From: Flavobacteriales bacterium
GTDB taxonomy: Bacteria > Bacteroidota > Bacteroidia > Flavobacteriales_F > PHOS-HE28
Assembly: GCA_016704485.1 (NCBI GenBank)
Contig: JADJAA010000001.1
Location: forward strand, 1,554,824-1,618,823
Reading direction: 5' to 3'
DNA length: 64,000 bases
The notes below the pieces were generated by a model that saw only the letters and a list, made by a program, of their open reading frames with translations, was not told where the DNA came from and did not search any database. Both the position numbers and the translations under genes were made by a program. This document shows positions 1 through 64,000 of this stretch, piece after piece. How positions within the stretch are numbered: the first letter of the stretch is position 1; each line of letters begins with the position of its first letter.

Positions 1-1266
1 TACTGCAAACGCATAGTCGGTGCCATCGTTCGCGTATCCGGCCACAATGATGTTGCCGTCCGGTTGAAGCGCACTCGAATTGGCCATGTCATCGAAACCG
101 TTAAAGTCGGTGATCACGATACCGACCGAGCCAAGATCTGGATCAGGCGTTCCATCCGCGTTGTATCGGACCAATGCAAAATCGGTACTTGCAGCATTAT
201 AGGAAGTCCCTGCCAACAACACTTTCCCGTCCGGCTGCAAGATGACAGAATTGCCCGTATCATCGAATCCGCCCGCGATGTCAGTTGTAATATGGCCGTC
301 CGTTCCGAAATCCGTGTCAGGCGTGCCATCGGTGTTATAGCGGATCAAAACAAAATCACTTGCTGAACCAGAACCGATGCTTCCGGCCAACAGGATCTTC
401 CCGTCCGGCTGGATCACTACTGAATTGCCGTTTCCCTGATCATAACCCAGATCGGTGGTCAATTTTCCATCATCACTAAAGCTGTTGTCCAAGCTGCCAT
501 CAACGTTGTATCTGGCCAGTGCGATGTCAAAGGTCGGAGACCAGTGTGAAACGCCCACCGCTACGATCTTCCCGTCCGGCTGAATGGCGACTGATCGAAT
601 GCGGGCAAAATTATAACCGAACTCCGTTGTCGATCTACCGTCAACACCGAAGTCGGTATCGAGCGTTCCATCCGGGTTGTAACGTACCAGGGCGAAAACC
701 CCGCTTACAATTTGTGACACATCTTCGTACGCACCCCCTGCAGCTATGATCTTCCCATCCGACTGGATCGCCAGTGATCCGACCTCAGCAGGCCCTCCAC
801 TTCCAACGGCAGTTGTCACTTTACCGTCCGTACCAAAACTGGTGTCAAGGGTGCCATCCGGGTTATACCGTGCCAACGCAAAGACGTACGTAGAGCCAAT
901 GTAAGCACCTCCGGCCATGATGATCTTTCCATCCGATTGTACCGCTACTGCATATACGGAGGCATTATTCAGTCCCATGTTGGTAGCCACCTTCCCATTG
1001 GTCCCAAAATCAGTGTCGAGGCTACCATCAACGTTGTAACCGACCGCACCGAAAGCGAAAAGCGAATTGTTCGTTACTGTTCCGACTACGACCAGCTTTC
1101 CGTCCGGCCTAATTGCAACAGATGCTCCTTGAGCATTCATGGATCCAAAATCGGTAGTCACCTTTCCATCTCCATCAAAACTGGCATCCAAGCTACCGGG
1201 TTGTGCGAATGTTGTTGGGCCAAGTGCGAGGAACAATGCGCAAAGGGTTGTTGCTGCGTAGTTCAT
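1..1266 (-). CDS. Secreted delta-60-repeat (beta-propeller type) protein; N-terminal 422 aa, 3' end lies left of the window
   Basis: Missing from the ORF track because no stop codon falls inside the window. The complement of 1264-1266 is ATG. Hand translation gives MNYAATTLCALFLALGPTTFAQ (signal peptide), then PGSLDASFDGDGKVTTDFGS. Periodic units follow (PDGKI..AG ... ALARYNPDG(S/T)LDT(S/D)FG.DG) and stay open to position 1. Plus-strand track ORFs 64-366 and 937-1311 are antisense shadows. Confidence 0.8.
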   Translation of the reverse strand, partial: MNYAATTLCALFLALGPTTFAQPGSLDASFDGDGKVTTDFGSMNAQGASVAIRPDGKLVVVGTVTNNSLFAFGAVGYNVDGSLDTDFGTNGKVATNMGLNNASVYAVAVQSDGKIIMAGGAYIGSTYVFALARYNPDGTLDTSFGTDGKVTTAVGSGGPAEVGSLAIQSDGKIIAAGGAYEDVSQIVSGVFALVRYNPDGTLDTDFGVDGRSTTEFGYNFARIRSVAIQPDGKIVAVGVSHWSPTFDIALARYNVDGSLDNSFSDDGKLTTDLGYDQGNGNSVVIQPDGKILLAGSIGSGSASDFVLIRYNTDGTPDTDFGTDGHITTDIAGGFDDTGNSVILQPDGKVLLAGTSYNAASTDFALVRYNADGTPDPDLGSVGIVITDFNGFDDMANSSALQPDGNIIVAGYANDGTDYAFAV

Positions 1267-1395
1267 GGTGTGTGGGTTTTGCTTGGGAATATAAAAAGCT
1301 TTCGTAAGTAAATTGGTAACAGTTCGGCTCTATGCGCGAGTATGGGCTGCATCGGATGTGTTCATGGGAACATTCGATCTGCTAACGGGTTTTCC

Positions 1396-1797
1396 TCAAT
1401 GCCAATATCGTTTAGCGTTATAACAGATATTCGTTCCGGGATCTTCTTTTACAATGATAGCATTTACTGCTGGCTCTTGGTTCGTAACAAAGTACATCTC
1501 CATTTCACCCTTGCCCTTCGCTTGAACTTTGCCTCTTGGAGTGAAGGTAAGTCCAGGCTCGCTCTTTACCAACGCATAGGTCGCCTCACTGATGTTGACT
1601 TGGCCAACCTCACCGCTGCTCTCCATACGACTTGCCGTGTTCACCGTATCGCCCCAGATGTCGTACTGGAATTTCTTCACGCCTACGAGCCCGCAGTGGG
1701 CGGCTGCCGCGCGGATACCGGATCGCCACGCACAGTTGCCTGCCGAGCTGCTGTGACGCACATAAAAGAACTGGATCATCACTGCACCGCTACCTGC
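1396..1797 (-). pseudogene. 3' remnant of a class III adenylate/guanylate cyclase gene (about the last 130 codons only)
   Basis: Track ORF 1396-1782 reads GVKKFQYDIWGDTVNTASRMESSGEVGQVNISEATYALV...KGKGEMEMYFV. This is colinear with the C-terminus of the cyclase at 21999-23375. There is an in-frame stop at 1798-1800. No sensor, TM region or N-terminal half of the catalytic domain lies upstream; the stop of the next gene sits at 1820. Confidence 0.7.
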
Positions 1798-1819
1798 CTA
1801 ACTGCTGCGCCGCGAAGAA

Positions 1820-3292
1820 TTAAAGCACTACTTGCTGAAGAACCCCTAACACCTCCACCATCGCAAGCGTATCCATCTTGCAATAGGCCAACAGGTCGGT
1901 CCGCAGTTGGGGTACGTTGCCGGTGTAGGTGCCGCTGGCGAGTTGCGTGAAGCGCAGACTGGCGGTGCCGCCTTCCTGCACGTTGAGGGTCTTGTAACTG
2001 AGTGTTGGCACTAAGGCAGGGAGTACCGTCTTGATGCCGTACTTGCCGTTCATTTGCGGGGCGTAGTACCAACCGTGTCTGAAGGCATCCATCAGGTCCT
2101 TGATGCGCGGTAGTAGTTGCTGGATGGCTGGTGCATGGTGTGGAAGGTCGCGCGCTAGATCGCGCAGCACCATGCGTTCGAAGGTTGCGTTGTACGCGAG
2201 GATGTCGCCCGTTGGACCAATGTCCTTGAGCAATTGCTGCACGAGTGCTTCGCGTGGATCGCTGGTGCCATCCGCTAGGAACTCATGGTGCGTTGCCGGT
2301 GCACTTGGTGCGGACTGCACATGCAAGCTGTATTGGAAGGGCATCTGCTGGAACGGACGTGTGCCGTCATAGAGCGGTATGCTCGGCATCATTGTCTCGA
2401 AATCGAAATGATGCACCGGGTATTCCAGCGCCGCCAACCACTGGTGTAGCGGTTCGTGCTGGATGTGTCCTTCGCCACTTTTCCATGCATTCACTTGCCG
2501 ACGTTGTGCAGCGCTGAGCTTTTCATTTTCCGGAATGTCCACCAGCTTCAGGATGCCCCGTTGGTACAACGACCATTTCTGTTCAGTAGCACCTGTTAGC
2601 TCGAATACCGACCGCTCCGGAATGTGCAACCAACAGTGTGGTTTGAAGTCGCACGGGTAGGGTGCATCGCATTGCGGACCAATGTCGACAACGGGTGCTT
2701 GCTCTTGTTGCACCACCTGTTTCAGCGCTTCGATGCGCGCGGGTATCGCCGCTTGCTCACGCAGTACCTCCGCAAGTACGGAGGTGCGGTTGAAGAGCTG
2801 CTGCACATCCACCGCGCCCTGTTTCACATAGCTGTTGTTCAAGTACACAATGCTGACATCCGCCAACGCGATGCTGCCCGAGATGACATAGTACTGCAAC
2901 GCAGCATCCTGCACATACACATCCTTCACGCCTGTGCTGCCTTTCACTTCAAATGCTTTCCATCCCTCGGCCGTATGCACCAGCAGGTCCAACGCGGCCA
3001 ACACACCGTCGCGCATGAACGCCGCTTCGTAGATCACCCGCTCACCGCGCGCAATGGCCGCTGCGGTATCCACCACGCTCTGCGCGAACTCGAACGGCGA
3101 AGGCGGCGCACAGTCCACTCCTCCTGGAAAAAGCTGCTGCGCCATCAACCCTACCGACGTGCCCGAATCAAAGATGGCCTGCTGCTGCGCACCGATGGGT
3201 GGCAACAGATCGCGCCGGTGCTTGTACAACCACAACGCCTTGGGACATTGCTTGCCCCGCATGTACGTGCTTTTGGAGAGTAGGTGGGACAT
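1820..3292 (-). CDS. DUF2779-type protein: Cas4/RecB-like PD-(D/E)XK nuclease with Cys cluster plus C-terminal DEDD-exonuclease-like half
   Basis: 490-aa ORF starting at ATG 3292. Nuclease core LDLLVHTAEGWKAFEVKGS. Cysteines at QCPKALW and CDAPYPCDFKPHCW. C-terminal HHFDFET...AYNATFE motifs. Confidence 0.75.
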   Translation of the reverse strand: MSHLLSKSTYMRGKQCPKALWLYKHRRDLLPPIGAQQQAIFDSGTSVGLMAQQLFPGGVDCAPPSPFEFAQSVVDTAAAIARGERVIYEAAFMRDGVLAALDLLVHTAEGWKAFEVKGSTGVKDVYVQDAALQYYVISGSIALADVSIVYLNNSYVKQGAVDVQQLFNRTSVLAEVLREQAAIPARIEALKQVVQQEQAPVVDIGPQCDAPYPCDFKPHCWLHIPERSVFELTGATEQKWSLYQRGILKLVDIPENEKLSAAQRRQVNAWKSGEGHIQHEPLHQWLAALEYPVHHFDFETMMPSIPLYDGTRPFQQMPFQYSLHVQSAPSAPATHHEFLADGTSDPREALVQQLLKDIGPTGDILAYNATFERMVLRDLARDLPHHAPAIQQLLPRIKDLMDAFRHGWYYAPQMNGKYGIKTVLPALVPTLSYKTLNVQEGGTASLRFTQLASGTYTGNVPQLRTDLLAYCKMDTLAMVEVLGVLQQVVL

Positions 3293-3469
3293 GGGGGAGA
3301 ACTGATAGCACGCTCTCCGGGTCGGGGCCCGGAGTGACAGAGTTTAAAGGTGGGATAAACGCAGATAGAAATAGTGAAGGAGAGACCGCGTTCGCTGTCT
3401 TTTGCGAGGCAAGGAGGCTAGGCTCGAAAGCACGTTGTGAATGGTGAACGCACTTGTAGTCCCTCTGCG

Positions 3470-3814
3470 CTACTCGGTATCGATCTTCTTTGGTTCCTTC
3501 ACCGGTTCAGCGGTGCCGGTACCGGTCTCCTTATGCTCGAAGATGAAGTTCAACGGACTCAGTTGCTCTGCTGCAACTGCCACTTCCTTTTGTTGCACCA
3601 CAGCTTTTTCGCCGGTGCCATAGGTTACGTGTACCATGTGATCGCCAACGGGTGCATTGTGCATGAAGGGCGTGCCGGCCACTACTTCACCAACGGCGGT
3701 GCTGTCCACCATCACCTGGGCGTTCACGTTGGACATGACCAGGATCTTGCCGGTGGTCTGCGCTTGGATGAGCGAAGAAAGGAAAACGGTAATGATGATA
3801 ATGGAAGTGCGCAT
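3470..3814 (-). CDS. Small secreted protein, PEGA-like beta-sandwich
   Basis: Track ORF 3470-3859. The internal ATG at 3814 gives the signal peptide MRTSIIIITVFLSSLIQAQ. The mature part reads VMVDSTAVGEVVAGTPFMHNAPVGDHMVHV. Confidence 0.55.
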   Translation of the reverse strand: MRTSIIIITVFLSSLIQAQTTGKILVMSNVNAQVMVDSTAVGEVVAGTPFMHNAPVGDHMVHVTYGTGEKAVVQQKEVAVAAEQLSPLNFIFEHKETGTGTAEPVKEPKKIDTE

Positions 3815-3928
3815 CGGTTGAAATTTTGCGTGGTTTGGTTCCGGTATTTCGGTTGGCATGTCCGAACTTATCGGAATGCGGAGGTGAAGGTATAGTGTAT
3901 GATCACCATCTGCGGTTGGGAGATCGTG

Positions 3929-5674
3929 TTACTGCACCACCACGCTCAAGGTCCGCACGCGTTCACCTGCACGCACCACCACTAGGTAGCGACCTGCTGC
4001 GGCATCGGGCAACTGGATGGCTTGGCTCGGCGTGTTGCGCTGCTGTCCGCTCCAACACACCTTGCCACTTGCATCGAATACGTTGATGCTCGCTTGGTGC
4101 ATGTCCGATGGAAGCACCAAGTTGAAGCGCCCGGTGTTCGGATTCGGAAAGGCGATGATCATCTCCGCATCGACTTCCTCGTTGAGTGCAGTGATGACCA
4201 ACATGTAATCAGTAGTGAGCGTGCAGCCCGTTGCGGTGGTGACGGTAACACTGTATTGCCCACCTGTTGCAGCCACCACGAAAGGGGCGTCCGAGCCGGG
4301 CAAGGGTACGCCGTTCAGGCTCCACGCGTAGCTCTCGAAATCGCCTTGAACCAACAGCACTTGTCCGCTTGCTTCAATGGTGACCGATGGACACACCACG
4401 ATGGTATCGCTGTTAGCAGTACAGCCGAATGCATTCGTTGCAACACCCCACCACAAGCCGGTGCTATCCGTGGGAACGCAAGGGCCGTTCACGTTGGGCA
4501 CCGTGTCGCCGTTGTTGTACCAGACGTAGGTCAACGGAATGGTATCCGTGGCGCAGAGCAATGCTGCGGCGGTGTCATAGCTCGTGGAAAGTTGGGGTAC
4601 AGGGAACACACGGACCGTATCCGTATCGGTGAAGACCAATTGCGGTACCACGGAAATGGTGAGGCTGCCGAAGGTGCCGTTGCCCAACGCGAAAGGTACT
4701 ACGCCATTGCTGCCGGTCGGGATGTTGAACGTGCCGAGGTCATCGTCCTGGCTCACGGGATCTTCATCGAAGAAGGCGATCGAATACGGTGGGTTCGCTA
4801 AGAGGTGGCCCACATCGTTCCAGGTCATGCTCGTGCTGTTGTCTCCAGTGCCACTCGTGGTGCTGTTGCCGTTGCCATCGGTGAGCACGTAGTACAGATC
4901 CGGATCGCCCGTGCACGCACCGAAGAGCGATGGTTCCTCTACATCGCCGCACCAATTGTCGCTCACGCCGCCCAGCACTACATCGTTAAGTACGAAGCCG
5001 CCGATCGTTGTGGTGAGCGCTACCACATGATCGCCCGGCGTATCAAAACTTGCGCTCGGCGTGGCACTGTTGCTCGTGTTCCCGTTGCCAAGGTCCCACG
5101 CATAACTTGTGGGTGCCGGAGCGCCATCGAGCAACGCGGTGAACTGCACATCGGCACTTCCGCATCCGCTGCTGGGTGTGAATGTGAAACTTGCATTTCC
5201 ACCACTGCCCGCTTGCACTACCAACGTGACACCAAACGTCTGCGACACGTTCAACGTGAAACCGCTCGCTTCCACCTGTGCAATGATGTTGATCGCGATG
5301 GTGTACGTGCCACTTCCAATGGGTGTGCCGCACAGCCGCGCGCAACCATACTGGTTCACCTGCGGATAGTAGATGCCCAACGGTTCGTTCGACGTAAGCT
5401 CCATGCCGAAGGGCACCCCCGTGACACTGGTGATCGTCATCTGCAAAAAGTTGACGTTCATTCCCGTTCCCGGATCGGTGAAGTTGGCCGGTAACCAAAA
5501 GGTGATGTCGCTTGCATACGCTTCACCTGCCGTAGCATCGGGTGGTTGCAACGGACACAGGGTAGGGTAGGCCGGCGTGGCAAAACAAGTGGCATCGATC
5601 GCGCAGCTGATGCATTGCGCGTGTACGCTGCCCAACGCGAGCAGCGCAATAGTGAGGAGGAGTGTTCGGATCAT
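3929..5674 (-). CDS. T9SS-secreted surface protein with PKD-like domain and C-terminal type A sorting domain
   Basis: ATG at 5674 gives MIRTLLLTIALLALGSVHAQ. PKD-like segment: FTFTPSSGCGSADVQFTA...YAWDLGNGNTS. The C-terminus IIAFPNPNTGRFNLVL...GRYLVVVRAGERVRTLSVVVQ is typical of Por_Secre_tail. Confidence 0.8.
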   Translation of the reverse strand: MIRTLLLTIALLALGSVHAQCISCAIDATCFATPAYPTLCPLQPPDATAGEAYASDITFWLPANFTDPGTGMNVNFLQMTITSVTGVPFGMELTSNEPLGIYYPQVNQYGCARLCGTPIGSGTYTIAINIIAQVEASGFTLNVSQTFGVTLVVQAGSGGNASFTFTPSSGCGSADVQFTALLDGAPAPTSYAWDLGNGNTSNSATPSASFDTPGDHVVALTTTIGGFVLNDVVLGGVSDNWCGDVEEPSLFGACTGDPDLYYVLTDGNGNSTTSGTGDNSTSMTWNDVGHLLANPPYSIAFFDEDPVSQDDDLGTFNIPTGSNGVVPFALGNGTFGSLTISVVPQLVFTDTDTVRVFPVPQLSTSYDTAAALLCATDTIPLTYVWYNNGDTVPNVNGPCVPTDSTGLWWGVATNAFGCTANSDTIVVCPSVTIEASGQVLLVQGDFESYAWSLNGVPLPGSDAPFVVAATGGQYSVTVTTATGCTLTTDYMLVITALNEEVDAEMIIAFPNPNTGRFNLVLPSDMHQASINVFDASGKVCWSGQQRNTPSQAIQLPDAAAGRYLVVVRAGERVRTLSVVVQ

Positions 5675-5739
5675 GGTGCAATGGCCTGCCCGAAGATCGG
5701 GTTCGGCGGGGGAAGATACTAGGATACAGCGCCCTTCGT

Positions 5740-6642
5740 TCATCGTGTTCTCCGGAGCCGAGAAGGCTCTTCAGACGTTGGCTCTTCGCCCCCGCGCAGA
5801 CCGTGCGCATCGCGCTCATCCAGAGTCCATTTGGGTTTGGCGGTCTTCAATCGCTTTTCCACTTTCTTAATGTGTTCGGCAGGTGGAATGTTCTCCGGTA
5901 GTGTGCCACCAATACGACGGATGGCATCACGCACCTCCTTGCCTACTGACTCGTGTGTGCGTATTGCCTGCTGATCCCCATGCACACCTTCCCGGGCCAA
6001 TTTGTCACGGGTCTGCGTCATGCGGAATTGGTTCGCAGCGAGTTCGGTTGCGTTCATGCGGTCCAGCAATTGCTCTTTGCCAGGGATGCCCTTGCGCTGT
6101 TTGATCTGTGCGTTACCAATACCTCCGTAGAGCCCTTTGTAACCAGCATCGTGGAATACACCGAACATGCGCCCGTTCACCCCAGCCTGTTGTGCAGCAC
6201 CGCTCAATGCTTTGAATTCTTCGGCTGTTTGCTTGCGAATTTGCAGCCGTTCTTTGTCTGCGGCCAATTGGTCATTCACTTCTTGGCGTCTCGCTTGCAC
6301 AACAAAATACTGCTGCGCTAAGGCGATCTCCGGCTTGCGAGGGTCGCCGTTGATGGCGATTAGATAGCAGGCGAATCGGGAGAGGTGGAAATCGGCCAAC
6401 TGGCGCTCACTGCCCGATCCAAGAGGGACCATTTTGCCGGCGCCGGCAAAATGGTCGGTCGGCTCATTCCCTGACTCTCTACACGCATCTTGTGCCCGTT
6501 TGATGGCCTGTTCAAATCGCCGCCATTGGTCATAACCTAACAACGGTTGCAGCGCTCTGGCACTCCAGAACTCGGCACCATGTGAATTGACCTGCTTCAG
6601 TTCTTCGAAGCTGGGCGGGGTAGGGTTCGGTAACTCACTCAT
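5740..6642 (-). CDS. dinD: DNA damage-inducible protein D family
   Basis: 300 aa. The N-terminus GAEFWSARALQPLLGYDQWRRFEQAIKRAQDACRESG...LSRFACYLIAINGDPRKPEIALAQQYFVVQ matches the conserved DinD layout as I remember it. Confidence 0.75.
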   Translation of the reverse strand: MSELPNPTPPSFEELKQVNSHGAEFWSARALQPLLGYDQWRRFEQAIKRAQDACRESGNEPTDHFAGAGKMVPLGSGSERQLADFHLSRFACYLIAINGDPRKPEIALAQQYFVVQARRQEVNDQLAADKERLQIRKQTAEEFKALSGAAQQAGVNGRMFGVFHDAGYKGLYGGIGNAQIKQRKGIPGKEQLLDRMNATELAANQFRMTQTRDKLAREGVHGDQQAIRTHESVGKEVRDAIRRIGGTLPENIPPAEHIKKVEKRLKTAKPKWTLDERDAHGLRGGEEPTSEEPSRLRRTR

Positions 6643-6849
6643 TCTGCTGACCGCTTTCTCGTCAACGCGGTTTGCACAATATACAGGCTTTGGACCAACA
6701 AATGAAGCTAACTACAATCCTCTAAAACCTTAATTCAGGAGCCGACCGCTTCGGCGTCTCCACAATCACAATGATCTCACAAATTGCCTACCTTTCATAG
6801 CGGTGTATTTGTAGATGAGGGTGGCATGGTGCAACCAAGATGAGGGAAC

Positions 6850-9003
6850 TTGAACGATCTTCGACCCGAACTAGCGCCCAATGTTACTAGCGCCCCACAA
6901 ACCCATGGATCCTGTCCTATGCGCACCTTAGAGGAAGATGCCTTGCGCTTGTTGCGGAGTTCGGTAGGGGATACCAAGGCCACCTTCAGGGAAGGTCAAC
7001 TGGAAGCCATCGTCGCCCTGGTCCGTGAGCGAAAGCGCTTGCTGGTGGTGCAATGTACCGGCTGGGGCAAGAGCAATGTGTATTTCATCAGTGCGAAGTT
7101 GCTGCGCGAAAAAGGGCATGGACCCACCGTTATCGTTAGTCCGCTATTGGCTTTGATGCGCAACCAATTGCAGGCCGCAGCGCGCATGGAGCTGAAGGCT
7201 ATCACCATCAACAGTGCCAACACGGATGAATGGGAGACGCTGCAAGAGCAGGTGGTATCCGGTGAAGCCGATGTGCTCCTGATCAGTCCGGAACGACTGG
7301 CCAACGAACGTTTTATCGCCGAGGTGCTGTTGCCCATCGCTGGACGCATCGGCATGCTCGTGGTGGACGAAGCGCATTGCATCAGCGATTGGGGGCACGA
7401 TTTCCGGCCCGACTATCGGCGCATCATCGCGATCCTGAAACAACTGCCTGCCAACCTACCGGTACTGGGTACAACCGCCACTGCCAACCAACGCGTGGTG
7501 GACGATCTGAAGGTGCAACTTGGCGACCTCACCATACAACGTGGGACCTTAGTGCGTGACAGTTTGATGCTCGATGCTGTGCAACTCCCCGACCAAGCCG
7601 CACGCCTCGCTTGGCGGACGCACTACCTGCCCCTGCTCCCCGGATCCGGTATCGTGTACACCCTTACCGTGCGCGATGCGGAGCGCGTTGCCGAATGGTT
7701 GCAACAGAACGGGATCGAAGCAAGGGCCTACCATGCCTCCGTCGTTGATACCGAAGATGGCGATCTGCGCGAGCGCTTGGAGCAGCAACTGCTCGATGGA
7801 AGCATCAAGGCCTTAGTTGCCACCACGGCACTCGGCATGGGCTACGACAAGCCCGACCTGGGTTTCGTGATCCACTTCCAAGCTCCCGGCTCCATCATCG
7901 GCTACTACCAACAAGTGGGGCGCGCCGGAAGGGCGATCGAGAAGGCCTACGGGATACTCCTACATGGCGAAGAAGATGCTGAGATCCATGCCTACTTTCA
8001 AGAGAACGCTTTCCCGAACGAGTCGAATGTGCTGCAGATACTGAAGACTTTAGAAGGTGGCAACGGTCTTTCCATCCGGCAACTGGAGCCGACCATGAAC
8101 CTGCGCTACGGGCAGTTGGAACAGGCCTTGAAATTCCTGAGCATGGAGGACCCTGCGCCGGTGGTGTTGCAGGACCATCTGTGGAAGCGCACACCGGTGG
8201 CCTACACCTTGGACCATGCGCACATCCAGCGCCTCATGGAACTACGAGAGCGCGAACGTGAGCAAGTTGTGGCCTACGTGCAACACACTGGCTGCCGCAT
8301 GGAATTCCTTCAACAGGCCTTGGATGATGTCGTGCATGCACCCTGTGGACATTGCGCCAATTGCTTGGACAAGCACTTCAAGGCGGACATGCCCCCAGCG
8401 GAAGTGGCCCGCGCGGCTACCTTTCTGCGCAGCGCGGAGATGGTACTCACCTGTCCGAAGGCACTACCCGCAGGTGGCTTGGATGCGCTCGACATTAAGG
8501 GCAACATACCGCTGGAGTTGCGCCCGCAGCCCGGAAGGATCCTCTGCCGTTGGGGCGACTCCGGTTGGGGCAAGTTGGTGGCGCAACAGAAGCACGACGG
8601 ACACTTCAAAGACGAACTCGTCCACGCCCTTGCCGAAATGGTGAACGAGCGCTGGTGTCCGGATCCGCCCCCAATGTGGGTGACCTGTGTGCCCTCCCTT
8701 CGCCATCCGGAATTGGTTCCCGATCTTGCACGCCGATTGGCCGCCAAGTTGGAACTTCCGTTCCACAACGTGGTGGAAAAGACCCGCCAGAACGAGGCGC
8801 AGAAAGCCATGCAGAACCGCTACCACCAGTGCCATAACCTCGATGGCGCCTTCGCCATCGGTACGGTGCCCGAAGGGCCTGTGCTATTGGTGGACGATGT
8901 GGTGGATTCCGGCTGGACCATTGCCATTCTTTCGGCACAACTGCTACAGGCCGGTTGTACCTTGGTGTACCCTATCGCACTAGCAAGCACCTCCCATACC
9001 TGA
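6850..9003 (+). CDS. RecQ-family helicase fused to a C-terminal ComFC-like phosphoribosyltransferase domain
   Basis: Walker A VVQCTGWGKSNVYF. RecQ DEAH box VVDEAHCISDWGHDFRPDY. Motif VI QQVGRAGR. Zn-Cys cluster CRMEF...CGHCANC. C-terminal RYHQCHNLDGAFAI...VLLVDDVVDSGWTIA (ComF/PRPP-binding signature). Start is TTG 6850 or ATG 6919. Confidence 0.85.
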   Translation: MNDLRPELAPNVTSAPQTHGSCPMRTLEEDALRLLRSSVGDTKATFREGQLEAIVALVRERKRLLVVQCTGWGKSNVYFISAKLLREKGHGPTVIVSPLLALMRNQLQAAARMELKAITINSANTDEWETLQEQVVSGEADVLLISPERLANERFIAEVLLPIAGRIGMLVVDEAHCISDWGHDFRPDYRRIIAILKQLPANLPVLGTTATANQRVVDDLKVQLGDLTIQRGTLVRDSLMLDAVQLPDQAARLAWRTHYLPLLPGSGIVYTLTVRDAERVAEWLQQNGIEARAYHASVVDTEDGDLRERLEQQLLDGSIKALVATTALGMGYDKPDLGFVIHFQAPGSIIGYYQQVGRAGRAIEKAYGILLHGEEDAEIHAYFQENAFPNESNVLQILKTLEGGNGLSIRQLEPTMNLRYGQLEQALKFLSMEDPAPVVLQDHLWKRTPVAYTLDHAHIQRLMELREREREQVVAYVQHTGCRMEFLQQALDDVVHAPCGHCANCLDKHFKADMPPAEVARAATFLRSAEMVLTCPKALPAGGLDALDIKGNIPLELRPQPGRILCRWGDSGWGKLVAQQKHDGHFKDELVHALAEMVNERWCPDPPPMWVTCVPSLRHPELVPDLARRLAAKLELPFHNVVEKTRQNEAQKAMQNRYHQCHNLDGAFAIGTVPEGPVLLVDDVVDSGWTIAILSAQLLQAGCTLVYPIALASTSHT

Positions 9004-10223
9004 TGGACCTAAGACCGGACGACCAAGCCACCTTGCTGCTTACCGCGCACCTGCCCGGAGGCAACGCCGTGCAGCCGCTCTCCACCGGCGAATGGTCACG
9101 GTTCAGTGCGTGGTTGCTTGCACATGAGCACACACCGGGCGACCTGTTCATTGGCGATCCGAAGCACACGCTGGCCACCTTTCAGGACAAGACCATCACC
9201 CTGGAGCGTATCGCACCGTTGCTGGATCGCGGTTTCCAAGTTGCCTTGTTGCTGGAGAAGTGGCAACGTGCAGGGCTCTGGGTGATCACGCGCTCCTCGC
9301 CGGATTATCCGCAACGGCTCACCACCATGCTCGGCGACCAAGCGCCGCCCTTGTTCCATGGTGCAGGCGACCGCCGCAAGCTGGAGACCAAGGCACTTGC
9401 TGTGATCGGATCGCGCAACGCCGCCGAGGCCGATCTGCACTTCGCCCGCCAACTGGGCCACGCCGCCGCACAACAGGGCTGGTCCATCGTAAGCGGTGGT
9501 GCGCGCGGTGTGGACGAAGCCTCCATGCGCGGTGCCATCGAAGCCAGTGGTACCGTGATCGGGGTGGTGGCCGATAGCCTGCTGAAGATGGCCACCAGTC
9601 ACAAGTACCGCGATGCCATCCAACGCAGTGACATCGTCCTGCTCTGTGCCTCGCACCCCGAAGTGGGTTTCTCCGGGGCCAATGCCATGGCGCGCAACAA
9701 GTATGTGTACTGCCTAAGCCGTGCGGCCGTGGTGGTGTGCTCCGATGCCAACAAGGGAGGTACCTGGGCCGGCGCCACTGAGGACCTGAAGAAGAAGTGG
9801 GTGCCCGTGTGGGTGAAGCACCATCCCGATCCACGCAGCGGCAACCGCGCACTGGTGGATCGTGGCGCACAGCCTTTGCCCGATTCCGATCCGCATGCCT
9901 TGGACATGGAGGACCTCGCCAAGGGTAAACTCTCCAGCGCTCAACTCTTCGAACTGCCCATTGCCTCCGACGTTGCCGCCGTATACCAAGCCTCCGGAAC
10001 CACGGCCCCGAAAGAGCTCACCGAAGCGGATGAGATGGAAGCCATCCTCAAGGCACTTGCCACTCCCATGACCGTGAAGGCCCTTGCCAAACATATCGCC
10101 ATGGACGAGGCCCGCATCAGCCACCTGCTGGACCAATTGGTACACCTGCACAAAGTGGAACCACCAACTGGCCGATCACGCAGCTACGCCCTAGCGGGTC
10201 CGGATCTTTTTAGTGGGGAGTGA
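9003..10223 (+). CDS. DprA/Smf-like (SLOG Rossmann) protein with C-terminal winged-helix
   Basis: ATG 9003-9005 overlaps the upstream TGA (9001-9003) as TGATG. DprA core LAVIGSRNAAEADLHFARQLG...GWSIVSGGARGVDEASMRGAIEASGTVIGVVADSL...ARNKYVY. C-terminal MTVKALAKHIAMDEARISHLLDQLVHLHKV. Confidence 0.8.
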   Translation: MDLRPDDQATLLLTAHLPGGNAVQPLSTGEWSRFSAWLLAHEHTPGDLFIGDPKHTLATFQDKTITLERIAPLLDRGFQVALLLEKWQRAGLWVITRSSPDYPQRLTTMLGDQAPPLFHGAGDRRKLETKALAVIGSRNAAEADLHFARQLGHAAAQQGWSIVSGGARGVDEASMRGAIEASGTVIGVVADSLLKMATSHKYRDAIQRSDIVLLCASHPEVGFSGANAMARNKYVYCLSRAAVVVCSDANKGGTWAGATEDLKKKWVPVWVKHHPDPRSGNRALVDRGAQPLPDSDPHALDMEDLAKGKLSSAQLFELPIASDVAAVYQASGTTAPKELTEADEMEAILKALATPMTVKALAKHIAMDEARISHLLDQLVHLHKVEPPTGRSRSYALAGPDLFSGE

Positions 10224-10435
10224 GTCGTGTCGCTCAGTACAGCTGGATCATGCTCTTCCCGGTTGAATTGGTAGTACGGTGTTTCTGGCATCGTGGCGTT
10301 CGTTCAAGTATGAACTTGCCGTATCTCGAATGATCGTTCCGGCCACGCGGCCTTTGATAGTGTTCTTTGAGAAAGTTAGCTAAGAGCTCTACTGCGTCGT
10401 TTTTCTATTGGTAGTGTTCAGCTCTCACCCCGCCA

Positions 10436-10633
10436 TCAATAGTCATTATGTTCCAAGATCACCTCCGGCGATAGATCCCATACCATGCTCCCCACGTGGT
10501 AACTGAACCATGCGTTAAAGACTTTCCAGCTCCGGTCCACAGGCCAAGTATCCTCATCCGGGCAAGTGCCGAACAGTTCCATCTCGAAAATGAACGGAGC
10601 ATACGGCTTCACCACATCGGCAATGTCCTTCAC
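10436..10633 (-). CDS. Small hypothetical protein (65 aa) directly downstream of the giant helicase gene
   Basis: Same strand, 30 nt after the stop of 10664-15496. Acidic and Trp-rich, with no recognisable family. Confidence 0.4.
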   Translation of the reverse strand: MKDIADVVKPYAPFIFEMELFGTCPDEDTWPVDRSWKVFNAWFSYHVGSMVWDLSPEVILEHNDY

Positions 10634-10663
10634 GGTATTTGATGTTGACCAGCCTTTACCCTG

Positions 10664-13600
10664 TCAACCCAACGTGAACTGCACGCGAGGCAATACCACT
10701 TCATAGCTCTTATCCTTCTCCTTATCGTACCAATGCACAATGTATTCTGCCGTAGCGCCTGAAACACGATATCCCTCATTTGCGAAACGGGGTAGTGTCG
10801 AGTCAATGAACTTGCGCGCGTAGAGCAGCACATTGCCGTTCCCGGTGCCAAGACCAAGTGCACTTCCGTTCGTGAATTGTTTCTCATCCGGCACCATATT
10901 GGAGCCCGCAGAAAGGGATGTGATCCGGTCGGAGTTATATGAACACGATCCCAGGTTCACCTCCTTCATACCAAGCACGTATTCAAGTTTATTGGGCCGA
11001 GGGTATACCACCTCATTCGTTTCTCTGATCAACGAGGCATGTTTGTAGGTGGGAAGGAACTGATCATTCGTGTGGATCACTAATTGGTCCATTGATCTTG
11101 TGCAGGCCACATAGAGTAGGCGGAGGTCTTTGTCCTCCTCCATCGGGTAGTTCTTCTGGTATACGAACACGTTATTGAACTCCTTGCCCTTGCTCTTGTG
11201 CATGGTAGATACATGCACCACTCCTTTCTGTGGTTTCACGGCGTCGCTGATCCTGATCTCACGCACGAAAGCATCCCATTCTGATAGGTCATGTCGCCCT
11301 TGGTTCCCTTTCTTGAAGAGCGCAAGTAGGTCTTTCATGTCCGCCCGCAATGGATTCCCCTTGAGCCCTTCTATATATTCCTTAACGGCATTGTCCCAGA
11401 CCTCCTTGGGAATAACACCAATTCCTGGATGGCGTTCACGAACGAATTGGCCGAACGCTCGGACCTCGCGCAAGCGACCTACGGGGAAGTCATCCGAGCC
11501 ACCGATGTAGCGCGCCTTGACGCCATGTTGCTCCAGCATGGCCGTTGCCATGATCGCCTCATTGTTCGTGCGGGTCAATACACTTGTCGTGCCGGTGAGC
11601 GTCGACCGTGCGACGTCCTTTACCAGTCCTGTCAAATGATAGCCGCCGGAATATCGGACCACACGTTGCACTCCCGGCCGATCGTCATTTGCTACAAGTT
11701 CCTCACCATCTTTTATCCGGACTTTGATCTTGGAGGCAATATGATTCGTCAATCGAACGATCGTCTCCTTGCTCCGGTAATTCACAAGTAGGCTATGCGA
11801 TCGCGCCTTGAAGCGGGTTCGGAATTCCGACATGAATCTTGGCGATGCACCGCGCCATTCATAGATGTTCTGGTCGTCATCACCCACTGCGATGATGCGT
11901 GGTTTCTCTGCGGTCTCAGCAAGCATCTGGATCAGTTGCCATTGCTCCTGATCAACATCTTGGAATTCATCCAATACGATCACGCTTTTGTTCGCAATGG
12001 AGGTGACATCCACTTCGCCGGCATGGATAGCCGCCATGGTGCGGCTGATCACAGTTTCCGACCGGTCCAGATCGCCGAGCTGACCCATCAGTTCAAAACA
12101 CAAGCCATGGAATGTCGTGATCCGGATAAGGCCTCGATACTCCGGAACCATGGCATGGACGCGGTCGCGGAACTCCATTGCCGCAGCCTTCGAGAACGTG
12201 AGCATAAGGAATTGCTCAGGCTTCACATCCTCAATGAGCAGAAGGCTCGCCACCTTATGGACAAGGACCCGGGTCTTACCGCTCCCCGGACCCGCAGCAA
12301 CAAGGATCTGGTCCGTACTATCATTGACCACTCCCAATTGCTTCGTATCCAGATCCCCGAAAAGCTCAGTGAATCTGCTTCGGGTGATAGGCCGTGTGAT
12401 ATCGGTGCTGCGCTTCGGAAAGTATTTCTGCACGAAGACATCGTGCTCGAAGCGGAAATAGTCATCTACGAAAGATAACGCGGCCTGAACGCTTTCCATA
12501 CGGCGTGCTGCATACTCTCCCACCATATGGATCTGTTCCACCCTGTTCTGGTAATGATGCCTCAGGTTACCGTAATCCTCTTGGGTGTATTGCTTCCGTA
12601 CGTTCTGCTCCACGCGCTCCACATTCATCCGTTGGTACATGACCATGAACCCGTCCTGCAGGCTCAGTACATTCATGCCGTGTAGGAACAGCAATGCATC
12701 GGCAATGGCTTTCAGGTCATGCTCTTTGCCGAACATCCCTTCGGCCATTGCCGCTCTCAGCCCCAACAAGGAGAATTTCACACGCAATTCCTGCTTGGCA
12801 TCGTCAGCGAGCTTCGACGTATCGGGTACTAGTTTCTCAAGTTGTTCGAAACAAGCCAAGGCAAGTGCTTGGCGCGCTTCCACCTCCTTCCGTAGTTCTT
12901 CCGGGTCCTTCAATAGTGTTATCCTGTAGCTATCTGCTTGCCGGTCCAGGCGCTTGATCCCTACCAGTCTTCGTTTCTTCCAGATCAGGAACAGTGGCTT
13001 CAGATCCTCTATCCTGCTGTCCACCCCCTGGTCAAGAATGCCTTGGTTCAGCGCGCGATAGGTCACGGTCATTTCCTGTTCGGCCAGGAGCCCTACCAAT
13101 GCCTTTTCGGTATTCAGGATGCGTTGCAACCGTGCTTTGGAACCCGCACGTGGTCGACCATCCACATAGGCGGTCAGGTCCTGCTCATCGTTCAAGACCG
13201 CGATGTTCCGCAACAGTTGTACGGTCTCGATCACATCACGCAACTTCATTCCGAGATGACCCGCGACCACATCGACTTGCGATACACCCACTCCATCCTC
13301 ATCCGGTTTCACTAGTCGCTGCAATACCCGTATGCAATTCTCCTTCTGTTTTTCTGTTAATCCGGTATTGTCCCGTACTATCCGTAAGGCATCCTCCAGT
13401 CCTTTGACCATTAGACCGGTAGCGAAAACCTGCGGGGAGTTCAGCGTGCGCTTTATGTAGCCTCGGTCCTCTAGGGCTGCAAGGGATGCGGCCACGCGGT
13501 TCTGGATATCACGCATCTCTTCATCCCATCCCGCGGCTTTGGCAAGCTCCGAAGCCGAACGACTGATCTTGTCCCGGATCTTGGTCATGCCTTTTACCGC

Positions 13601-15496
13601 ACGCCATACCTGCTGTATCTCCTTTTGATTGAGCTTGGTCCGTTGAAGCAAGTGGAAATGGCCGCCCAGGTCATTCTCATTGTATAGGATGTAGCACTTG
13701 GCATCAATGTCTTTGTTGCGGCCAGCGCGACCGGCTTCCTGTACGTAGCTCTCCAGCGAACTGGAGATGTTGTAGTGGATGACGGATCGCACATCCTCCT
13801 TGTCCACACCCATACCGAAAGCCGAGGTTGCCACCATGACATCCACCTCACCATCCATGAAGCTCTCCTGATTGAGCTGCTTCTCTTCGCGCTCCATCTT
13901 GCCATGAAATCCGCGGACCGATATCCCGATCGCCTTGATGCGATCTACAAGCTCATCAACGCGTTTGGTCCGGCTTGCATACACGATCGCGGGTTTCTCA
14001 CAGGTGTTCAGCAGGCCCAATAACACACGTTGACGGGCTTCGGCAGTGGTGTCCTCCACAGGAAGGACCTCGTACTCCAGGTTCTCCCGCCGCGCTTGGC
14101 TTATATAGGGAATAAGGTCCAGACCAAGGCCATTCTTGAAATAGTTCCGGATGTCTTCCACCACTTGCGGCTTGGCGGTGGCAGTAAAACAGGATACGGG
14201 TATGGGCTTCTCGCGCCCAAGGTCGATCTGAAGCTGTTTCAGATAGGGCGCGATGTACAAGTAGTCCACCCTGAAATCATGCCCCCAACTGGAAAAGCAA
14301 TGGGCCTCATCTATAACGAACCGCGAGATCTGTCTCTTCTGCAGCAGACGGGAAAGCGTGGGAGAACGAAGCGTTTCCGGAGCGATATACAACAGGTGGA
14401 TCCCGCCATCCTCTACTTGCTTCAGGACTTCTTGCCGCTCCAATGGGGAAAGTAGTCCGCTCAGATGGGCCGCACGCACTATCTGGTGCCGATGTTCCAG
14501 CACCTCCACCTGATCTTTCATCAGCGAAACCAACGGCGAGATGACCACGGTGAGCGAACGGGTAAGCGCACCTTCCATTAGAGCAGGCAGCTGGAACGTG
14601 AGCGACTTGCCTCCGCCAGTGGGGAAGACGGTCAGGACCGACTCTCCGGCCAACGCTGAACCGACGGCCTTTTCCTGCACTCCAGCCTGGCTTTCACCGT
14701 CGAACAATCGGAAGTGATCATACCCGAAATACTCCTTCAGTCCGCGCTTTGCATCCATCCAGGTCGCACAGTACTCGCAGCCCGCATCATTACACTGTGC
14801 GAACCGCAGGTTATGCAGTACCTGTTGGGTAAAAGGCAAGCTATGTACGACCCAAGGGGGTAGGATGGATGCTTCATCGGTCGTGTCGATCAGGGCCAGC
14901 GCATGCGCGAGCTCTACAGGTCTATCAGTAGTAAAGCGTTGCAGCGGAGCAGAAGCGCAAATGAGGCCTGAGTAACGCGAGGTGATCAAGTCGGCTACGT
15001 CTGTCTTGTCCTGCTCATGTGCCGCAAGCTCGATCATGCCATCGTACCCTTCCTGTCCGGAAAGCAAACCGGCATAGACCGAACGCATGACAACAGGCAA
15101 ACAATTGAATGTACCTAAAAGTTCTTCCAATAGTTCGCGACACAGTTTTGCGTCACTGAGCGGATCGTTGTCGCCGTCCTCGTTGCGGATCTTGTAGCCC
15201 TTCACCAACTTGTGATAGGGCTTATTGGCGTACAGCAATGCACTCCAACACAAAGTATCCAAGAGCACCTTACCCTTTAATACATTCTGCCCCATGTGCT
15301 TCCGAAGCACAGGCGCATCATGGCCAACAAGGTTGTGCCCGGCGACAATGGTTGCCCTGTCTATCAGCTTCTTAAGTCCATCCAGCTTACGCTTGTGGAA
15401 TTCGCTGCTCCCGAGCACAGCTCCTACGTCCAGGAGTTTTTTACTCCGCTGATCTAACTCGAGATCCAGAATGAGGACCTTGTCCAGTGCGTTCAT
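10664..15496 (-). CDS. 1610-aa fusion: DnaQ-like 3'-5' exonuclease + RecQ helicase core + UvrD/PcrA-type SF1 helicase
   Basis: Exonuclease: LILDLELD...AGHNLVGHDAPVL. RecQ: FPTGGGKSLTFQLPAL, VIDEAHCFSSWGHDFRVDY, QEAGRAGR. UvrD: VAAGPGSGKTRVLVHKVASL, VLDEFQDVDQEQW, AVGDDDQNIYEWRGA, VSTMHKSKGKEFNNVFV, LLYVACTRS. The 4.8-kb frame is uninterrupted. Confidence 0.85.
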   Translation of the reverse strand: MNALDKVLILDLELDQRSKKLLDVGAVLGSSEFHKRKLDGLKKLIDRATIVAGHNLVGHDAPVLRKHMGQNVLKGKVLLDTLCWSALLYANKPYHKLVKGYKIRNEDGDNDPLSDAKLCRELLEELLGTFNCLPVVMRSVYAGLLSGQEGYDGMIELAAHEQDKTDVADLITSRYSGLICASAPLQRFTTDRPVELAHALALIDTTDEASILPPWVVHSLPFTQQVLHNLRFAQCNDAGCEYCATWMDAKRGLKEYFGYDHFRLFDGESQAGVQEKAVGSALAGESVLTVFPTGGGKSLTFQLPALMEGALTRSLTVVISPLVSLMKDQVEVLEHRHQIVRAAHLSGLLSPLERQEVLKQVEDGGIHLLYIAPETLRSPTLSRLLQKRQISRFVIDEAHCFSSWGHDFRVDYLYIAPYLKQLQIDLGREKPIPVSCFTATAKPQVVEDIRNYFKNGLGLDLIPYISQARRENLEYEVLPVEDTTAEARQRVLLGLLNTCEKPAIVYASRTKRVDELVDRIKAIGISVRGFHGKMEREEKQLNQESFMDGEVDVMVATSAFGMGVDKEDVRSVIHYNISSSLESYVQEAGRAGRNKDIDAKCYILYNENDLGGHFHLLQRTKLNQKEIQQVWRAVKGMTKIRDKISRSASELAKAAGWDEEMRDIQNRVAASLAALEDRGYIKRTLNSPQVFATGLMVKGLEDALRIVRDNTGLTEKQKENCIRVLQRLVKPDEDGVGVSQVDVVAGHLGMKLRDVIETVQLLRNIAVLNDEQDLTAYVDGRPRAGSKARLQRILNTEKALVGLLAEQEMTVTYRALNQGILDQGVDSRIEDLKPLFLIWKKRRLVGIKRLDRQADSYRITLLKDPEELRKEVEARQALALACFEQLEKLVPDTSKLADDAKQELRVKFSLLGLRAAMAEGMFGKEHDLKAIADALLFLHGMNVLSLQDGFMVMYQRMNVERVEQNVRKQYTQEDYGNLRHHYQNRVEQIHMVGEYAARRMESVQAALSFVDDYFRFEHDVFVQKYFPKRSTDITRPITRSRFTELFGDLDTKQLGVVNDSTDQILVAAGPGSGKTRVLVHKVASLLLIEDVKPEQFLMLTFSKAAAMEFRDRVHAMVPEYRGLIRITTFHGLCFELMGQLGDLDRSETVISRTMAAIHAGEVDVTSIANKSVIVLDEFQDVDQEQWQLIQMLAETAEKPRIIAVGDDDQNIYEWRGASPRFMSEFRTRFKARSHSLLVNYRSKETIVRLTNHIASKIKVRIKDGEELVANDDRPGVQRVVRYSGGYHLTGLVKDVARSTLTGTTSVLTRTNNEAIMATAMLEQHGVKARYIGGSDDFPVGRLREVRAFGQFVRERHPGIGVIPKEVWDNAVKEYIEGLKGNPLRADMKDLLALFKKGNQGRHDLSEWDAFVREIRISDAVKPQKGVVHVSTMHKSKGKEFNNVFVYQKNYPMEEDKDLRLLYVACTRSMDQLVIHTNDQFLPTYKHASLIRETNEVVYPRPNKLEYVLGMKEVNLGSCSYNSDRITSLSAGSNMVPDEKQFTNGSALGLGTGNGNVLLYARKFIDSTLPRFANEGYRVSGATAEYIVHWYDKEKDKSYEVVLPRVQFTLG

Positions 15497-15552
15497 TAGC
15501 TGGGCGCAATGGCGTGGTGGATGAAACGGGCTGCGGAAGAGCTATGCATGGA

Positions 15553-15696
15553 TCACAAATTCAACACTCCTTCAATAACCCGAAAACTCTCCAACCCACT
15601 TTCTAGATCTTCCACGACCTCGGTGGTGCATTCCGTGGTCTGCGCTTGAACCAGCGTAGAAAGAATTACAGTTAGGAAGAGTAGGAGAGTTCGCAT
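15553..15696 (-). CDS. Possible 47-aa secreted peptide (below the ORF-track size cut-off)
   Basis: Hand translation: MRTLLLFLTVILSTLVQAQTTECTTEVVEDLESGLESFRVIEGVLNL*. It has a signal-peptide-like N-terminus. It lies between the GmrSD-like gene and the giant helicase gene on the same strand. Confidence 0.3.
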   Translation of the reverse strand: MRTLLLFLTVILSTLVQAQTTECTTEVVEDLESGLESFRVIEGVLNL

Positions 15697-15719
15697 GGGG
15701 TGGTGCTGGTTGTTGAAAT

Positions 15720-17519
15720 TTACAAGCCTTCGTAATAGCCCTTGATCTTTTGTGCCATCAGGTGTTTGCGTTCCTCCAAAAAGGTCTGGTAGCTTTTTAC
15801 ATCATAGTCGAAGATAGCTGTTGGGATGCAGTTCTCGCGCATGTTCTTGCGCAGGTCGGCCATGTTACGCAGACCACCGATGTCACCTTTGCCTTGCTCA
15901 AGCTTGTCCGCAACGGTCGTAAAGTATACCGCTGGCGTTTTGTCACCGATCTTGATGTTTCCGGGTTGGTCCATGTACACCAGATTGCTCACGCGATTGT
16001 ACAGACTGCGACCCAAGCCATTCTTCTTCAACAAGCTGCGGGGGAAGATGTGGTGTACATCTCCGCGTGTAAGCAACATGTCGTTCACGGTGAGGTGCCG
16101 ACTGAACAGACCATGGTCGTTCGCGTTGGCTTGGGCAGCTAGGAATACGCCGAAGAACGGACTGCTCATCACTGGGCTTTCCAAATGCCCTGGAAGTACA
16201 GAATTCCAGAACGCATCACTCAGGTCACCTGCTTCGATCTCGGCTAAGTAGTCGGAAGCATTGCGTTCGTTCAGCCGTTTGATGTCAAAGTCGAATTGGC
16301 TTTCGAAGCTGCCCGTTGCACGTTCGGTCAAGATGCTCATAACGTACCAACGGCGCACCAAGCTTTGTAATTCATTGCCTCGGTCCATTCCTTGACGACG
16401 CAAATGCAGGTACAAGAAATAGGCGAAGTTGATCGCGTTCTTACTGCGCATCAACTTGCTGCGCACGAAGCCTGCCGACCGAAGGATCAACGTGAAGAAC
16501 TTGAAGTCAGTCTCATTCATGAAGCGGGCCACACCAGCGTCCAACTGCTTGAAAGAATTTTCCATAATGGTCTCCTCGAACGTGCGGTTCACGAAATCGC
16601 GTCCACTAAGTAGGCTGACCAGGTCGCTCATTTTACCACGACCGAATTCCACACCGCTGGCAACACGCAACATATCCGTGTAGGCCGGGTCATAGAGATC
16701 TTCGGTTTCGCTGCGTAGCCACTTCATGTTCTTGAAGTGCTCCGTGGCTGCGAACTCGGGGTCGTTCTCCTTGATGTGCTCGTAGTACTGCGGCTCTTTG
16801 CTCAGGTGGCAGAAGTAATCGATGGCCTTGCGCAGAACCGGACCACCATGGTGCTCGTTGCTGGCGATCTTGCTCATGGCAAAGTCCGCTTGGCTCAATA
16901 CGACTCCTTTGCTGTTGATGCGGATGAAGATCTCCGTTACCGTCTCTATGTCCAGTTCGTGGTTCAGTTCGATCACGCCGATCTGCCGCTTGGCTAAATT
17001 GGCCAATTGCCCAAGGCTGCTCTCCACAAGCTCGGCATCTGCATCCGGGTTTGCTGCGGTGTATGCTTTGTTCAATTTGATCAAGCTGAAACCACTCCCA
17101 AAGAACACCGCGATATCCGGCAACCACGCCTTGTCCTTTTGGATGATGGGCGTTTGCACCTCGAACTTCTGGGTGATGGGATGGAACGCGATCTTGATCT
17201 TGATCCGCGCATAATCCTTGTCCACCACGTATTCATCCATTAAAGCAGCACGCAATGCTGTTATGCGTTGTTGCCCATCGATCAAGATCTTCTTGCCGCT
17301 GCCAATGCTGCCATCTTTCAAGCGCACATCCGGGTTCTTCCATGTAATAATGTAGCCCACTGGAAAACCTTGGTAGATGCTATCCATCAGATCGCGGACT
17401 TTGCTCTTATCCCAAACGAATGGGCGCTGGATCTCGGGTATCGCGATCTCTTTCTCTTTCACCCACGACAATAAACTTTCGATAAGCGGCTGTTGGATAC
17501 TGTATTTCTGTGTTTGCAT
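15720..17519 (-). CDS. GmrSD/BrxU-like DUF262-DUF1524 modification-dependent (type IV) restriction enzyme
   Basis: DUF262 N-terminus IPEIQRPFVWDKSKVRDLMDSIYQGFPVGYII and LIDGQQRITAL. C-terminal His-Me finger GDVHHIFPRSLL. Start is ATG 17519 (MQTQKY) or TTG 17534. Confidence 0.8.
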   Translation of the reverse strand: MQTQKYSIQQPLIESLLSWVKEKEIAIPEIQRPFVWDKSKVRDLMDSIYQGFPVGYIITWKNPDVRLKDGSIGSGKKILIDGQQRITALRAALMDEYVVDKDYARIKIKIAFHPITQKFEVQTPIIQKDKAWLPDIAVFFGSGFSLIKLNKAYTAANPDADAELVESSLGQLANLAKRQIGVIELNHELDIETVTEIFIRINSKGVVLSQADFAMSKIASNEHHGGPVLRKAIDYFCHLSKEPQYYEHIKENDPEFAATEHFKNMKWLRSETEDLYDPAYTDMLRVASGVEFGRGKMSDLVSLLSGRDFVNRTFEETIMENSFKQLDAGVARFMNETDFKFFTLILRSAGFVRSKLMRSKNAINFAYFLYLHLRRQGMDRGNELQSLVRRWYVMSILTERATGSFESQFDFDIKRLNERNASDYLAEIEAGDLSDAFWNSVLPGHLESPVMSSPFFGVFLAAQANANDHGLFSRHLTVNDMLLTRGDVHHIFPRSLLKKNGLGRSLYNRVSNLVYMDQPGNIKIGDKTPAVYFTTVADKLEQGKGDIGGLRNMADLRKNMRENCIPTAIFDYDVKSYQTFLEERKHLMAQKIKGYYEGL

Positions 17520-17620
17520 GATCGTGTTGAACAACCTATGTATTGTCCTTCGTGTGATTATTGTTCAGCGCTGTATCAGTTAGCTGCGTGGCGAAGATGC
17601 GCCTAAAGTATTTGTTCAGA

Positions 17621-20600
17621 TCAAGCACTGCGCTCACCCGGCTGTGCGTTCCCTTGCACCCACTCCACTACCGAGATGATCTTATCCTGATCATTCTCAT
17701 TCGGGAATAGGCCGAAGATCCCTTCTTGGTGTAGGTCCGTGAACGTTGAACCCGGCTCTGCGAGCATGCGTTTGTCGATCACGCCGTTCACCGTGAGGTG
17801 CCGAATGATGGAATCGATGAAGTGGATCTGCGTAGCACTGAAGATGGAGCCGGACAAGAATTCGCCGAAGGCTGCTTTTGCTGCGCCTTCATCAAGGCCG
17901 ATGATGCTGCGAATGAAATAGCCTAGTGGCCGTTCCTCGCCAAGTTCCTTCATCAAAGCCTCCTTCGTGCCGCGTTCGTCTCCATCGAACAGGATGCGTT
18001 CCAGTTCCACTAGCTCAGCGGTCGTGATCGGCTCATTGGTGTATAGTTTGTGAATGGTAAGCTGGTGTTTGTGCGAGCGGATGAACTCCTCTACACGCAT
18101 CCGATAGCTACGCATGGTGTAGCTACCTGGCATGGAGATGATATCCTCACCCTCGCTCACCAACTCATCTCTCAGGTCCGAGTATACCACTTTGCGTTCC
18201 TCGCGCGGTATCAAGCGCACTAGATCGCGCAATTGTTTTCGTGTGAATTCCAAGGCTTCCAGACCGAACACAGCGGCTCGTTGTTGTTGATCATTTGCGA
18301 CATCAAGAACTGCTTTGATCGCTGGATACCGCTCCTGCACTACGGGAATGTTGGAGAGCCGGGCAAGCTGTGTGGCGGTTGAGGCCAACGTGCGGAACAG
18401 GCGATCTACTGACGGCGCCTCTTGGGCCACAGCAATTTCCAGATCGAGCATAAGTAGGTCAAATCGTTTGGCCAGCTCGTCCTTGTCCGGTAGTTCGATC
18501 AAGTGACCAACGGTCTCGAACAGATCACTGATCCCGCTTTTTGATAACGCATTCCATGCGGTACGTTCACGGTAGTGATCGAGCACACGTTGCGCAGGAC
18601 GAATGCGCACGGTGTGCCGCAATTCCCAAAGTGCCTGGACCCAACTATGCGCACTATTCAAAAGCTCAACGCGTAGTGCTTGATCTTTTGGTACCTGATG
18701 GGCTGGTTCACGCAGTTGTTCACTAAGTAGGATAGTTGCTTCAAAGATCCGTTGCGATAGGCTGGGGGAGCGCACAGGTTCAATGCCTTCCGGCCGCAGG
18801 TTGAAGAAGCTGTAGTTGCCACAGAGATCGAAGATCCTGAAGTTCTCCTTGTGCTGGCCGGGACCGAACAGATCCGGGCATAAGCGTGTGCCGCGGCCAA
18901 CCATTTGCCAGAACTTGGACTTGCTATAGACCGGTTTAAAGAACACCAAGTTCACGATCTCAGGAATATCAATACCCGTATCCAACATATCCACACTCAC
19001 GGCGATCTGTGGATACCGGTCCTTATCACTGAAATTATCTATGATGCTCTGGGAGTATTGCTCCTTACTGTGTACCACCGACATGAAATGCCCACCGTAC
19101 TGCGGGAACTGATCTTCAAAACGGTTCTGTATGGCCCGGGCATGGTCTATGTTCCTTGCAAAGACAACGGTCTTGCCCAGCTTCTCACCACCTTCCACTT
19201 TGATCCCGTTCTCCATCACATAGGCCAACACCTGATCGATGGTGTTCGAGTTGAAGAGCCAGTTATTGATCGCGGGCGCTCCGATCTCTTCGGGTATATT
19301 CCCTTGGTCGTCCCGGAAGGTCTCTTCGTAATGTGTCCTATCGCTCTCACTCAGGTCATCGTAGCGGATACCGCGTTGCAGAAAGCCGAAGTCCACTGCT
19401 TTGCCAATGGGCGGCACCAGAAAACGATCGGCTACGGCCTGCCCTAATTCATAGAACGATGTCGGGTTATGCTCTTCGCAATCGAACAAGGCATAGGTAT
19501 CCCGATCCCCTTGGTCGTGTGGTGTTGCAGTAAGGCCGACCAACAAGGAATCGAAATAGGTGAAAATAGCACCGTACCGATCGTACACTGAGCGATGCGC
19601 CTCATCCACAATGATCAGATCGAAGTGACCGACACCGAAGGTCTTCACATCATCACTCCGCACTTGGTCCACGCGGTTCATTACCGTGGGGTAGGTGCTG
19701 AAGACCACCCGTGCGCTTTCATCATAGCGCTGTTTGGTGAGATCCAATGTGGTAACATTCGGCAGGTTCTTCTCAAAGGCCCGTTTTGCCTGTGTGACCA
19801 AGGCATTGCGATCAGCGAGAAAGAGCACACGCTTCGCCCAATTCGCTTTCAGTAGAAGGTCCACTAACGCGGCAACGGTACGCGTCTTGCCAGCCCCAGT
19901 GGCCATTACGATCAATGCTTTTCGCTTAAGACCGCGCATGCCATCTTCATCCACCCAACTTTCTGCAACCCGCTTGATCGCTTGATGTTGGTAATAGCGT
20001 TCCACGATCTGCTCATCGATCGGCACATGCCGAATGTTCACACGACCGATACGCCGATCAACGACCCGTTGCAATTCGTCCCGCGTGTAAATGCCCTGTA
20101 CAGCGCGTGGACCATAAAAGGTGTCATCCCAGATCCACGTATCGAAACCGTTGCTATAGAATATCACCGGGCGCTGTCCGGTCATGCGTTCCAGGCAATC
20201 AGCGTAAAGGCTTGCTTGCACACGGCCTTGTTGGGCATCGTGGGTGGTGCGCTTGGCCTCTACTACGGCCAGCGGTTTACCATCTGCACCCCAGAGCACG
20301 TAATCTACCTTGCCGTTGCCGTTGGGATTGGTGCTCAATGGCATCCCTGTTACCGGGTATTCGATCACGTTGGATGCGGCAGGGTCCCAGCCTGCTTCGC
20401 GCAACAGTTCATCAATGAAGAGTAACCGTGTATCCGCCTCCGAATATTCAGAAGCAGGTATGGGTATGTTCTCATGGCGCTCCTTGCGCTCCTGGATCGC
20501 TGCCAGGCGTTCTGCCAATATCTGCTTTTCTCCTTCTAATTTCAACCGTTGCTCGCGCTCGGTCTCCATCGCTACACGTTGCGCTTCATAACGCTCCTGT

Positions 20601-21079
20601 AACTGTTGAAGCTCCGCGCTGTTCGGAACTTCCTTCACTTTCACTTGTACTATGAGTGCCTCCTCTTGGAATGTTCCTACCTCGATGTCGAATGCGCTGT
20701 ACGTACGACCCATCCATTTCAAGAACCGGAACAAGAGGCGCAATGAGGCTACGCTCTGGCTCTCCACCACCTTCTTATCATGCGCAGCGGCATTGCCGGT
20801 ACGCCGGATGTACTGCAGGTCGATGTAGATGGGTGGTGGTATCAGTACCCGGAAGGACCGTTCATCCATCAACGCGCTCAACTGGCTGTTGTAAGGGCGC
20901 TGTAGGTCACTGTCGTTATCATACAGCCAGTGCACGGTACGTTCCAACGCACGGCGGGCATACACGGCAGAGGCGATCGGTGCGGCCAAGGCATACCGCT
21001 CCGCGTCCATGGCCTCCTTCGCAATGGAGGGCCACTCTTCAACGAGGAAGCGGAAGTTGCTCGGGGTGCTCAACGACAT
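17621..21079 (-). CDS. hsdR: Type I restriction enzyme R subunit with N-terminal DUF4145/HEPN-like domain and EcoEI_R_C-type C-terminus
   Basis: N-terminus YARRALERTVHWLY...YIRRTGNAAAHDK. Nuclease VDYVLWGADGKPLAVVEAKRT. Helicase MATGAGKTRT, IIVDEAHRS, LTATP. C-terminal FIRSIIGLDEGAAKAAFGEFL... Confidence 0.9.
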   Translation of the reverse strand: MSLSTPSNFRFLVEEWPSIAKEAMDAERYALAAPIASAVYARRALERTVHWLYDNDSDLQRPYNSQLSALMDERSFRVLIPPPIYIDLQYIRRTGNAAAHDKKVVESQSVASLRLLFRFLKWMGRTYSAFDIEVGTFQEEALIVQVKVKEVPNSAELQQLQERYEAQRVAMETEREQRLKLEGEKQILAERLAAIQERKERHENIPIPASEYSEADTRLLFIDELLREAGWDPAASNVIEYPVTGMPLSTNPNGNGKVDYVLWGADGKPLAVVEAKRTTHDAQQGRVQASLYADCLERMTGQRPVIFYSNGFDTWIWDDTFYGPRAVQGIYTRDELQRVVDRRIGRVNIRHVPIDEQIVERYYQHQAIKRVAESWVDEDGMRGLKRKALIVMATGAGKTRTVAALVDLLLKANWAKRVLFLADRNALVTQAKRAFEKNLPNVTTLDLTKQRYDESARVVFSTYPTVMNRVDQVRSDDVKTFGVGHFDLIIVDEAHRSVYDRYGAIFTYFDSLLVGLTATPHDQGDRDTYALFDCEEHNPTSFYELGQAVADRFLVPPIGKAVDFGFLQRGIRYDDLSESDRTHYEETFRDDQGNIPEEIGAPAINNWLFNSNTIDQVLAYVMENGIKVEGGEKLGKTVVFARNIDHARAIQNRFEDQFPQYGGHFMSVVHSKEQYSQSIIDNFSDKDRYPQIAVSVDMLDTGIDIPEIVNLVFFKPVYSKSKFWQMVGRGTRLCPDLFGPGQHKENFRIFDLCGNYSFFNLRPEGIEPVRSPSLSQRIFEATILLSEQLREPAHQVPKDQALRVELLNSAHSWVQALWELRHTVRIRPAQRVLDHYRERTAWNALSKSGISDLFETVGHLIELPDKDELAKRFDLLMLDLEIAVAQEAPSVDRLFRTLASTATQLARLSNIPVVQERYPAIKAVLDVANDQQQRAAVFGLEALEFTRKQLRDLVRLIPREERKVVYSDLRDELVSEGEDIISMPGSYTMRSYRMRVEEFIRSHKHQLTIHKLYTNEPITTAELVELERILFDGDERGTKEALMKELGEERPLGYFIRSIIGLDEGAAKAAFGEFLSGSIFSATQIHFIDSIIRHLTVNGVIDKRMLAEPGSTFTDLHQEGIFGLFPNENDQDKIISVVEWVQGNAQPGERSA

Positions 21080-21273
21080 GGAGGCGCAATTGACGATATT
21101 CTAAGCACTTGTACAATTACAAGATGCGAATAAGTCGAGCCTATGATGTGCGGCTTGTGATGGTAACTGCCGCGTGTGGCCCTTTACGGCTCTAAAATAC
21201 ATGTGGATACTTCAGAACCGGTCTTCTTGCTGCTAAGAGAATGCTAATTCCTCTGAAGCACTACATTGCGGAC

Positions 21274-23375
21274 ATGTGCACCCACACACGCCTGCTATTA
21301 GTTGCGATCGCCATTTTTGGTCGTAGGGCTATGCACGGCGCAACAAGATGGACCAACCGAGGAGGAGCAGCCAACAATTATCACGGCGGAACAACTGCAG
21401 GACTTTAATTCGGTAGTGCCCGGCATGGGTCGACAGATCCCGGGAATATACTTGTCCAACTACGGGCTTCTGTGTTACCACTTTGGGGATGATGGCACAT
21501 TCGCATCGCGCGACTTGAATGATTCCGGTTGGGTCGCAGCCGGTTCATGGTATGCGCCCATCACGTTGCCAAAGGAACAATTGGACACTGCGCAAGCCCT
21601 GTGGGTGCGGTACCATCTTCTCTGCGACAGTTCCCTGCGCGGTAGCCCATTGACACTAAGTTTGGGATCCATTGCCGGTATTGAGATCTTTTTGAACGGC
21701 CATCGGTTGGTGCACGTCCGGGAATTGCCGCCGGTTGTTCATGATCTTGATCAACCAATTTGGGACACGCTGCGGCGCTTTACCCTACCGATCACATTCG
21801 CGTGCCAAGGCGAACCAGAAGTGCTCGCTATTCGGATAGATCCGGCAAGGAATGGAATTCCCTACCCCACTTTGCACTATACGAACTTCGCCTACAACGT
21901 ACAGCTGTCCGCGATGCACTATGGTGTCTTCATCGGGGTCAACGCCATCATCTTTTGCTCGCCTTGGTCCTCTGGTCTTTGGACCGGAATGATAAGCAGT
22001 GGTGGCTACTGGCCCTGCTGGCCTTCGTTACAGGATCAGGGTATGCGCCAAGTTGACCAGTGAGATGGGCTTGTTGGGTTTGCCGTGGCCCACCATCCAG
22101 GTCATTGGCATTATTGACAAGATCCTCCTTCTATGGCCTATGTATGTGCTTATCATGGTCTTGTGGCGCATGCTAGGTGGGTTATCAAGTCGGCGCGCCT
22201 TTTGGCTCACCTTCGGTGTCTTGTTCGTTTCGGCAACCAGCGCTGGCCGCTTGTACTTTTTCGGGAAGATCTCCTGGTCATTTTCGGAGATCACGGGGGA
22301 ATACAGCATAGATGCAGGTTTGTCCGATGATCAGTGGCCACTTTTGGTCGCACTGGTGGTTGGTGCGGTACTGCGCTATTCCATAGCGCTCTGGTTCGCG
22401 ATCGAATTGATCCGACTTGGCATTCGCCTGGTGCGTAAGAAGGGTTTCGGACGTTGGATCGGGGCAGGGGCGCTTGTGTCCAGTCTGTTGAGTTTCCTCT
22501 TGACGTGCTTCGGCCTGGTCACTGAAATACCATCTACGACATGGCTCACACTTTCCGATTATCTCGCCTATGTTGCTGTGCCGGTTTCAGTCGTCATTTA
22601 TCTGGCCGTCACTGCCGCTCAAAACAACAAGCTGGTAGCGCGTCAACGGGATGATCTTGATCGCGAGGTGGACGACCGTACCGCCGAACTTGTAGCGGAG
22701 AAACAAGCGGTGTTGCGCGAGAAAGAACGCAGCGATGAACTACTCCTCAACATCCTGCCATCCGAAGTGGCGGAAGAACTAAAAGCCAACGGTTCGGCAA
22801 AGGCGCGGGACTTCGATCCCGCCACCATCCTGTTCACCGACTTCAAAGGCTTCACGGAGCTATCCGTGCAATTAAGTGCTCAGGATCTGGTGGCCGAGAT
22901 CAATACGTGTTTCGAGGCGTTCGATGGGATAATTTCCCGGTACGGTGTGGAGAAGATCAAGACCATTGGCGATGCTTACATGGCGGCAGGTGGCGTGCCT
23001 GATCCTCTGCGCGGATCACCGGCAGGTGTTGTAGAGGCCGCGTTGGAGATGCAGGAATTCATGGTCAGGTACAAAGCGCAACGAACAGCCTTGAACAAAC
23101 CGGCCTTCGAGATGCGTCTCGGTGTTCACACCGGCCCAGTGGTGGCGGGCATCGTGGGTGTGAAGAAGTTCCAGTACGATATCTGGGGCGACACCGTGAA
23201 CACGGCCAGCCGCATGGAGAGCAATAGCGAAGTGGGCCAAGTAAACATCTCGCAGAGCACCTATGAACTGGTGAAGAACGTGCCGGGACTTGCCTTCACA
23301 TCGCGAGGCAAAATACCAGTGAAAGGGAAAGGAGAGCTGGAAATGTACTTCGTAAAGAGAGGGCCGGTCGCATAG
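21274..23375 (+). pseudogene. 7TMR-DISM-type class III adenylate/guanylate cyclase with a broken reading frame (at least 3 shifts)
   Basis: Track ORFs 21302-22063 (extracellular 7TMR-DISMED2-like domain), 21760-22056 and 21999-23375 (TM helices plus cyclase domain IKTIGDAYMAAGG...GVKKFQYDIWGDTVNTASRME) occupy three frames. The sensible protein path is: signal peptide MCTHTRLLLVAIAIF (ATG 21274, frame 1); LVVGLCTAQQ... (frame 2, shift at a T5 run near 21313); ...GVFIGVNAIIF then LLALVLWSLDRNDKQWWLLALLAFVTG (shift near 21950); then KLTSEMGLLGLPWP... (shift near 22045). Confidence 0.6.
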
Positions 23376-23388
23376 CCATTTCCGATCC

Positions 23389-23460
23389 CTACTCCCCCCA
23401 AAACGCCCCCTGCAGCAAAAGCCCGAACAAGTCCTCGCTCCGGCGTAGGTTCGCAGTGGA
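23389..23460 (-). pseudogene. Orphan 3' end of an hsdS gene (about 23 codons plus stop)
   Basis: Hand translation STANLRRSEDLFGLLLQGAFWGE*. The intact hsdS C-terminus is AASLHQSEGLFGSLLQGAFRGELGN*. 52 of 63 nt are identical to 24315-24377 in a hand alignment. Confidence 0.7.
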
Positions 23461-23476
23461 ACACCGGTAGTGCTGT

Positions 23477-24274
23477 CTATCCACTCCACTTCACGATATC
23501 CGCCACTACCGTCTTGTAGCTCAAGCCACGCAGCCGTTTCACCACCACGATGCGGGTATCTCCGTACTGCTCTGCGCGTTCGACCGACGAGTCAGTTGGT
23601 CTACTTTCCTTGATCCCCAGCCCCGTGCGAAAATGCGACCACCACGTATCGTTGGTGAGCACCACACAGAGTTTCGGCTGTAATTCCTCCAGTTCCATGC
23701 GCACCAGATCCACGCATTCGGGTCGTTGCAGGATGCGCTCGTCCACATCCGGATTGGCCACTTCGCCACGGTTCTGCGGTGCGATCTTGTAGAGGTTGGA
23801 CCATACCAGTTGACGGTTCCATTCCCACGCGTCCTCATTTGTGATGCCGTGCCGAACCTGCATCAGCTTGACCGTGGCCTGCCAGAAGAACGATGACCAA
23901 GCGCGGTAGTTCTTCTCCCGTTCGGTATACCAGGCTTGTTCTTCCGGGCTACACTTGTTCAAGGTAGTGTTCGTCCACAACACGTTCACCCAATCCAACG
24001 GGGAGTGGTCTTTGAAGGGTTCGTTGGAGTAGCGCTTGCTCTCTTCTATGCGGCCCCTCGGTACTGCCTTCGTGAAGTCCCACTCCGGGTGCCAACCACC
24101 CACGGCCTGGCCGTAGACCAGCACATCAACCGGTTCATTCGTTCGCGTACCGATGCTCGGATAGAAGTCTGTGAAGTGGGTGCGTTGCGGAAAGGTGCGC
24201 GCCAGTCGACGTTGAAAGGCTTCCAAGTGTTGCTGGTAGGCGGCGTTATAGGTTGGTGAGAGGGTGCGATACAT
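23477..24274 (-). CDS. Hypothetical 266-aa protein lodged between hsdS and the hsdS remnant
   Basis: ATG at 24274 (MYRTLSPTYNAAYQQHLEAF...). The longer track ORF to 24451 runs out of frame through the hsdS 3' end. There is no confident family. VDVLVYGQAVGGW faintly resembles UDG-superfamily motif 1, but this is unverified. Confidence 0.6.
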   Translation of the reverse strand: MYRTLSPTYNAAYQQHLEAFQRRLARTFPQRTHFTDFYPSIGTRTNEPVDVLVYGQAVGGWHPEWDFTKAVPRGRIEESKRYSNEPFKDHSPLDWVNVLWTNTTLNKCSPEEQAWYTEREKNYRAWSSFFWQATVKLMQVRHGITNEDAWEWNRQLVWSNLYKIAPQNRGEVANPDVDERILQRPECVDLVRMELEELQPKLCVVLTNDTWWSHFRTGLGIKESRPTDSSVERAEQYGDTRIVVVKRLRGLSYKTVVADIVKWSG

Positions 24275-24302
24275 TATGTCCGTGCTGCGTGATCCTCTTC
24301 CG

Positions 24303-25448
24303 TTAGTTCCCCAACTCCCCCCGGAACGCCCCCTGCAACAAACTCCCGAACAAGCCCTCGCTCTGGTGTAAGCTTGCTGCAATGCAGGTGCGCTGCTTTT
24401 GGATGTTATGGAGTAATGTTCCGAACCGTTCCTGCGCTTTGAGTGGAACAAGTGGAATACGCATTCTTCGGATCTCTTCTGTTGTGATATTCTTGAAGAT
24501 GGCTCCCACCGACTTATCGCTGACCCCTACGGCGAGCATATTCAGATAATGGTAAATGAACCTCAGGTCAAAGCCTTTGTCAAAGTCACGAAATCCTGCA
24601 AATCCATCGTGTATGCAACAGTCGACCATCAGGATCGCTGGCAGGCCTGGCTTCCCACTTACAGCCATCACCAAGTCACCACGTTTCATTGGACGACTGC
24701 GCTGTGAGCCTTCAATCGTGAGTGAATCGATCTGAGGTGTCACATACATCCCATCACGGGTCAAGTCTGCAACCATTAGGCGAGGCACGGGACCTCCAAA
24801 GTATCGCGCATCACCCTGTGGTCTTGGACTGCTCCCACGGACGACCTCACACAACGAACCCAAGTCTACAGTTTCCCACCCCCTCTCATTCCGCACCGGA
24901 TCCCCGAACAGCTCCAAGAACAGGCTCTTGGCAAGTTGGTCGTAAACCGCCAAGGTTCGCCGGTCGTTGGCCACCAGCGCCTGCGCCTTGTCCAAGATCG
25001 CCGCGATGCGACGCTGCGTGGGGAGGGCGGGCGGAGCAAAAGGTAAGCTGCGGATATCTTCTATCTTGAAGCCTTTCACCGTCGCTCCGTTTCCACGCGA
25101 AATGAAGTAATTCTCTTTCGCAAATAGAAAGTAATAGAGATAGGTCTGGTCAACCTTGCCATTTATAACAAGCGCCTTCAGATCCTGATTGAATGCCATC
25201 GGCACGTTCGTGATCGACATGCGCCCAAGAGCCATGCGTGTTGCAATCAATAACGTTCCGGCTGGAACTATCTGTGTCGCACAATTATCTACACCGCGTT
25301 CAGTGATCGACTCGTACGTCTCCGAAATATGCTTTGATGTAAGATCCTTCACCGTAGCCCATGGGACATCACCTTCCCAATAGCCCTCGATATCGCGATT
25401 AGGAGTACCACCACCAAGTATCTGGATATAATTGCCCAGCACGCTCAT
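24303..25448 (-). CDS. hsdS: Type I R-M specificity subunit
   Basis: 381 aa with two TRD halves, each followed by a conserved helical spacer (...LPTQRRIAAILDKAQALV... and ...LKAQERFGTLLHNIQKQR...). 4-nt ATGA overlap with hsdM. Confidence 0.9.
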   Translation of the reverse strand: MSVLGNYIQILGGGTPNRDIEGYWEGDVPWATVKDLTSKHISETYESITERGVDNCATQIVPAGTLLIATRMALGRMSITNVPMAFNQDLKALVINGKVDQTYLYYFLFAKENYFISRGNGATVKGFKIEDIRSLPFAPPALPTQRRIAAILDKAQALVANDRRTLAVYDQLAKSLFLELFGDPVRNERGWETVDLGSLCEVVRGSSPRPQGDARYFGGPVPRLMVADLTRDGMYVTPQIDSLTIEGSQRSRPMKRGDLVMAVSGKPGLPAILMVDCCIHDGFAGFRDFDKGFDLRFIYHYLNMLAVGVSDKSVGAIFKNITTEEIRRMRIPLVPLKAQERFGTLLHNIQKQRTCIAASLHQSEGLFGSLLQGAFRGELGN

Positions 25449-27004
25449 TTCAACAACGCCTCCAATTCGTCCAACAATTTCACACGGTCGGCGGCCAATT
25501 GGCGCAGGCCGGGTTCTCCCTTTTTGCCGTTGATCAGCTCGGCGGGCGTGGCATACTTCACTTGCTCGTACACCACCTCCTTGTAGCGGTTTATGCTGAG
25601 GTCCCAGTTGTTGGCCTTCAAGTCCGCAAAGGGCACCAGAAAGCTCTGGTCGGTTCGTGCACGTTTGCTTTCACCTTTCGCACCGAAGCGCGCTAGGATG
25701 TCGGCGATGTTGCTTTTCTCGTGCAGCGTTTTCGCTCCCTTGGTGGGCTCGGTGTATTGGAGTTCAAGCTGTTCTTCGGTGAGTTGCGGTGTGCGCTTAT
25801 CATCCAACGAGAAACCGTCGGCACGCATGTCGTAGAACCACACGTTGTCGGTACCGCCGCTATCGGTCTTGGTAAAGATCAGCACCGCGGTGCTCACCCC
25901 TGCATAGGGTTTGAATACGCCGCCGGGCATGCTGATCACCGCTTGCAATTGCTGGCGTTCGATCAGTTCCTGCCGCAGTTGCTTGTGCGCCTTGCTGCTG
26001 CCGAAGAGCACACCATCGGGCACGATCACAGCTGCGCGGCCACCTGTGCGGAGCATGCGCAGGATCAGACCTAGGAAGAGCAACTCGGTCTTCTTGCTGC
26101 TCACTGTGCGCAAGATCGCAGGGTCCACAGCGTCGTGGTCCAAGCTGCCTTTGAACGGCGGGTTCGCTAACACCAGCGAGAAGCGCTCACTGATGTGGCC
26201 TTGCTCTTTGCTAAGCGCATCCTGCCCGATCAGTTGCGGGTGCTCAATGCCGTGCAACATCATGTTCATGGCACCAATGCGCAACATGCTGGAGTCGAAC
26301 TCGACCCCGGTGAAGAGGTTGGTGTTGTAATGCTCGCGGAACTTCTTCTCGTGGAAGCTGTCCGGGTGCGTGCGCCGTATCTCTTCGCTTGCCGCCACCA
26401 AGAAACCGCACGTGCCGGCACTGGGATCGCAGATGGTATCGGTGGGTTGCGGAACCATCAGTTGCACCATCATGCGGATGATGTGGCGCGGTGTGCGGAA
26501 CTGGCCGTTGCGTCCTGCCGTAGCGATCTTGCCCAGCAGGTATTCATAGAGGTCGCCCTTGGTGTCGCGGTCGGCCATGTCCAGCGCGGCGATCATTTGC
26601 ACGGCGCGGTCCAGCAACCGCGCGGAGGGGATCATGAACGTAGCACCCTTCATGTGCTCACTGAACACGCTGCCCTCGCGCCCCATCTGCTTCATGAAAT
26701 CGAAGACCGTGAGGTTATCGTTCTTCGCATCAGGCCGCGTAAAGAGCGCGAACAATGTATCCGGGTCCTTGTCCTTGAAACTGCTCCACCGCAACGCCTT
26801 GTACTTGGGCGGGTAAATGGGATCCTTGATGGGCCCACCGAGCTTGGCGCTCTGCTTCTCTTTGGTGGTCTGGATCTCATCCATCCGGCGCAAAAAGAGC
26901 AAGTAGGTGATCTGTTCGATAACCGTGAGCGGATTGGCGATGCCGCCAGTCCAGAAGGCCTCCCAGAGGCGGTCGACGTCGGAGCGGAGTGTTCCGTTTA
27001 TCAT
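25445..27004 (-). CDS. hsdM: Type I R-M DNA methyltransferase subunit
   Basis: HsdM N-terminal domain. FRTPRHIIRMMVQLM, motif I ICDPSAGTCGFLV and motif IV VLANPPFKGS are all intact. Confidence 0.92.
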   Translation of the reverse strand: MINGTLRSDVDRLWEAFWTGGIANPLTVIEQITYLLFLRRMDEIQTTKEKQSAKLGGPIKDPIYPPKYKALRWSSFKDKDPDTLFALFTRPDAKNDNLTVFDFMKQMGREGSVFSEHMKGATFMIPSARLLDRAVQMIAALDMADRDTKGDLYEYLLGKIATAGRNGQFRTPRHIIRMMVQLMVPQPTDTICDPSAGTCGFLVAASEEIRRTHPDSFHEKKFREHYNTNLFTGVEFDSSMLRIGAMNMMLHGIEHPQLIGQDALSKEQGHISERFSLVLANPPFKGSLDHDAVDPAILRTVSSKKTELLFLGLILRMLRTGGRAAVIVPDGVLFGSSKAHKQLRQELIERQQLQAVISMPGGVFKPYAGVSTAVLIFTKTDSGGTDNVWFYDMRADGFSLDDKRTPQLTEEQLELQYTEPTKGAKTLHEKSNIADILARFGAKGESKRARTDQSFLVPFADLKANNWDLSINRYKEVVYEQVKYATPAELINGKKGEPGLRQLAADRVKLLDELEALLK

Positions 27005-27017
27005 GGGGTGAAGATGG

Positions 27018-28226
27018 TCAATGTTTGGTGATGGTGGTAAATTCCCATTTAGACTGTCCGTTCAGTTCGACTTGTTTGACTTGGCCGGAAACGAGGTCGC
27101 CATCCACAAGGCTGTGTAGTTTTATCAGATCCTTGTTGATGTAGGCATCGCCAGCATGGGCGTAGGTGTTATCGTTGCGTTTCTTGACCACGACGCGGCC
27201 CAGTTCTTTGGTATCACCGTCGAGTAGGGGAACTCCGTCGCTGCCTACCGCTTCCTCGTGTAGCCAGGTTCGGTTCGCCTTGGGGTCTGGATACTTTGCT
27301 GCGAACTTCTTGAACCAGACCAACACGTCCATGAGCTGGAACACGATGGTGCTCAAGAGGTAAGGCGTTACACCATGCTCGTGTAGTGCTTCGAGATTGT
27401 CCAAGCTGTAATTGGAATCCTCAGCGGTCTCGTCCGCATGCGAGCTTTCGCTGGTTACCCGCAGAATATTGTCCAGTGCATCGGCAACGATCCGGGGCAT
27501 CATCGGGCGGTCACACTTCAAGGCCACCGTGGCCGAAGAACGGCTCGGATAAAGCACGCGCTCGCCCCGCAGGAACAGTGCTGACAAGCGTTGGTTGACC
27601 CTCGGCTTTACAAGGACATCGGGTAGTAACCCGTGCCGATGCGCGGCATAGAAGAAGTGCTCCACTACCTGACGCAAAGGATTCATGAATAAGCGATCAC
27701 TACCGGACTTGTCCCCGCGATCCACAAAGCGCAATGCGTCCATGAACATAGGGTCGGCAACGGCATCCAAATAAGGAACTTGGAGCACTGCGAACACATC
27801 GGCATACCTATCACGAAGCGCTTGCTCGTTGCTTCGATCAACAAGGCTCTGTAGTTCCGCGTATAGGTCCTTCTCGTTCCCTTTCAAGTACCGCCGCTCA
27901 TCACGACGGTTCTTTGTTGCACCTTCGTCAAAGCCGGTATTGATCACATACGGAATATGAATGTTCGCTCCTTTCCATTGGTCCAGATCCCTGCGGGCTT
28001 CATGCAGGTGGTCGATGTCCTCGGTGGGTGAATGTTCATCCACCTGCCCTCTGGCATCGAGGATCAAGGCTTTGAAACGCTTTTCTCGGATCGGTTCCTT
28101 AGCCTCGGCCCAGGTCTTGAACCAAGTCACTTCGAAACCGTGCGCGACCGCCTTAGCAATTTGGGCTTTGGCGTATGCTTCATCGTCATCTACTAAGGCG
28201 ATCGGAACCAGGTCAAACAGTGTCAT
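27018..28226 (-). CDS. Receiver (REC)-domain protein with DUF4145/HEPN-like middle domain and C-terminal beta-rich domain
   Basis: ATG 28226 gives MTLFDLVPIALVDDDEAY...FKALILDARG...IPYVINTGF, a REC-like acidic pocket, Asp and Thr. The middle region NPLRQVVEHFFYAAHRHG ... LDNILRVTSESSHAD parallels RRALERTVHWLY ... YIRRTGNAAAHDK in the HsdR N-terminus (Rx4-6H). 14-nt overlap with the upstream kinase gene. Confidence 0.6.
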   Translation of the reverse strand: MTLFDLVPIALVDDDEAYAKAQIAKAVAHGFEVTWFKTWAEAKEPIREKRFKALILDARGQVDEHSPTEDIDHLHEARRDLDQWKGANIHIPYVINTGFDEGATKNRRDERRYLKGNEKDLYAELQSLVDRSNEQALRDRYADVFAVLQVPYLDAVADPMFMDALRFVDRGDKSGSDRLFMNPLRQVVEHFFYAAHRHGLLPDVLVKPRVNQRLSALFLRGERVLYPSRSSATVALKCDRPMMPRIVADALDNILRVTSESSHADETAEDSNYSLDNLEALHEHGVTPYLLSTIVFQLMDVLVWFKKFAAKYPDPKANRTWLHEEAVGSDGVPLLDGDTKELGRVVVKKRNDNTYAHAGDAYINKDLIKLHSLVDGDLVSGQVKQVELNGQSKWEFTTITKH

Positions 28227-30909
28227 GCGAAATGGGAAGGTCAATGGTGAAGTGGACAAACATTTGAGTGGATACAGCTTCCCGGTCAAATGGTATCCAA
28301 TGATTCTCGTCTATACGTTGATCGCGTTCAAAACTCGATCGGTACTTGTCATCGCTCACTGGCAGGTTACCCGACACGAACTTTCCGCCGTGGTTGGCAA
28401 TGATCCGATCGATCAGATAGCCGCCTATGCCATTGCCCTTTTTCATGTCCAGACGCTTGCCAAAGGTGATGAAGTGCTCATGGGTAAAACCTTCCGGAAA
28501 GGGTTTGCCGTTGTTCTCGATGGTGATAACCAATCGCGTTCGTTGAGGTTCAATACGCGTTGATACCCTCACCCGTACGACCAATTGTTCCTGATCCGAT
28601 CGAAGGCCGTGTTTGGCCATATTGATGAACAAGTTCTGGATGACAAGTGCGAACTGTTGTTGATCGACATGTGCGATCACTCCTTCAGTGGTTTCTAGTC
28701 CAGCTTCACATTCGAAAATGACCATAAGCGCTTTCACCTGGTCGGCAAGTCCGCGCAATTCCGTTCGGAACAGTCGACGAAGGTCGATGGGCACTGGTCT
28801 TAGACTCTCCTTATCTGATCGGATCACCGCATTGATCAATTGAAAGAGACCGCGCATGCGATCCAATCCACTATTCATTGTATCTAGGGCGGTGGTGATC
28901 GTAGACTTTTCAACTGGGCCCAAACTGTTGAGTACTGCATGGATCTCGGCCATGGGTTGCTCCAGAAGCGCCACCACCGGGCGGAAGCTGTGCTCCACTG
29001 CACCAAGGATCTGCCACTCATCAGTGGAGAGGCCATGCTGTTTTTCCTGCCTAGCGATCTCCTCCTTCTTCGCCAATAGAATGGATTCCTTCCGTTCGCG
29101 AACAATGCGCAGTTGATCCTTGAGTTCGGGTAAGCGAACCCGAATTCTCAGAACGTCTGCTTTGGCTATGAAAGCGATCGTACTTCCTTGGTGGTATGCG
29201 TCGAGCTGATCTTGGATCGTGGGCGTTCTTAGTTCTGTTGCGAGGTATTCGGTATTAGCACGAGCCGCATCCACACGGAACATGAATACATTGCTTCCCA
29301 CGGCGATCGGTCCATCTACCGGGTCGAATAAGGTCGGCTTCAACTTTCCGCCCACCCGTGCAAGTAGCAGTGCTGGCACATCCAATCTCTTCAGTCCCTT
29401 CTTGACAGAACCGGTTTCATGTTGCCCATCACGCGCCGTGCGCCTCATGTCGAGGACATCCGTTGAAAGCTCGGAGACCTGGAAGAGCGGCAGACCGGCG
29501 AGGTCGCCCATGGAGAGGATATCGTCCGAAAGCACGGTGCCGAGTTCAACCACGTCCACACCATCCGCTTCGGCCACGATATGGGCTTGTTGAAGCAGGC
29601 TGGCAAACCGACTCATGCTCCAAGACACATGCTCGTCGGAACGGATGTCAGAAACCTTCACGTCCAAAACACCTTGTAAGGTATAAGTGCTATCCAACGC
29701 CTGCAGCACGCTGCTAACATCGAGTGTTATTTCGGATCGCGTCTTGTATGTGACATGCAAACCCGCATCCACGAATCGGACAGGCGCATTCGTTGGCCGT
29801 GATCCATTCAAAACAATGATCGAGGTCTTTATCCCTGAGTAGGGTGTGAAGGATCCTGCTGGCAACGAGATCACTGCTTCGAGCAACCCTAGGTCAAGAA
29901 TCTGTTTGCGTAGATGCGCTCTGTTGATGCCGAACAACATACTCTCGGGCACAAGGATCACCGCCTTCCCCTCGGGTGCAAGCCGCTTGAGGATCTGGTT
30001 GATCGCTATCTCATAGGGTTCTATCGCGCGTAGCCTTCCTTCCTCTTTCACTCGACCACCGAAAGGTGGTGCACTAATGCAATGCGTATACTTCTTGTTG
30101 GAAGCACCGGGTGCTGATGGTTCGTTCAAGGCGGCGTTCAGGTCTGCCCCGAGAATACGTGCTTGCAGCGTATTGAAGAAGAATGCGAATTGGTTGAAGA
30201 ATACCGCGTCGAGCTTTACAGAATGTGGCGCACGCGCTGCGAGCACTGCTGGCAATACGCTCGCATCCGCAGCTGGGTCGAATACCTCTTCCACGTCTCC
30301 GAGCAGCCGCGCCATAAGCATTGCAACGGACCATGGCGTACAGAACTGGCCCATGTGACTATCGCGCAAGAGGAGGCTACGCATTTCTTCCACATACTCG
30401 ATCGGTTCCAAACCCGCTGATGCCATGAGAAAAAGCTCAGTTTGTACTGGGCTTGTTGCCAGTGCGCCGCCATTTTTAAGAAGATACGAATGCTGCTCCC
30501 CAAAGTCCTTAAACTCCTCTGCCAATTCATTCAAGGTGGACCATAATCCTTCTCCTCTTTGAGCGATCGTAGGCAACACTCCTGCTGGGCGCACGGCCAA
30601 GGCATAAATGAGTGCCAGCTCCAAGCCAACGGTCTGCGCGAAGGGCATGGATCGTAGCGCATTGCGCAATTCCCATGCGTGGGCCTGAAAAAAACGGACC
30701 CGGTTCAACATACGTTCTGGATCCAACTGTAAACTACCGTCATCGGATATACTAACACGCCCACCAGACAACTCCACCTCAGCAAGCAAGCTCGATGGCT
30801 CAACGTCCTTCTGGCTCAATAAGACCTTGACGATATTACAGACACCCTCCAAAGTATCCGAGCCGTTCTTCAGGCGAAGGGCACATATTATGGCGTCTAT
30901 CAGTTTCAT
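28213..30909 (-). CDS. Chimeric sensor histidine kinase: HsdM-like N6-MTase fold (degenerate motifs) + HsdS-like TRD + DHp/HATPase_c
   Basis: MTase-like: GQFCTPWSVAMLMARLL, VFDPAADASVLP (motif I lacks GxG), HCISAPPFGG (Ala where N/D/S is expected), KAVILVPESMLFG...LLEAVISLPAGSFTPYSGIKTSIIVLN. TRD-like: VELGTVLSD...LLLARVGGKLKPTLFD...VGSNVFMFRV...YLATELRT. Kinase: H-box GAVEHSFRPVVALL, N-box VIQNLFINMAKHG, ITIENNGKPF, GNGIGGYLIDRII. Confidence 0.7.
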   Translation of the reverse strand: MKLIDAIICALRLKNGSDTLEGVCNIVKVLLSQKDVEPSSLLAEVELSGGRVSISDDGSLQLDPERMLNRVRFFQAHAWELRNALRSMPFAQTVGLELALIYALAVRPAGVLPTIAQRGEGLWSTLNELAEEFKDFGEQHSYLLKNGGALATSPVQTELFLMASAGLEPIEYVEEMRSLLLRDSHMGQFCTPWSVAMLMARLLGDVEEVFDPAADASVLPAVLAARAPHSVKLDAVFFNQFAFFFNTLQARILGADLNAALNEPSAPGASNKKYTHCISAPPFGGRVKEEGRLRAIEPYEIAINQILKRLAPEGKAVILVPESMLFGINRAHLRKQILDLGLLEAVISLPAGSFTPYSGIKTSIIVLNGSRPTNAPVRFVDAGLHVTYKTRSEITLDVSSVLQALDSTYTLQGVLDVKVSDIRSDEHVSWSMSRFASLLQQAHIVAEADGVDVVELGTVLSDDILSMGDLAGLPLFQVSELSTDVLDMRRTARDGQHETGSVKKGLKRLDVPALLLARVGGKLKPTLFDPVDGPIAVGSNVFMFRVDAARANTEYLATELRTPTIQDQLDAYHQGSTIAFIAKADVLRIRVRLPELKDQLRIVRERKESILLAKKEEIARQEKQHGLSTDEWQILGAVEHSFRPVVALLEQPMAEIHAVLNSLGPVEKSTITTALDTMNSGLDRMRGLFQLINAVIRSDKESLRPVPIDLRRLFRTELRGLADQVKALMVIFECEAGLETTEGVIAHVDQQQFALVIQNLFINMAKHGLRSDQEQLVVRVRVSTRIEPQRTRLVITIENNGKPFPEGFTHEHFITFGKRLDMKKGNGIGGYLIDRIIANHGGKFVSGNLPVSDDKYRSSFERDQRIDENHWIPFDREAVSTQMFVHFTIDLPISHDTV

Positions 30910-30971
30910 GCAACGGGGGTCAAAGTAAGCGGTGGAGGGTTATGGTGTAGATGTGTTTGCAGGTTATGATC

Positions 30972-32234
30972 TCAAGCGACTTTCTCCAGTCGGTTTGTCG
31001 GCAGAAGTTGGGCAGCCATACGATCCATGACCTCCCATTCCGGACGTGTGTACGAGTTGCTCTCCGTGACCACCGGGATCCTGAATTCGCCCATGGCATC
31101 CTCGCGCATAGCCCATTGATCCTTCTGGTCGTAGAGCTTTGTTCCGGGCAAAAGCATCAGCGGCCAAGCCTTAACGTCCCTGCAGCCTTTGGATAAGAGG
31201 TGGTCGATACTACGCTGGAAACTTTCCAAGGTCTGTCCGGGCAACCCGTAGATCAAACTCACTTCGAAAGGAATCTCGCGCTCCACAAGCTGTTCAATAG
31301 CAGCATCGACAAGATCCATCCGATTGGCGCGGTCAATTTTCTTGGACACTGCATGGTCCGTGGTCTGCAACCCGAACTCCAAGTGGAAGTTGGCTTGCGT
31401 ACAAAGGTCCAGGAATGCATTAACCTGTTGGCCTCGGATATTCTCAAAGCGCGATTGCAGGGTGAAGGTGGAGCGCGTACGGAGTTGAACGATCTCTTGC
31501 ATTATATCCAGGCACTCCTTCCCAGCGTTGAAGATGGGGTCGAGTATGTTCACGCGTTGCACACGATGTTCAGTGAGAAATGCTAACTCTTTAAAGACTT
31601 TATCCAGTGGGTGCTTATGCACGCGGTGAGTGGCGAGGTCGCGGTGTGCGCAAAATGAACACCGGTAGGGGCAGCCGCGTTTGGTCTCCAACCGTACCAT
31701 ACCGGCTCCCATTGGTACAGGCAATTCGCCAGTGAGATACGGTGAGGCCAGTTGTGTGAAGTCCACTGGTACGTTCACGAACACGGGTTCGTCGGCATCG
31801 AGATGGTCCGTCAATTCGGCAAAGGCTTGTTCGGCTTGTCCGGAGATGAAGACCTGGCAATCCGGATACCGACGCAGCAATTCTGCTCGGTTCCCGTAGG
31901 TGACTTGATACCCTCCGAGGACCACCTTGCCAAGGAACCCAAGACGACGAAGCAATGCGATGATGCCATTGGTGAGGTACTCGTTCCAGATGTAAGCCGA
32001 GAGCGCGATGGCGTTAAAGCGGCTCACATCAAGCGCCGCGAGTTGCACTTCGAATTGCTCGGGTGTGGCCGTGCCGCCGTGTTCGAGCATGTTGATCGAG
32101 AGGTGTTCCACGTGCATCTGTCCACGCAGCCGTTCATTACTCCGTTGGTGTGCCAAGAGAGATGCGATCGCCAAGGGCTTGGTGATCTCACCGTGCCGGA
32201 TCAGGTCGAAGGATATGATGAGCGTGTTCGTCAT
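30972..32234 (-). CDS. Radical SAM enzyme with N-terminal B12-binding-like domain
   Basis: ATG 32234 (MTNTLIISFDL...). Rossmann-like N-terminal domain VVLGGYQVTY. CxxxCxxC cluster in ETKRGCPYRCSFCAHRD. Confidence 0.8.
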   Translation of the reverse strand: MTNTLIISFDLIRHGEITKPLAIASLLAHQRSNERLRGQMHVEHLSINMLEHGGTATPEQFEVQLAALDVSRFNAIALSAYIWNEYLTNGIIALLRRLGFLGKVVLGGYQVTYGNRAELLRRYPDCQVFISGQAEQAFAELTDHLDADEPVFVNVPVDFTQLASPYLTGELPVPMGAGMVRLETKRGCPYRCSFCAHRDLATHRVHKHPLDKVFKELAFLTEHRVQRVNILDPIFNAGKECLDIMQEIVQLRTRSTFTLQSRFENIRGQQVNAFLDLCTQANFHLEFGLQTTDHAVSKKIDRANRMDLVDAAIEQLVEREIPFEVSLIYGLPGQTLESFQRSIDHLLSKGCRDVKAWPLMLLPGTKLYDQKDQWAMREDAMGEFRIPVVTESNSYTRPEWEVMDRMAAQLLPTNRLEKVA

Positions 32235-32343
32235 TGGTCCTCGCCACCAAGGGTCTATATGGTTGGATAATCGCTCAACCAACGAACTTCCCTATGGCAA
32301 CGGACCAAAAGTCCCGGTCACCTGTGCAGTCTATCTGCACAGT

Positions 32344-33354
32344 TCATTTCGCGTAGTTCTTCTTCATTTCCATCACCCGCAAAAGCAGCGCTTGGCGTAG
32401 TTCTTCCGGCGCAATAACCTGTAGCCCTTCTCCATAAGATAACAACAAGGCTTGTAGCTCGTAGTTCAGCTTCACTTCTAAACGAATAGTCGCGCCGCCG
32501 TCTTTTCTCTTCACTACTTTCTGCGAACCGTGTATAGGCTTTGACTCCAAATAAGGCCAAAGTCTATCCGTGACTTGGATCTTGACAACAACAGCTTCTT
32601 GATCCGCAGGTACACTTACACCAACAACATCCTCAAAATACTCCGTGAAATCCACCTCATCGTTCGGTATGTATTTCACCTTACTGGGTACAATATCCCG
32701 GATCCGGTCCAAGGCCATATTGACAATACGCCCCTCTTCCTCAAGACCAAAAACAAACCAACGGTTGTTATACTGTTTCAAGTAATACGGATGGAGCAAC
32801 ACAATGCTAGGCGCATTTTGCTTGAAGCCTTGGTAAGATATTTCCAAGGCTTGCTCATTGATGATCGAATGAAATAATGTGGTAATGTGCTCGGCACCTT
32901 TCAAATACGGGTTCTGCTCAAACTCGATGACCTGAGCAGCCCCTTGTTTCAGCCCGAAACCAGCTTCCAACCGAGCAACTAATTCATCTACCCATTCAAA
33001 CTGCGGCATGCCCTTAAATCGGCTCAGCGTTAAGAGCGCCTCCTTCAATTGTTCCGCTTCGCTCTCGTTCAGCGGTCGCTTGTTGATAGAGAATTCAAGG
33101 TCACTGTACCGGTAAAAAGTACGCTTTCCGTCTTTGTGTTTCTCCAGCGGGATAGCCCATCCTTGTTCGCTCTCCATGTACTTGATGTCCTCGAAAACTT
33201 GGCGGCGGCTGATGCTTGCACCTGCTCCGGTGAACTCCTCCAACGCCATGTTGCAAGCTTCCATCAGGTCTTCGATGAAATACTCGCGCCCACGGTTCGC
33301 AAAGCAACGGTCCATTGTCTGATAGCGAATAAGGGCATTCTTATTTACGGGCAT
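32344..33354 (-). CDS. WYL-domain transcriptional regulator (BrxR/CapW-like layout: wHTH + WYL + C-terminal domain)
   Basis: N-terminus MPVNKNALIRYQTMDRCFANRGREYFIEDLMEACN. WYL core VLLHPYYLKQYNNRWFVFG...NMALDRIRDIV. It is the first gene of the minus-strand operon. Confidence 0.8.
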   Translation of the reverse strand: MPVNKNALIRYQTMDRCFANRGREYFIEDLMEACNMALEEFTGAGASISRRQVFEDIKYMESEQGWAIPLEKHKDGKRTFYRYSDLEFSINKRPLNESEAEQLKEALLTLSRFKGMPQFEWVDELVARLEAGFGLKQGAAQVIEFEQNPYLKGAEHITTLFHSIINEQALEISYQGFKQNAPSIVLLHPYYLKQYNNRWFVFGLEEEGRIVNMALDRIRDIVPSKVKYIPNDEVDFTEYFEDVVGVSVPADQEAVVVKIQVTDRLWPYLESKPIHGSQKVVKRKDGGATIRLEVKLNYELQALLLSYGEGLQVIAPEELRQALLLRVMEMKKNYAK

Positions 33355-33489
33355 CTCGGGTGGCTGAAATTAGGGCTGAACGGTGTTACCAGCCTCGTCT
33401 TTTATGGTCCTTCAGAAATACAAAAAACGGACTAATGCTTCTGCGCTCACTTTTCAAAAATCAATTGCATAGAGCAAATTAATCTTCCG

Positions 33490-33904
33490 CTGCCAGCTGG
33501 GTGGTAACCTGCACCAAGCTTGATGGTACCACACACCAAGCTTAGTGGTACCCTGTGCCAAGCTTAGTGGTACCTTGCACTAAGCTTGATGGTACCCTGC
33601 ACTAAGCTTAGTGGTACCCTGCACTAAGCTTAGTGGTACTCTGCACTAAGCTTAATGGTACCCTGCACCCAGTTGGGTGGTACCCTCCACCCAGCAGGGT
33701 GGTACCCTGCACCCAGTTGGGTGGTACCCTGCACTAAGCTTAGTGGTACCCTGCACTAAGCTTAGTGGTACTCTGCACTAAGCTTAATGGTACCCTGCAC
33801 CCAGTTGGGTGGTACCCTGCACCCAGTTGGGTGGTACCCTGCACCCAGTTGGGTGGTACCCCGCACTAAACTTAATGGTACCCGACACCAAGCTCAATAG
33901 TGCA
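33490..33904. repeat. Tandem array 1: about 19 contiguous 22-bp units, each carrying a 14-bp palindrome plus GGTACC
   Basis: The units are CTGCACTAAGCTTAGTGGTACC (core CACTAAGCTTAGTG) or CTGCACCCAGTTGGGTGGTACC (core CACCCAGTTGGGTG). Units at 33597-33728 are repeated at 33729-33860 as a 132-bp (6-unit) higher-order repeat. Edge units are degenerate. Confidence 0.95.
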
Positions 33905-33993
33905 TTCCATTGATCTTGAGGGAGTTCACCTGAACCAGCATTGCGCTTGTGCCTCGGGAACTTGAGGAAGTAAAAGGTGAAATGGTCCGCTAT

Positions 33994-34202
33994 CTATACC
34001 ATACTACTATAGGGCACATTGAACCTTAGTCTGGACTTCCGCCTTCGGAACTGCATTCGCTGCCAGATGATCATTGGGGTGCAATTATCCCAAACCTATA
34101 CCATATTACTATAGGGGGCATAAGCCTCCATCTCCGGCTCGTGAACTTTGGAGGTAAAGATGGTGTGATTTGACCTACTACCTATACCATATTACTATAT
34201 GG
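33994..34202 (+). promoter_or_regulatory. Three dispersed copies of a 21-bp element CTATACCATA(T/C)TACTATA(G/T)GG
   Basis: Copies at 33994-34014, 34096-34116 and 34182-34202, with starts 102 and 86 bp apart, all in the same orientation. Two copies end in ACTATAGGG, identical to positions -6 to +3 of the T7 promoter consensus. Function is unknown. Confidence 0.5.
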
Positions 34203-34291
34203 TGCTTTGCACCGTGCGCCTCGTGGTGCACACTTGTGGTTCAGAACTGCTTCATGTAGGCCTGGTGCAAGAGGCTGTATTTGTTCCATTG

Positions 34292-34753
34292 GTACATGGC
34301 CTTGTCCCGTAAGTACATGTACTTGTGCCTTTGGTACATGTACTTGTCCCGTGAGTACATGTACTTGTCCCGTAAGTGCATGTACTTGTCCCGTGAGTAC
34401 ATGTACTTGTCCCGTGAGTACATGTACTTGTCCCGTAAGTACATGTACTTGTCCCGTAAGTACATGTACTTGTGCCGTTGGTACATGTACTTGTCCCGTA
34501 AGTACATGTACTTGTGCCGTTGGTACATGTACTTGTGCCGTTGGTACATGTACTTGTGCCGTGAGTACATGTACTTGTGCCGTGAGTACATGTACTTGTC
34601 CCGTAAGTACATGTACTTGTGCCGTTGGTACATGTACTTGTCCCGTAAGTACATGTACTTGTCCCGTAAGTACATGTACTTGTCCCGTAAGTACATGTAC
34701 TTGTCCCGTAAGTACATGTACTTGTGCCGTGAGTATGTGTACCTGTACCATGT
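34292..34753. repeat. Tandem array 2: about 22 contiguous 21-bp units built on the palindrome GTACATGTAC
   Basis: Units are GTACATGTACTTGTCCCGTAA, with variants ending ..GTGCCGTTG, ..GTCCCGTGA and ..GTGCCGTGA. Adjacent units form GTACATGTACTT-GTCCCGT-AAGTACATGTAC, a 12-bp stem with a 7-nt loop. The period is a multiple of 3, so all six frames appear open. Confidence 0.95.
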
Positions 34754-35042
34754 GTAACGATACTTCAAGTTACAGTACACTTACTTGATACAGAGGTGCT
34801 TATGCCATTGCGTGGGGTATGCCTGCTTGTAACACGGGGACTGATAACCCACTCAGCGTCAGGCGTAAAGAGTGATCCGAACGTTGCCCGTGCTGCATAA
34901 CCCATCCTCGAGCGGCCGCGTGCGGGCTACAGTAAATGAAAAGAACCCCGGCCAGTTGTGCTAGGATTCTTCCGTTCGGGGATGGTGTATGAGTGGCAGG
35001 GTCGTCTGCTATGCGGCAGACTGACCCTGAGCGGGTTTAAAA

Positions 35043-35327
35043 ATGCGCCGCTGCACTACGCAATGGGTAGCGGATGCGCAGTTCGCTTACCTGGTGGACC
35101 CCGCATCGCCCGAAGCGGAACTTCCGCACAAAGCAACCCTCTTGGTGCACTGCCCGGAACGCGGCGAGATCCGGCTGAATATATTGTCCAACGGTTCCAT
35201 CGCCGAACTACAGTTCACGGACTGCTATGAACCGATGTCCAGAACCACCAGCATAGCAGAAGAATCCGATCCGATGTCTCCTTTTACCGTGGTACATCGG
35301 CATTGGGATCACGGCAGTGAGGTGTAG
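35043..35327 (+). CDS. Possible 94-aa hypothetical protein
   Basis: It is the only ORF in the 2.1-kb gap with ordinary amino-acid composition (…DAQFAYLVDPASPEAELPHKATLLVHCPERGEIRLNILSNGSIAELQFTDCYE…). A strong plus-strand terminator follows 22 nt later. It has no homolog I recognise. Confidence 0.3.
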   Translation: MRRCTTQWVADAQFAYLVDPASPEAELPHKATLLVHCPERGEIRLNILSNGSIAELQFTDCYEPMSRTTSIAEESDPMSPFTVVHRHWDHGSEV

Positions 35328-35348
35328 GTGTGCCCCTCATTTGAATGG

Positions 35349-35384
35349 AACGACCCCGCTGTTTTTGCTGGGTCGTTTTTTTTG
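35349..35384 (+). terminator. Rho-independent terminator
   Basis: AACGACCC (35349-35356), 13-nt loop, GGGTCGTT (35370-35377), followed by a T run. Confidence 0.7.
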
Positions 35385-35457
35385 CTGGGGGGCGCGAGAG
35401 ACGAGCTTCCATTCTTGCAGACCATGGATCAATGGGCATTGGATGGAATGTAAATTG

Positions 35458-36426
35458 TCAAGCCTTTATGAACTCGTTCACAAAAGCTTGTACAAATTGC
35501 TTGGCTAAAGCAGAGTAAGGCTTGGTCGGCTCTGTCAGTTGCATCAGCAATTCCACCTCTTGCTCGATCATCGCCTCAATTGTTCCTGTGGTCTTTTTTA
35601 CAAGTTTGTTCAATGTACGTGTTGGTACTTTATCCTTGAATGATCTGATATCCTTACCGATCTCGTTCGATAGGTCGATCAATTTCAAGATCATCTCAAA
35701 ACGCATTTTTAATCGCAGAATGTATTCTCTGCGCATATCGACCAACCCCTTTCTATTCAAGCCGTAGATCTCAATGGAACGGATCGCTTTTTGCCAATGG
35801 ATCTCCCTTTTTATCACGTTCTCTGATGAGGGCAAAGCAATGGCCTTCATTACTCCTGAGTCATCGTATTCCAAGTATTTGCTAGGTTCGTCCGTACAAG
35901 GGTTCAACAACAAACATTGTTCGCCTGAAATATCGAACAGCGGCGCACTCGCACGCATTGTTTCATCAAACAATGGAAAAGAGTTTGCCTTTCCTTGTTT
36001 TAGCTTTTTCCATTGATAGGACCCATCTATGGGGTTCTTTCGATACACATATTGATAGCGCGCTCTATTGCAGTCTATGCATGAAGGGAGTAGATTATCC
36101 CATTCCATTGCGAGCTTAGCATATACACCTACTTTAGTTTCGGTCTTGTTCGTCAATTCTACGAGCACTTCGGATTTGGGTCTGAAATGCTCAATATCCA
36201 GCGGTTGTGTGCGCGTGTAAGGTGATTCGCAATATGCACATTTACCATGGAACATAAGCTCCAACAACTCAGGCACTTTTTCGTGCTTGTAAAGCTTGAA
36301 ATCGGGCTTTAGGTCCTTGTGGAAATCGCTTCGAAGCCATGCTTCCACCTCTTCCTTTTCTTTGTTGAAGGCATCCGAGGTTATGGTAAGTGCCTGCGGG
36401 GCATTTACGCGTTTTCGTTTGATCAT
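35458..36426 (-). CDS. PtuB-like HNH endonuclease (TIGR02646-type)
   Basis: HGKCAYCESPYTRTQPLDIEHFRPKSE...WDNLLPSCIDCNRARY, followed by LLLNPCTDEPSKYLEYDDSG. It starts 8 nt downstream of the ATPase gene. Confidence 0.75.
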   Translation of the reverse strand: MIKRKRVNAPQALTITSDAFNKEKEEVEAWLRSDFHKDLKPDFKLYKHEKVPELLELMFHGKCAYCESPYTRTQPLDIEHFRPKSEVLVELTNKTETKVGVYAKLAMEWDNLLPSCIDCNRARYQYVYRKNPIDGSYQWKKLKQGKANSFPLFDETMRASAPLFDISGEQCLLLNPCTDEPSKYLEYDDSGVMKAIALPSSENVIKREIHWQKAIRSIEIYGLNRKGLVDMRREYILRLKMRFEMILKLIDLSNEIGKDIRSFKDKVPTRTLNKLVKKTTGTIEAMIEQEVELLMQLTEPTKPYSALAKQFVQAFVNEFIKA

Positions 36427-36434
36427 TGAAGAGC

Positions 36435-38822
36435 TCAGTTGTTCAGGCGCCAGGAAGCATCCGTTAAAGCCTCTATTATCTTCTTAGTGGGTTTGGGAAA
36501 TCGTACGTTGGTCGGTGACTTCATCAAGTGCTCATCGATCAGCCTCAACAAGTACATATCACGCCGACTACTACCGAGAATGCTCTTTCTGTTGAGTCGT
36601 TCATGTAGATCCTTCAGTTGTGCCTTACCCGAATCATCTAACGCCGATGCCTTCGCTATGAGGTTGTAATAGCGGTCAAAGAATTCAGCTGTGCGCGGGT
36701 CCAGGGTTGTACTTAATCCGAATAATTCTGAGGTAAGGAGCTGGTCGGAACGTAAGCCAGCCGGCGAATCCATGTCGTCGTGTACTGTAGCCATGGAAGG
36801 GTCGTCCACATTTCTCTTGACCAATGCTACTTCACCAGCACCCAGCCCATGCAGGCATAGTGGCTCATGGGTGCTCGCGATGAATTGGATAAGCGGAAAT
36901 GTCTGTTCCAATCTTCTTAAGATGCTCATGCGCCAACTCGGGTGCAGATGTGCACCGATCTCATCAATTAGTACCACGCCTCTAATTTGATGCGTATCCG
37001 TTGGATTGCCTGCCATTATATCACAGGCTAGACCAACCATGGTCTTGTAACCCGCACTAAAATGCTTTAAGCGGGTGAATGACCCGTTCACGAAAAGCCC
37101 GAATTGTGTTGGCTTGTTGTTTTCAAATTGAAAGTCGAGACGTGTAGAATTATCTGTAAGATCCAGCAGGTCCTTCAAGGCCACACAAACATCGAAGAAC
37201 TGCTGTTGATTCTTTACCACTATGGTACGTAACCACTCTTCGGCATCTACCATGGGATAGAACGGGTCAAAGAGGTTCTGGATGTTCTTATTCACTCCCC
37301 TTTTCTCTAACAGATCAGAACTCTTGCCTTTTTGCGGCAGCAATCGAACAGGCCCGTATGCACGAAGAAATATATTCGGGACCTCACCTTGCTCCCATTT
37401 TAATCCGCTATTCGTGATGTTCACTACGATAGGATCTGTTCGCTGATGAAAGTAGACTTCAATTCTACCTGACGTAGCTCCACGCCTCAAGCTAGTGCTG
37501 AAATGCTCCTTCATCTTACTCAAGGCTTTCTTGCCGCTGAGTATCAATGCAAGTGCTTCGAGCAGCGAACTTTTTCCTGACCCGTTCTCACCCAGCAGCA
37601 TTTTCCAACCGCTGTGTCGAAAGGTTTCCTGTTGTGGAGATTCGGAGCCGTTTTCGTCGATCGTCTTCCGGCGTTCCTCTTGATTGCCTCCCGCTGTTTC
37701 CGTGTTCAAGTCTAAGTTCAGTTCACGTTCTGTGTCTACTAGGTCTTTCGGGCGTTCTTGGGGGATCAAGAATACAGCCTTCTCGAAGATCCTGTAATTC
37801 TCAACTATTAATTTGCTAATGGTCAGCGCTTGATGCGCGACTTTCTCCTTGGACGGCGCATTCTCTGTGGCGGTTTTCGGAGGAGTTCTTTGCGCCTCGG
37901 AACTCGTCTTCTTTGGAGACTCCTTATTAGCGCGTGTTGATCCCGGTTTCGTACGCGCTCCGGTCTCAGCTTCTAATAAGGACCCAGGCTTATTGAGCCC
38001 TTTGCTTATTGTTTCGACGTGCAGGCCGTCGCCTTGAATGAGGATTTTTAGTCCGAAGTCCTCCTTAAGAACATGGTTACTCAGATTCCGCATTGGACTT
38101 TGCGGGTCTATCAGTCCTTTCAAGAAGTGATCTTCTTCTACGGTTCGAGGTAGTTTCTCACCCTTTTTTTTAAGAACCAGAGACTTTGTCAAGTCGCGAA
38201 CTCGGTGAACCATATCACTCCTTCTATTGATGGCGGATTTCCGGTTCAGGTCCAGAGTTTCAATGGTCACCTCGGCTCGTCGCTTCTGCATGTGCCCTAA
38301 AGTGGAACGAGGCTTTATCATTCCATTAGATGAATAGTCGAAGTACTCCTCCGGATCGTCTTCATAAGGATTCAGCAAATACGGTTCTTCTTTCTCGAGC
38401 GCACTCCCCCGAGGCTGGTCATCAGCATGCTTGATAGGAACACGTTTTCCGGCGATGGGAAACTGTGCTCCCTTTGCAAAACTGCACTCATTGCATATGG
38501 GTAGCATGTTCTGCCAATCAAACAATAGCCACCAATAGTGGTCGCCAACCTGCTCATTTGGTTCCACTTTTACCGGTCGGTACAGGTCGATGTGTACCGT
38601 CTTTTCATTCAAGGGTGCTTCGCAATACGCACATGCATTATTGGAGGTTTCCAGAAGATCTCGGTTTACATCACGAGAATACTGTGGAGCCTTGTGTCTT
38701 ATCTGGCTTCGCTTCTCTAAAGGTTGCGCATAAAACTTCCGAAGTTCATTGAACGTCTTCTCTCCTTCCGTACTGTACTGTAGGTCTGGTGGAGATACTT
38801 TACTTCGGTTCAGTTTTCTCAT
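36435..38822 (-). CDS. Fusion of a PtuB-like (HNH-derived) N-terminal domain to a PtuA/AAA_15-type ABC-like ATPase
   Basis: N-terminus NNACAYCEAPLNEKTVHIDLYRPVKV...WQNMLPICNECSFAKG. Low-complexity linker (KPGSTRANKESPKKTSSEAQRTPPKTATENAPSKEK). Walker A LLGENGSGKSSLLEAL. Walker B VVLIDEIGAHLHPSW. FIASTHEP. Confidence 0.75.
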   Translation of the reverse strand: MRKLNRSKVSPPDLQYSTEGEKTFNELRKFYAQPLEKRSQIRHKAPQYSRDVNRDLLETSNNACAYCEAPLNEKTVHIDLYRPVKVEPNEQVGDHYWWLLFDWQNMLPICNECSFAKGAQFPIAGKRVPIKHADDQPRGSALEKEEPYLLNPYEDDPEEYFDYSSNGMIKPRSTLGHMQKRRAEVTIETLDLNRKSAINRRSDMVHRVRDLTKSLVLKKKGEKLPRTVEEDHFLKGLIDPQSPMRNLSNHVLKEDFGLKILIQGDGLHVETISKGLNKPGSLLEAETGARTKPGSTRANKESPKKTSSEAQRTPPKTATENAPSKEKVAHQALTISKLIVENYRIFEKAVFLIPQERPKDLVDTERELNLDLNTETAGGNQEERRKTIDENGSESPQQETFRHSGWKMLLGENGSGKSSLLEALALILSGKKALSKMKEHFSTSLRRGATSGRIEVYFHQRTDPIVVNITNSGLKWEQGEVPNIFLRAYGPVRLLPQKGKSSDLLEKRGVNKNIQNLFDPFYPMVDAEEWLRTIVVKNQQQFFDVCVALKDLLDLTDNSTRLDFQFENNKPTQFGLFVNGSFTRLKHFSAGYKTMVGLACDIMAGNPTDTHQIRGVVLIDEIGAHLHPSWRMSILRRLEQTFPLIQFIASTHEPLCLHGLGAGEVALVKRNVDDPSMATVHDDMDSPAGLRSDQLLTSELFGLSTTLDPRTAEFFDRYYNLIAKASALDDSGKAQLKDLHERLNRKSILGSSRRDMYLLRLIDEHLMKSPTNVRFPKPTKKIIEALTDASWRLNN

Positions 38823-38823
38823 C

Positions 38824-40638
38824 TTAACTATGTGCTATTCTGTGGAACGTGTTCGCCAAATAGTGCTTCGGGTTAGTCCTGGCGATCAGGTCGAATTGTG
38901 CTTCGCTCAGGCCGGCCAGCATATTGGCATAGAGCTCCTTTTCTGATAGGTGGTTCCTCACGACAAAAAAGTCTGTACCGAACAGGACCCGTTCACCGAG
39001 TTTCTTCACTGAATGGTCGATCGTCTTTTTCAGTAACGGTTGTATCCACGGATCGTGCAATATGTAACTGATATCTGCATAAACGTTCTCATAGCGCAAC
39101 ATCATACTGCAAATGATCGTGTACCAGTCAGCTTCCATCCAGTGAGCGTAGACACGTGTCCATTGGATGCGCTTGTGTTCGTTGTCATAATACGATCGAT
39201 GAAATAATCCGCTTTCAGCATGCAGGTTCAGATCTTGGTTGTACTGGTCATTATCGGCTTCTAAATGTCGTTTCCATTCATCAACACCACCAAAATGTGC
39301 CAAGCAGATCTTCAATTGAGAAAGTGATCGGAATTTTTCATCGGGACCTTTTTCGAACAACGTTTGAATTCGGGGTTGGCAGCTCACGAGGTGCTCCCTC
39401 AAGAGGTCATCATCCAGCAGGCAGAGGTAGTTCAATGGATGTGTGTAGTTCTTTTGAAAGTCGATTCCGCGAAGTTCCAACAGGTCAATGGGTGCGATCA
39501 CCGTATCGTCATGTGCGTCCTCTATTCCGGTTGAACGCTTGAAGACAGGATGCTTTGCCATTTCATCAGTGATCTTGTCTCGGGAATATATTGTGCCATG
39601 CACGCAATGGGTCATGATCGGTAAACCTTCCTGAGCTGCATACGCCCACACGGGCAATAGGTCTTCATCGAAAGGATAATAACCTAAAGCCGGGTAGATC
39701 TTGAATCCGCAGCAACCATTGCTTAGATACTTCTGGACTTTACATTCAAGCAAGACTACTTTACCGTATTCTACTTTCCACTTGAAGAAGTCATCCTCTT
39801 CACGAATTCGGCGTGGATCAATGAAGATGAAAGGCAGTATTTGATGTCCATGATCTTCACCTTTGGTAAGTTTTACAAGCCCTTCCATTTGTTTGTGGAA
39901 ATCACCTAATCGGTGGACCTTCCCCGCACCCATGTATTTCATATCCATTGGTAGAACAATGAATTTGGTTTCGGCTGGGTACTGGGCCCGGAGTTTTTGA
40001 AAGAGTAGACTTAGTCGCCTTTGGTCATCACCGGTTTTCGCACTTTTCGTCTCGTAACCATAAGAGCTGAAGCGTGCGATAAGTACGTATCGCTCCAAAA
40101 GGTCCATGTACTCCGTAGCAGGAAAGCTCTTGATCATTGGAACAAACTTTTGTAGAAGGAACCAGATCTGTCTTCGAACGGCTGGGATGAATGCAATAAT
40201 TGCTGCTACGAATATGGTCTTGATCGCCCAGTGTAATTCATGAAAGTATAATTTATACTTTACAAGTAACGCCAAGAACGCCGCGATATATTTCGACCCG
40301 CCATAGAAGGTGCTTTCAACCAAAACTTCATAAAGGAATAATAACACATAGATCGTAACGATCAAATTAAACGCACCTCGTACAAACTTCAAGAAGCTGT
40401 TTCGTTGGATCCTGTTCTGCGCCTTTACCTTGTTTATGCGTATGGTTTCTTGTGCCGGTTCATACCGCTCGGCATACTTCCGTCGGTTGCACTTCACGTA
40501 AAGTTTCATGAAGTAATCCATTCGCGCCCACTTGTACAACGGCCACGGAAGAATACCCTTTGCATGCTCTGGAGGCACGTGATAGTTGTTGAACAAGTGC
40601 ACGTGGCAGTTCACTATGGGGTCCTTCACTTTACTCAT
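38824..40638 (-). CDS. Amidohydrolase-superfamily (Amidohydro_2-like TIM barrel) protein with an inserted block of about 3 TM helices
   Basis: Metal ligand candidates: VNCHVHLF, GFKIYPALGY, IMTHCVHG, CLAHFGG, LFGTDFFV. A hydrophobic insert at about aa 85-165 (FLKFVRGAFNLIVTIYVLLFLY, YIAAFLALLV, IKTIFVAAIIAFIPAV). Its stop is 1 nt from the ATPase start. Confidence 0.7.
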   Translation of the reverse strand: MSKVKDPIVNCHVHLFNNYHVPPEHAKGILPWPLYKWARMDYFMKLYVKCNRRKYAERYEPAQETIRINKVKAQNRIQRNSFLKFVRGAFNLIVTIYVLLFLYEVLVESTFYGGSKYIAAFLALLVKYKLYFHELHWAIKTIFVAAIIAFIPAVRRQIWFLLQKFVPMIKSFPATEYMDLLERYVLIARFSSYGYETKSAKTGDDQRRLSLLFQKLRAQYPAETKFIVLPMDMKYMGAGKVHRLGDFHKQMEGLVKLTKGEDHGHQILPFIFIDPRRIREEDDFFKWKVEYGKVVLLECKVQKYLSNGCCGFKIYPALGYYPFDEDLLPVWAYAAQEGLPIMTHCVHGTIYSRDKITDEMAKHPVFKRSTGIEDAHDDTVIAPIDLLELRGIDFQKNYTHPLNYLCLLDDDLLREHLVSCQPRIQTLFEKGPDEKFRSLSQLKICLAHFGGVDEWKRHLEADNDQYNQDLNLHAESGLFHRSYYDNEHKRIQWTRVYAHWMEADWYTIICSMMLRYENVYADISYILHDPWIQPLLKKTIDHSVKKLGERVLFGTDFFVVRNHLSEKELYANMLAGLSEAQFDLIARTNPKHYLANTFHRIAHS

Positions 40639-40766
40639 TTTTGATCCAGTGCGTACTGATCACTTATAGAGATCTTATGATGCCAGTACTATCGGTCAGA
40701 AATGCATTGACTTGCCACCACATTATTGTGATGGCTCATGGTCGAATGGAACGTAAATCTGTGGAG

Positions 40767-41864
40767 TTAAGAATTAGGTACTATCTGCACACCAAACCGG
40801 AACTGGAAATTCTTCTTCACGAAATCATCTCCGGAATACCAATTAGCCACTATTCGAACGACGCTATTCAATGCTAAACCTGCGCTGAATTGCCAAAGAT
40901 CGATACCTCCCTCTGACGTACGATCAAGATTATGCCAAAAAACAGCATTTCCACTTATGTGAGAATAGCGCACTTGACCAAAAAGAGCCATGCGATCCTT
41001 AATCCCAGTAAGTGAAAATACCATTTCTGCACCATTATCAAAGTTTTGGCCAACGACATTTGTGTCTACCCCGATCTTAGGAAGATCGAAGGATAATCGA
41101 GGTGCATAATGCAAGCGAATGGACAATCGACGGTTCAGTGAGGTAAATCCGACAATTGGCACACCGAAATTCAAAACCCCGTTTCCGCCACCGCCAAGAA
41201 TACGTTGCACCTGATCTTGGAAAGTGGCGCTGGAGTCTGAAACTGGCACTGTATCTGGCTCACTCGTCTTGTTGCTGATCAGCGCACCAAAACCCATTCG
41301 CACTGGTCCGAAATAATCATAAACAACCTCCGAGTATAGAGATGCTTTCTGTGCTTGCCCACTATACGTGAGGAGATTATTCTTTAGGAGTTTTCCCCGT
41401 TCCTCTTCAGAACTGAAACCATCGTAGAAATATTCCGTCGCAATTCGCCGGACCGCCAAGCCATAAAGCCCTTCTGTTACATCCGGATCGAACCGGATGC
41501 GCAACAATTCTTCTCTGTACGACTGGAAATCCTGCCTTCGCTGTCGATATGCGGCTTTCAGTGAATCGATCAGTTCTTTTGAATCGGCGGAGCGGTCATT
41601 ATCCAGTGCTTGGAACGAAGCTCTTCGGAATGCTTGTTTGTGTTTCTTGTTTTCGGCTCGATCGTCTTTCAAAAATGCATATACACTCTTTACTTGTATT
41701 GACGAATCAGACGGTTCAAGGAATTTATTCAGTTCAACTTTTGTTAAGTCTATGTTGCTTTTCCGAGACTCACTGTTTGGAAAAACAAATGGCCCCGTTT
41801 GTGCGAACATTGTGCATGAGGTTGAAAGCAGGAATATCGCAATTGTTGTTCGTCTCATTGTCAT
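40767..41864 (-). CDS. Secreted/outer-membrane protein of unknown function (beta-barrel-like C-terminal half)
   Basis: Signal peptide MTMRRTTIAIFLLSTSCTMFAQ. The C-terminal region has alternating hydrophobic residues and ends FQFRFGVQIVPNS. Confidence 0.6.
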   Translation of the reverse strand: MTMRRTTIAIFLLSTSCTMFAQTGPFVFPNSESRKSNIDLTKVELNKFLEPSDSSIQVKSVYAFLKDDRAENKKHKQAFRRASFQALDNDRSADSKELIDSLKAAYRQRRQDFQSYREELLRIRFDPDVTEGLYGLAVRRIATEYFYDGFSSEEERGKLLKNNLLTYSGQAQKASLYSEVVYDYFGPVRMGFGALISNKTSEPDTVPVSDSSATFQDQVQRILGGGGNGVLNFGVPIVGFTSLNRRLSIRLHYAPRLSFDLPKIGVDTNVVGQNFDNGAEMVFSLTGIKDRMALFGQVRYSHISGNAVFWHNLDRTSEGGIDLWQFSAGLALNSVVRIVANWYSGDDFVKKNFQFRFGVQIVPNS

Positions 41865-41884
41865 ATACTTTTCAGTTCAATTAT

Positions 41885-42676
41885 TTAGACTTCTACACCA
41901 TAAGATTCCGTGAACGCCGCTTCAGCGTATGATTTGCTGGCGTAAGCAAACCCTTTGTCTCCCCACAGAGTGGTTCCCCAACTGTTTCGCACGATGAAAT
42001 GATCAGGCGTGTATCCGACAATAGAGACAGCGTGGCCACCTAGGTTGTCGCTGGCACGGTAGCGCGCTAGTTTGCCCCGTGTCTCTTTCGCATCCATAAA
42101 GGCGTTGTCACAGTTCAGCCGGGTGAGAATGGGGCCTTTGTTGGCGATCCAGCGCCGCCATTCATTCAGGTCTTGGCCTAATGAGAAGTAGCGCATCACC
42201 TTCAACTGCGCAGCAATCGCGTAGAACACATCGGTCTCATCCGGATAGAGTATTCCGCGACCGAAAGGCAACACGCTATCCAGCACTGCGCCGTATTTGC
42301 GCGATACATCGAGTGCTGCTTTCAGACTGGTTCCATCGCTTTCAATGAATGAGGTTGGTTTGTCGGTGAATTCATCGATCTCCTTTGCGGCCATCCATGT
42401 AAAGCGCGTGCTAAGCCTACGGTTGGTGGCGATCCTTCCGGCTTTTGCGAAATGCCAACGCAGCACACCTTCGGCGCAAGCCCAGCCAACGCACGAGCCG
42501 GTACTTCCTTGGTCGCCAATGGTCCACCAATCTTCTCGCAAGTCTTTTTTAGGCGGAGGTGGTGCTGGTGCGCGTAGTGCGCCAGCGGCACGTGCTGTGT
42601 GCAAGTTCCAATCGTTTGCGGTGTTCAATGAAGGAAGGCAATTGAGGACGCGGGGAGGTGATTTCTTTGTTGCCAT
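41885..42676 (-). CDS. Papain-like C1-family cysteine peptidase (no signal peptide seen)
   Basis: Catalytic motifs DQGSTGSCVGWA (Cys), GGHAVSIVGY (His) and VRNSWGTTLWGDKGF (Asn). Confidence 0.8.
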   Translation of the reverse strand: MATKKSPPRVLNCLPSLNTANDWNLHTARAAGALRAPAPPPPKKDLREDWWTIGDQGSTGSCVGWACAEGVLRWHFAKAGRIATNRRLSTRFTWMAAKEIDEFTDKPTSFIESDGTSLKAALDVSRKYGAVLDSVLPFGRGILYPDETDVFYAIAAQLKVMRYFSLGQDLNEWRRWIANKGPILTRLNCDNAFMDAKETRGKLARYRASDNLGGHAVSIVGYTPDHFIVRNSWGTTLWGDKGFAYASKSYAEAAFTESYGVEV

Positions 42677-42708
42677 TTTTTTGAGGAATTTGTTGACTTA
42701 AGCTTCGT

Positions 42709-43362
42709 TCATGCGCTCCACCGCCACCCCAACACATCACTCGCCGGGTAACTACTTACACAAACACTATTACTCTGATTACCGCCTAACACCATGATGC
42801 CGGTACCGCGCGTTTCGAGGTAGAAGGCCACATGGCCACTGGTGGTGCTGTTGCCGCGTTTGAAGACTGCGATGCATCCGGGAACGGGCTCGTTAATTTT
42901 TTTGCCCCATTGCAACCAGCTGCGAGCGGCGGCGGAGTTGGTGCCGCGCAAGTTTGCTTTGGTGATGCACCAGTTAACGAATGACGAGCACCATGCCACC
43001 TCATCGGTGGTTGCTTTGAGACCTGTAGTACTGTGGTATTCAATTATGCGCTGGTTATGCTCAGGACCTGGATATTCCTTAACACCGATCTCTGCACGGG
43101 CGATCTTCAACCAAGCAGGCTCATCTATCGGTGGAGCGGTGGCAACCGGTTCGATGTAGGTGGTGCTTACCCAACCGGTAAGTGTGCCATCGCGCAATTT
43201 TGCGCTCACTTGCGCCCAACCATTCCGCGGTCCTTGCAAGAGGTCCAATGCGGTATGCTGCGGTAGGCGACCGATGATGGATCGATTGGTACTTGGGCCT
43301 TCGCGAAGGCGAAGTACAGAGGCGGTGGTGCGGTGAGTTGGCATGGTGTTTCGTTCGAACAA
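42709..43362 (-). CDS. SH3b domain + TIGR02594/CHAP-like cell-wall amidase
   Basis: N-terminal SH3_3-like LRLREGPSTNRSIIGRLPQHTALDLL...GWAQV. C-terminal EVAWCSSFVNWC (Cys) and TSGHVAFY (His). Alternative start ATG 43344. Confidence 0.75.
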   Translation of the reverse strand: MFERNTMPTHRTTASVLRLREGPSTNRSIIGRLPQHTALDLLQGPRNGWAQVSAKLRDGTLTGWVSTTYIEPVATAPPIDEPAWLKIARAEIGVKEYPGPEHNQRIIEYHSTTGLKATTDEVAWCSSFVNWCITKANLRGTNSAAARSWLQWGKKINEPVPGCIAVFKRGNSTTSGHVAFYLETRGTGIMVLGGNQSNSVCVSSYPASDVLGWRWSA

Positions 43363-44091
43363 AAGTCACGAGAGGATGATCTGCTCACAATACCCAGTTA
43401 CAGGTATTCTGATATTACAGCTGGATATGTTTATAGTAGAAACCAAGTTGAAGCCGACGTTAAGCAGTGCAAATGGTACGCATGCGCATTCGGGCTTTAA
43501 TACCTCCCGCCCATTCCCATCCAAGAAACTTCTATCGATCCATTGTGCATTCATGTGGTACTTCTTGTTGGTGTTACACAAGTACTTCTTCCACCACGTC
43601 GCAGGATCATGTGCGGGTTCTTCTGTCAGCAGGCCAGGAACCCATGATCGGTGTGATCAACTTCTTTGCAAAGGCGAAATAAGCGCATTGTTGAATGCGC
43701 CTACTCCCGAAAAACCCTAGGGTACTACTCCCGAAAAATCATAGGGGTGGAGACCTATACTAACAGTGCGGATTGTCGCGGAAAATGTGTATTGCGTTCT
43801 GCGCGTTGCGATGAATTCGTTGTGCTTTTGTGCAGGATACGATCAGGTACATAGAGGGGAATATCCAAGTACAGCAATGGTTATCGGTGGTCGGTCGGTT
43901 ACGGCTTGGCGTTGTGCAGGAGGTTGCATGGTGCATTACGCGCTTTCGTTGGGTTGCATTTTGTCGGGAGATCCGTAACATAATTTCTGGAATAGCACTG
44001 CGTGTTTTTCGGGAGTACCCCCCTATGAAAAACACGCAGTGCCACCTCGAACGGGGCCGGTACTTTGGCCGCCAGAATAGAACCACATTCC

Positions 44092-44865
44092 ATGACCCAG
44101 TTCCGGTACGTCCCCAAGAAAGAATTCACGTGTATCTCGCGTGATTTTTCCCTTCATATTCAACGCGGTCCGGTTGCTTCTCCCCAACCGATCGTGGTGC
44201 CCCAGCTGCGCTTTTCGGTCGACGATGTCAGTAGAGCGCTGGATTCGTTGGCTACTTGCGCGGCTGGGCAAGGGAACCTGCGCGGCATCACCGTTCACTT
44301 CGGGTTGGATAGGAATGGCGCGCTGGATCTGGTATTGCAGTTCGTCTGCATGTACCCGGTAAACGGCACGGCCGATACCTACACCTATACGCCTACCGCT
44401 ACCTACTATGTTATTGTTGGTGGTCATTTGGTGCGTGCACCTGATGCCATAACGAATTGGTTGGCGGATAGCGGCGACCGGTATACGAAGGAGGTGGTGA
44501 AACGCCGCACGGACGGCCCAACGTGGGAGCCTTTCCGGTCGGGTGTGGATGTTACGAGCATCACGTTCCTCTACGAGGGTGAGTTGGATCTGTTGATCGC
44601 CGAGAACGGATTGACCGGGAGCGACCTGCTGGAACTGGTGCCTGCTGCGGAGCCGGCAACATGGAAAGAGGATGGTCACGGTGGCATTGAGGAGAAGGAC
44701 TTTTACCAGAGCCTCTGTTGGGTTGGTGTAGGGGTGGAATTGGATGATGTGGATCACACTGAGAAGTTCAAGAACAAGGGGGCGGATCTGGGTTCGCTCT
44801 GCCCGCCGAATTGTGCATTGCTTTATTTACCGGAAAGAGGGCAACCCCGCAGGCCTGGCTGTTGA
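44092..44865 (+). CDS. Hypothetical protein
   Basis: Track ORF 44065-44865 (TTG); the first ATG is at 44092 (MTQFRYVPKKE). Its composition is ordinary, unlike the Arg-rich antisense ORF 44023-44757. No family recognised. Confidence 0.55.
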   Translation: MTQFRYVPKKEFTCISRDFSLHIQRGPVASPQPIVVPQLRFSVDDVSRALDSLATCAAGQGNLRGITVHFGLDRNGALDLVLQFVCMYPVNGTADTYTYTPTATYYVIVGGHLVRAPDAITNWLADSGDRYTKEVVKRRTDGPTWEPFRSGVDVTSITFLYEGELDLLIAENGLTGSDLLELVPAAEPATWKEDGHGGIEEKDFYQSLCWVGVGVELDDVDHTEKFKNKGADLGSLCPPNCALLYLPERGQPRRPGC

Positions 44866-44886
44866 ACGCATGCGGTTCCTGCACAT

Positions 44887-45546
44887 GTGGTATACTTGGG
44901 CATGGGCGCAGCCGATATCAATAGGATACTCCTCTTAGTGAGCATGAGCATAGCGCTGGGTTTTTGGTTACGGATACCGGTACCTCGCCAACCGGCGTTC
45001 CGGGTGGTGGGTCTGCTGATCGGTGCCGGGCTGCTCATGGAACTAATGGGTGCTGCACTGGCATGGCGAAGCGTGAATAACACCGCGTTCTACAATGGTT
45101 ACGCATTGGTCGATTGCTTGATCGCGCTATGGATCTGCTACCTGATGGTGCCTGCACGGATCCTGGTGGTAGCGATCGGTGCAGCACTCGTGGTCAGTGC
45201 AATGGCATGGGATTTTATGGACCGGGACGCTGACCCGAACGTATTTCTTGGTCGCGGTATCGTGCTTAGCGCGGTAGTACTTACTCTGGTGCTTATGGCC
45301 GTGCTGTGGCAGTTGGCGCAGACCAGTGCTGTGCCGTTGCAGCTCGTGCCAGGGTTCTGGCTCTTCATGGGGCTATTGGTCTACTTCGGTTGCATGTCGC
45401 CGATCCTCACCATCATCGATCGCGTGTACGCGCAGGACCATGCGCTTGCCCAACGGCTCTACCAGATCATGCCGATGCTGTGTGTAACGCGTTATGCCAT
45501 CACTGCATTTGCCTGTAAATTGGAAAGCAGTACCGCACATGGATGA
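44887..45546 (+). CDS. Polytopic membrane protein (about 6 TM) preceding the histidine kinase
   Basis: Hydrophobic segments run throughout. Start is GTG 44887 or ATG 44902. 8-nt overlap with the kinase gene. Confidence 0.65.
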   Translation: MVYLGMGAADINRILLLVSMSIALGFWLRIPVPRQPAFRVVGLLIGAGLLMELMGAALAWRSVNNTAFYNGYALVDCLIALWICYLMVPARILVVAIGAALVVSAMAWDFMDRDADPNVFLGRGIVLSAVVLTLVLMAVLWQLAQTSAVPLQLVPGFWLFMGLLVYFGCMSPILTIIDRVYAQDHALAQRLYQIMPMLCVTRYAITAFACKLESSTAHG

Positions 45547-46321
45547 TCCTTCGCTCATATTCGCTATGCTGATCGGCACGTTGCTGCTGGTGATCATGAT
45601 CAGCATCACGGGACTCTTGCTTGTGGTGAATGCGAACAAGCGCCATAAGCACCGTGCTGAAATGGCCGAGGCGGACCTTCGGCGCAAGCAGGAAGTAGTA
45701 AGTGCGGATCGCGATTCGCGCGAACAGACTTTGAGCATCATCGGTCGCGAGCTGCATGACAGTGTGGGGCAGTTGCTCACCGCTGCGCGCATGGGCTTTT
45801 CCACCGTACCGGAATATACGGATGAGCCACGCATCATGGCCATGGGGGCCTTGAAGGAAGCCATTGACGAAGTGCGGTTGTTGGGGAGGACCTTGAACAA
45901 TGATAAGTGGAAGACCCGCACCTTGGCGATGGCGATCACCGATGAGGCCAACCGCATCATGCGCATCCGTACGGTGCACGTGGAGGTGGAGATAGAAGAT
46001 GATCCGTTGGATCCACCTACGGATACGAAGATCATTCTTTATCGCTCGTTCCAAGAGGCGCTGAACAATGCACTGAAACATGCGGATGCCCAACACATCC
46101 GTGTACGCATGAGCGGCGTTGTACAGCACACGCTATCCATTACGGATGATGGGTGCGGGTTCGATCCGCTCGCGGTAACGGAGGGCACCGGTTTGCTGAA
46201 TATCCGCAACCGCTGCGCACTGATCGGTTACGATGCTACCTTGGTGACCGCCATGGGCACTGGTTGCTCCTGGACATTTAGCCCTCTCCCCAATGGAAAC
46301 ATCCGTAGCGCTGATCGATGA
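45539..46321 (+). CDS. NarL/LuxR-class sensor histidine kinase (HisKA_3 + HATPase_c) with a single N-terminal TM
   Basis: ATG 45539 (MDDPSLIFAMLIGTLLLVIMISITGLLLVV). H-box GRELHDSVGQLLTAARM. ALNNALKHADA. ITDDGCGFD. GTGLLNIRNR. Confidence 0.85.
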   Translation: MDDPSLIFAMLIGTLLLVIMISITGLLLVVNANKRHKHRAEMAEADLRRKQEVVSADRDSREQTLSIIGRELHDSVGQLLTAARMGFSTVPEYTDEPRIMAMGALKEAIDEVRLLGRTLNNDKWKTRTLAMAITDEANRIMRIRTVHVEVEIEDDPLDPPTDTKIILYRSFQEALNNALKHADAQHIRVRMSGVVQHTLSITDDGCGFDPLAVTEGTGLLNIRNRCALIGYDATLVTAMGTGCSWTFSPLPNGNIRSADR

Positions 46322-46961
46322 CCACCACATGGTGCGCAAAGGCCTGGCCAGCATCGTGAACAGTATGGAAGGGTACCGGGTTACCATGGATTTCCCGAAC
46401 GGCAAGGAATTCGTGGACGCGTTGAATGTTACCAACTTGCCGCAGATCGCGATCGTGGACCTGAGCATGCCCGTCATGAACGGGTTCGAGACCATGGATT
46501 GGCTCCGGAAAAATGCGCCTTCGGTGCGTGCGTTGGCCTTGACCTTCGATGCGGCGGAAGATGCCATGGTGCGTGCGATACGCTCCGGTGCACGCGGGTT
46601 CCTATTGAAGGAAGCGCCGCCATCGGAACTAAAGCTCGCACTGGATAGTTTGATGTTGACGGGCTACTACCACACCGAGGATGTGCTGCAGGGCATGATG
46701 AATTCCAATGAAGAGAAGACCGTGTACGAACGCCAAAGCGAAGAACTGGGTGGACTACTGACGGCACGCGAAATGGAGTTCCTGCTATTGGTATGTGCAG
46801 CGGAAGAACATACCTACGAACACGTGGCGGAATTAATGGGCATCCAAGGCCGCACCGTGGATTACTACCGCAAAAGCCTCTTCGAGAAACTCAACGTAAA
46901 GAGTAAGGTGGGCATGGTGCTCTTCGCCGCGCGGCACGGGCTTTTGCCGTTGGACGCGTGA
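46293..46961 (+). CDS. LuxR/NarL-family response regulator
   Basis: REC: VALIDDHHMVRKGL...IVDLSMPVMNG. C-terminal HTH: LTAREMEFLLLVCAAEEHTYEHVAELMGIQGRTVDYYRKSLFEKL. Confidence 0.9.
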   Translation: METSVALIDDHHMVRKGLASIVNSMEGYRVTMDFPNGKEFVDALNVTNLPQIAIVDLSMPVMNGFETMDWLRKNAPSVRALALTFDAAEDAMVRAIRSGARGFLLKEAPPSELKLALDSLMLTGYYHTEDVLQGMMNSNEEKTVYERQSEELGGLLTAREMEFLLLVCAAEEHTYEHVAELMGIQGRTVDYYRKSLFEKLNVKSKVGMVLFAARHGLLPLDA

Positions 46962-47054
46962 ATGGAGTTAGTGTTTCTGACTGCTGTTCACGTGTGAAGA
47001 GCAATTGGATAGCGATGCGGCTCGATGTTTATATTTACATATCCCTTTCGAACA

Positions 47055-47822
47055 ATGAAGACCTCCAGCATCCTTATTCTCTGTACATTCCTACTCAGCA
47101 CCTCCTGTCGGAAGGATATCGCGATCGAAGATGATCCGGGGATCGATCCATCGCCGATGACAAGTATTGCCAACATCGGTGATACGATCGAATTCGGGCT
47201 GGTGGACAATATGCTGATCGATAGCGATTCGATCGTGCTTCAGCCTGGCATAAACCAGTCGCTTACGCATAACATGGATGTGGATGCGGATGGGGTCACG
47301 GACTTTCAGATCTTTATGCAAACCTCTGTTTCCTTGGGTGCCGGTTTCCAGGCTTATTCGTTTATGCGGAGCGTGCATCCGAATGCCACAGTGCGCGGTC
47401 TGCTGCGGCCCGATACGACGTTCGTTCATGATGATACGGTAAGTGTCGATAACATCATCCACCGGGTCTACTCGTGCAGACGGGTGGGACCATTGGATCC
47501 GATCAGTTCCATCGTGCCGGACGTTACGAAGATCCTTCCGTTCCAAAGTGGTGACGAGCTCACCGTAATGGATGCGTTCTACGCGGATACGATCGCTTTG
47601 CGTCGCACGAACTATTCATCGCCCGTTCCGAACTATGAACCACCTTACCAAATACAGACTACAGGCGATAGTGATTGCTTCCTGCTTCCACTTGGCGAGG
47701 TGGTGTACATCGGCTTCGCGATGATGGATGGAAGCGGCAGTGAACGCTTGGGCTGGTGGAAGCTGAACCATGTTACCGCTTCCAGGATCGTGATCTACGA
47801 ACAGGCGATACAAGCGCCGTAG
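47055..47822 (+). CDS. Lipoprotein of unknown function, paralog A
   Basis: MKTSSILILCTFLLSTSC lipobox. About 70% identical by eye to paralog B, including the shared C-terminus SERLGWWKLNHVTASRIVIYEQAIQ. Confidence 0.75.
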   Translation: MKTSSILILCTFLLSTSCRKDIAIEDDPGIDPSPMTSIANIGDTIEFGLVDNMLIDSDSIVLQPGINQSLTHNMDVDADGVTDFQIFMQTSVSLGAGFQAYSFMRSVHPNATVRGLLRPDTTFVHDDTVSVDNIIHRVYSCRRVGPLDPISSIVPDVTKILPFQSGDELTVMDAFYADTIALRRTNYSSPVPNYEPPYQIQTTGDSDCFLLPLGEVVYIGFAMMDGSGSERLGWWKLNHVTASRIVIYEQAIQAP

Positions 47823-48013
47823 GGTAGTGTGAACACGATCGTGTGTGCGTACATCGAAACGTTGGGTATCAGCGGCACCGATGAATATGTCGCAGGGTCC
47901 TGAAGGGGAGAGCCGACGAAGGTTTGGTGCGACGGCGAAGGTTGAATTGATCGTGTAGTTCAACAACGCATTCACAATGCATCAGTGCATACATTTACAT
48001 ATTCTCCCATGCC

Positions 48014-48778
48014 ATGAAGAACTCCAGCATTCTAATTTTCTGTGCGATCATTCTCAGCACTTCATGCCGAAAGGAACATGGAATTGAGGATCCTGCGGGT
48101 AGCGGTCCCTCGCCGGTGCAGACAACGATCAACGTGGGTGATACGATCACCTTCGGGTTGGTGGACAATATGCTGATCAACGGAGATTCCGTCGTTCTGG
48201 AACCGATGATCAACCAATCGGTCACGCATGACATGGACGTGGATGCGGATGGGATCACGGACTTTCAGATCTTTCTGCAAACGAACTTTTCCATGGGTGG
48301 CGGTTTCCAGGCCTATTCCGTCCTGACGAGCCAACATGCGAATGCTACCCTGCGCAGTTTTCAACGTTCTGATACGTCATTCGTTCATGACGATACGGTC
48401 AGTGTATCCATGATCCACCGTGTCTATTCCTGTCGGCGCTTGGCACTGGTTGATCAGATCAGCTCCATAGTACCGAACGTTACGAAGATCCTGTGGTTCC
48501 ACACTGACTACATGCTCACCAGTGAGGATGCATTCTACGCGGATGCAATACAATTAAGGCGCACCAATTCAGGAGTATCAACTCCGAACTATGAACCTCC
48601 TTATCAGATCGTGTCGGAAACAATTAATGATTGCTTCCTGTTACCACTTGGTGAGGTGCTGTATATAGGCTTCGCGATGGTGGATGGTAACGGCAGTGAG
48701 CGCTTGGGCTGGTGGAAGCTGAACCATGTGACTGCTTCCAGGATCGTCATCTACGAACAGGCGATACAAGTACCTTAG
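48014..48778 (+). CDS. Lipoprotein of unknown function, paralog B
   Basis: MKNSSILIFCAIILSTSC lipobox; tandem duplicate of 47055-47822. Confidence 0.75.
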   Translation: MKNSSILIFCAIILSTSCRKEHGIEDPAGSGPSPVQTTINVGDTITFGLVDNMLINGDSVVLEPMINQSVTHDMDVDADGITDFQIFLQTNFSMGGGFQAYSVLTSQHANATLRSFQRSDTSFVHDDTVSVSMIHRVYSCRRLALVDQISSIVPNVTKILWFHTDYMLTSEDAFYADAIQLRRTNSGVSTPNYEPPYQIVSETINDCFLLPLGEVLYIGFAMVDGNGSERLGWWKLNHVTASRIVIYEQAIQVP

Positions 48779-49019
48779 ATAGGGAGTTGGAGGTCAGTTC
48801 GCGTGCGACCTCAAACCGCTGCTTCAAGCTTTTGCTGGGTATCTCAAAGAGGACCCCGCAGTTGCTGTTCATTGCGCCAATGAGAAACTGGGTCGCTGCC
48901 GGAAGGAAGAAGCCCAGGCAAAGGTTTGATGAGTCGCAGGGTCCTGAAGCGGAGACCAGGCGAAGGTATGAGATCCGGTGAAGGTTTGATGCGAACGTGA
49001 CGATCCAGCGATAGCAGAT

Positions 49020-49253
49020 TCACCCCTTTTTCGGTGGGAAGGGCTTGATCCGCTCCGATATGTATTCGGAGGTCTCTTCCAAGTTGCCGGGTTGTTCGCC
49101 GGTGCCGGAATCCACTCGTCCTAATTCCACTTCATCGTCATCCATTTTCATGCTCGCCATGTAGTAGCCGCCGGGCCCTTTTACGTGGTGGAATCCTGGT
49201 ACACCTTCCGCAGCAACGTTCGGATTAACGGGTGTGTGCTTCTGCTTTTTCAT
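49020..49253 (-). CDS. Small hypothetical protein (77 aa)
   Basis: ATG at 49253 and ordinary composition (MKKQKHTPVNPNVAAEGVPGFHHVKGPGGYYMASMKMDDDE...). No family recognised. Confidence 0.45.
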   Translation of the reverse strand: MKKQKHTPVNPNVAAEGVPGFHHVKGPGGYYMASMKMDDDEVELGRVDSGTGEQPGNLEETSEYISERIKPFPPKKG

Positions 49254-49437
49254 GGTGATGGTGGTTGGTATTATTTACACGGCATATTCAAAGGTACTAC
49301 TCGCGTGCCATGTTCTTGTGCATAGCTACTGCAAGATCTGTTCCTTTCATTGATTGATCGCTTCTTGACGATCCATTCCTGTTTTAGTTTTTATTTTGTT
49401 CGTTGTGTTTCGCGGGATCATGATGGTGTTGAATGAG

Positions 49438-49469
49438 AATAGGCGGTCTGCTCCCGCAGACCGCCTATT
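49438..49469. terminator. Perfect 13-bp hairpin, probable terminator between the two small minus-strand genes
   Basis: AATAGGCGGTCTG-CTCCCG-CAGACCGCCTATT. Confidence 0.55.
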
Positions 49470-49525
49470 CCTATTTCTTGCTACTTGCTTTGTAGCAAGT
49501 TCATGTACTGAGGTGATCGGCACGA

Positions 49526-49753
49526 TCAGTGCGCCTGTTTTTCTTTGTTGAATGCAGACCGCATATCTTCTACGATATCGCGCACTTGATCTTTGGTCTT
49601 GCCCAACTTCTGCTGCATCTTACCATATAGCTCATCCTCTTTTCCTTCAGCGTAGGTCAGATCATCATCGGTCAACTCGCCGTACTTCTGCTTTAGTTTA
49701 CCTTTCAGTTCGTTCCAGTTGCCTTTCAACTTGTCTTCGGTTGGTGTGCTCAT
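49526..49753 (-). CDS. CsbD-family general stress protein
   Basis: [50 protein letters not shown] is the canonical CsbD pattern. Confidence 0.85.
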
Positions 49754-50082
49754 CTTTATTGGGGTTTTAGTTAATGATTCGTGTTAACACTTTAATGGGT
49801 GCACGTGCCATGCCATGGAGTTCGTAAGGGTGGTCATGCCCACTGTACGCGGGGCTTACGAGGCATTCGGCACCTTGCTCTGGCGTTCCTGAATTGTGGA
49901 ACCAAGCCACACGTTGGGGTGTAGGTTCCACATGATGCGTTCATTCCGGCACGGACCTCGTGATCTTCTTGTTCGTGCTACACGCTTACGTAGATAGGGT
50001 GTGTATGCCGCCGACGCCTATTCGTAAAGGATCGGTACGCGAATGGTAATGAACCCAGCGAACCCTTAAAAACACCAACCAA

Positions 50083-50574
50083 ATGAAAATGTTGAAGAGC
50101 AATTTGATAATGGCCTCGCTAGTAGCCGGGTCTTTTCTTGTAGTGAGCTGCAACAACACGCCAGCAGAGCAGCGCGACGAGATGAATGATAAAGTGGAAA
50201 AGATCGAGGACAAAGCGATCGACGCGACGACCGCACGGGATTGGCAAGCCGAACGCACGGAGATCATGAACGACCTACGCGACCTGCGCACGAAGGTTGA
50301 CAACAAGCTCGCGGAGGTGAATGAGGACCTTGCGAATACGGATATCAAGCCAAGTGTGAAAGCGGACAAGGAGGCAATGAAAGCTGAATTGACCAAGGAG
50401 CTGAACATGTTGGACGAGAAGATCGGTAACGTTGAGAATGCGACCGCCGATGCTTGGGATATGACCAAGTCCGATGCCGAGAACACCTCGAAAGAAGTGA
50501 AGTCCTGGTGGGAGACCCAAAAGGAAAAGGTGGATGCGGAGACCGATGCCGACCATGACAAGGACGGACATTAA
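50083..50574 (+). CDS. Helical lipoprotein of unknown function
   Basis: MKMLKSNLIMASLVAGSFLVVSC lipobox, followed by a charged coiled-coil-like sequence. Confidence 0.65.
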   Translation: MKMLKSNLIMASLVAGSFLVVSCNNTPAEQRDEMNDKVEKIEDKAIDATTARDWQAERTEIMNDLRDLRTKVDNKLAEVNEDLANTDIKPSVKADKEAMKAELTKELNMLDEKIGNVENATADAWDMTKSDAENTSKEVKSWWETQKEKVDAETDADHDKDGH

Positions 50575-50638
50575 TTCGAATATGATGTTGAGGTGAAAGT
50601 TGACATCATCACTCCCGTTGAACGTTCGGGAGAAGATC

Positions 50639-52444
50639 AGAAGGGGCTGTCTCGAAAGGGATGGCCCCTTCTTGTTTTGATGGGGATTGGATGTGGTGCT
50701 GATTCAGAGACCTACCAGATCGGGATTATTTGCGGCCTTGCCCGTGTAAAGGACAGGACCGAACCCAAGGCACTTTTTAGACGTTCCTCAGCCCTTTTTT
50801 GAAGGATCCTGACCAACTTCTTCAGGTTGATCGCAGTTGCAAGTAGTCCGGTTTCCAAGGCGACTTTATCGAGTCCCCTTAGCATGAACCGGGTGAAGCC
50901 TTTGTTCTGCTTGAGGTTACCGAAGGCCGATTCCACTTCCACCGGTCTAGCGCTTCGGTGCATTAGACCTTCTTCGCTGGTGAGCTTTTCTCGGGCTTGG
51001 GCTTTAAGTTCGTTAAGCCGATGGTTCACTTCGATGATCCGGTTACCCTTGGCCTTGTGGCAAACACCATTCATGGGGCATGTGGCGCAGTTGCTTGCTT
51101 GGTAGCGCGATACGGTTTGCACATACCCGGCCTTTGTTGTTGAGCGCTGGTCACCGATATGCCGCATGGGCTGGCCTATGGGGCAGGTATACTCGTTCCT
51201 TGCAGCGTTGTAGTGGAGTCTGTTTTGTACAAAGGGGTGTTTTTCCCAGTAGCTCTTTTGTTGTTCACGGTGGAAGTAGTTGTACTTCACAAAAGCCTCC
51301 ACGCCCTCGCCTTCCAAGTATTCGTAATTCTGCTCCGAGCCATAGCTCCGCCATGCGGCGGACCACAGCCGCTTGGGGCAGTTTGCCCAACTGGGCTTGT
51401 AGTTCCTTGTAGTGGGGATCAGTGTCTTGGTGTCGGTGGTGTCCTGATGTAGGCTGTAGTGTATGATGAACTGGTTCTGGGTGCTCCATTGCACGTTGTA
51501 GCCGGCCTTGAGTTGTCCGTTGCCCATGTGGTCGTCCTTCATGCGCATGAAGGTGGCTCCGCGATCGGTCTTCGAGTAGCTACCGCGCTCGCCCAAGATG
51601 GACTCTTGCATCTTGTACTTGCGCACGTTGTCCGGCCAGTTCCTCTTGGCGTAAGAGAGCTTTTGCTTGGTCTTCGGATCGATCTTCTTGTCCTTGAGCG
51701 CGGCGTTGATCGCATCAATGGTCTGGGCCACTTTCTTCGGGTCGAGTTCTTCCATCTCACCGGGGTCATCGCCCTGTAGTTCTTCAGCGGCTACTCCTTG
51801 GGTGTAGTTCCAGAGCTCCTCCAACTGGGCTTTCATTTTCTTCTTGTTGGTGGCAATGCTCTTGGCCCAAACGAAGGTGTACTTATTGGCATTGGCCTCG
51901 ATCTTGGTGCCATCGGTGTACACTGCTTTGAGATCCACATGACCCGCTTCCATCAACAACAGAACCACTTGGCTGAACACTTCTTTGATGTGGTTCTTGA
52001 GCCGCTGGGCACGGAACCGATTGACCGTGTGGTGATCCGGACGCTTCATCCCGGCAAGCCACATGAAATGGATGTTCTCCTGGATCGCTGCCTCGATCTT
52101 ACGCGAGGAGTAGATGTTGTTCAGGTAAGCATAGACCAATACCTTGAGCAACATACGCGGGTGGTAACTAGAGGTGCCGCCACCCTTGTACGTGTCGGCC
52201 AGCGAACCGATGTCGATCTGGTCGATAACCGAACCAACTACACGTACGGCATGTGTCTTTGAGATGAGTTCTTCCAACGATGGTGGCAAGAGCATCGCTT
52301 GACTCGGGTCGTAGTCCTTGAACACGACTTTTCTTTGTGAAGCCATGCCCGAAGGTCGATCACCCAAAACGAGTTGTCAAGATCAACTTCCAACGGCTTT
52401 TCAACAAAATGAAAAGGGCTGCCTCTTTTGAGACAGCCCCTTCT
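50639..52444. mobile_element. IS1182-family insertion sequence (about 1.8 kb)
   Basis: A 15-bp perfect terminal inverted repeat, AGAAGGGGCTGTCTC, occurs at 50639-50653 and as the reverse complement of 52430-52444. Similarity continues inward. A single transposase ORF lies inside. Confidence 0.65.
50712..52346 (-). CDS. IS1182-family (IS5-like DDE) transposase
   Basis: ATG 52346 (MASQRKVVFKDYDPSQAMLLPPSLEELI...). YHPRMLLKVLVYAYLNNIYSSRKIEAA. C-terminal Cys-rich region and FGNLKQNKGFTRFMLRGL, typical of this family. Confidence 0.85.
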   Translation of the reverse strand: MASQRKVVFKDYDPSQAMLLPPSLEELISKTHAVRVVGSVIDQIDIGSLADTYKGGGTSSYHPRMLLKVLVYAYLNNIYSSRKIEAAIQENIHFMWLAGMKRPDHHTVNRFRAQRLKNHIKEVFSQVVLLLMEAGHVDLKAVYTDGTKIEANANKYTFVWAKSIATNKKKMKAQLEELWNYTQGVAAEELQGDDPGEMEELDPKKVAQTIDAINAALKDKKIDPKTKQKLSYAKRNWPDNVRKYKMQESILGERGSYSKTDRGATFMRMKDDHMGNGQLKAGYNVQWSTQNQFIIHYSLHQDTTDTKTLIPTTRNYKPSWANCPKRLWSAAWRSYGSEQNYEYLEGEGVEAFVKYNYFHREQQKSYWEKHPFVQNRLHYNAARNEYTCPIGQPMRHIGDQRSTTKAGYVQTVSRYQASNCATCPMNGVCHKAKGNRIIEVNHRLNELKAQAREKLTSEEGLMHRSARPVEVESAFGNLKQNKGFTRFMLRGLDKVALETGLLATAINLKKLVRILQKRAEERLKSALGSVLSFTRARPQIIPIW

Positions 52445-52754
52445 TTTTGGTTGAAGGTGTTGCCGGTGTTGCGCATGATCGGGGAATTCTCGCACAGGGT
52501 ATTTTTAAGGAAGTGCCTATGCATGCGGCTTCCACCCTTCGGCATGAACTATGTTCCAGTATAGGCATCATGGAAAAGCCATCAATGAAACCCCAAGAAC
52601 GTGGTGATCGAACGGTTCCGAAGAAAGAGCACACGCCACCAATTAAACCCAGAAAGCAGCCGCGCGCACCACGACCGGACCGCGGCGTTGCACCCGGAAT
52701 TACAGGGTGACGTGAACACGATCAACATACACGAACAGTTAAAGAACACATACA

Positions 52755-53318
52755 ATGAACAACGAATTGAAAGGAAAGAAAGTAGCCATACTGGCAACGA
52801 ACGGATTTGAGGACAGTGAACTACGCAGCCCAAAGGAAGCATTGGAAAAAGCCGGTGCAACCACCCACATCGTATCACTGGAAAGTGGTTCCATCAAAGG
52901 ATGGAAAGATGGTGATTGGCACGGGTCGATCGAAGTGGATACGACCGTGAAAGAGACGACGAGCGATGCGTACGATGCCCTGGTTCTTCCCGGCGGAGTG
53001 ATAAACCCGGACCTATTGCGCGCCAACGCCGATGCCGTGAACTTCGTGAAGGCATTCTTCAAACAGAAAAAGCCCGTGGCCGCAATTTGTCATGGTCCGT
53101 GGATGCTTGCAGAAGCAGGCGTACTGGAAGGTAGAGGCATAACCAGTTACAAGAGCATAAAAACCGATATGGTAAATGCCGGCGCGATCTGGGTGGATGA
53201 TGAAGTAGTGGTGGATGAAGGTCTTGTGACCAGCCGCTCGCCCAAGGATCTCCCTGCATTCAATGCCAGATTGGTAGAAGAAGTTGCAGAAGGCAAGCAC
53301 GCGAAACAAACGGCGTAG
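52755..53318 (+). CDS. DJ-1/PfpI-family protein (YhbO/PfpI-type)
   Basis: KKVAILATNGFEDSEL...YDALVLPGG...PVAAICHGPWML, with the nucleophile-elbow Cys. Confidence 0.85.
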   Translation: MNNELKGKKVAILATNGFEDSELRSPKEALEKAGATTHIVSLESGSIKGWKDGDWHGSIEVDTTVKETTSDAYDALVLPGGVINPDLLRANADAVNFVKAFFKQKKPVAAICHGPWMLAEAGVLEGRGITSYKSIKTDMVNAGAIWVDDEVVVDEGLVTSRSPKDLPAFNARLVEEVAEGKHAKQTA

Positions 53319-53338
53319 TGCTGGGATATTAAAAAGAT

Positions 53339-53373
53339 AAAGGCGCCATTCGGATCCGGGTGGCGCCTTTTTG
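53339..53373 (+). terminator. Rho-independent terminator after the DJ-1/PfpI gene
   Basis: AGGCGCCA-ttcggatccggg-TGGCGCCT followed by TTTTG. Confidence 0.7.
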
Positions 53374-53548
53374 TGATCTCGTAATGGAGTGATTTCCGCG
53401 TAAATCGTATGGCTAACACTGTTCTAGTTGAGCGCGTGTTGAAAACGGGTAAAGCAAGAAGCACAATGGGGAACATTTGCCGCGTTGATAGAGCATCCGA
53501 ACAGGGCATACTAAGAAATATGCGGGGCATAGCATTTGCTTGAGTACC

Positions 53549-54169
53549 ATGAATAAAATTCCTCACATGCGCTATTCCATTAAACTTCTCGCTTTTGCTT
53601 CGTTTCTCATGGGTACTTCCGCCGCTGCACAGAATTGGGGCATCGGTTTCCGGCTAGGCGATCCGAGCGGATTGACCTTGAAACACTACTGGAACAACAA
53701 AGCCCTTGAAGTGAGCGTCGGACGCGCCCAGTTCTTTACAGGGAACAGTTTCTACAACAGGCAATATCAGCGGTGGTATGATCGCCGTGGCTATAACTAC
53801 GATAAGCACGAGTTCCTGGGGTACGGTACTTCGGTGCCGATCGGGGTGCAGGTCCATTACCTTATTCAGAACCCTATTGGTAATGTAAATGGTCTGAGTT
53901 GGTATTTCGGTTTCGGAGGGCAAGCACATGTTGCGAGCTATCGGTTCAGCTACCGCTACAAATTACCGAACGACAATGACTGGATCTATGTGAGCGATGA
54001 GCGTGTGAGCAGTGTCGACTTGGGAATTGATGCCGTTCTTGGTATAGAATACACCTTCCCGAAAGCGCCGGTATCCCTCTTTGCGGATGGAACAGTGTAC
54101 ATGGAACTGTTCGATGATCCGTTCGTTTTCTTTTTGCAACCGGGTACTGGGGTGCGGTTCCGGTTCTGA
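53549..54169 (+). CDS. Small outer-membrane beta-barrel protein
   Basis: MNKIPHMRYSIKLLAFASFLMGTSAAAQ signal peptide. Alternating beta-strand pattern, ending GTGVRFRF. Confidence 0.65.
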   Translation: MNKIPHMRYSIKLLAFASFLMGTSAAAQNWGIGFRLGDPSGLTLKHYWNNKALEVSVGRAQFFTGNSFYNRQYQRWYDRRGYNYDKHEFLGYGTSVPIGVQVHYLIQNPIGNVNGLSWYFGFGGQAHVASYRFSYRYKLPNDNDWIYVSDERVSSVDLGIDAVLGIEYTFPKAPVSLFADGTVYMELFDDPFVFFLQPGTGVRFRF

Positions 54170-54239
54170 GGATATGTGATACTATTGACTACAGCGAAAC
54201 GTATATCGTGTAAAACGTGAGAATAGTAATTGGTTGGTT

Positions 54240-55724
54240 CTAATGCGCTACGACCAAACGGCCAACAAGCAGCTCCTTAACGGTTCTCACTATCACTGTA
54301 TAATTTCCGTTTGAAAGGTCGCTAACATACAGCACGTGTTCACGCGCACCGGACATTATCTGCTCTTGGTGTGACATTTTCCCAGTGGCATCGATCACCT
54401 CTATGTGAATTGGACCTGCAAGTGGTGGTATTTGTACGCGCACCTGTTGGTCAGCGGGTACCGGGTAGATTAGAAGTAATTCGTTGTTCAGTTGGTACTC
54501 GGCAATTCCGACGGTGCTGCTTAATGTGTCCCATGTCAAGAATAGACGGGGCGGTACAGAACCCGAATACATATCCTTCGTCCCGAACGCCACGAAACCA
54601 TCATTGGTCACCAGCATGCTCGTTCCCCGGTCACGGAGCGAGTCGCCATAAACCCGTGACCAAATGGAATCGCCATTGGCCGCTACAGCAGTAACACAGA
54701 GTTGATTCATGTCCGGTGTCACAAAGCTTCCGCTTGTTCCAACGAGCAAGTACGTACCGTCCGACAAGGACAGCGCTTGTTGAAACCGGGTGGCATACTG
54801 GCGATCCCATAAGGTGGCACCAAGTGTATCCGTATGGATCAGTCGACTAGTTGAGTATTCGTTGCTCAGCGTCATCAACAGACCATTATCCACCGTAGTT
54901 ATAATGTCCACGACCGTTCTGATCGAGGAATCGGTTACCGTTACAAAACCCAGCGGAACTCCATCATCGTCCAGCTTTCCAAGTCTTACGTAGCTGTTAT
55001 TCTGGCCCACCGTGTCCAACGCTGTGGCCAGTAAATAACGCCCTGCCCGGTGACCCGCACTACCTATGCAGGCCCCAAAGAAAGGATCGGACTCCTGGAT
55101 CATAGCCATGTTAATGGTATTACCCTGTGTATCCAACGTGTAATTCTCGAACCACGTCGGTTGAATATAACCGACCACGATGTTCGGCTCTTGGGTATCC
55201 AGAGCAAGCAGGTGTATTTCCTGATCGTCCGTTTCCCATGCGTCGGCCAATATTCTGGCGCAGGGTAGGTCGTACACATGCCTCCAGAGAATAGTTCCTT
55301 GCTGATCGATCTTCATGGCGAAAACTTGGGGCATAGGGATGGTCGAGTACGCAAAACCACAATAGGTCCAATTCATGCTTGCCGTTCCGGCGATCAGGGT
55401 ATTCCCATCGAATAGATCAACAACATGTGAAATAGTGTAGGGCACCAACGAATCGATCCGTTGGGTCCACAGGGTATCGCCATTGGGCTGTGTTTTCAGT
55501 AAGTACGTAGCGAGGGGTGGGTCCTCGAAAGGAATCCCGCTTCCGGTTGTCCAACCACCATGAATACTGGCGCATAGCAATAAGTTCCCATCGCTGGTAC
55601 GGTGCATGGTATGCGCATAGACACGTCTTCCCGCGTATGGGTATTGATTACTCCAGTCGACCCATTGCGTGCTGGCTGAAATGAACAAAAGGCAACCCAG
55701 TCCAGCTAATACGATCCGTACCAT
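54240..55724 (-). CDS. T9SS-secreted protein with C-terminal sorting domain
   Basis: Signal peptide MVRIVLAGLGCLLFISASTQ. C-terminal LLIYPVPADQQVRVQIP...GNYTVIVRTVKELLVGRLVVAH. Confidence 0.75.
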   Translation of the reverse strand: MVRIVLAGLGCLLFISASTQWVDWSNQYPYAGRRVYAHTMHRTSDGNLLLCASIHGGWTTGSGIPFEDPPLATYLLKTQPNGDTLWTQRIDSLVPYTISHVVDLFDGNTLIAGTASMNWTYCGFAYSTIPMPQVFAMKIDQQGTILWRHVYDLPCARILADAWETDDQEIHLLALDTQEPNIVVGYIQPTWFENYTLDTQGNTINMAMIQESDPFFGACIGSAGHRAGRYLLATALDTVGQNNSYVRLGKLDDDGVPLGFVTVTDSSIRTVVDIITTVDNGLLMTLSNEYSTSRLIHTDTLGATLWDRQYATRFQQALSLSDGTYLLVGTSGSFVTPDMNQLCVTAVAANGDSIWSRVYGDSLRDRGTSMLVTNDGFVAFGTKDMYSGSVPPRLFLTWDTLSSTVGIAEYQLNNELLLIYPVPADQQVRVQIPPLAGPIHIEVIDATGKMSHQEQIMSGAREHVLYVSDLSNGNYTVIVRTVKELLVGRLVVAH

Positions 55725-55899
55725 GTATTGTGTCCTTTACACGAATGTAGTCGCTTTATTGTAGTGCAAGATCACCGCGGCTATATTAACTCTATGCTAA
55801 GATCATGCACCCGGTTATTAAGGCTGGCGGCAACCCACCCCGTTGCAACGATACTCCTTGGTATCATAATCTCCAAATAATATCAACAGCAACAATCTC

Positions 55900-56727
55900 C
55901 TACCCACCCAACTCCAACACCTCATCCCCATCTCCCCAAACAGCCCCGCGAACTTCCATCTGCTCCAACCCAAGTAGTGGCAACAACGCCGTGAACTGTT
56001 CCGTAGCGCCACTTGTGTAAGCAACCAAGCCACCAACTTGCTTCGCGGGTGCGTTCAGGTCGCGCTGTTCAAGGATCCGGTCGACCTGTTTTGCAACGGC
56101 AGGTGCCGGGTCGATGATGCGGACACTAGGGCCAAGGATGCGTTCGATCAACGGGCGTACGAACGGGTAGTGCGTGCAGCCCAATACCAATGCGTCGATG
56201 TTCTTGGCCAGCATCGGTTCCAGCCAACCGCGCAGCATTTTTTCTGTATGATCGGTCTCTAACTCGCCGGCTTCTATTTGTTGCACCAGGCCGGGGCAAG
56301 GTTGGTGGATCACTTCAACATCCTTCGCAAAGCGACCGACCACACTGGCATAGACAGCGCTTTGGAAAGTGGCCGTGGTGGCGATAACGCCCACGACACC
56401 GCTGAGCGTTTGTTCCACGGCCGGTTTTACTGCTGGCTCCATGCCGACGAACGCGACGGTAGGGAAGTGTGCGCGCAAGTGGGCGAGTGCTGCGGCAGAA
56501 GCGGTGTTGCACGCTATCACAATGAGTTTGCAATCCGCTGCGATCAATACCCGGGTTATGGCGGTGCTGAATTGACGTACTTCCTCCAACGAACGCTGTC
56601 CGTAGGGAATGTGTACCGTATCCGCGAAATAGAGCAGGCGCTCCGTAGGGAGCGCCTGCTGCATTGCATTGGTCACTGTTAACCCACCGATCCCGCTGTC
56701 GAAGATACCGATGGGACGTGGGTCCAT
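55900..56727 (-). CDS. murI: Glutamate racemase
   Basis: IGIFDSGIGGLTV, VIACNTASA, LGCTHYP. Confidence 0.9.
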   Translation of the reverse strand: MDPRPIGIFDSGIGGLTVTNAMQQALPTERLLYFADTVHIPYGQRSLEEVRQFSTAITRVLIAADCKLIVIACNTASAAALAHLRAHFPTVAFVGMEPAVKPAVEQTLSGVVGVIATTATFQSAVYASVVGRFAKDVEVIHQPCPGLVQQIEAGELETDHTEKMLRGWLEPMLAKNIDALVLGCTHYPFVRPLIERILGPSVRIIDPAPAVAKQVDRILEQRDLNAPAKQVGGLVAYTSGATEQFTALLPLLGLEQMEVRGAVWGDGDEVLELGG

Positions 56728-56731
56728 CTGA

Positions 56732-57247
56732 TCAAGGGATCTTCAATTCGGCTTTTACCAACGGTAGAATGTCCTCACCTTTATCGTAGTACAGGACAAA
56801 GCCCGTGCTTACATCGAAGATGTAGACGAAGTTGTTCGCTTCAGCTACTTTCTTGATCGCCGCGTTGGTCTCCGTTACCATAGGACGCAACAATTCCTCT
56901 TCCTGCTTGGCTAGGTCCTCCTGTGCTTTTTCCTGCGCTGCTTGGATGCGTTGCTCCAGATCTTGGATCTCCGTCACAACCATATCTTTTTGTGTCTGGG
57001 TCATGTCCGGGGCATCTTTTTGTGCATCGGCAACTTTTTGCTGGTACTCGGCACCCATCGCTTTCAAGCGATCATCCAAGGTCTTGGCAAAGTCCTGCAT
57101 TTTCGTTTCAGCTGCTTTGCGGCCAGGTAGCAAGAGCATCAATTGCTGGCGATCGATGTGACCGAGCTTCTGTGCGGTGGCCATCGGTACGGTGCTCAGC
57201 AATAAGCCGAGTGCGAGAAATACAGTTTTCATTGTTCGTTTGTTCAT
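56732..57247 (-). CDS. OmpH/Skp-family periplasmic chaperone
   Basis: Signal peptide, then a helical Q/K/E-rich core. It sits at the conserved position downstream of bamA. Confidence 0.85.
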   Translation of the reverse strand: MNKRTMKTVFLALGLLLSTVPMATAQKLGHIDRQQLMLLLPGRKAAETKMQDFAKTLDDRLKAMGAEYQQKVADAQKDAPDMTQTQKDMVVTEIQDLEQRIQAAQEKAQEDLAKQEEELLRPMVTETNAAIKKVAEANNFVYIFDVSTGFVLYYDKGEDILPLVKAELKIP

Positions 57248-57897
57248 CGTGGTTTTACTTCGTCCTTGCCGCCTCTAGGGTCAATTCCGCCCTTTCCGGG
57301 ATCAGGCTTTTCTTCTTCCGGCGGGTCTTCGCCGAATTTCTCATCGTCGTTCGCGCCATCGGTCCCTTCCTTTCCCGGACGGATACCAAGCTTGCGCAGA
57401 ACAGTATCGCTCTTATCGTATTTCTCACTGGCGAACAACAGATTGCTGCTGCTTCCGCCCAGGTCGAACACAGCGATATAGCTGGTTCCTGCTATTTCCT
57501 TGATCGCATCGTATACGCGGTCCTGGATCGGCTTGATGAGTTCTTCGCGCTTCTTGAAGAGATCACCACCAGGGCCGAATCTGCGTTTCTGCAGGTCACG
57601 TGCTTCGCGTTCGCGACGATCGATCTCCTCCATGCGACTGCGCTTCATCTCTTCCGTAAGGAGGATCGCTTCCGCATTGTACGACTCACGCATCCGTTTG
57701 ATCCCCAGATGCCGTTCATCGATCTCCTCCTGCCACTGCGCACTCGAGCGATCGAGCTCTTTCTGTGCCGTACTGTATTCCGGCATATTATCCATGATGT
57801 ACTTGGTGTTCACGAATGCGATCCGTTGTGCATCCATCTTTGGGGCGAATGCAAAAGCAGCTAGCAGAGCGATCGTATATATGAGGTTGTTCTTCAT
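57244..57897 (-). CDS. OmpH/Skp-family periplasmic chaperone (second copy, with a charged C-terminal tail)
   Basis: MKNNLIYTIALLAAFAFAPKMDAQRIAFVNTKYIMDNMPEY... 4-nt overlap with the downstream skp copy. Confidence 0.85.
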   Translation of the reverse strand: MKNNLIYTIALLAAFAFAPKMDAQRIAFVNTKYIMDNMPEYSTAQKELDRSSAQWQEEIDERHLGIKRMRESYNAEAILLTEEMKRSRMEEIDRREREARDLQKRRFGPGGDLFKKREELIKPIQDRVYDAIKEIAGTSYIAVFDLGGSSSNLLFASEKYDKSDTVLRKLGIRPGKEGTDGANDDEKFGEDPPEEEKPDPGKGGIDPRGGKDEVKPR

Positions 57898-57926
57898 GCG
57901 GAGCCGTCGAAAATAGGTGATCCGGT

Positions 57927-60467
57927 CTATAACTCGCCAAGATCTATGCCGATCGTGAAATGGAACTGACTTTTGGCCATGCTCGGAAGATTCGGTACAT
58001 CATCCAAACGCCACCCGTAATCCAAGCCCATGGGGCCGAACATCGGGAGGTTCAATCGCAATCCTATACCAGCTGAACGGTATAGTTTGAAGGGGTCGAA
58101 ATCATTGAAACTGCCGTAGCTGTTACCGGCTTCCAGGAACGCAAGGGTGAAAATGGTGGCCGATGGGTTCAAGGAGATCGGGTAGCGCAATTCCGCGGTG
58201 TATTTGGCCACTACGAAATTCCCGGTGTTCGGTGCGAGCGAGAAATCATCATAGCCGCGTAAGCCCAATATCTCACGACCATCCAACTGGAAGCCCGTTA
58301 ACGCACTTCCACCCAAATAGAACCGCTCGAACGGCGAATCGCCCAACGAACTGTTGTACCTTCCCAAGAAGCCGAATCCGGCACGGGTCATCAACACCAA
58401 ACTGCGACCGCTTTTCGGGTTGGTGAGCTTATTGAACCACTGCGTACTGAATTTCCATTTGTGGAACTCCGCCCATTCGTAACGCTGCTCCGGTTCCAGA
58501 TCCGCCCAATCGCGCTCCGGTTGGAAGAGCGAATAGGGTGGGGTGGCCTTCACGGATATCGTGGTGTTCGATCCTGTTCTGGAGAAGAACGGTTGGTCGA
58601 TGGAGCTACGCGATAACTGGAGCGTGTAGGAAAGCACATTGCTGACACCGTTCGTGAACGAGAAGACCACGGCTCCGCTCGAATAGTTCTTCAGATCGTA
58701 CAATTGATAGCCCAAGGTCTGGCGGAGGATGAAATAGTTGTCCGGCCACTGCAGACGCTTGCCGATGCCTAGGGTTACACCTGTAATGATCAAGGATTGG
58801 CGCAATGGGTTTGCTATGCGGCCATCTTCGGTGTCTATGAACCTGTTCTCGCCATTGGTCTGTACACTGCGATACGCGGATATGCTGAGCGCATTCGGTT
58901 TCCGGCCACCCAACCAAGGTTCCACGAAGGATAAGCTGTACGATTGGAAGAACCGTCCGTTGGTCTGTGCTCTAAGGTTCAACGTCTGGCCATCTCCGCT
59001 AGGCAAAGGTGTCCATGCCGAACCTTTGAACAGATTCCGCATGCTGAAGTTGGTGAACGATAGGCCCAATGAGAGCACTACGCGCCCTGCGCCCCAACCA
59101 CCGCTCAATTCCAATCGGTCACTTGGTTTTTCCTCTACGGTGTACTCCAGATCCACGGTGCCGGTACGTGCATCCTGGATCGGATTCACACCCATAGATT
59201 CCGGATTGAAGTAACCCAAGGTGGAGAGCTCCCGCTGTGTACGGATCACATCACTGCGGTTGAACAATTGTCCCGGCTTTGTGTAGATCTCTCTGCGGAT
59301 CACATGTTCCGTGGTCTTCGTATTGCCTTTTATGATCACGTTCCGGATGCGGTATTGTTTGCCCTCGCGGATCCGGATATCGATATCGATGCTATCGCCA
59401 GGTACAAGTAGCTCAATGGGGTCCGGATAGAACGCCAGGTAACCATCATCCATGTACAACGAGCTGATGTCGCGGCCTGCTTGGTTCATGTACAATCTGC
59501 TGTCCAGCAATTTCTTGTTGTAGATATCGCCTTTGTTGATGTTCATGATCTCCGCCAACTGCGCATCCGAGTGCTTGCTGTTGCCGGTGTAGGTGATGTT
59601 GCGGAAACGGAATTCAGGACCTTCATCCATGGCGATCTCCACCCTTACCCGTTTCTCCCTCACGAAATACATGGTATCCGACACGATGGCCGCGTTGCGA
59701 TAGCCTTTTTCATTGTACAGGTCCAACACGCTGTTCTTGTCGTTCCTGTACTCGCTCCATAGGAATTTGCTGCTGCCGAAGAAATTCCACCAGCGCTTCT
59801 GGCGGGTCTTCTTCATCGCCTTGCGCAGCTTTCTCGATTTGATATTGTTGTTCCCGGTGAACACCACATCCTTGATCTTCACTTTCTTGTTCTTCTCCAC
59901 CTCAAGGATCAACAGTACACTATTCTCCGGTGCGGTCTTTACCGTGTCATTGATCTGGATGATGTTCACGCTGGCCTTCAGGAATCCTTTATCGATGTAA
60001 TAGCGTTCGATCGCATTCGAGGCATTGGCGATCAGGGCATCATTCACTTGTTGCCCGCGGACCAATTGGATCTCTTCGCGCAATTTATCAGCTTCGCTCT
60101 TGTTCGGGCCCTTGAACTTGAAACGCGATAGGCGAGGCTTTTCGACCACAATGATGTTCAGGAAGATGACTCGCCCACGGATCTCCGCTGCATCGATGCG
60201 GACATCGCTGAACAACTGCTGGTCCCACAATTGGCGGATCGCGTTGGTGATCCGTTCGCCGGGCACCGTGACCTTATCACCTACTTGCAGCCCTGTGAAC
60301 AGTTTTACGGCGTTAGGATCCGTAGTAACGGTGCCGCTAACGGTGATCCCACCGATCTCATATTCCGATGCATGCGCCGGATCCATGGTAGGCCCGCTGG
60401 TCTGTGCGAAAGCTGAACCGCCGATGAACACTAGAAGAAGTACGATATACCAACGCATTGCTTTCAA
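57927..60467 (-). CDS. bamA: Outer membrane protein assembly factor BamA
   Basis: 846 aa with POTRA repeats and an Omp85 barrel, ending FHFTIGIDLGEL. Start is TTG 60467 or ATG 60458 (MRWYIVLLLVFIGGSAFAQ). Confidence 0.92.
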   Translation of the reverse strand: MKAMRWYIVLLLVFIGGSAFAQTSGPTMDPAHASEYEIGGITVSGTVTTDPNAVKLFTGLQVGDKVTVPGERITNAIRQLWDQQLFSDVRIDAAEIRGRVIFLNIIVVEKPRLSRFKFKGPNKSEADKLREEIQLVRGQQVNDALIANASNAIERYYIDKGFLKASVNIIQINDTVKTAPENSVLLILEVEKNKKVKIKDVVFTGNNNIKSRKLRKAMKKTRQKRWWNFFGSSKFLWSEYRNDKNSVLDLYNEKGYRNAAIVSDTMYFVREKRVRVEIAMDEGPEFRFRNITYTGNSKHSDAQLAEIMNINKGDIYNKKLLDSRLYMNQAGRDISSLYMDDGYLAFYPDPIELLVPGDSIDIDIRIREGKQYRIRNVIIKGNTKTTEHVIRREIYTKPGQLFNRSDVIRTQRELSTLGYFNPESMGVNPIQDARTGTVDLEYTVEEKPSDRLELSGGWGAGRVVLSLGLSFTNFSMRNLFKGSAWTPLPSGDGQTLNLRAQTNGRFFQSYSLSFVEPWLGGRKPNALSISAYRSVQTNGENRFIDTEDGRIANPLRQSLIITGVTLGIGKRLQWPDNYFILRQTLGYQLYDLKNYSSGAVVFSFTNGVSNVLSYTLQLSRSSIDQPFFSRTGSNTTISVKATPPYSLFQPERDWADLEPEQRYEWAEFHKWKFSTQWFNKLTNPKSGRSLVLMTRAGFGFLGRYNSSLGDSPFERFYLGGSALTGFQLDGREILGLRGYDDFSLAPNTGNFVVAKYTAELRYPISLNPSATIFTLAFLEAGNSYGSFNDFDPFKLYRSAGIGLRLNLPMFGPMGLDYGWRLDDVPNLPSMAKSQFHFTIGIDLGEL

Positions 60468-61219
60468 CCCGGGGTCACTTGTTCACTGATAAGGCCGAAG
60501 CGACGCTCACGGTTCTGATAATCGAGTATGGCACTGTAGAGATGCTCTTTCTTGAAATCCGGCCACAGTACAGGCGTGAACCAGAGTTCCGCATAGGCGA
60601 TCTGCCACAGCAGGAAATTGCTGATCCGTTGCTCTCCACTGGTGCGGATCAATAGTTCCGGATCGGGGATACCGGCGGTGGTGAGTTCGTTGCCGATCAT
60701 TTGCTCATCGATCTCTTCCGGATCGATCTCGCCGTTCTTGGCAGCCCTTGCAAGGTTGCGGGCCATGCGCAGGATCTCCCAACGTGAACTGTAGCTCAGG
60801 GCCAGTACCAAGGTTATCCGATCGTTCTTGGCGGTATTGTCGATCGCATTGCGCAGGGTATCCCGGCATGTAGCAGGAAGGCTTTCAACATCGCCGATCG
60901 CTTGCAGCCGAACGCCGTTCTTGTTCAATTCCTCCAGCTCACCCGCTATGGTCTGCACCAAGAGGTCCATCAATGCAGCGACTTCATTCGCTGGTCGGTT
61001 CCAGTTCTCCGTGCTGAATGCGTAGAGCGTTAAGTATTCCACGCCCACCTCCGTAGCAGCAACCAAGGCTTCGCGTACACTGCGTACACCGGTGGCGTGG
61101 CCCACTACGCGGTGCTCGCCGTTCGCCTTGGCCCAACGCCCATTGCCATCCATAATGATAGCAATATGCTTCGGCACCTTGGTGGTGTCGATGCGGCCAA
61201 GTATTTCTTCGGTGGTCAA
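60464..61219 (-). CDS. uppS: Undecaprenyl-diphosphate synthase (isoprenyl transferase)
   Basis: PKHIAIIMDGNGRWAK, TLYAFSTENWNRP, IRTSGEQRISNFLLWQIAYAEL. The start appears to be TTG. Confidence 0.92.
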   Translation of the reverse strand: MTTEEILGRIDTTKVPKHIAIIMDGNGRWAKANGEHRVVGHATGVRSVREALVAATEVGVEYLTLYAFSTENWNRPANEVAALMDLLVQTIAGELEELNKNGVRLQAIGDVESLPATCRDTLRNAIDNTAKNDRITLVLALSYSSRWEILRMARNLARAAKNGEIDPEEIDEQMIGNELTTAGIPDPELLIRTSGEQRISNFLLWQIAYAELWFTPVLWPDFKKEHLYSAILDYQNRERRFGLISEQVTPG

Positions 61220-61262
61220 GGGCGTATTAAAATGGGGTGCAAAGGTCGCGAAATTCGCGGTA

Positions 61263-62105
61263 TCAATTTCTTCGACGCATCCAGTTGTACTGTTCGTCGC
61301 AATCGGAGAATCTGCTCAGGATGTAAGTGATCGAAAATCCGGTGTACTGGTACCAATCGCGTGTGTTCGTATCGCCCCGTGCACGGCCTGCATTGGAGAT
61401 GCCCGCCTGGGGCAGTCCACTGCGGTCCGCGTAGATCGCAGCGATGGGTCCGTTCTCGAACTCTAGCAATCCATTATCCACGTATTTCCCGCTCACATCG
61501 TCGATATAATCCGTCCAGGTGCGACGTAGTCCCCATTCCAACTGGAAGTCGAACCGGCCCACATTGGCCTTCAACCCGGCACCGAACGGAATGGCGATCT
61601 GATCGATCTTGTAGATGTCCCTATCTGCTACCGTTGTGCCTTGGCCCTCTGTTCCTAATGGTTGTAACCGGATCCAGGTATCACCCAGTTGCGCTTGCGG
61701 GTCGGCCCTGAAATAAGCAAGCCCACCAAAAATGAACGGTGTCCAGAATTTGCCTTCTTTGCCTTTGTCGCGGTATTTGAAGAAATTGATCTCAAATAGA
61801 ACGGCAGCCTCGAACAAGCGGGAACGGAAGCTCAGGTTGCGTAGCTGTTGTAGGCTATCCGGACTATTGCTGTCCGAAGCCTGTAAAGTTCCGTAAAGCC
61901 CTTGAAGGCGAATGGCATAGCGATCGTTGATGTTATGCCGGAACACAATGCCGACCGCTGGTTTAGTGCCTTTTGGATAGTGCCGCGTAGGATTCAGGTC
62001 ACCGATGTAGTACATAAGGCCACCGGTGATGCCGATCTCATTCACTTGGGCGTGAACCTGTATCAGCGAGCCGATCACAATGAGTAGGCAGATCTTGCGT
62101 AGCAT
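61263..62105 (-). CDS. Outer-membrane beta-barrel protein (DUF6089-like position between uppS and nadK)
   Basis: ATG 62105 gives MLRKICLLIVIGSLIQVHAQ. Beta-barrel pattern throughout. Confidence 0.7.
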   Translation of the reverse strand: MLRKICLLIVIGSLIQVHAQVNEIGITGGLMYYIGDLNPTRHYPKGTKPAVGIVFRHNINDRYAIRLQGLYGTLQASDSNSPDSLQQLRNLSFRSRLFEAAVLFEINFFKYRDKGKEGKFWTPFIFGGLAYFRADPQAQLGDTWIRLQPLGTEGQGTTVADRDIYKIDQIAIPFGAGLKANVGRFDFQLEWGLRRTWTDYIDDVSGKYVDNGLLEFENGPIAAIYADRSGLPQAGISNAGRARGDTNTRDWYQYTGFSITYILSRFSDCDEQYNWMRRRN

Positions 62106-62206
62106 CCCGGTACCAACGTTCGTAGCCCGGAATTGGTATGTCCTAGCTAGCGAGCGCGAAGGTAATCTGGATCCGCAACCTCTGAGTCCTTCTACTGACC
62201 TACATA

Positions 62207-63109
62207 TCAACGTTTAGCGTTCTTTTCCACTTTCGGACTCCGGATATCCAAGCCCCAATTGAGCTTTGCCCGTAACGTGGGTAGGAATTCCCCTTCTTCG
62301 ATCTGGATCATCTTTACCACAAAATCGGCCTTGCGCACGGTGACCATGCTTTGTCCGTGGATCGCATGGCTGCGCGAATCGAGATTCAATAGGCACTTGG
62401 CCGAACGCGCCTCCAGTTGAAGGTGGAGCGTTAAATGATTGGGGACCACAAAGGGCCGCACATTGAGGTTATGCGGACTGATGGGTGTGATGATCAGCGC
62501 ATTGTTCGATGGGTCCAGCACAGGGCCGCCACAACTGAGTGAATAGGCGGTGGATCCAGTGGGTGTGGCAATGATCAATCCATCGGCCCAATACGTGTTC
62601 AGGTAGGTCTCGCCCAAGTGTACATGCACGGCAAGCATGCTCGCACTGTCCCGTTTGTGAAGGGTTACCTCGTTCAGCGCGAAATTCTGCGTGCTCAGTA
62701 TATCCGCATGGTTCGTAACTTCTACCAACGAGCGGTCCAATATGGTGTGCTTGCCTTGTTTGATCACCGCGAGTGCTTCGTCCACTTCCTCTAAGCGAAC
62801 ATTGGATAAGAAGCCCAACCGGCCCAAGTTGATCCCTACTACGGGTACTTCGGATCGGCCTACCATGGCCACGGTATCCAGCAAGCTGCCATCGCCACCA
62901 AGGCTGATCATCATATCCAACCCCTGTGCCTCGAGCGGCGCTTCAGTGAGGACCTTCCACGGAATTGATCCCGCAGTCTCATTGAGCCAAGTGGCCATAT
63001 CGGGAGTCAATGCCAACTCAAGCCCAGCTGCATGGATCTGTTCCAATACACGGATAACAGCAGGTGTGCCGCTAATATCCTTTGCTCTACCATTTACACC
63101 TACGCGCAT
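62207..63109 (-). CDS. nadK: NAD kinase
   Basis: MMISLGGDGSLL, GINLGRLGFL, ATPTGSTAYSLSCGGP. Confidence 0.9.
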   Translation of the reverse strand: MRVGVNGRAKDISGTPAVIRVLEQIHAAGLELALTPDMATWLNETAGSIPWKVLTEAPLEAQGLDMMISLGGDGSLLDTVAMVGRSEVPVVGINLGRLGFLSNVRLEEVDEALAVIKQGKHTILDRSLVEVTNHADILSTQNFALNEVTLHKRDSASMLAVHVHLGETYLNTYWADGLIIATPTGSTAYSLSCGGPVLDPSNNALIITPISPHNLNVRPFVVPNHLTLHLQLEARSAKCLLNLDSRSHAIHGQSMVTVRKADFVVKMIQIEEGEFLPTLRAKLNWGLDIRSPKVEKNAKR

Positions 63110-63211
63110 CCGTTGGTCGTTGGGTTCCGTCCAAAGATATTGCAGTTGGGTGTATTCCCATTTCGCGTGTTGCGAACATGCTTACATCCAAGAATAAGTT
63201 CAAGGTGCGTG

Positions 63212-64000
63212 CTAGAATGGATGCGTAAAATGCAAAAAGAAACCGCTCTCGCCCAAGGCATTGAAGGTGTATTCCAACCGTGCTACCTGATCATAACTGG
63301 TAACTAGGTCCAGACCAAGGCCATAGCCGGACATGGGTGAATTCGCCAGAAAGTTCTGATCGGCATAGCGGCTATCCCATACGTAACCCGCATCCACGAA
63401 TGCATCCAAGTACAACGCGAAATACACGGTGCGGAAACTCTCAATGGGAATGAACTCCACCCGGAAGGTCTTCGGTTTGAACAACGCGAACAGGAAGTTG
63501 GCCTTGCCCAATGCATAATGATCACCGTCGATCACATAGTACTCATAGCCTCGCACTGAATTGCGGTATCCCAATCCTTGTTGCACATAATAAGGCTGCC
63601 TACCGAAGGTGCGTTTGCCGCGTGCGCCCAGAGCGAAGGTGAAGCGTTCGTTCAATTTGAACCAACGGGTAGCTTCCAGGTAGGCCGTGGTAACTTCCGG
63701 TGCATTCTTGTCCAATAGCCCTAATCCGTAACGGTCCAGTCTTAGCTCAGCAAAATGACCTTTCGTCGGGAACGATCGGAGGTTCCGTTTATCCCAGGTC
63801 ACGGAATAAGTGAGGCTCAGGTAACGGGTGGTGTTGGAGTTGCCGTTGAAATAATCCTCAGCCACGTGTACGATCGTATCCGCCACTTCGGCCTGTGTGA
63901 AGCCCAATCGCCAGCTATGTCGGAAATCATGGGTCTTGCGCAAGGTTGCGCCGATGTCGGCGCTCCACACATCCCTGTTGCTCCCATCCGGGTTCCGGAT
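63212..64000 (-). CDS. Omp85/BamA-like outer-membrane barrel protein, 5' end outside window
   Basis: The frame stays open from the GTG at 63970 to the window edge (…IRNPDGSNRDVWSADIG…). The C-terminus LEYTFNALGESGFFLHFTHPF is a typical barrel terminus. Confidence 0.7.
   Translation of the reverse strand: MRNPDGSNRDVWSADIGATLRKTHDFRHSWRLGFTQAEVADTIVHVAEDYFNGNSNTTRYLSLTYSVTWDKRNLRSFPTKGHFAELRLDRYGLGLLDKNAPEVTTAYLEATRWFKLNERFTFALGARGKRTFGRQPYYVQQGLGYRNSVRGYEYYVIDGDHYALGKANFLFALFKPKTFRVEFIPIESFRTVYFALYLDAFVDAGYVWDSRYADQNFLANSPMSGYGLGLDLVTSYDQVARLEYTFNALGESGFFLHFTHPF

What the first reader, a model, noticed from the sequence alone, without database searches (positions are those of the whole stretch)
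27018..28226. Response-regulator-like protein with a DUF4145/HEPN-like output and a C-terminal beta domain: candidate phosphorylation-gated effector
The N-terminus has REC hallmarks: IALVDDDE, a candidate acceptor Asp in FKALILDARG, and Thr in YVINTGF. There is no DNA-binding output domain. Instead the middle region (NPLRQVVEHFFYAAHRHG ... LDNILRVTSESSHAD) parallels the DUF4145 domain at the HsdR N-terminus in this same window (RRALERTVHWLY ... YIRRTGNAAAHDK). That domain carries an Rx4-6H motif characteristic of HEPN RNases. The last roughly 80 aa (GRVVVKKRNDNTYAHAGDAYINKD...GQVKQVELNGQSKWEF) look like a small beta-barrel or OB-type fold. The gene overlaps the kinase gene by 14 nt.
Basis: inference. 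Interest (0 to 1): 0.7.

Follow-up and report, generated by a model that had tools for sequence, protein, structure and literature searches.

The report
Kinase-switched RNase-like defence effector gene
This gene encodes a two-component "receiver" switch fused to a HEPN (RNase-type) domain and an RNA-binding barrel, and it always follows a histidine kinase built from a dead DNA methyltransferase, so it looks like an undescribed, fairly widespread phage-defence module often attached to a restriction system.

Summary

The family has about 1,300 clusters and is unannotated. In 13 of 13 contexts the gene follows a roughly 900-aa histidine kinase. That kinase's sensor is a degenerate HsdM-like methyltransferase plus an HsdS-like target-recognition domain. 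A WYL regulator is usually nearby, and type I hsdM/hsdS often are.

Best reading: a defensive two-component system with a phosphorylation-gated HEPN RNase. It works like Detocs and like PrrC. Function is inferred, not shown.

The parts
27018..28226 (-). REC-HEPN-OB effector gene (402 aa), the finding itself
   Evidence: ORF and translation. AlphaFold2 model has mean pLDDT 80.5. 20 close homologues and about 1,305 50%-identity cluster representatives. NCBI annotates it 'hypothetical protein' in Flavobacteriales MAGs.
27852..28211 (-). Receiver (REC) domain, residues ~6-125. Acidic pocket D13/D14/D15 (28182-28190), phospho-acceptor D57 (28056-28058), T97 (27936-27938), K115 (27882-27884).
27294..27764 (-). 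HEPN-fold, DUF4145-like domain, residues ~155-311. Invariant R185 (27672-27674) and E189 (27660-27662) on helix 2. Invariant H263 (27438-27440) at the end of helix 3. Non-conserved R256 (27459-27461). W304 on helix 4.
27021..27266 (-). C-terminal S1/cold-shock-like OB barrel, residues ~321-402. Absent from the ~300-aa short form of the family.
   Evidence: In the window protein: Rho_RNA_bind E 3.5e-4 and S1CSD-TOTE-2 E 0.12. Among 131 members: S1CSD-TOTE-2 in 16 (best E 1.7e-8), OB_RNB in 8, Rho_RNA_bind in 5. Beta strands predicted at 322-401.
28213..30909 (-). Cognate sensor histidine kinase (898 aa). It has an N-terminal domain, a degenerate HsdM-like N6-methyltransferase (motif IV is APPF, motif I is FDPAADAS), an HsdS-like TRD, a DHp domain with His640 (28990-28992) and a HATPase_c domain.
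   Evidence: Pfam N6_Mtase 5.7e-15 and HATPase_c 1.7e-8. PADLOC MTase_I and Specificity_I hits. Motif and H/N/G1/G2 box alignments. It lies immediately upstream of the effector in 13/13 contexts.
32344..33354 (-). WYL/WCX transcriptional regulator at the head of the gene cluster
   Evidence: Pfam WYL 3.3e-10 and WCX 1.7e-11. A WYL/WCX gene is also present near the pair in L001, L004, L005, L025, L026 and L027.
30972..32282 (-). B12-binding-like radical SAM enzyme. It is specific to this clade and is not part of the family-wide core.
   Evidence: Pfam Radical_SAM 3.3e-13. PADLOC candidate-defence model PDC-M51A, E 6.6e-117. Present in L001 and L002. Replaced or absent in L004, L005, L025 and L026.
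24303..27004 (-). Type I hsdM (25445..27004) and hsdS (24303..25448), immediately downstream of the effector
   Evidence: Pfam N6_Mtase 1.6e-57, HsdM_N and Methylase_S. The same adjacency is seen in L001, L002, L004, L005, L021 and L025.
17621..21079 (-). Type I hsdR with an N-terminal DUF4145 (HEPN) domain
   Evidence: Pfam ResIII, EcoEI_R_C, and DUF4145 at 3.8e-9 over residues 26-106.

Best explanation
The gene encodes the effector half of a defensive two-component system.

**Sensor.** The upstream protein is a histidine kinase. Its sensory part is an HsdM-like methyltransferase that has lost its catalytic residues, fused to an HsdS-like target-recognition domain. In effect it is a type I methylase complex turned into a sensor. 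I infer that it detects an infection-associated cue. Candidates are foreign or unmodified DNA, or a phage anti-restriction factor that targets type I methylases. It would then autophosphorylate on His640.

**Effector.** The phosphate passes to Asp57 of the receiver domain. Phosphorylation would drive the usual receiver-mediated dimerisation or release of inhibition. That would bring the HEPN domains together into an active metal-independent RNase site built from the invariant H263, R185 and E189. The C-terminal S1/cold-shock-like barrel would hold single-stranded RNA. The outcome would be RNA cleavage and translational shutdown. This gives an abortive-infection or second-line defence backing up the adjacent type I restriction system. 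A WYL regulator controls the whole cluster.

**Shown here.** Domain identities, conservation of catalytic-type residues, strict kinase-effector pairing, and the defence-island context.

**Inferred.** The signal, phosphotransfer, RNase activity and the defence phenotype.
For: - **Kinase.** It has an invariant H-box His640 and conserved N, G1 and G2 boxes. It lies immediately upstream in 13/13 contexts, with overlapping or near-abutting reading frames.
[quoted passage not shown] The HEPN superfamily paper places the catalytic His and the auxiliary acidic residue at exactly these positions (PMC3710099).
- **DUF4145 link.** The extended hhalign alignment to DUF4145 puts R185/E189 on DUF4145's RxxLE, H263 on its N.AaH, and W304 on its Trp. 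DUF4145 is a proven RNase domain in RAZR (PMC13017515).
- **OB domain.** The S1/CSD-type OB is a typical single-stranded RNA binder.
- **Context.** The region is a defence island: type I R-M, GmrSD, a radical SAM matching PADLOC PDC-M51A, a WYL regulator, and an HNH + ABC ATPase pair.
- **Precedents.** Detocs shows that a kinase -> REC-effector relay can be an antiphage system (10.1101/2023.01.24.525353). PrrC shows a HEPN RNase embedded in a type I R-M locus as a second line of defence (PMC3710099).
Against: - No direct Pfam, NCBIfam or PADLOC hit identifies the middle domain.
- Foldseek against the PDB found nothing significant; the best E was 2.2.
- hhalign probability to DUF4145 is only 31%.
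- The canonical arginine of Rx4-6H is not conserved, so catalytic competence is not assured. Some HEPN domains are non-catalytic binders.
- Spatial proximity of R185, E189 and H263 could not be measured because no coordinates were available.
- The sensor's TRD shows no specific similarity to the neighbouring HsdS TRDs. It is conserved while the neighbouring HsdS proteins diverge. So the simple idea that it reads the same site as the R-M system is not supported, and the signal is unknown.
- One context (L026) has no type I R-M within 10 kb.
- No experiment exists.
Confidence: 0.55

Rival explanations
1. The protein is an RNA-binding regulatory response regulator, analogous to REC-ANTAR proteins. 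Its HEPN domain would be non-catalytic, like MtlR-type HEPN domains. Together with the OB barrel it would bind a transcript and tune expression of the downstream hsdM/hsdS genes or of the cluster itself.
For: - The canonical Rx4-6H arginine is not conserved.
- HEPN domains lacking the motif are proposed to be non-catalytic RNA binders (PMC3710099 abstract).
- The OB/CSD domain binds RNA.
- The gene sits directly upstream of hsdM in many loci.
Against: - R185, E189 and H263 are invariant or nearly so across sequences with ~21% mean identity. That pattern suggests a catalytic site rather than a binding surface.
- His263 occupies the catalytic position.
- About a third of the family lacks the OB domain.
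- The pair also occurs without adjacent hsd genes (L026).
- A separate WYL regulator already accompanies the cluster.
Confidence: 0.15
2. The protein is a phosphorylation-controlled modulator of the type I restriction complex itself. Its DUF4145-like domain would pair with the DUF4145 domain at the HsdR N-terminus, or with HsdM, to switch restriction on or off. This would be restriction alleviation or activation, with no nuclease activity of its own.
For: - HEPN domains typically act as dimers (PMC13017515).
- HsdR in this window carries a DUF4145 domain.
- The sensor kinase is built from HsdM/HsdS-like parts and could join the methylase complex.
Against: - HsdR proteins in L002/L003 and L025 show no DUF4145 hit.
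- L026 has no type I system nearby.
- The invariant His/Arg/Glu and the added RNA-binding OB are not explained by a purely protein-binding role.
Confidence: 0.1
3. This is an ordinary housekeeping two-component system that happens to lie in a defence island. The helical middle domain would be a generic four-helix bundle with no HEPN ancestry.
For: - No curated profile recognises the middle domain.
- Foldseek is non-significant.
Against: - The invariant residues fall at HEPN active-site positions.
- The kinase's sensor is derived from R-M parts, and the pair travels with WYL regulators and R-M genes in distant lineages.
Confidence: 0.1

Closest known systems
Detocs (DtcA/DtcB/DtcC defensive two-component system; Rousset et al., bioRxiv 10.1101/2023.01.24.525353)
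   Same: A histidine kinase is paired with a response regulator whose DNA-binding output is replaced by a toxic effector domain. It sits in a defence context. The His -> Asp relay is required for defence in Detocs, and its effector domain is modular.
   Different: The Detocs sensor is TPR-based. Here the sensor is a degenerate HsdM-like methyltransferase plus an HsdS-like TRD. The Detocs effector is a PNP ATP nucleosidase, and here it is HEPN plus OB. No DtcB-like buffer receiver is present. There is no PADLOC hit to any Detocs model. This module travels with WYL regulators and type I R-M genes.
PrrC / RloC anticodon nucleases linked to type Ic R-M (EcoprrI)
   Same: A HEPN-family RNase gene embedded among hsdM/hsdS/hsdR genes. 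It is thought to act as a second line of defence when restriction is subverted (PMC3710099).
   Different: PrrC is regulated by an ABC-ATPase domain and by direct binding to the R-M complex. Here regulation would go through a receiver domain and a dedicated kinase. PrrC keeps the canonical Rx4-6H motif, and this family keeps only the His. There is no ABC ATPase domain.
DUF4145 (PF13643) HEPN domains, e.g. the HsdR N-terminal domains and RAZR (PD-T7-4)
   Same: Same fold class. [quoted passage not shown] DUF4145 is a proven RNase in RAZR, with R146 and H154 essential (PMC13017515).
   Different: No Pfam DUF4145 hit in 131 members. hhalign probability is only 31%. The motif arginine and the GN of 'R..GN.AaH' are missing. 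There is an extra beta-hairpin insert and, in this clade, an additional helix after the His. It is fused to REC, a fusion not listed for DUF4145 in PMC3710099.
MADS MAD2 / type I HsdM methyltransferases
   Same: The kinase's sensor region matches N6_Mtase, PADLOC mad2 (7.3e-13) and MTase_I (9.7e-20) models.
   Different: The similarity is confined to the methyltransferase fold. The catalytic (N/D)PP(F/Y) Asn/Asp is lost in 8 of the 9 homologues aligned (L005 keeps an Asn, in NLPF), and motif I is degenerate. None of the other mad genes is present. The domain is fused to a histidine kinase.

Membership tests
Response regulator receiver domain (REC, CheY-like, PF00072) | (beta/alpha)5 flavodoxin-like fold | tested here: met
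Response regulator receiver domain (REC, CheY-like, PF00072) | Acidic pair, phospho-acceptor Asp, Thr/Ser and Lys at the canonical positions | tested here: met
   D13 (D/E 130/131), D14 (124/131), D57 (131/131), T97 (T/S 131/131), K115 (130/131). D57 aligns with the acceptor 'LD' of PDB receivers.
Response regulator receiver domain (REC, CheY-like, PF00072) | Match to the curated Pfam model above its gathering score | tested here: not met
   No Response_reg hit for the window protein at E<=1. Only 3 of 131 relatives hit it at E<=0.01, best 4.4e-5. NCBIfam gives weak hits only, E 0.008-0.02. This is a divergent receiver.
Response regulator receiver domain (REC, CheY-like, PF00072) | Phosphotransfer from a cognate histidine kinase | not testable with these tools
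   Indirect evidence only. A kinase with all catalytic boxes lies immediately upstream in 13/13 contexts, and its gene overlaps this one by 14 nt here.
HEPN superfamily (Pfam clan CL0291) | [quoted passage not shown] | tested here: met
HEPN superfamily (Pfam clan CL0291) | Rx4-6H motif at the end of helix 3 | tested here: inconclusive
   H263 is invariant and sits at the end of helix 3. The window protein has R256-x6-H263, but position 256 is mostly D, E, N or S in the family. An invariant Arg (R185) lies on helix 2 instead. HEPN families that keep the His but relocate the basic residue are described (Parep1/8, PMC3710099).
HEPN superfamily (Pfam clan CL0291) | Conserved acidic residue on helix 2 near the active site | tested here: met
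   E189 is conserved in 130/131 and lies on helix 2.
HEPN superfamily (Pfam clan CL0291) | Metal-independent endoribonuclease activity | not testable with these tools
   Needs biochemistry.
DUF4145 (PF13643) | Match to the Pfam model | tested here: not met
   No hit in the window protein or in any of 131 relatives at E<=0.01. HsdR in the same window hits at 3.8e-9.
DUF4145 (PF13643) | Profile-profile similarity and collinear signature residues (RxxLE on helix 2, R..GN.AaH at the end of helix 3, Trp on helix 4) | tested here: inconclusive
   hhalign of the 131-sequence domain profile against 17 HsdR-type DUF4145 domains gives P 5e-4, probability 31% and score 27.0. Thirty column-shuffled controls scored at most 14.4 and the reversed control scored 10.1. 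The extended alignment matches R185/E189, H263 and W304 to the DUF4145 signature. The R and GN of the second motif are absent.
S1 / cold-shock-like OB fold | Small five-stranded beta-barrel matching S1/CSD-type profiles | tested here: met
   Strands are predicted across 322-401. In the window protein, Rho_RNA_bind scores E 3.5e-4 at 20.7 bits, below the cutoff of 27. Among relatives, S1CSD-TOTE-2 hits 16 (best 1.7e-8), OB_RNB hits 8 and Rho_RNA_bind hits 5. No separate fold search of this domain was run.
Detocs | DtcA (TPR sensor kinase), DtcB (stand-alone buffer receiver) and DtcC (REC + PNP or other effector), as detected by family HMMs | tested here: not met
   PADLOC-DB 2.0.0 gave no hit for the effector and only MTase and specificity hits among the 25 best listed for the kinase. 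No stand-alone receiver gene is present in the locus. The logic is the same but the proteins are different.
PrrC/RloC anticodon nucleases | N-terminal ABC-type ATPase fused to a C-terminal HEPN domain with Rx4-6H | tested here: not met
   There is no ATPase domain, and the N-terminus is a receiver. The genomic logic (HEPN inside a type I R-M locus) is shared.

The most novel reading that the evidence does not exclude
A previously unrecognised and widespread class of antiphage two-component system. A type I methylase complex (HsdM + HsdS TRD) has been converted into a catalytically dead sensor histidine kinase. It would act as a decoy or guard that detects phage anti-restriction proteins (DNA mimics such as Ocr/ArdA, or Stp-like factors) or foreign DNA. 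It would then switch on a REC-HEPN(-OB) RNase by phosphorylation. This would be the first kinase-gated HEPN nuclease and the first restriction-derived sensor kinase.
Probability: 0.35. Interest if true: 0.85.

Novelty: new variant of a known kind. Interest (0 to 1): 0.7.

Why it matters
If the reading is right, three things follow.

- **A new control mode for HEPN RNases.** Known HEPN toxins are controlled by antitoxins, cyclic nucleotides, ATPase domains or assembly on phage proteins. This would add control by His-Asp phosphorelay.
- **Detocs is not an isolated case.** It would show that two-component signalling has been recruited repeatedly for immunity.
- **A new kind of sensor.** The sensor would be a methyltransferase/specificity module that has lost catalysis and is wired to a kinase. 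That offers a direct handle on how cells sense failure or subversion of restriction-modification.

The family is not rare: about 1,300 clusters at 50% identity, 878 of them with E<=1e-10. It carries no annotation, so current defence-finder tools would miss a candidate system. The cassette is small (WYL regulator, kinase, effector) and every step has an obvious point mutant, so it is easy to test.

Tried and rejected
**Searches that gave nothing useful**
- Direct hmmscan against Pfam, NCBIfam and PADLOC for the effector gave nothing significant for the REC or middle domain.
- I searched the big protein database with the HsdR DUF4145 domain to build a comparison profile and got only 2 hits. I rebuilt the profile from 14 plasmid HsdR/ATPase N-termini found by tblastn.
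- phmmer of the HsdR DUF4145 domain against PDB sequences gave only spurious hits.
- My first hhalign run used a wrong flag and was meaningless. I repeated it correctly.
- The afdb50 fold library was unavailable, so I could not check for 'DUF4145 domain-containing protein' names among AlphaFold models.
- Foldseek against the PDB with the domain model was non-significant. RAZR did not appear in either fold search.
- The search for related loci with the diverse alignment failed. With the close alignment it returned only 2 loci.
- Literature searches for a methyltransferase-kinase plus REC-HEPN system, for PDC-M51 and for TOTE found no description. The library is limited to open-access papers and bioRxiv. 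A figure legend in the DefensePredictor paper mentions an unvalidated predicted system with HATPase and REC domains. I could not see the figure, so I cannot say whether it is the same system.

**Hypotheses rejected**
- The sensor reads the same DNA site as the neighbouring type I system. Rejected because the sensor TRD has only generic similarity to the adjacent HsdS TRDs. It is also 72% identical between the window and L002, whose HsdS proteins show no BLAST match to each other.
- The locus is a MADS system. Rejected because the similarity is restricted to the methyltransferase fold of MAD2.
- The radical SAM gene is a core partner. Rejected because it occurs only in the window/L001/L002 clade.
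Full report
**1. The observation**

The ORF at 27018..28226 on the minus strand is real. It starts at ATG 28224-28226 and encodes 402 residues. The upstream 898-aa ORF (28213..30909) ends with TGA at 28213-28215. The two genes therefore share 14 nt, ATGACACTGTTTGA. A longer TTG-initiated ORF reaching 28289 exists, but all homologues start at the same Met. The identical protein is annotated only as 'hypothetical protein' in Flavobacteriales metagenome-assembled genomes.

**2. The receiver domain**

Curated profiles do not recognise it.
- Pfam gives no Response_reg hit at E<=1.
- NCBIfam gives only weak hits to CreB and ActR over residues 9-80, E 0.008-0.02.

Other evidence is strong.
- A profile built from 23 homologues hits receiver domains in the PDB at E ~1e-3. 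D57 aligns with the acceptor Asp.
- In 131 diverse family members with 21% mean column identity, the five residues of receiver phospho-chemistry are conserved:
  - D13: D or E in 130/131.
  - D14: D in 124/131.
  - D57: 131/131.
  - T97: T or S in 131/131.
  - K115: 130/131.

This is a divergent but functional-looking receiver.

**3. The middle domain**

- HEPN toxins 8xdj, 7ae2 and 5yep
- sacsin HEPN, YutE, Roquin
- LsoA, Csm6, DrrA, AbiA
- RnlA, Csx1 and Las1 further down the list

The topology fits the published HEPN description (PMC3710099).
- There are two alpha-hairpins: helices 157-170 and 176-197, then 245-261 and 288-311.
- A variable insert, here containing a beta-hairpin, lies between helices 2 and 3.
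- The catalytic His sits at the end of helix 3.
- An auxiliary acidic residue sits on helix 2.

In the family, H263 (end of helix 3) is invariant and E189 (helix 2) is conserved in 130/131. R185, one turn before E189, is also invariant. D, E, N and S are the commonest residues at that position. The family therefore keeps the HEPN His but not the motif Arg. The HEPN paper notes the same situation for the Parep1/8 family, where other conserved basic residues may substitute.

**4. Is it DUF4145?**

None of the 131 members hits PF13643. HsdR in the same window hits it at 3.8e-9.

I built a DUF4145 profile from this HsdR, its two database homologues and 14 plasmid-borne HsdR/ATPase N-termini. hhalign against the 131-sequence middle-domain profile gave these results:

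| Comparison | Score | P-value | Probability |
|---|---|---|---|
| Middle domain vs DUF4145 | 27.0 | 5e-4 | 31% |
| 30 column-shuffled controls | at most 14.4 | - | - |
| Reversed DUF4145 profile | 10.1 | - | - |
| REC vs DUF4145 | 12.1 | - | - |
| OB vs DUF4145 | 10.9 | - | - |

The confident part of the alignment covers helix 3, the His and helix 4: 'P..I...l..I..it...SH' over 'ip..i...l..iR..GN.AaH', and the conserved Trp. With relaxed settings the alignment becomes collinear over the whole domain. It then places R185/E189 on DUF4145's invariant RxxLE.

I conclude that the domain belongs to the HEPN superfamily and that DUF4145 is probably its nearest family. Membership in PF13643 is not established.

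**5. The C-terminal domain**

Residues ~321-402 are predicted to be beta-rich.
- In the window protein: Rho_RNA_bind E 3.5e-4 (below threshold) and S1CSD-TOTE-2 E 0.12.
- Among relatives: 16 hit S1CSD-TOTE-2 (best 1.7e-8), 8 hit OB_RNB and 5 hit Rho_RNA_bind.

These are all S1/cold-shock-type OB folds, which bind single-stranded nucleic acid.

**6. The family**

Only 20 close homologues exist among 5.8 billion clustered proteins. A profile search of 1.84 billion representatives finds 1,305 at E<=1e-3 and 878 at E<=1e-10. There are two forms:
- about 300 aa: REC + HEPN
- about 380-410 aa: REC + HEPN + OB

None of the proteins whose source names I saw has a functional name, apart from one labelled 'CheY-like'.

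**7. The partner kinase**

The upstream protein has these features.
- An N6_Mtase domain (5.7e-15) and a HATPase_c domain (1.7e-8).
- PADLOC hits to type I methyltransferase and type I specificity-subunit models, the latter over residues ~472-640.
- A conserved H-box (GAVEH640SFRPV) and conserved N, G1 and G2 boxes in nine homologues.

Its methyltransferase module is degenerate.
- Motif IV reads A/K/V/N/I/Y-(P/L)-P-(F/L) instead of (N/D)PP(F/Y).
- Motif I reads FDPAADAS instead of DPxxGxGxF in this clade.

It is therefore very probably not an active methylase.

Its TRD-like region is as conserved as, or more conserved than, the rest of the protein. It is 72% identical between the window and L002, against 66% for the methyltransferase module, and 50% against 43% for L001. 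Meanwhile the adjacent HsdS proteins of the window and L002 have no detectable BLAST similarity to each other. The sensor TRD also has only generic similarity to neighbouring HsdS TRDs. The sensor therefore does not track the specificity of the adjacent R-M system, and it appears to recognise something constant.

A histidine kinase is a dimer. A dimer of this protein would carry two methylase-like and two TRD-like modules. That would resemble an M2S1 type I methylase. This last point is inference.

**8. Gene neighbourhood**

The kinase lies immediately upstream of the effector in all 13 contexts where upstream DNA was available. These are the window, L001, L002/3, L004, L005 and L021-L028. They include relatives with only ~20-25% identity. 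Spacing between the two genes ranges from overlaps of 4-20 nt to gaps of 1-12 nt.

| Neighbour | Present in | Absent or replaced in |
|---|---|---|
| WYL/WCX regulator | window, L001, L004, L005, L025, L026, L027 | - |
| Type I hsdM/hsdS, adjacent or close | window, L001, L002, L004, L005, L021, L025 | none within 10 kb in L026 |
| Radical SAM (PADLOC candidate PDC-M51A, E 6.6e-117) | window, L001, L002 | DUF7255 takes its place in L004 |

The conserved core is therefore regulator, sensor kinase and REC-HEPN effector, frequently docked onto a type I R-M system.

The window itself is a defence island in a Bacteroidota-type genome. It contains:
- HsdR with a DUF4145 domain
- a GmrSD-like gene
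- a 1,610-aa DEAD/UvrD helicase
- a membrane cyclase with Pycsar-cyclase similarity
- an HNH + ABC-ATPase pair

**9. Mechanism**

The best-supported reading is a defensive two-component relay.
1. The pseudo-methylase kinase senses an infection cue and autophosphorylates on His640.
2. It phosphorylates Asp57 of the effector.
3. This activates, probably by dimerisation, a HEPN RNase site formed by H263, R185 and E189.
4. The OB barrel holds the RNA.

The domains, the conserved residues and the gene pairing are shown here. The signal, the phosphotransfer, the RNase activity and the phenotype are inferred.

Three precedents make each step plausible.
- Detocs: kinase -> REC-effector, with defence lost in His and Asp mutants (10.1101/2023.01.24.525353).
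- PrrC: a HEPN anticodon nuclease inside a type Ic R-M locus, released when phage Stp disables restriction (PMC3710099).
- RAZR: a DUF4145 domain proven to be an RNase (PMC13017515).

The conserved, non-catalytic methylase/TRD sensor suggests a guard or decoy for anti-restriction factors, or a sensor of foreign DNA. I rate that more specific idea at about 0.35.

**10. Rivals**

- A non-catalytic RNA-binding regulator: 0.15.
- A phosphorylation-dependent modulator of the restriction complex through DUF4145-DUF4145 pairing: 0.10. This is weakened because the HsdR proteins in L002 and L025 show no DUF4145 hit.
- An ordinary two-component system with a generic helical bundle: 0.10.

**11. Novelty**

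Searches of open-access literature found no description of a methyltransferase-derived histidine kinase paired with a REC-HEPN protein. PADLOC 2.0.0 has no model for the effector. A DefensePredictor figure legend mentions an unvalidated predicted system containing HATPase and REC domains. I could not establish whether it is this one.

Defensive two-component systems and R-M-linked HEPN nucleases are both known. I therefore class this as a new variant of a known kind, with a new sensor type and a new way of gating a HEPN domain. Interest 0.7.

Noticed in passing
window 28213-30909 (-): The sensor kinase is a chimera. It combines a catalytically degenerate HsdM-like methyltransferase (motif IV APPF, motif I FDPAADAS) and an HsdS-like TRD with a complete DHp/HATPase kinase. 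Unlike real HsdS TRDs, its TRD is conserved between systems whose neighbouring HsdS proteins are unrelated.
   Followed up: partly
window 30972-32282 (-): A B12-binding-like radical SAM enzyme matches the PADLOC candidate-defence model PDC-M51A (E 6.6e-117) and the KedN5-type methylcobalamin rSAM methyltransferases (E 1.2e-32). It is conserved with the kinase-effector pair only in the closest clade (window, L001, L002). Its substrate is unknown.
   Followed up: partly
window 33501-33894 and 34292-34746: Two long tandem arrays lie just beyond the WYL regulator gene. One is 22 nt x ~18 copies with a 132-nt super-period, and the other is 21 nt x ~21.7 copies at 91% match. The long ORFs listed over 34182-34788 on both strands (VHVLTGQ..., YMYLRDK...) are by-products of the second array. 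The purpose of the arrays is unknown.
   Followed up: no
window 21302-23375 (+): A membrane-anchored nucleotide cyclase lies on the opposite strand, between hsdS and hsdR. It is 458 aa, spans 21999-23375, and hits PADLOC Pycsar cyclase PycC at 1.2e-15. An unannotatable 253-aa ORF (21302-22063) precedes it and overlaps it by 65 nt in another frame. No obvious cyclic-nucleotide effector was identified.
   Followed up: no
window 23477-24451 (-): A 324-aa ORF sits between hsdS and the cyclase. It has no family assignment apart from a very weak uracil-DNA-glycosylase-superfamily hit (E 0.14). It overlaps the 3' end of hsdS.
   Followed up: no
window 17621-21079 (-): HsdR carries an N-terminal DUF4145 (HEPN) domain, E 3.8e-9, with RRALE and RRTGNAAAH motifs. 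The locus therefore contains two HEPN-type domains. The HsdR proteins in related loci L002 and L025 show no DUF4145 hit.
   Followed up: partly
window 10664-17534 (-): A GmrSD_N-type gene (604 aa, 15720-17534) and a 1,610-aa DEAD + UvrD double-helicase protein (10664-15496) follow hsdR. A similar giant DEAD/UvrD protein (1,827 aa) lies downstream of the same cassette in L001, which suggests a larger conserved island.
   Followed up: no
window 35458-38822 (-): An HNH-like protein (322 aa) sits directly downstream of an ABC/AAA_21 ATPase (795 aa). The gene pair looks like another candidate defence module.
   Followed up: no
L026 11331-12584: In a distant relative's locus that lacks type I R-M genes, the effector is followed by a CSD + DUF3825 protein and a PIF1 helicase. 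The accessory genes of the module vary between lineages.
   Followed up: no

What the first reader, a model, noticed from the sequence alone, without database searches (positions are those of the whole stretch)
30972..32234. B12-binding-type radical SAM enzyme embedded between the WYL regulator and the MTase-like kinase
The CPYRCSFC cluster and an N-terminal Rossmann-like domain identify a class-B-like radical SAM enzyme. Radical SAM enzymes known in antiviral immunity (prokaryotic viperins) lack this N-terminal domain, so the role here is open. It could modify a nucleic acid or nucleotide, or make a small-molecule signal. Its position in the operon suggests a functional link to the kinase/REC pair.
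Basis: partly seen in the sequence, partly recalled or inferred. Interest (0 to 1): 0.5.

Follow-up and report, generated by a model that had tools for sequence, protein, structure and literature searches.

The report
Cobalamin-type radical SAM defence enzyme
The gene encodes a vitamin-B12-type radical SAM enzyme from an uncharacterised family that sits in bacterial anti-phage islands and is often paired with nucleotide kinases, which suggests it makes a modified antiviral nucleotide much as viperin does, though nobody has tested this.

Summary
Window 30972..32234 (-) encodes a 420-aa radical SAM protein with an invariant CPYRCSFC cluster motif and an N-terminal Rossmann domain. Its closest solved relatives are the cobalamin-dependent C-methylases CysS and TokK (Foldseek TMq 0.72-0.77). 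The Trp that lies under the cobalt in TokK is invariant here. The protein fails the curated cutoffs of every named family and lacks the TokK/CysS C-terminal domain. It matches PADLOC candidate PDC-M51A end to end (E 7e-117), and I found no paper on the family.

Eighty genomic loci show a patchy, multi-phylum distribution with very variable, defence-rich neighbours. The one recurrent partner is an adjacent small nucleotide or nucleoside kinase. Three different kinase families fill this role in 13/80 loci (Fisher p 7e-10). Bacterial viperins show a similar rate (12%).

The link to the kinase/REC pair is real but clade-specific. The order WYL-(DUF2130)-rSAM-pseudo-methyltransferase histidine kinase-response regulator-HsdM-HsdS is conserved in all sampled close relatives and recurs in a distant clade. 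The same backbone also exists without the rSAM.

Best reading: a portable, viperin-like nucleotide-modifying effector carried here by a type I RM/two-component defence operon. The chemistry is inferred, not shown.

The parts
30972..32234 (-). 420-aa cobalamin-type (class B-like) radical SAM enzyme, PADLOC PDC-M51A family
   Evidence: ORF and translation. Pfam Radical_SAM 3e-13. PDC-M51A 6.8e-117 over residues 3-412. AF2 model pLDDT 85.4. Best PDB matches are CysS and TokK.
31770..32234 (-). N-terminal Rossmann (cobalamin-binding-type) domain, about residues 1-155. It includes the invariant S79-x-Y81-x-W83-x-E85 loop after strand 3 (W83 codon 31986..31988) and L106-G107-G108-x-Q110.
   Evidence: Invariant columns in A1. 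The HMM alignment places 'ISAYIWNE' on TokK 'LSCYVWNF', so W83 corresponds to TokK Trp76. Trp76 lies under the Co of cobalamin (bioRxiv 10.1101/2021.07.10.451909; PMC13331322). Secondary structure.
31650..31673 (-). CX3CX2C [4Fe-4S] cluster motif C188-P-Y-R-C192-S-F-C195, followed by the family-specific invariant A196-H197-R198
   Evidence: TokK and CysS have Asp/Phe-Trp at the position of A196-H197.
32344..33354 (-). WYL/WCX-domain transcriptional regulator heading the operon
   Evidence: Pfam WCX 1.7e-11 and WYL 3.3e-10. Orthologues at 66-68% identity sit upstream in L001, L081, L082 and L084.
28213..30909 (-). 898-aa sensor histidine kinase: HsdM-like pseudo-methyltransferase (motif I 'FDPAADAS', motif IV 'SAPPF') + HsdS-like target-recognition domain + DHp (H640) + HATPase_c
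   Evidence: Pfam and PADLOC. Sequence. The family alignment A4 shows degenerate MTase motifs in all 14 members and invariant H, N, G1 and G2 boxes.
27018..28226 (-). 402-aa response regulator: canonical REC (D13-D15, D57, T97, K115) + helical domain of unknown function + C-terminal S1/cold-shock-like domain
25445..27004 (-). Type I RM methyltransferase HsdM (active-type), co-conserved with the rSAM at 78-85% identity
   Evidence: Pfam N6_Mtase 1.6e-57 and HsdM_N. PADLOC MTase_I 1.7e-168. Synteny.
24303..25448 (-). Type I RM specificity subunit HsdS
   Evidence: Pfam Methylase_S 2.7e-31, two TRDs. PADLOC.
23477..24274 (-). 265-aa protein of unknown function, last gene of the operon (JGI call; the longer 324-aa ORF overlaps hsdS)
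   Evidence: 59% identical counterpart in L001. No family match.
17621..21079 (-). Type I RM restriction subunit HsdR, separated from hsdS by an oppositely oriented cyclase gene
   Evidence: PADLOC REase_I 2.7e-160; NCBIfam type I endonuclease 2.6e-85. N-terminal HsdR fragments also follow the operon in L081 and L082.

Best explanation
Shown: the gene encodes a minimal (420-aa) radical SAM enzyme with a cobalamin-type Rossmann domain. It belongs to the same structural lineage as the B12-dependent C-methylases TokK, ThnK and CysS, but it forms its own uncharacterised family (PADLOC candidate PDC-M51A). The family is scattered across many phyla inside anti-phage defence islands.

Inferred mechanism: the enzyme reductively cleaves SAM at its [4Fe-4S] cluster. 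It uses (methyl)cobalamin to carry out a radical transformation of a free nucleotide or nucleoside, most probably a C-methylation. The resulting analogue interferes with phage nucleic-acid synthesis. This would make it a viperin-like chemical effector built on a different radical SAM scaffold. Where a dedicated kinase is adjacent, it would feed the substrate or phosphorylate the product.

In this window the enzyme is cargo of a WYL-controlled operon. That operon couples a complete type I RM system to an unusual two-component pair: a pseudo-methyltransferase/TRD histidine kinase, which presumably senses DNA or the state of the RM complex, and a REC-S1/CSD response regulator. The rSAM is the only non-RM enzymatic effector candidate in this copy of the operon, because the DUF2130 nuclease-like gene of sister loci is absent. 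How the phosphorelay connects to the rSAM is unknown.
For: Identity:
- Pfam, PADLOC and NCBIfam results.
- PDB profile hits to CysS (4e-32) and TokK (3e-21) that cover both domains.
- Foldseek TMq 0.72-0.77 to CysS and TokK, then TsrM, AprD4, OxsB and MgmA; viperin matches only the core at 0.36.
- Invariant W83 aligned to TokK Trp76, which lies under the cobalt.
- Relatives P0202 and P0225 pass the Pfam B12-binding cutoff.

Defence context:
- In the window: Septu PtuA/B, type I RM, HEC-05-like, DpdF-like helicase and a Pycsar-like cyclase.
- In relatives: NsnB, AriA/Old, PtuA, IetA, DRT reverse transcriptases, WYL, ParE-like and NYN.
- Patchy distribution over more than 10 phyla.

Nucleotide substrate:
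- 13/80 loci have an immediately adjacent same-strand small P-loop kinase with a gap of -48 to 161 bp.
- Three different families fill this role: dTMP-kinase-like (= PDC-M51B/VakA), short adenylate kinase, and uridine-kinase-like.
- They occur in at least 5 separate rSAM clades.
- Kinase-like ORFs make up 13/150 adjacent ORFs but only 2/874 non-adjacent ORFs in the same loci (odds ratio 41, p 7e-10).
- 12% of bacterial viperins carry such a kinase (bioRxiv 10.1101/2023.09.13.557418).

Modularity:
- rSAM-MT-HK-REC synteny in the near clade and in L061/L062.
- The same backbone without an rSAM but with DUF2130 or PD-(D/E)xK genes in L086 and L087.
Against: - No kinase is encoded anywhere in this 64-kb window.
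- 84% of family loci have no adjacent kinase.
- The window protein's own B12-binding score is below the Pfam cutoff.
- Some B12-like-domain rSAMs, such as AprD4 (also among the structural hits), do not use cobalamin (from my own knowledge).
- No substrate pocket could be analysed, and no experiment exists for any member (searches found no literature).
- Defence function itself rests on guilt by association and a PADLOC 'candidate' label.
- Kinase counts are not phylogenetically independent; 7 of the 13 lie in one gammaproteobacterial clade.
Confidence: 0.45

Rival explanations
1. The rSAM is a nucleic-acid (DNA or RNA) modification enzyme of the RM-like system. It adds a second, radical-derived mark, for example C-methylation of a base or extension of the N6-methyl group laid down by HsdM. 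The pseudo-methyltransferase kinase reads this mark to tell self from non-self.
For: It is embedded directly upstream of hsdM-hsdS in two distant rSAM clades. The rSAM and HsdM are the two most conserved proteins of the operon at 75-85% identity. The closest solved relatives, TokK and CysS, iteratively methylate existing methyl groups. NYN RNases are adjacent in 5 loci.
Against: About 90% of family loci have no methyltransferase nearby. The MT-HK/HsdM/S backbone works without the rSAM in L086 and L087. The 420-aa protein has no recognisable DNA/RNA-binding domain. The recurrent partners are mononucleotide or nucleoside kinases of three families rather than polynucleotide enzymes.
Confidence: 0.17
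2. The rSAM makes a small-molecule signal, such as a modified nucleotide, rather than a poison. A ligand-binding partner (the WYL domain, or the response regulator's helical domain) senses it to switch the operon or an effector on.
For: WYL regulators are adjacent in the whole near clade and in at least 9 of 80 loci. The operon is otherwise made of sensing and signalling parts. Base-modified nucleotides are a known immune signal (abstract of bioRxiv 10.1101/2024.12.20.629578).
Against: WYL regulators of this type accompany many unrelated defence systems, so adjacency is not specific (PMC9122601). Most family loci have neither a WYL gene nor any obvious receptor/effector gene. A cobalamin-dependent radical SAM reaction is presumably slow and costly for an acute signal; this is my inference, no tool tested it.
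Confidence: 0.15
3. The gene has nothing to do with immunity. It is a metabolic, cofactor or natural-product radical SAM enzyme that happens to lie in a variable genomic island.
For: All characterised close structural relatives are biosynthetic enzymes. Neighbours are highly variable. No homologue was found in the viral-contig, phage or plasmid collections.
Against: No biosynthetic gene cluster surrounds it in any sampled locus. The operonic neighbours are defence genes and toxin-antitoxin modules. It shows tight, conserved operon linkage to a type I RM/two-component module. The family is patchy across phyla. PADLOC independently flagged the rSAM+kinase pair as a defence candidate.
Confidence: 0.08

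Closest known systems
TokK / ThnK / CysS (KedN5-type cobalamin-dependent radical SAM C-methyltransferases)
   Same: Same two-domain core: Cbl Rossmann domain plus rSAM partial barrel. They share the 'ET[KN]RGCPYxCxFC' cluster region and the 'S-x-Y-V/I-W-N' loop whose Trp lies under the cobalt. They are the best sequence and fold matches.
   Different: About 22% identity. The NCBIfam KedN5 score is 113 bits against a cutoff of 700. The ~230-aa C-terminal substrate-capping domain is missing. TokK's active-site Trp215 is replaced by the invariant His197-Arg198. The genomic context is defence islands, not antibiotic gene clusters.
Prokaryotic viperins (pVips) with viperin-associated kinases
   Same: A radical SAM enzyme in defence islands, usually a stand-alone gene, with an adjacent NMP kinase in a minority of loci (16% here, 12% for bacterial viperins). 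The dTMP-kinase-like partner matches the PADLOC VakA model, which I read as the viperin-associated kinase, at 1e-27 to 1e-31.
   Different: A different rSAM lineage: only the core superposes (TMq 0.36), and there is no pVip HMM hit. It has a cobalamin domain, so the chemistry is expected to be methylation or rearrangement rather than dehydration to ddhNTP.
OxsB/OxsA (oxetanocin A biosynthesis)
   Same: [quoted passage not shown] OxsB is a structural hit (TMq 0.59).
   Different: OxsB is 744 aa with extra N- and C-terminal domains, and it needs the HD-domain partner OxsA. Sequence similarity is marginal (E 1.7e-3). No HD phosphohydrolase is linked here.
PADLOC PDC-M51 (phage defence candidate, unvalidated)
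   Same: The window protein matches PDC-M51A over its full length (6.8e-117).
   Different: The PDC-M51B kinase is absent from the window. Here the A protein sits in a different, larger operon. No publication describes PDC-M51.
Ophion (OpnA rSAM + PHP + PRTase)
   Same: A recently validated defence system built around a non-viperin radical SAM enzyme and proposed to make transcription-blocking nucleotides (bioRxiv 10.1101/2025.09.30.679545).
   Different: OpnA is described as viperin-related; no B12 domain is mentioned. The partners are PHP and PRTase, and neither appears among the domains found here.
Detocs and the prr locus (PrrC inside EcoprrI), as analogues for the operon
   Same: Detocs is a two-component phosphorelay used for phage defence. 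The prr locus carries a second-line effector embedded in a type I RM operon that monitors the RM enzyme. Both statements are from established knowledge.
   Different: No PADLOC Detocs model matched the kinase or the REC protein. The sensor here is a pseudo-HsdM+TRD rather than a TPR domain. The response regulator carries an S1/CSD-like domain rather than a nucleosidase. No anticodon nuclease is present.

Membership tests
Radical SAM superfamily (PF04055) | CX3CX2C motif with three cluster-ligating cysteines | tested here: met
   C188, C192 and C195 in KRGCPYRCSFC, invariant in 22 homologues.
Radical SAM superfamily (PF04055) | Profile match above the curated cutoff and a partial TIM-barrel fold | tested here: met
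   50.7 bits against a cutoff of 29.5. The AF2 model with alternating beta/alpha units matches rSAM structures.
Radical SAM superfamily (PF04055) | Reductive cleavage of SAM to the 5'-deoxyadenosyl radical | not testable with these tools
   Requires anaerobic biochemistry.
Class B (cobalamin-dependent) radical SAM enzymes | N-terminal Rossmann-fold cobalamin-binding domain | tested here: met
   The fold is present at residues 1-155 and superposes with CysS and TokK (TMq 0.72-0.77). The profile aligns to their Cbl domains. Caveat: the window sequence alone scores 20 bits against the Pfam cutoff of 32.1; relatives P0202 and P0225 pass.
Class B (cobalamin-dependent) radical SAM enzymes | Residue from the loop after strand 3 occupying the lower axial face of Co (TokK Trp76) | tested here: met
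   Invariant W83 in the loop after strand E75-79 aligns with TokK W76.
Class B (cobalamin-dependent) radical SAM enzymes | Actual corrinoid binding and use | not testable with these tools
   AprD4, also a structural hit, shows that a B12-like domain does not guarantee cobalamin use (own knowledge).
KedN5/TokK/CysS C-methyltransferase family (NF033712) | Score above the curated family cutoff | tested here: not met
   113 bits against a cutoff of 700.
KedN5/TokK/CysS C-methyltransferase family (NF033712) | C-terminal domain closing the substrate channel; active-site Trp215 | tested here: not met
   The protein ends at residue 420, whereas these enzymes are 645-681 aa. Trp215 is replaced by His197.
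Prokaryotic viperin (pVip) | Viperin-family sequence and fold | tested here: not met
   No pVip model hit in PADLOC. Viperin structures match only the core (TMq 0.34-0.37, E ~1e-4).
Prokaryotic viperin (pVip) | Frequent genetic linkage to nucleotide kinases | tested here: met
   Met at family level: 13/80 loci, three kinase families, p 7e-10. Not met in this window.
PADLOC PDC-M51 candidate system | PDC-M51A radical SAM protein | tested here: met
   E 6.8e-117, residues 3-412 on model positions 6-413 of 420.
PADLOC PDC-M51 candidate system | PDC-M51B kinase next to A | tested here: not met
   No kinase-like ORF anywhere in the window. It is present in L047, L050-L053, L055 and L059, and upstream in L029 and L058.
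Two-component system (neighbouring pair) | Histidine kinase H, N, G1 and G2 boxes; receiver DD, phospho-acceptor Asp, Thr and Lys | tested here: met
Two-component system (neighbouring pair) | Phosphotransfer between the pair | not testable with these tools
   Requires a phosphotransfer assay.
N6-adenine DNA methyltransferase (for the 898-aa neighbour) | Motif I glycine-rich SAM loop and motif IV (D/N/S)PP(Y/F) | tested here: not met
   Motif I is 'DPxADxxV' and motif IV is '[A/I/V/K]PPF' in all 14 family members. This makes it a conserved pseudo-enzyme.
Detocs | DtcA/DtcB/DtcC homologues | tested here: not met
   No Dtc model among the PADLOC hits of the 898-aa protein (top 25 of 61 shown). 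No PADLOC hit at all for the REC protein.

The most novel reading that the evidence does not exclude
This family is a second, independent invention of viperin-like chemical immunity. [quoted passage not shown] In the window it is deployed by a previously undescribed sensor: a catalytically dead HsdM+TRD fused to a histidine kinase, which reports foreign DNA, or sabotage of the type I RM complex, through a phosphorelay.
Probability: 0.3. Interest if true: 0.85.

Novelty: new variant of a known kind. Interest (0 to 1): 0.62.

Why it matters
If the inference holds, bacteria have a second enzymatic route to antiviral nucleotide analogues, besides viperin's ddhNTPs. This route would use B12-dependent radical chemistry that can install methyl groups on unactivated carbons. 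Synthetic C-methyl and C-alkyl nucleosides are used as antiviral drugs (from general knowledge). The family is compact (420 aa), widespread (about 780 clusters at 50% identity) and untested, so it is a tractable target for enzymology and natural-product discovery.

The operon around it also matters in its own right. A conserved pseudo-methyltransferase/TRD histidine kinase with a cognate receiver inside a type I RM operon would be a new way of wiring DNA or RM-status sensing to a two-component relay. It shows modular exchange of effectors (rSAM, DUF2130, PD-(D/E)xK) on one sensing backbone.

Tried and rejected
- **E. coli genomes:** no DNA match to the operon.
- **Literature:** no paper mentions PDC-M51, DUF2130, or a B12-type rSAM in defence. 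Ophion, the Dnd/BREX comparative papers and the P. aeruginosa hotspot paper concern other proteins.
- **Does the kinase's TRD copy a TRD of the cognate HsdS?** No. Within-locus similarity is no better than between loci (20-28% identity). The TRD region of the kinase is also fairly conserved among the closest homologues, while HsdS identity is only 30-38% between loci. The simple 'reads the same site as HsdS' idea gets no support.
- **Rosetta-stone fusions to kinases:** longer family members (530-786 aa) have no Pfam domain in their extensions and no Walker A motif.
- **A universal conserved partner:** none was found. BLAST clustering, jackhmmer and phmmer all give only small partner families.
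- **Mobile carriers:** no relatives in IMG/VR. Only ~24%-identical class B rSAMs turn up in the phage and plasmid collections.
- **Sigma-70 promoter and terminator scan:** fewer sites than in shuffled sequence, so uninformative.
- **Tandem arrays upstream of the WYL gene:** not conserved in L001 or L084.
Full report
**1. The observation**

The minus-strand ORF 30972..32282 starts with TTG. The first ATG, at 32234, gives a 420-aa product. JGI called the same product on the source metagenome contig (sample 3300009540, 140,879 bp), and it is stored as P0001. The sequence KRGCPYRCSFCAH carries the CX3CX2C motif.

Pfam Radical_SAM matches residues 184-345 (E 3e-13, above cutoff). Pfam B12-binding matches residues 65-141 at only 20 bits, against a cutoff of 32.1.

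A WYL/WCX regulator lies at 32344..33354. An 898-aa protein with a partial N6_Mtase match and a HATPase_c domain lies at 28213..30909.

**2. What the protein is**

An alignment of 22 homologues at 45-78% identity (A1) shows these invariant blocks:
- S79-x-Y-x-W83-x-E85
- L106-G-G-x-Q110
- G132-x-A-E135
- R181-x-ETKRGC-x-Y-x-C-x-x-CAHR198
- N229-x-x-DP-x-FN236
- Q260-x-R-x-E264
- EFG-x-Q290
- IYGLP-x-QT335
- P358-x-x-LL-x-GT365

*Sequence matches to solved structures.* A profile search of the PDB finds CysS (E 3.9e-32) and TokK (3.2e-21). Both are cobalamin-dependent radical SAM C-methylases. Separate aligned stretches cover the N-terminal domain and the rSAM core.

*Predicted fold.* The AF2 model (pLDDT 85.4, pTM 0.83) has a Rossmann-type domain at about residues 1-155, followed by the rSAM barrel. 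Foldseek against the PDB ranks the hits as follows:

| Structure | TMq |
|---|---|
| CysS | 0.75-0.77 |
| TokK | 0.72-0.73 |
| TsrM, AprD4, OxsB, MgmA | lower |
| MiaB/RimO | lower still |
| Viperin structures (core only) | about 0.36 |

*The cobalt-facing tryptophan.* In the HMM alignment the family block 'ISAYIWNE' lies on TokK 'LSCYVWNF', so the invariant W83 corresponds to TokK Trp76. [quoted passage not shown] It also states that this Trp is shared only with ThnK and CysS among characterised enzymes (bioRxiv 10.1101/2021.07.10.451909). A later review places it in the loop after strand 3 (PMC13331322), which is where W83 sits in the model. Two more distant family members pass the Pfam B12-binding cutoff.

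I therefore regard the cobalamin-type architecture as established at the level of homology. Actual cofactor use is untested.

*It is not a member of any named family.* The best NCBIfam hit (KedN5 family) scores 113 bits against a cutoff of 700. The ~230-residue C-terminal domain of TokK and CysS is absent. TokK's active-site Trp215 is replaced by the invariant His197-Arg198.

The one library that knows the family is PADLOC. Its model PDC-M51A, a 'phage defence candidate', matches end to end at E 6.8e-117. No paper in the searchable library mentions PDC-M51.

**3. Family distribution and neighbours**

An exhaustive HMM search of 1.84 billion cluster representatives finds 782 at E<=1e-30.

A scan of one genome per species returned 80 loci. 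They come from Bacteroidota, Desulfobacterota, Gammaproteobacteria, Campylobacterota, Spirochaetota, Chloroflexota, Planctomycetota, Poribacteria, Latescibacterota and other phyla. This is a patchy distribution.

I called ORFs in all loci and clustered them. Neighbours are extremely variable. Apart from the rSAM itself (77 loci), the largest neighbour cluster covers 11 loci.

Scanning 134 operonic neighbours against Pfam and PADLOC shows that the only strongly recurrent partner is a small P-loop nucleotide kinase. After that come:
- NYN RNases (5 loci)
- ParE-like toxins (5)
- TPR proteins with an unknown 476-aa protein (4)
- HATPase_c proteins (3)
- a scatter of known defence genes: NsnB, AriA/Old, PtuA, IetA, DRT reverse transcriptases, WYL

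No relatives were found in IMG/VR. The phage and plasmid collections hold only ~24%-identical class B enzymes.

**4. The kinase signal**

Thirteen of the 80 loci carry a 162-210-aa Walker-A protein immediately next to the rSAM, on the same strand, with gaps of -48 to 161 bp. These proteins belong to three different families.
- Nine are thymidylate-kinase-like. They match PADLOC PDC-M51B (down to 8.7e-78) and VakA, which I read as the viperin-associated kinase model (down to 1.7e-31). They score just below the housekeeping dTMP-kinase cutoff, 68-78 bits against 83.
- Three are short adenylate kinases: L006, L046 and L063, from three phyla.
- One is uridine-kinase-like (L033, gap 0).

On a neighbour-joining tree of the rSAMs, these loci fall in at least five separate places.

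Within the same loci, kinase-like ORFs make up 13 of 150 adjacent ORFs but only 2 of 874 non-adjacent ORFs (odds ratio 41, Fisher p 7e-10). The caveat is that seven loci form one gammaproteobacterial clade.

For comparison, a survey of viperins reports an associated nucleotide kinase for 12% of bacterial viperin genes. It interprets the kinase as supplying the NTP substrate (bioRxiv 10.1101/2023.09.13.557418).

Three unrelated mononucleotide or nucleoside kinases have been recruited independently. This is the strongest available clue that the rSAM's substrate or product is a free nucleotide.

The window itself encodes no such kinase, and most viperin loci likewise have none.

**5. The operon in the window**

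The gene order on the minus strand is:

| Gene | Coordinates |
|---|---|
| WYL | 33354..32344 |
| rSAM | 32234..30972 |
| 898-aa kinase | 30909..28213 |
| 402-aa receiver protein (ATG overlaps the upstream stop by 14 nt) | 28226..27018 |
| HsdM | 27004..25445 |
| HsdS | 25448..24303 |
| 265-aa unknown | 24274..23477 |

An oppositely oriented cyclase gene follows, and then HsdR (21079..17621).

*The 898-aa protein.* In all 14 aligned family members, methyltransferase motif I reads 'DPxADxxV', with no glycine loop. Motif IV reads '[A/I/V/K]PPF', never N, D or S. By contrast, the H-box histidine (H640 in 'VEHSFRP') and the N, G1 and G2 boxes are invariant. PADLOC type I specificity-subunit models match residues ~470-640. 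It is therefore a conserved pseudo-methyltransferase + TRD fused to a genuine histidine kinase.

**6. Is the rSAM linked to the kinase/REC pair?**

*Evidence for a link.* Homologues of the 898-aa protein are rare: 20 in 5.8 billion sequences. Where contigs are long enough, their lengths match those carrying close rSAM homologues. Five retrieved contexts show the order [WYL]-DUF2130-rSAM-MT-HK-REC-HsdM-HsdS: L081, L082, L083, L084 and the P0006 contig. L001 has the window's order without DUF2130.

Identities to the window proteins differ by component:

| Protein | Identity to window |
|---|---|
| rSAM | 75-85% |
| HsdM | 78-85% |
| Kinase | 40-61% |
| Receiver | 26-76% |
| HsdS | 30-38% |

A second, distant rSAM clade (L061 and L062, 32% identity) carries the same partners in a different order, with kinase-REC upstream of the rSAM.

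*Evidence against an obligate link.* About 90% of family loci lack the pair. Distant homologues of the receiver lead to loci with WYL, MT-HK, REC and HsdM/S but no rSAM. L086 lies on a 3.1-Mb contig. L087 lies next to an integrase and carries DUF2130 and a REase-ARP/PDDEXK_13 gene.

*Reading.* This looks like a sensing and signalling backbone (type I RM + pseudo-MTase kinase + receiver + WYL) that carries exchangeable cargo. The rSAM is one such cargo, and elsewhere it is an autonomous module. DUF2130, which has a weak Mrr_cat (PD-(D/E)xK) match at 4.8e-4, is present in most sister loci but absent from the window. That leaves the rSAM as the only extra enzyme in this copy.

**7. Mechanism**

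*Shown:*
- domain architecture
- homology to Cbl-dependent C-methylases
- defence-island context
- kinase linkage in relatives
- clade-specific synteny with the two-component/RM module

*Inferred:*
- The enzyme uses SAM and cobalamin to modify a nucleotide, most simply by C-methylation, given its nearest relatives.
- The product acts against phage replication or transcription, by analogy with viperin. OxsB, a Cbl-dependent rSAM that makes the antiviral nucleoside oxetanocin A from deoxyadenosine phosphates, is a precedent from established knowledge.
- In this operon the pseudo-methyltransferase kinase senses DNA or the state of the RM complex, for example attack by anti-restriction DNA mimics, as in the PrrC/EcoprrI paradigm. 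This is speculation.

One concrete prediction failed: the kinase's TRD does not mirror the cognate HsdS. How phospho-REC would act on the rSAM is unknown.

*Rivals:*
- A DNA or RNA modification role within the RM-like system. It is favoured by the hsdM adjacency and by the iterative-methylation chemistry of TokK and CysS. It is disfavoured by family-wide independence from methyltransferases and by the rSAM-less backbones.
- A role in making a signal molecule.
- A non-defence metabolic role.

**8. Novelty**

The family is catalogued only as an unvalidated PADLOC candidate. I found no publication on it, on a B12-type radical SAM enzyme in phage defence, or on a pseudo-HsdM histidine kinase. Ophion, a validated rSAM-containing system, has a viperin-related rSAM with PHP and PRTase partners and is a different thing.

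I rate this a new variant of a known kind: radical-SAM-based chemical defence, on a new scaffold and in a new regulatory setting. Interest is moderately high. The function remains inference.

Noticed in passing
window 33501-33894 and 34292-34746: Two head-to-tail tandem arrays lie in the 2.1-kb gap between the WYL gene and Septu ptuB. One has a 22-bp unit x17.9 copies (GTGGTACCCTGCACCAAGCTTA, with a 132-bp higher-order period). The other has a 21-bp unit x21.7 copies (GTACATGTACTTGTCCCGTAA). The 'ORFs' at 34182..34788 on both strands, and their low-complexity Pfam hits, are artefacts of the second array. The arrays are not present upstream of the WYL gene in L001 or L084. Their function is unknown; they could be operator or iteron arrays, or minisatellites.
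   Followed up: partly
window 35458-38822 (-): A Septu system sits immediately upstream of the operon: PtuB-like HNH protein (322 aa, 1.2e-68) and PtuA ATPase (795 aa, 1.6e-157).
   Followed up: no
window 21273-23375 (+): An adenylate/guanylate cyclase gene (Guanylate_cyc 7e-56; PADLOC PycC 1.2e-15) with possible N-terminal transmembrane helices (judged by eye from the hydrophobic stretches in the translation) lies between hsdS and hsdR. In the window it reads as two overlapping ORFs in different frames (21302..22063 and 21999..23375). JGI lists a single 700-aa product for the same span. A straight translation of that span has many stops, so a frameshift, a pseudogene or a gene-calling oddity is possible.
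   Followed up: partly
window 10664-15496 (-) and 15720-17534 (-); L083 15748-end: A 1610-aa RecQ-like + UvrD-like double helicase (PADLOC DpdF 5e-98, GajB-like C-terminal part) and a HEC-05-like 604-aa protein follow hsdR. Similar giant DEAD+UvrD helicases (1824-1826 aa) follow the related operons in L083 and on the P0006 contig, so the helicase may belong to an extended version of the system.
   Followed up: no
L086 5356-9891; L087 4495-13714: The WYL + pseudo-MTase histidine kinase + short REC + HsdM/S backbone occurs without any rSAM. In L087 it sits next to an integrase and a VapE-like gene, and carries DUF7255, DUF2130 and a REase-ARP/PDDEXK_13 protein. The kinase there has an extra HARE-HTH domain. 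The backbone looks like an undescribed defence module in its own right.
   Followed up: partly
L081 4561-5805 (and L082, L083, L084, L005, L061, L087): DUF2130 (about 415 aa) precedes the rSAM in most sister operons but is missing from the window and from L001. It has an N-terminal zinc-ribbon-like stretch and a weak Mrr_cat restriction-endonuclease match (4.8e-4). No paper in the library mentions DUF2130.
   Followed up: partly
proteins P0203, P0225, P0265, P0270, P0279, P0296, P0298, P0305 (distant family members): Many distant rSAM family members carry a 120-370-aa C-terminal extension with no Pfam match. It ends in a conserved 'C-[KE]-L-x-[VI]-G-E-S-G-x-[VIL]-Y-[IVF]-[FY]-R' motif. A few others (P0274, P0303) have Ser-rich low-complexity inserts that look eukaryote-like.
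   Followed up: no
L005 10001-10840: In one Flavobacteriales MAG the rSAM is truncated to 246-280 residues and the downstream kinase/REC/HsdM genes are absent, although WYL and DUF2130 remain. This looks like a decayed copy of the system.
   Followed up: no

What the first reader, a model, noticed from the sequence alone, without database searches (positions are those of the whole stretch)
33490..33904. Array of about 19 contiguous 22-bp palindromic units just upstream of the WYL-led operon
Each 22-bp unit carries a 14-bp palindrome plus GGTACC. The palindrome is CACTAAGCTTAGTG, or CACCCAGTTGGGTG with a single central mismatch. The two unit types alternate in blocks, and a 132-bp six-unit block (33597-33728) is duplicated at 33729-33860. 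A 22-bp period is about two helical turns, so every palindrome faces the same side of the DNA. That geometry is used by plasmid centromere and iteron arrays for cooperative binding. WYL regulators such as BrxR and CapW are known to bind palindromic operators near their own genes, and the array begins about 135 bp upstream of the WYL start codon. It could be an operator array, a centromere-like site, or a hairpin RNA array.
Basis: partly seen in the sequence, partly recalled or inferred. Interest (0 to 1): 0.6.

Follow-up and report, generated by a model that had tools for sequence, protein, structure and literature searches.

The report
Orphaned phased palindromic DNA repeat arrays
The 22-bp palindromic array is real, but it is not a feature of the WYL defence operon: it belongs to a previously undescribed class of fast-changing, helically phased repeat arrays that in related Flavobacteriales sit in front of a conserved fn3-domain gene, and here that gene has been lost.

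Summary
The array is confirmed: 19 contiguous 22-bp units at 33487-33904, reproduced in independent assemblies including megabase contigs. It is half of a larger 1.69-kb non-coding block. The WYL link is not supported. More than 80 homologous WYL-led operons have short upstream regions with no arrays and no shared operator. Arrays of the same architecture do recur elsewhere. They have a period of 21, 42 or 63 bp, span 220-470 bp, and each has its own 10-14-bp core. They lie 170-310 bp upstream of a conserved ~205-aa fn3-domain gene in 8 of 9 related loci, one of them elsewhere in this same genome. A NarL/LuxR-type response regulator gene is often adjacent. In one close pair of genomes, that regulator's recognition helix diverges together with the array. 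In this window the regulator and fn3 genes are absent and the next gene is 5'-truncated at 35043. My best reading is an orphaned, phased multi-site binding platform for a dimeric HTH regulator. Binding itself is inferred, not shown. Centromere, iteron, phage-decoy, restriction-site and known-RNA readings found no support.

The parts
33487..33904 (.). Array A1: 19 x 22-bp units, consensus CTGCAC[TAAGCTTA or CCAGTTGG]GTGGTACC, with degenerate edge units
33597..33860 (.). Two copies of a 132-bp six-unit higher-order block (33597-33728 and 33729-33860), 129/132 identical
33355..33486 (-). 132-bp stretch between A1 and the WYL start codon; presumed WYL promoter region. It is 98% identical in a strain whose WYL protein is only 84% identical
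32344..33354 (-). WYL/WCX regulator gene (BrxR-like), first gene of a conserved defence operon (radical SAM PDC-M51A, MTase-HATPase fusion, ~400-aa protein, HsdM, HsdS)
33994..34014 (+). 21-bp motif copy 1, CTATACCATACTACTATAGGG
   Evidence: a related motif lies after the regulator gene in L262
34096..34116 (+). 21-bp motif copy 2
34182..34202 (+). 21-bp motif copy 3; overlaps the only sigma-70-like promoter match in the region (TTGACC-17-TACTAT)
34292..34753 (.). Array A2: ~22 x 21-bp units, GTACATGTACTTGT[C/G]CCGT[AA/GA/TG]; core palindrome GTACATGTAC x19, extended AAGTACATGTACTT x9
35043..35327 (+). 94-aa ORF that is the C-terminal two thirds of a 138-160-aa protein family. Homology to the intact gene in L260 begins exactly at 35043, so the gene is 5'-truncated; this marks the right edge of the block

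Best explanation
A1 is one of two tandem arrays in a 1.69-kb non-coding block (33355-35042) between the WYL-led defence operon and a truncated gene. It belongs to a lineage-specific class of rapidly turning-over arrays. Their period is 21 bp or a multiple of it (two, four or six helical turns), they span 220-470 bp, and each is built round its own conserved core of about 10-14 bp, usually dyad-symmetric, with variable linkers. In related Flavobacteriales these arrays sit 170-310 bp upstream of a conserved ~205-aa fn3-domain gene, at the edge of defence islands. In 4 of the 9 loci a REC+GerE (NarL/LuxR-type) response regulator gene lies immediately upstream of the intergenic region that holds the array; one of the four, L260, has only two palindromes there. 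A fifth locus, L266, has such a regulator three genes downstream of fn3. The most likely mechanism is a phased multi-site binding platform: one dimer of a sequence-specific HTH protein per unit, all on one face of the helix, controlling the downstream fn3 operon. The best candidate binder is the adjacent response regulator. In this window the regulator and fn3 genes are absent, so the arrays are orphaned. They are either a relic, or still bound by a regulator encoded elsewhere and only incidentally next to the WYL promoter. What is shown: the arrays, their period, the synteny, the hypervariability, in-phase core conservation, and divergence of the regulator's recognition helix. What is inferred: protein binding, the identity of the binder, and any regulatory effect.
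For: Arrays with periods of 21, 42 or 63 bp lie upstream of fn3 homologues in L014, L182, L262, L265, L266, L267 and L268. L260 has two 18-bp palindromes and weak 21/42-bp autocorrelation. That makes 8 of 9 loci, against roughly one comparable non-fn3 array per 1.07 Mb of control DNA; the Poisson probability is about 6e-22. L265 is in the same genome as the window, about 690 kb away on the same contig, and has a different unit. Synteny ties the window to this module. L014 and L182 read WYL operon, regulator, array, fn3. L260 and L262 read defence genes, regulator, gap or array, fn3, 160 aa, 155 aa, then the same two-component operon as window 44065-46961. The two-component regulator is 99% identical between the window and L260. 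The window's 94-aa ORF is the truncated 155-aa gene. The window's 21-bp motif has its only other match in 1.38 Mb of held DNA just after the regulator gene of L262. Evidence for selection on phased cores: in L265, CTCATGATCATG is kept at exact 42-bp phase over 15 unit positions, and in the distal third of that array the linkers have diverged beyond recognition while several cores remain intact. Most arrays show a contiguous conserved core plus variable linker. A1 keeps its dyad symmetry through compensatory changes. Evidence for co-divergence: the L260 and L262 regulators are 85% identical overall and 93% over residues 1-120, but differ at 10 of 20 positions in the GerE recognition helix (Fisher p = 1.3e-4). 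The whole intergenic region between them is non-homologous although the flanks are 87-90% identical.
Against: No binding data exist. A1 has a 22-bp period, not 21 bp. No fn3 or adjacent regulator gene is present in the window, so membership rests on synteny and a short motif. L265, L267 and L268 have arrays but no adjacent regulator. No array core recurs in the regulators' own promoter regions. No core motif is shared across arrays, and some arrays (L266, L267) are not clearly palindromic. The co-divergence argument rests on a single pair of genomes. The close relative L260 manages with two sites, so long arrays are dispensable. Only 9 loci with DNA could be examined, all from metagenome assemblies.
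Confidence: 0.45

Rival explanations
1. WYL (BrxR-like) operator array: dimers of the adjacent WYL regulator bind the A1 palindromes cooperatively to repress or buffer expression of the defence operon.
For: A1 starts 132 bp from the WYL start codon and is dyad-symmetric. In L269 the first array units, the promoter and the WYL N-terminal part are 97-100% identical to the window, while the C-terminal sensor domain falls to 59-75%. In L182, four CAAGCTTG palindromes lie within 370 bp upstream of the WYL gene, resembling the AAGCTT core of A1.
Against: More than 80 homologous operons have no array and no A1-like palindrome upstream, although the HTH region is conserved. Experimentally defined BrxR operators are 10-11-bp inverted repeats separated by 5 bp (PMC9122601). 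The same kind of array occurs without any WYL gene (L262, L265, L267, L268). A2 and the three motifs are not explained.
Confidence: 0.12
2. Functionless minisatellite: the arrays arise and are homogenised by slippage and unequal exchange in a hypervariable intergenic region, and the 21-bp period is simply inherited from an ancestral array.
For: There is higher-order repeat structure and a near-perfect 132-bp duplication. Copy number differs between assemblies (10 versus 19 units and 14 versus 22 units in L005). Sequence is completely replaced between close relatives, and L260 has no long array. No motif is shared across loci.
Against: Arrays are kept in 8 of 9 loci across fn3 proteins only 47-66% identical. 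In L265 the core is conserved in exact phase while the distal linkers have diverged. Symmetry-preserving double changes occur in A1. Comparable arrays are very rare in 1.07 Mb of control DNA.
Confidence: 0.2
3. Transcribed repeat RNA: the arrays are transcribed and act as hairpin arrays, as a long regulatory leader, or as a type III antitoxin-like repeat RNA. For A2, transcription would start at the promoter-like site at 34170-34198 and run towards the 94-aa ORF.
For: There is a sigma-70-like promoter match upstream of A2 on the + strand. The segment 34198-34291 folds unusually well (z = -3.6). The A1 units could form 5-bp stems with 4-nt loops, and loop positions vary (AGCT, AGTT, AGCA). A conserved hairpin-like element precedes the fn3 start codon in relatives.
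Against: There is no Rfam match above noise. Short palindromes such as CATGATCATG form only marginal hairpins. The 94-aa ORF is a truncated gene of an unrelated family, not a known toxin. The organism is a Bacteroidota member, where the sigma-70 consensus scan is of doubtful relevance. No expression data are available.
Confidence: 0.1
4. Replicon or phage-related site: a plasmid or ICE centromere (sopC-like), an iteron origin, or a chromosomal decoy that titrates a phage initiator or repressor.
For: The architecture resembles F sopC (12 x 43 bp with a palindromic core), R6K and pPS10 22-bp iterons, and the dyad-symmetric lambda ori iterons; these comparisons come from my own knowledge. The location between two defence systems and the rapid sequence turnover would suit an arms race.
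Against: The window is chromosomal, with BamA, UppS, NAD kinase, OmpH and T9SS-tail proteins, and the contig is 2.15 Mb. No Par, Rep, relaxase or integrase gene was found. There was no similarity to plasmid or phage records. Five IMG/VR scans with junction and palindrome 14-mers and the 21-bp motif gave only single-site hits of the number expected by chance, or none. fn3 homologues are absent from viral contigs.
Confidence: 0.07

Closest known systems
Plasmid centromere arrays such as F sopC (12 x 43-bp repeats, each with a SopB-binding palindrome)
   Same: Contiguous tandem units, each with a dyad-symmetric core. The period is a whole number of helical turns (42 bp in L265, L266 and L268; 21-22 bp here). 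Total length is about 0.4-0.5 kb. Sequence evolves fast, and there are hints of co-evolution with a DNA-binding protein.
   Different: The locus is chromosomal, has no ParA or ParB partner genes, and there are at least two such loci per genome with different units. In relatives the arrays are tied to a downstream fn3 gene, not to a partition operon.
Iteron arrays of replication origins (R6K gamma ori 7 x 22 bp; lambda ori four dyad-symmetric 19-bp iterons)
   Same: The unit length is 21-22 bp, units are arranged head to tail, there is a conserved core plus variable spacer, and lambda iterons are palindromic.
   Different: There is no Rep or O-like initiator gene and no evident AT-rich unwinding element. 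Copy number (about 20) is far above typical iteron numbers. There is no similarity to plasmid or phage records.
BrxR/CapW-type WYL regulator operators
   Same: Palindromic DNA lies close to the start of a WYL regulator gene that heads a defence operon.
   Different: Known operators are one or two sites of 10-11-bp inverted repeats with a 5-bp spacer (PMC9122601). Here there are 19 contiguous 14-bp palindromes, and they are not conserved in homologous operons.
NarL/LuxR (GerE-HTH) response-regulator binding sites, such as 7-2-7 heptamer pairs and lux-box or RcsB-box palindromes
   Same: The dyad-symmetric cores of 10-14 bp are of the size a GerE-HTH dimer recognises. A REC+GerE gene is next to the array in several relatives, and its recognition helix diverges with the array.
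   Different: Known regulons use one to a few sites per promoter, not about 20 phased copies. No binding has been shown. The window itself lacks the adjacent regulator.

Membership tests
WYL/BrxR operator | Inverted repeats of about 10-11 bp separated by about 5 bp, between promoter and regulator gene | tested here: not met
   The A1 cores are contiguous 14-bp palindromes repeated every 22 bp and start 132 bp upstream of the start codon. Operator geometry is from PMC9122601.
WYL/BrxR operator | Site conserved upstream of orthologous regulators that share the recognition helix | tested here: not met
   No array or A1-like palindrome was found upstream of the WYL gene in L010, L012, L014 or the 80 genome loci. 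The HTH is conserved.
WYL/BrxR operator | Specific binding by the WYL protein | not testable with these tools
   Needs EMSA or footprinting.
Plasmid centromere (sopC/parC type) | Tandem repeats with a protein-binding core | tested here: met
Plasmid centromere (sopC/parC type) | Adjacent parA/parB (or parM/parR, tubZ/tubR) genes on a plasmid or other mobile replicon | tested here: not met
   Pfam scans of the window's long ORFs found no partition genes. The contig is a 2.15-Mb chromosome piece with core genes. There was no plasmid match.
Iteron replication origin | Adjacent initiator (Rep) gene and an AT-rich unwinding region | tested here: not met
   No Rep gene was found (same Pfam scans). 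The sequence between the arrays has GC 0.47, similar to its surroundings.
Type III toxin-antitoxin repeat RNA (ToxI-like) | Tandem repeats directly upstream of, and co-oriented with, an endoribonuclease toxin gene | tested here: not met
   The only downstream ORF is a 5'-truncated member of an uncharacterised 138-160-aa family with no Pfam or PADLOC toxin hit.
CRISPR array | Repeats separated by unique spacers of similar length | tested here: not met
   The units are contiguous, with no spacers.
Any Rfam RNA family | Covariance-model match at or near the gathering score | tested here: not met
   Only microRNA models matched, at 21-30 bits against gathering scores of 76-101.
fn3-upstream phased arrays (class defined here) | Period of 21 bp or a multiple, total length 220-470 bp, locus-specific conserved core | tested here: met
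   A2 has a 21-bp period over 462 bp. A1 has a 22-bp period over 418 bp, one base off the class period.
fn3-upstream phased arrays (class defined here) | Position 170-310 bp upstream of an fn3-family gene | tested here: not met
   tblastn finds no fn3 homologue near the arrays in the window, and the conserved element that precedes fn3 is absent. I interpret this as loss, because the next gene of the module is truncated at 35043.
fn3-upstream phased arrays (class defined here) | Synteny with the regulator - array - fn3 - 155-aa gene - two-component operon neighbourhood | tested here: met

The most novel reading that the evidence does not exclude
These arrays and the neighbouring LuxR-type regulator form a new kind of rapidly co-evolving pair: a DNA-binding protein and a roughly 20-site phased operator array. 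Such pairs are stationed at the borders of defence islands. There they could nucleate a protein filament that insulates or switches the adjacent genes, or titrate invading DNA-binding proteins. The window would be a natural 'array-only' variant whose arrays now flank the promoter of a WYL-controlled defence operon.
Probability: 0.15. Interest if true: 0.75.

Novelty: new variant of a known kind. Interest (0 to 1): 0.5.

Why it matters
If the arrays are phased multi-site platforms for a co-diverging regulator, they would be a chromosomal, regulatory counterpart of plasmid centromeres and iterons. About twenty binding sites would be kept in helical register while their sequence is replaced between close relatives. 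That gives a compact natural system for studying how a DNA-binding specificity and its target array change together. It also flags a recurrent landmark at the edge of defence islands in Flavobacteriales, useful for delimiting islands. On a practical level, not every palindromic repeat next to a WYL gene is its operator. These arrays also break short-read assemblies, so they are systematically under-sampled.

Tried and rejected
1. WYL operator conservation. I compared upstream regions of WYL homologues and found no shared palindrome. Only L182 has four CAAGCTTG sites.
2. Phage origin or decoy. Five IMG/VR scans used junction 14-mers, the 21-bp motif and the two perfect palindromes. They gave only isolated single-site hits or none, and never an array. 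blastn against phage and plasmid records gave no match.
3. Metagenome scan for GGTACCNNGCACNNNNNNNNGTGGTACC. It returned six unrelated single hits and did not even recover the known JGI contig. It therefore says nothing about other copies in this genome, and that question stays open.
4. Restriction-site decoy or methylation sink. The palindromic hexamers in the arrays are not avoided elsewhere in about 81 kb of this genome.
5. Known RNA families: none. Folding of the segments after the three 21-bp motifs showed only one unusually stable segment.
6. Coding repeats. The 22-bp period excludes a periodic protein for A1. The open frames across A2 are what a stop-poor 21-bp unit gives by chance, and the ORFs called in relatives' arrays start or stop inside the arrays.
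7. A universal core motif across all arrays: none. ACTTACG is shared only by A2 (reverse strand), L182 and L267.
8. fn3 protein as the binder. The AlphaFold model (pLDDT 89.5) shows an N-terminal helical bundle plus fn3, and fold searches match only the fn3 domain. The protein is too conserved (71% mean column identity) to track the changing cores.
9. Array cores in the regulators' own promoter regions: none.
10. L214 has a 22-bp array about 2.3 kb upstream of a WYL gene. It is non-palindromic and lies next to transposase-like ORF fragments (my reading of the translations, not a family scan), so I did not count it as related.
11. The L010 contig-edge repeat (GCAGGGTGTACC...) resembles reverse-strand A1 only over about 12 bases, and the rest of its upstream region is not homologous. 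I treat this as weak evidence.

Full report
**Observation**

The sequence shows 19 contiguous 22-bp units from 33487 to 33904.
- Tandem Repeats Finder reports 33501-33894, period 22, 17.9 copies, and a 132-bp higher-order period.
- The central units are CTGCAC-TAAGCTTA-GTGGTACC or CTGCAC-CCAGTTGG-GTGGTACC.
- The exact 14-bp palindromes occur 4 and 5 times, and GGTACC occurs 15 times. The six-unit block 33597-33728 is repeated at 33729-33860 with 129/132 identity.
- The junction motif occurs 15 times, all inside the array, against 0.18 expected.
- The two unit types keep their dyad symmetry through changes on both sides at two of seven positions.
- The array starts 132 bp from the start codon of a WYL/WCX regulator gene, 32344-33354 on the minus strand.
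- The identical array is present in five of the nine contigs fetched, three of them 0.8-2.15 Mb long. One megahit contig has 10 units, and several short-read contigs end in the neighbouring array.

So the feature is real and not an assembly artefact.

The array is only part of a 2.1-kb gap without convincing genes (33355-35457).
- A second array, 34292-34753, has about 22 units of 21 bp: GTACATGTACTTGT[C/G]CCGT[AA/GA/TG]. Its core palindrome is GTACATGTAC, often extended to AAGTACATGTACTT.
- Between the two arrays lie three copies of a 21-bp motif, CTATACCATAYTACTATAGGG, at 33994, 34096 and 34182.
- To the right is a 94-aa ORF (35043-35327), and beyond it a Septu PtuA/PtuB system on the minus strand.
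- To the left, the WYL gene heads an operon with a radical SAM protein (PADLOC PDC-M51A), an MTase-specificity-HATPase fusion, a ~400-aa protein, HsdM and HsdS. HsdR, GmrSD and a large helicase lie further on.
- The window is chromosomal Bacteroidota DNA, with BamA, UppS, NAD kinase, OmpH and T9SS-tail proteins. Sources name the organism a Flavobacteriales MAG from wastewater.

**Is the array part of the WYL system?**

The WYL protein has thousands of homologues, mostly in Bacteroidota.
- In the loci I fetched (L010-L015) and in 80 species-representative genomes, the same operon recurs. This was seen in the gene tables for L010-L015 and not re-checked gene by gene in the 80 loci.
- The region upstream of the WYL gene is usually about 110-140 bp or is occupied by another gene. 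It holds no tandem array and no common palindrome. The N-terminal HTH is nevertheless well conserved.
- Published BrxR operators are 10-11-bp inverted repeats with a 5-bp spacer (PMC9122601), a different geometry.
- One point favours a link. In L269, where the WYL protein is 84% identical, the first array units, the promoter stretch and the 5' part of the gene are 97-100% identical to the window. Divergence is concentrated in the C-terminal sensor part. This shows that the array side is the conserved flank of a recombining gene, not that the protein binds it.

**Where such arrays do recur**

Two WYL loci did have arrays: L014 (21 bp x ~21, core AAGGAATTCCTT) and L182 (21 bp x ~17, core GTAAGGCCTTAC).
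- In both, the array is separated from the WYL gene by a divergently transcribed REC+GerE response regulator gene, and it lies upstream of an fn3-domain gene.
- Homologues of the window's 94-aa ORF are 138-160 aa long.
- In L260 and L262 these homologues sit in the order: defence genes, REC+GerE regulator, 1.05-1.4-kb gap, fn3 gene, 160-aa gene, 155-aa gene. After a few more genes comes the same two-component operon as window 44065-46961.
- L260 is a very close relative of the window's organism; the two-component regulator is 99% identical.
- Homology between the window and L260 starts exactly at 35043, so the window's ORF is a 5'-truncated copy. tblastn finds no regulator, fn3 gene or 160-aa gene next to the arrays in the window.

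I then searched with the fn3 protein and fetched further loci.
- L265 has 42 bp x 9.6 units plus degenerate units. It is in the same genome as the window, about 690 kb away on the same contig, next to an MvaI/BcnI-type restriction-modification pair.
- L266 has 42 bp x at least 5 units at a contig edge.
- L267 has 21 bp x 18 units.
- L268 has 42 bp x 6.8 units.
- L262 has 21 bp x ~19 units in a 63-bp higher-order repeat.
- L260 has only two 18-bp palindromes and weak 21/42-bp autocorrelation.

Thus 8 of 9 fn3 loci with DNA have an array whose period is 21 bp or a multiple. The arrays span 220-470 bp and end 170-310 bp before the start codon. By contrast, 1.07 Mb around 80 WYL loci holds one comparable array not linked to fn3. 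The Poisson probability is about 6e-22.

The window's 21-bp motif has its only other match in 1.38 Mb of held sequence just after the regulator gene of L262.

**Signs of function**

- The unit sequences differ completely between loci, and no core is shared by all.
- The whole regulator-fn3 intergenic region is non-homologous between L260 and L262, although the flanking genes are 87-90% identical.
- Most arrays nevertheless have a contiguous conserved core and a variable linker.
- In L265 the core CTCATGATCATG is kept at exact multiples of 42 bp over 15 unit positions. In the distal third of that array the linkers have diverged beyond recognition while several cores remain intact.
- The L260 and L262 regulators are 85% identical overall and 93% over residues 1-120. 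They differ at 10 of 20 positions in the GerE recognition helix (Fisher p = 1.3e-4).
- By alignment to NarL from memory, the varying positions include base-contacting ones. That step is inference.

**Interpretation**

The best-supported reading is that these are phased multi-site binding platforms for a dimeric HTH protein. The adjacent NarL/LuxR-type regulator is the most plausible binder, and the arrays would control the fn3 operon. The window would then hold an orphaned pair of such arrays, left after loss of the regulator and fn3 genes.

Binding, the identity of the binder and any regulatory effect are all inferred. There are real weaknesses:
- A1 has a 22-bp period, not 21 bp.
- Three array loci have no adjacent regulator.
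- The co-divergence argument rests on one pair of genomes.
- L260 shows that a long array is dispensable.

I put this reading at 0.45. The rivals are a functionless inherited minisatellite (0.2), a WYL operator array (0.12), a transcribed repeat RNA (0.1), and centromere, iteron or phage decoy (0.07).

**Comparison with known systems**

In architecture the arrays are closest to plasmid centromeres such as F sopC and to iteron arrays (comparison from my own knowledge). They fail the defining tests for both: there are no partition or initiator genes, the location is chromosomal, and there is no similarity to plasmid or phage records. They are not CRISPR, since there are no spacers. They match no Rfam family. 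They are not a type III antitoxin array, since there is no toxin gene.

Two full-text searches found no description of such arrays. I therefore rate this a new variant of a known kind (phased tandem binding-site arrays) in a new genomic setting.

**Limits**

- All loci come from metagenome assemblies, and short-read contigs break in these arrays.
- The metagenome DNA scan failed to recover even a known contig, so I could not test whether A1 or A2 units occur elsewhere in this genome.
- The species itself was not retrieved in the genome collection; the best match was 68%.

Noticed in passing
window 34292-34753: A second, even cleaner tandem array lies 390 bp from the reported one: about 22 x 21 bp with core palindrome GTACATGTAC, 91% matches.
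   Followed up: yes
window 33994-34014, 34096-34116, 34182-34202; L262 5869-5890: Three copies of CTATACCATAYTACTATAGGG lie between the arrays, spaced 102 and 86 bp apart. The only other match in 1.38 Mb of held DNA is GGTACCATACTACTAAGGG, just after the regulator gene of L262. The 3' part (ACTATAGGG) resembles the T7-type promoter core from memory, but no phage-type RNA polymerase gene was seen.
   Followed up: partly
L269 versus window 32344-33354: Between strains, the WYL regulator is a mosaic. The promoter and the N-terminal HTH part are 90-100% identical at the DNA level, the C-terminal WYL/WCX sensor part drops to 59-75%, and the last 100 bases are again 100% identical. This suggests recombination or diversification of the ligand-sensing domain.
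   Followed up: partly
L260 4868-5569 versus L262 5119-5814: Two 85%-identical REC+GerE regulators differ at 10 of 20 positions in the HTH recognition helix, while the intergenic DNA next to them is entirely non-homologous.
   Followed up: partly
window 23477-33354 (minus strand): The WYL-led operon has a radical SAM/B12-like protein (PADLOC PDC-M51A, E = 7e-117), an 898-aa N6-MTase + specificity-like + HATPase fusion, a ~400-aa protein with no Pfam family meeting its cut-off, then HsdM and HsdS. The same order is seen in L010-L014. It may be a distinct type I R-M-associated defence system.
   Followed up: partly
window 35458-43362 (minus strand): Septu PtuA (795 aa) and PtuB (322 aa) lie downstream of, and on the same strand as, an Amidohydro_2 protein, a 365-aa protein of unknown function, a papain-like peptidase and an SH3+CHAP protein. 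In L260 different genes occupy this position, so it is a second variable island.
   Followed up: no
window 43701-43746 and about 44003-44017; L260 10495-10540; L262 11711-11757: A 24-bp direct repeat, CTACTCCCGAAAAACCATAGGGTA x2, plus an inverted partial copy (TTTTTCGGGAGTA), lies upstream of the 266-aa / HisKA_3 / REC-GerE operon and is conserved in relatives. It is probably that two-component system's own operator. Its junction, AGTAGTACCCT, resembles the AGTGGTACCCT of array A1.
   Followed up: partly
L260 6625-6645, L262 7191-7211, L265 about 9967-9987, L266 about 444-464, L267 about 6964-6984, L268 about 6964-6984, L014 about 4540-4565: A conserved, partly dyad-symmetric element, GTGTCCGGAATTCACCGGCACA, lies about 15-20 nt before the fn3 start codon, with G-U-compatible variants. 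It could be a leader hairpin or an operator. It is absent from the window.
   Followed up: partly
L265 6508-8718: In the window's own genome, the second array locus abuts an MvaI/BcnI-type endonuclease and a C5 DNA methylase carrying an N-terminal Arm-DNA-bind_5 domain, an unusual fusion.
   Followed up: no
window 34198-34291 (+ strand): The segment between the third 21-bp motif and array A2 folds much better than shuffled controls (-38.2 kcal/mol, z = -3.6). It is a possible small structured RNA or terminator region.
   Followed up: no
window outside the arrays plus L265 (about 81 kb): GATC is over-represented (808 observed versus 575 expected from a Markov model). The palindromic hexamers tested were all at or slightly below expectation.
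   Followed up: no
window 50712-52367: A DDE transposase (DDE_Tnp_1_6 / DUF772) lies within the variable region to the right of the two-component operon.
   Followed up: no
L182 5077-5293: Four CAAGCTTG palindromes lie in the divergent regulator-WYL intergenic region of a Cryomorpha MAG, the last two 21 bp apart. This is a candidate operator cluster for one of the two regulators.
   Followed up: partly
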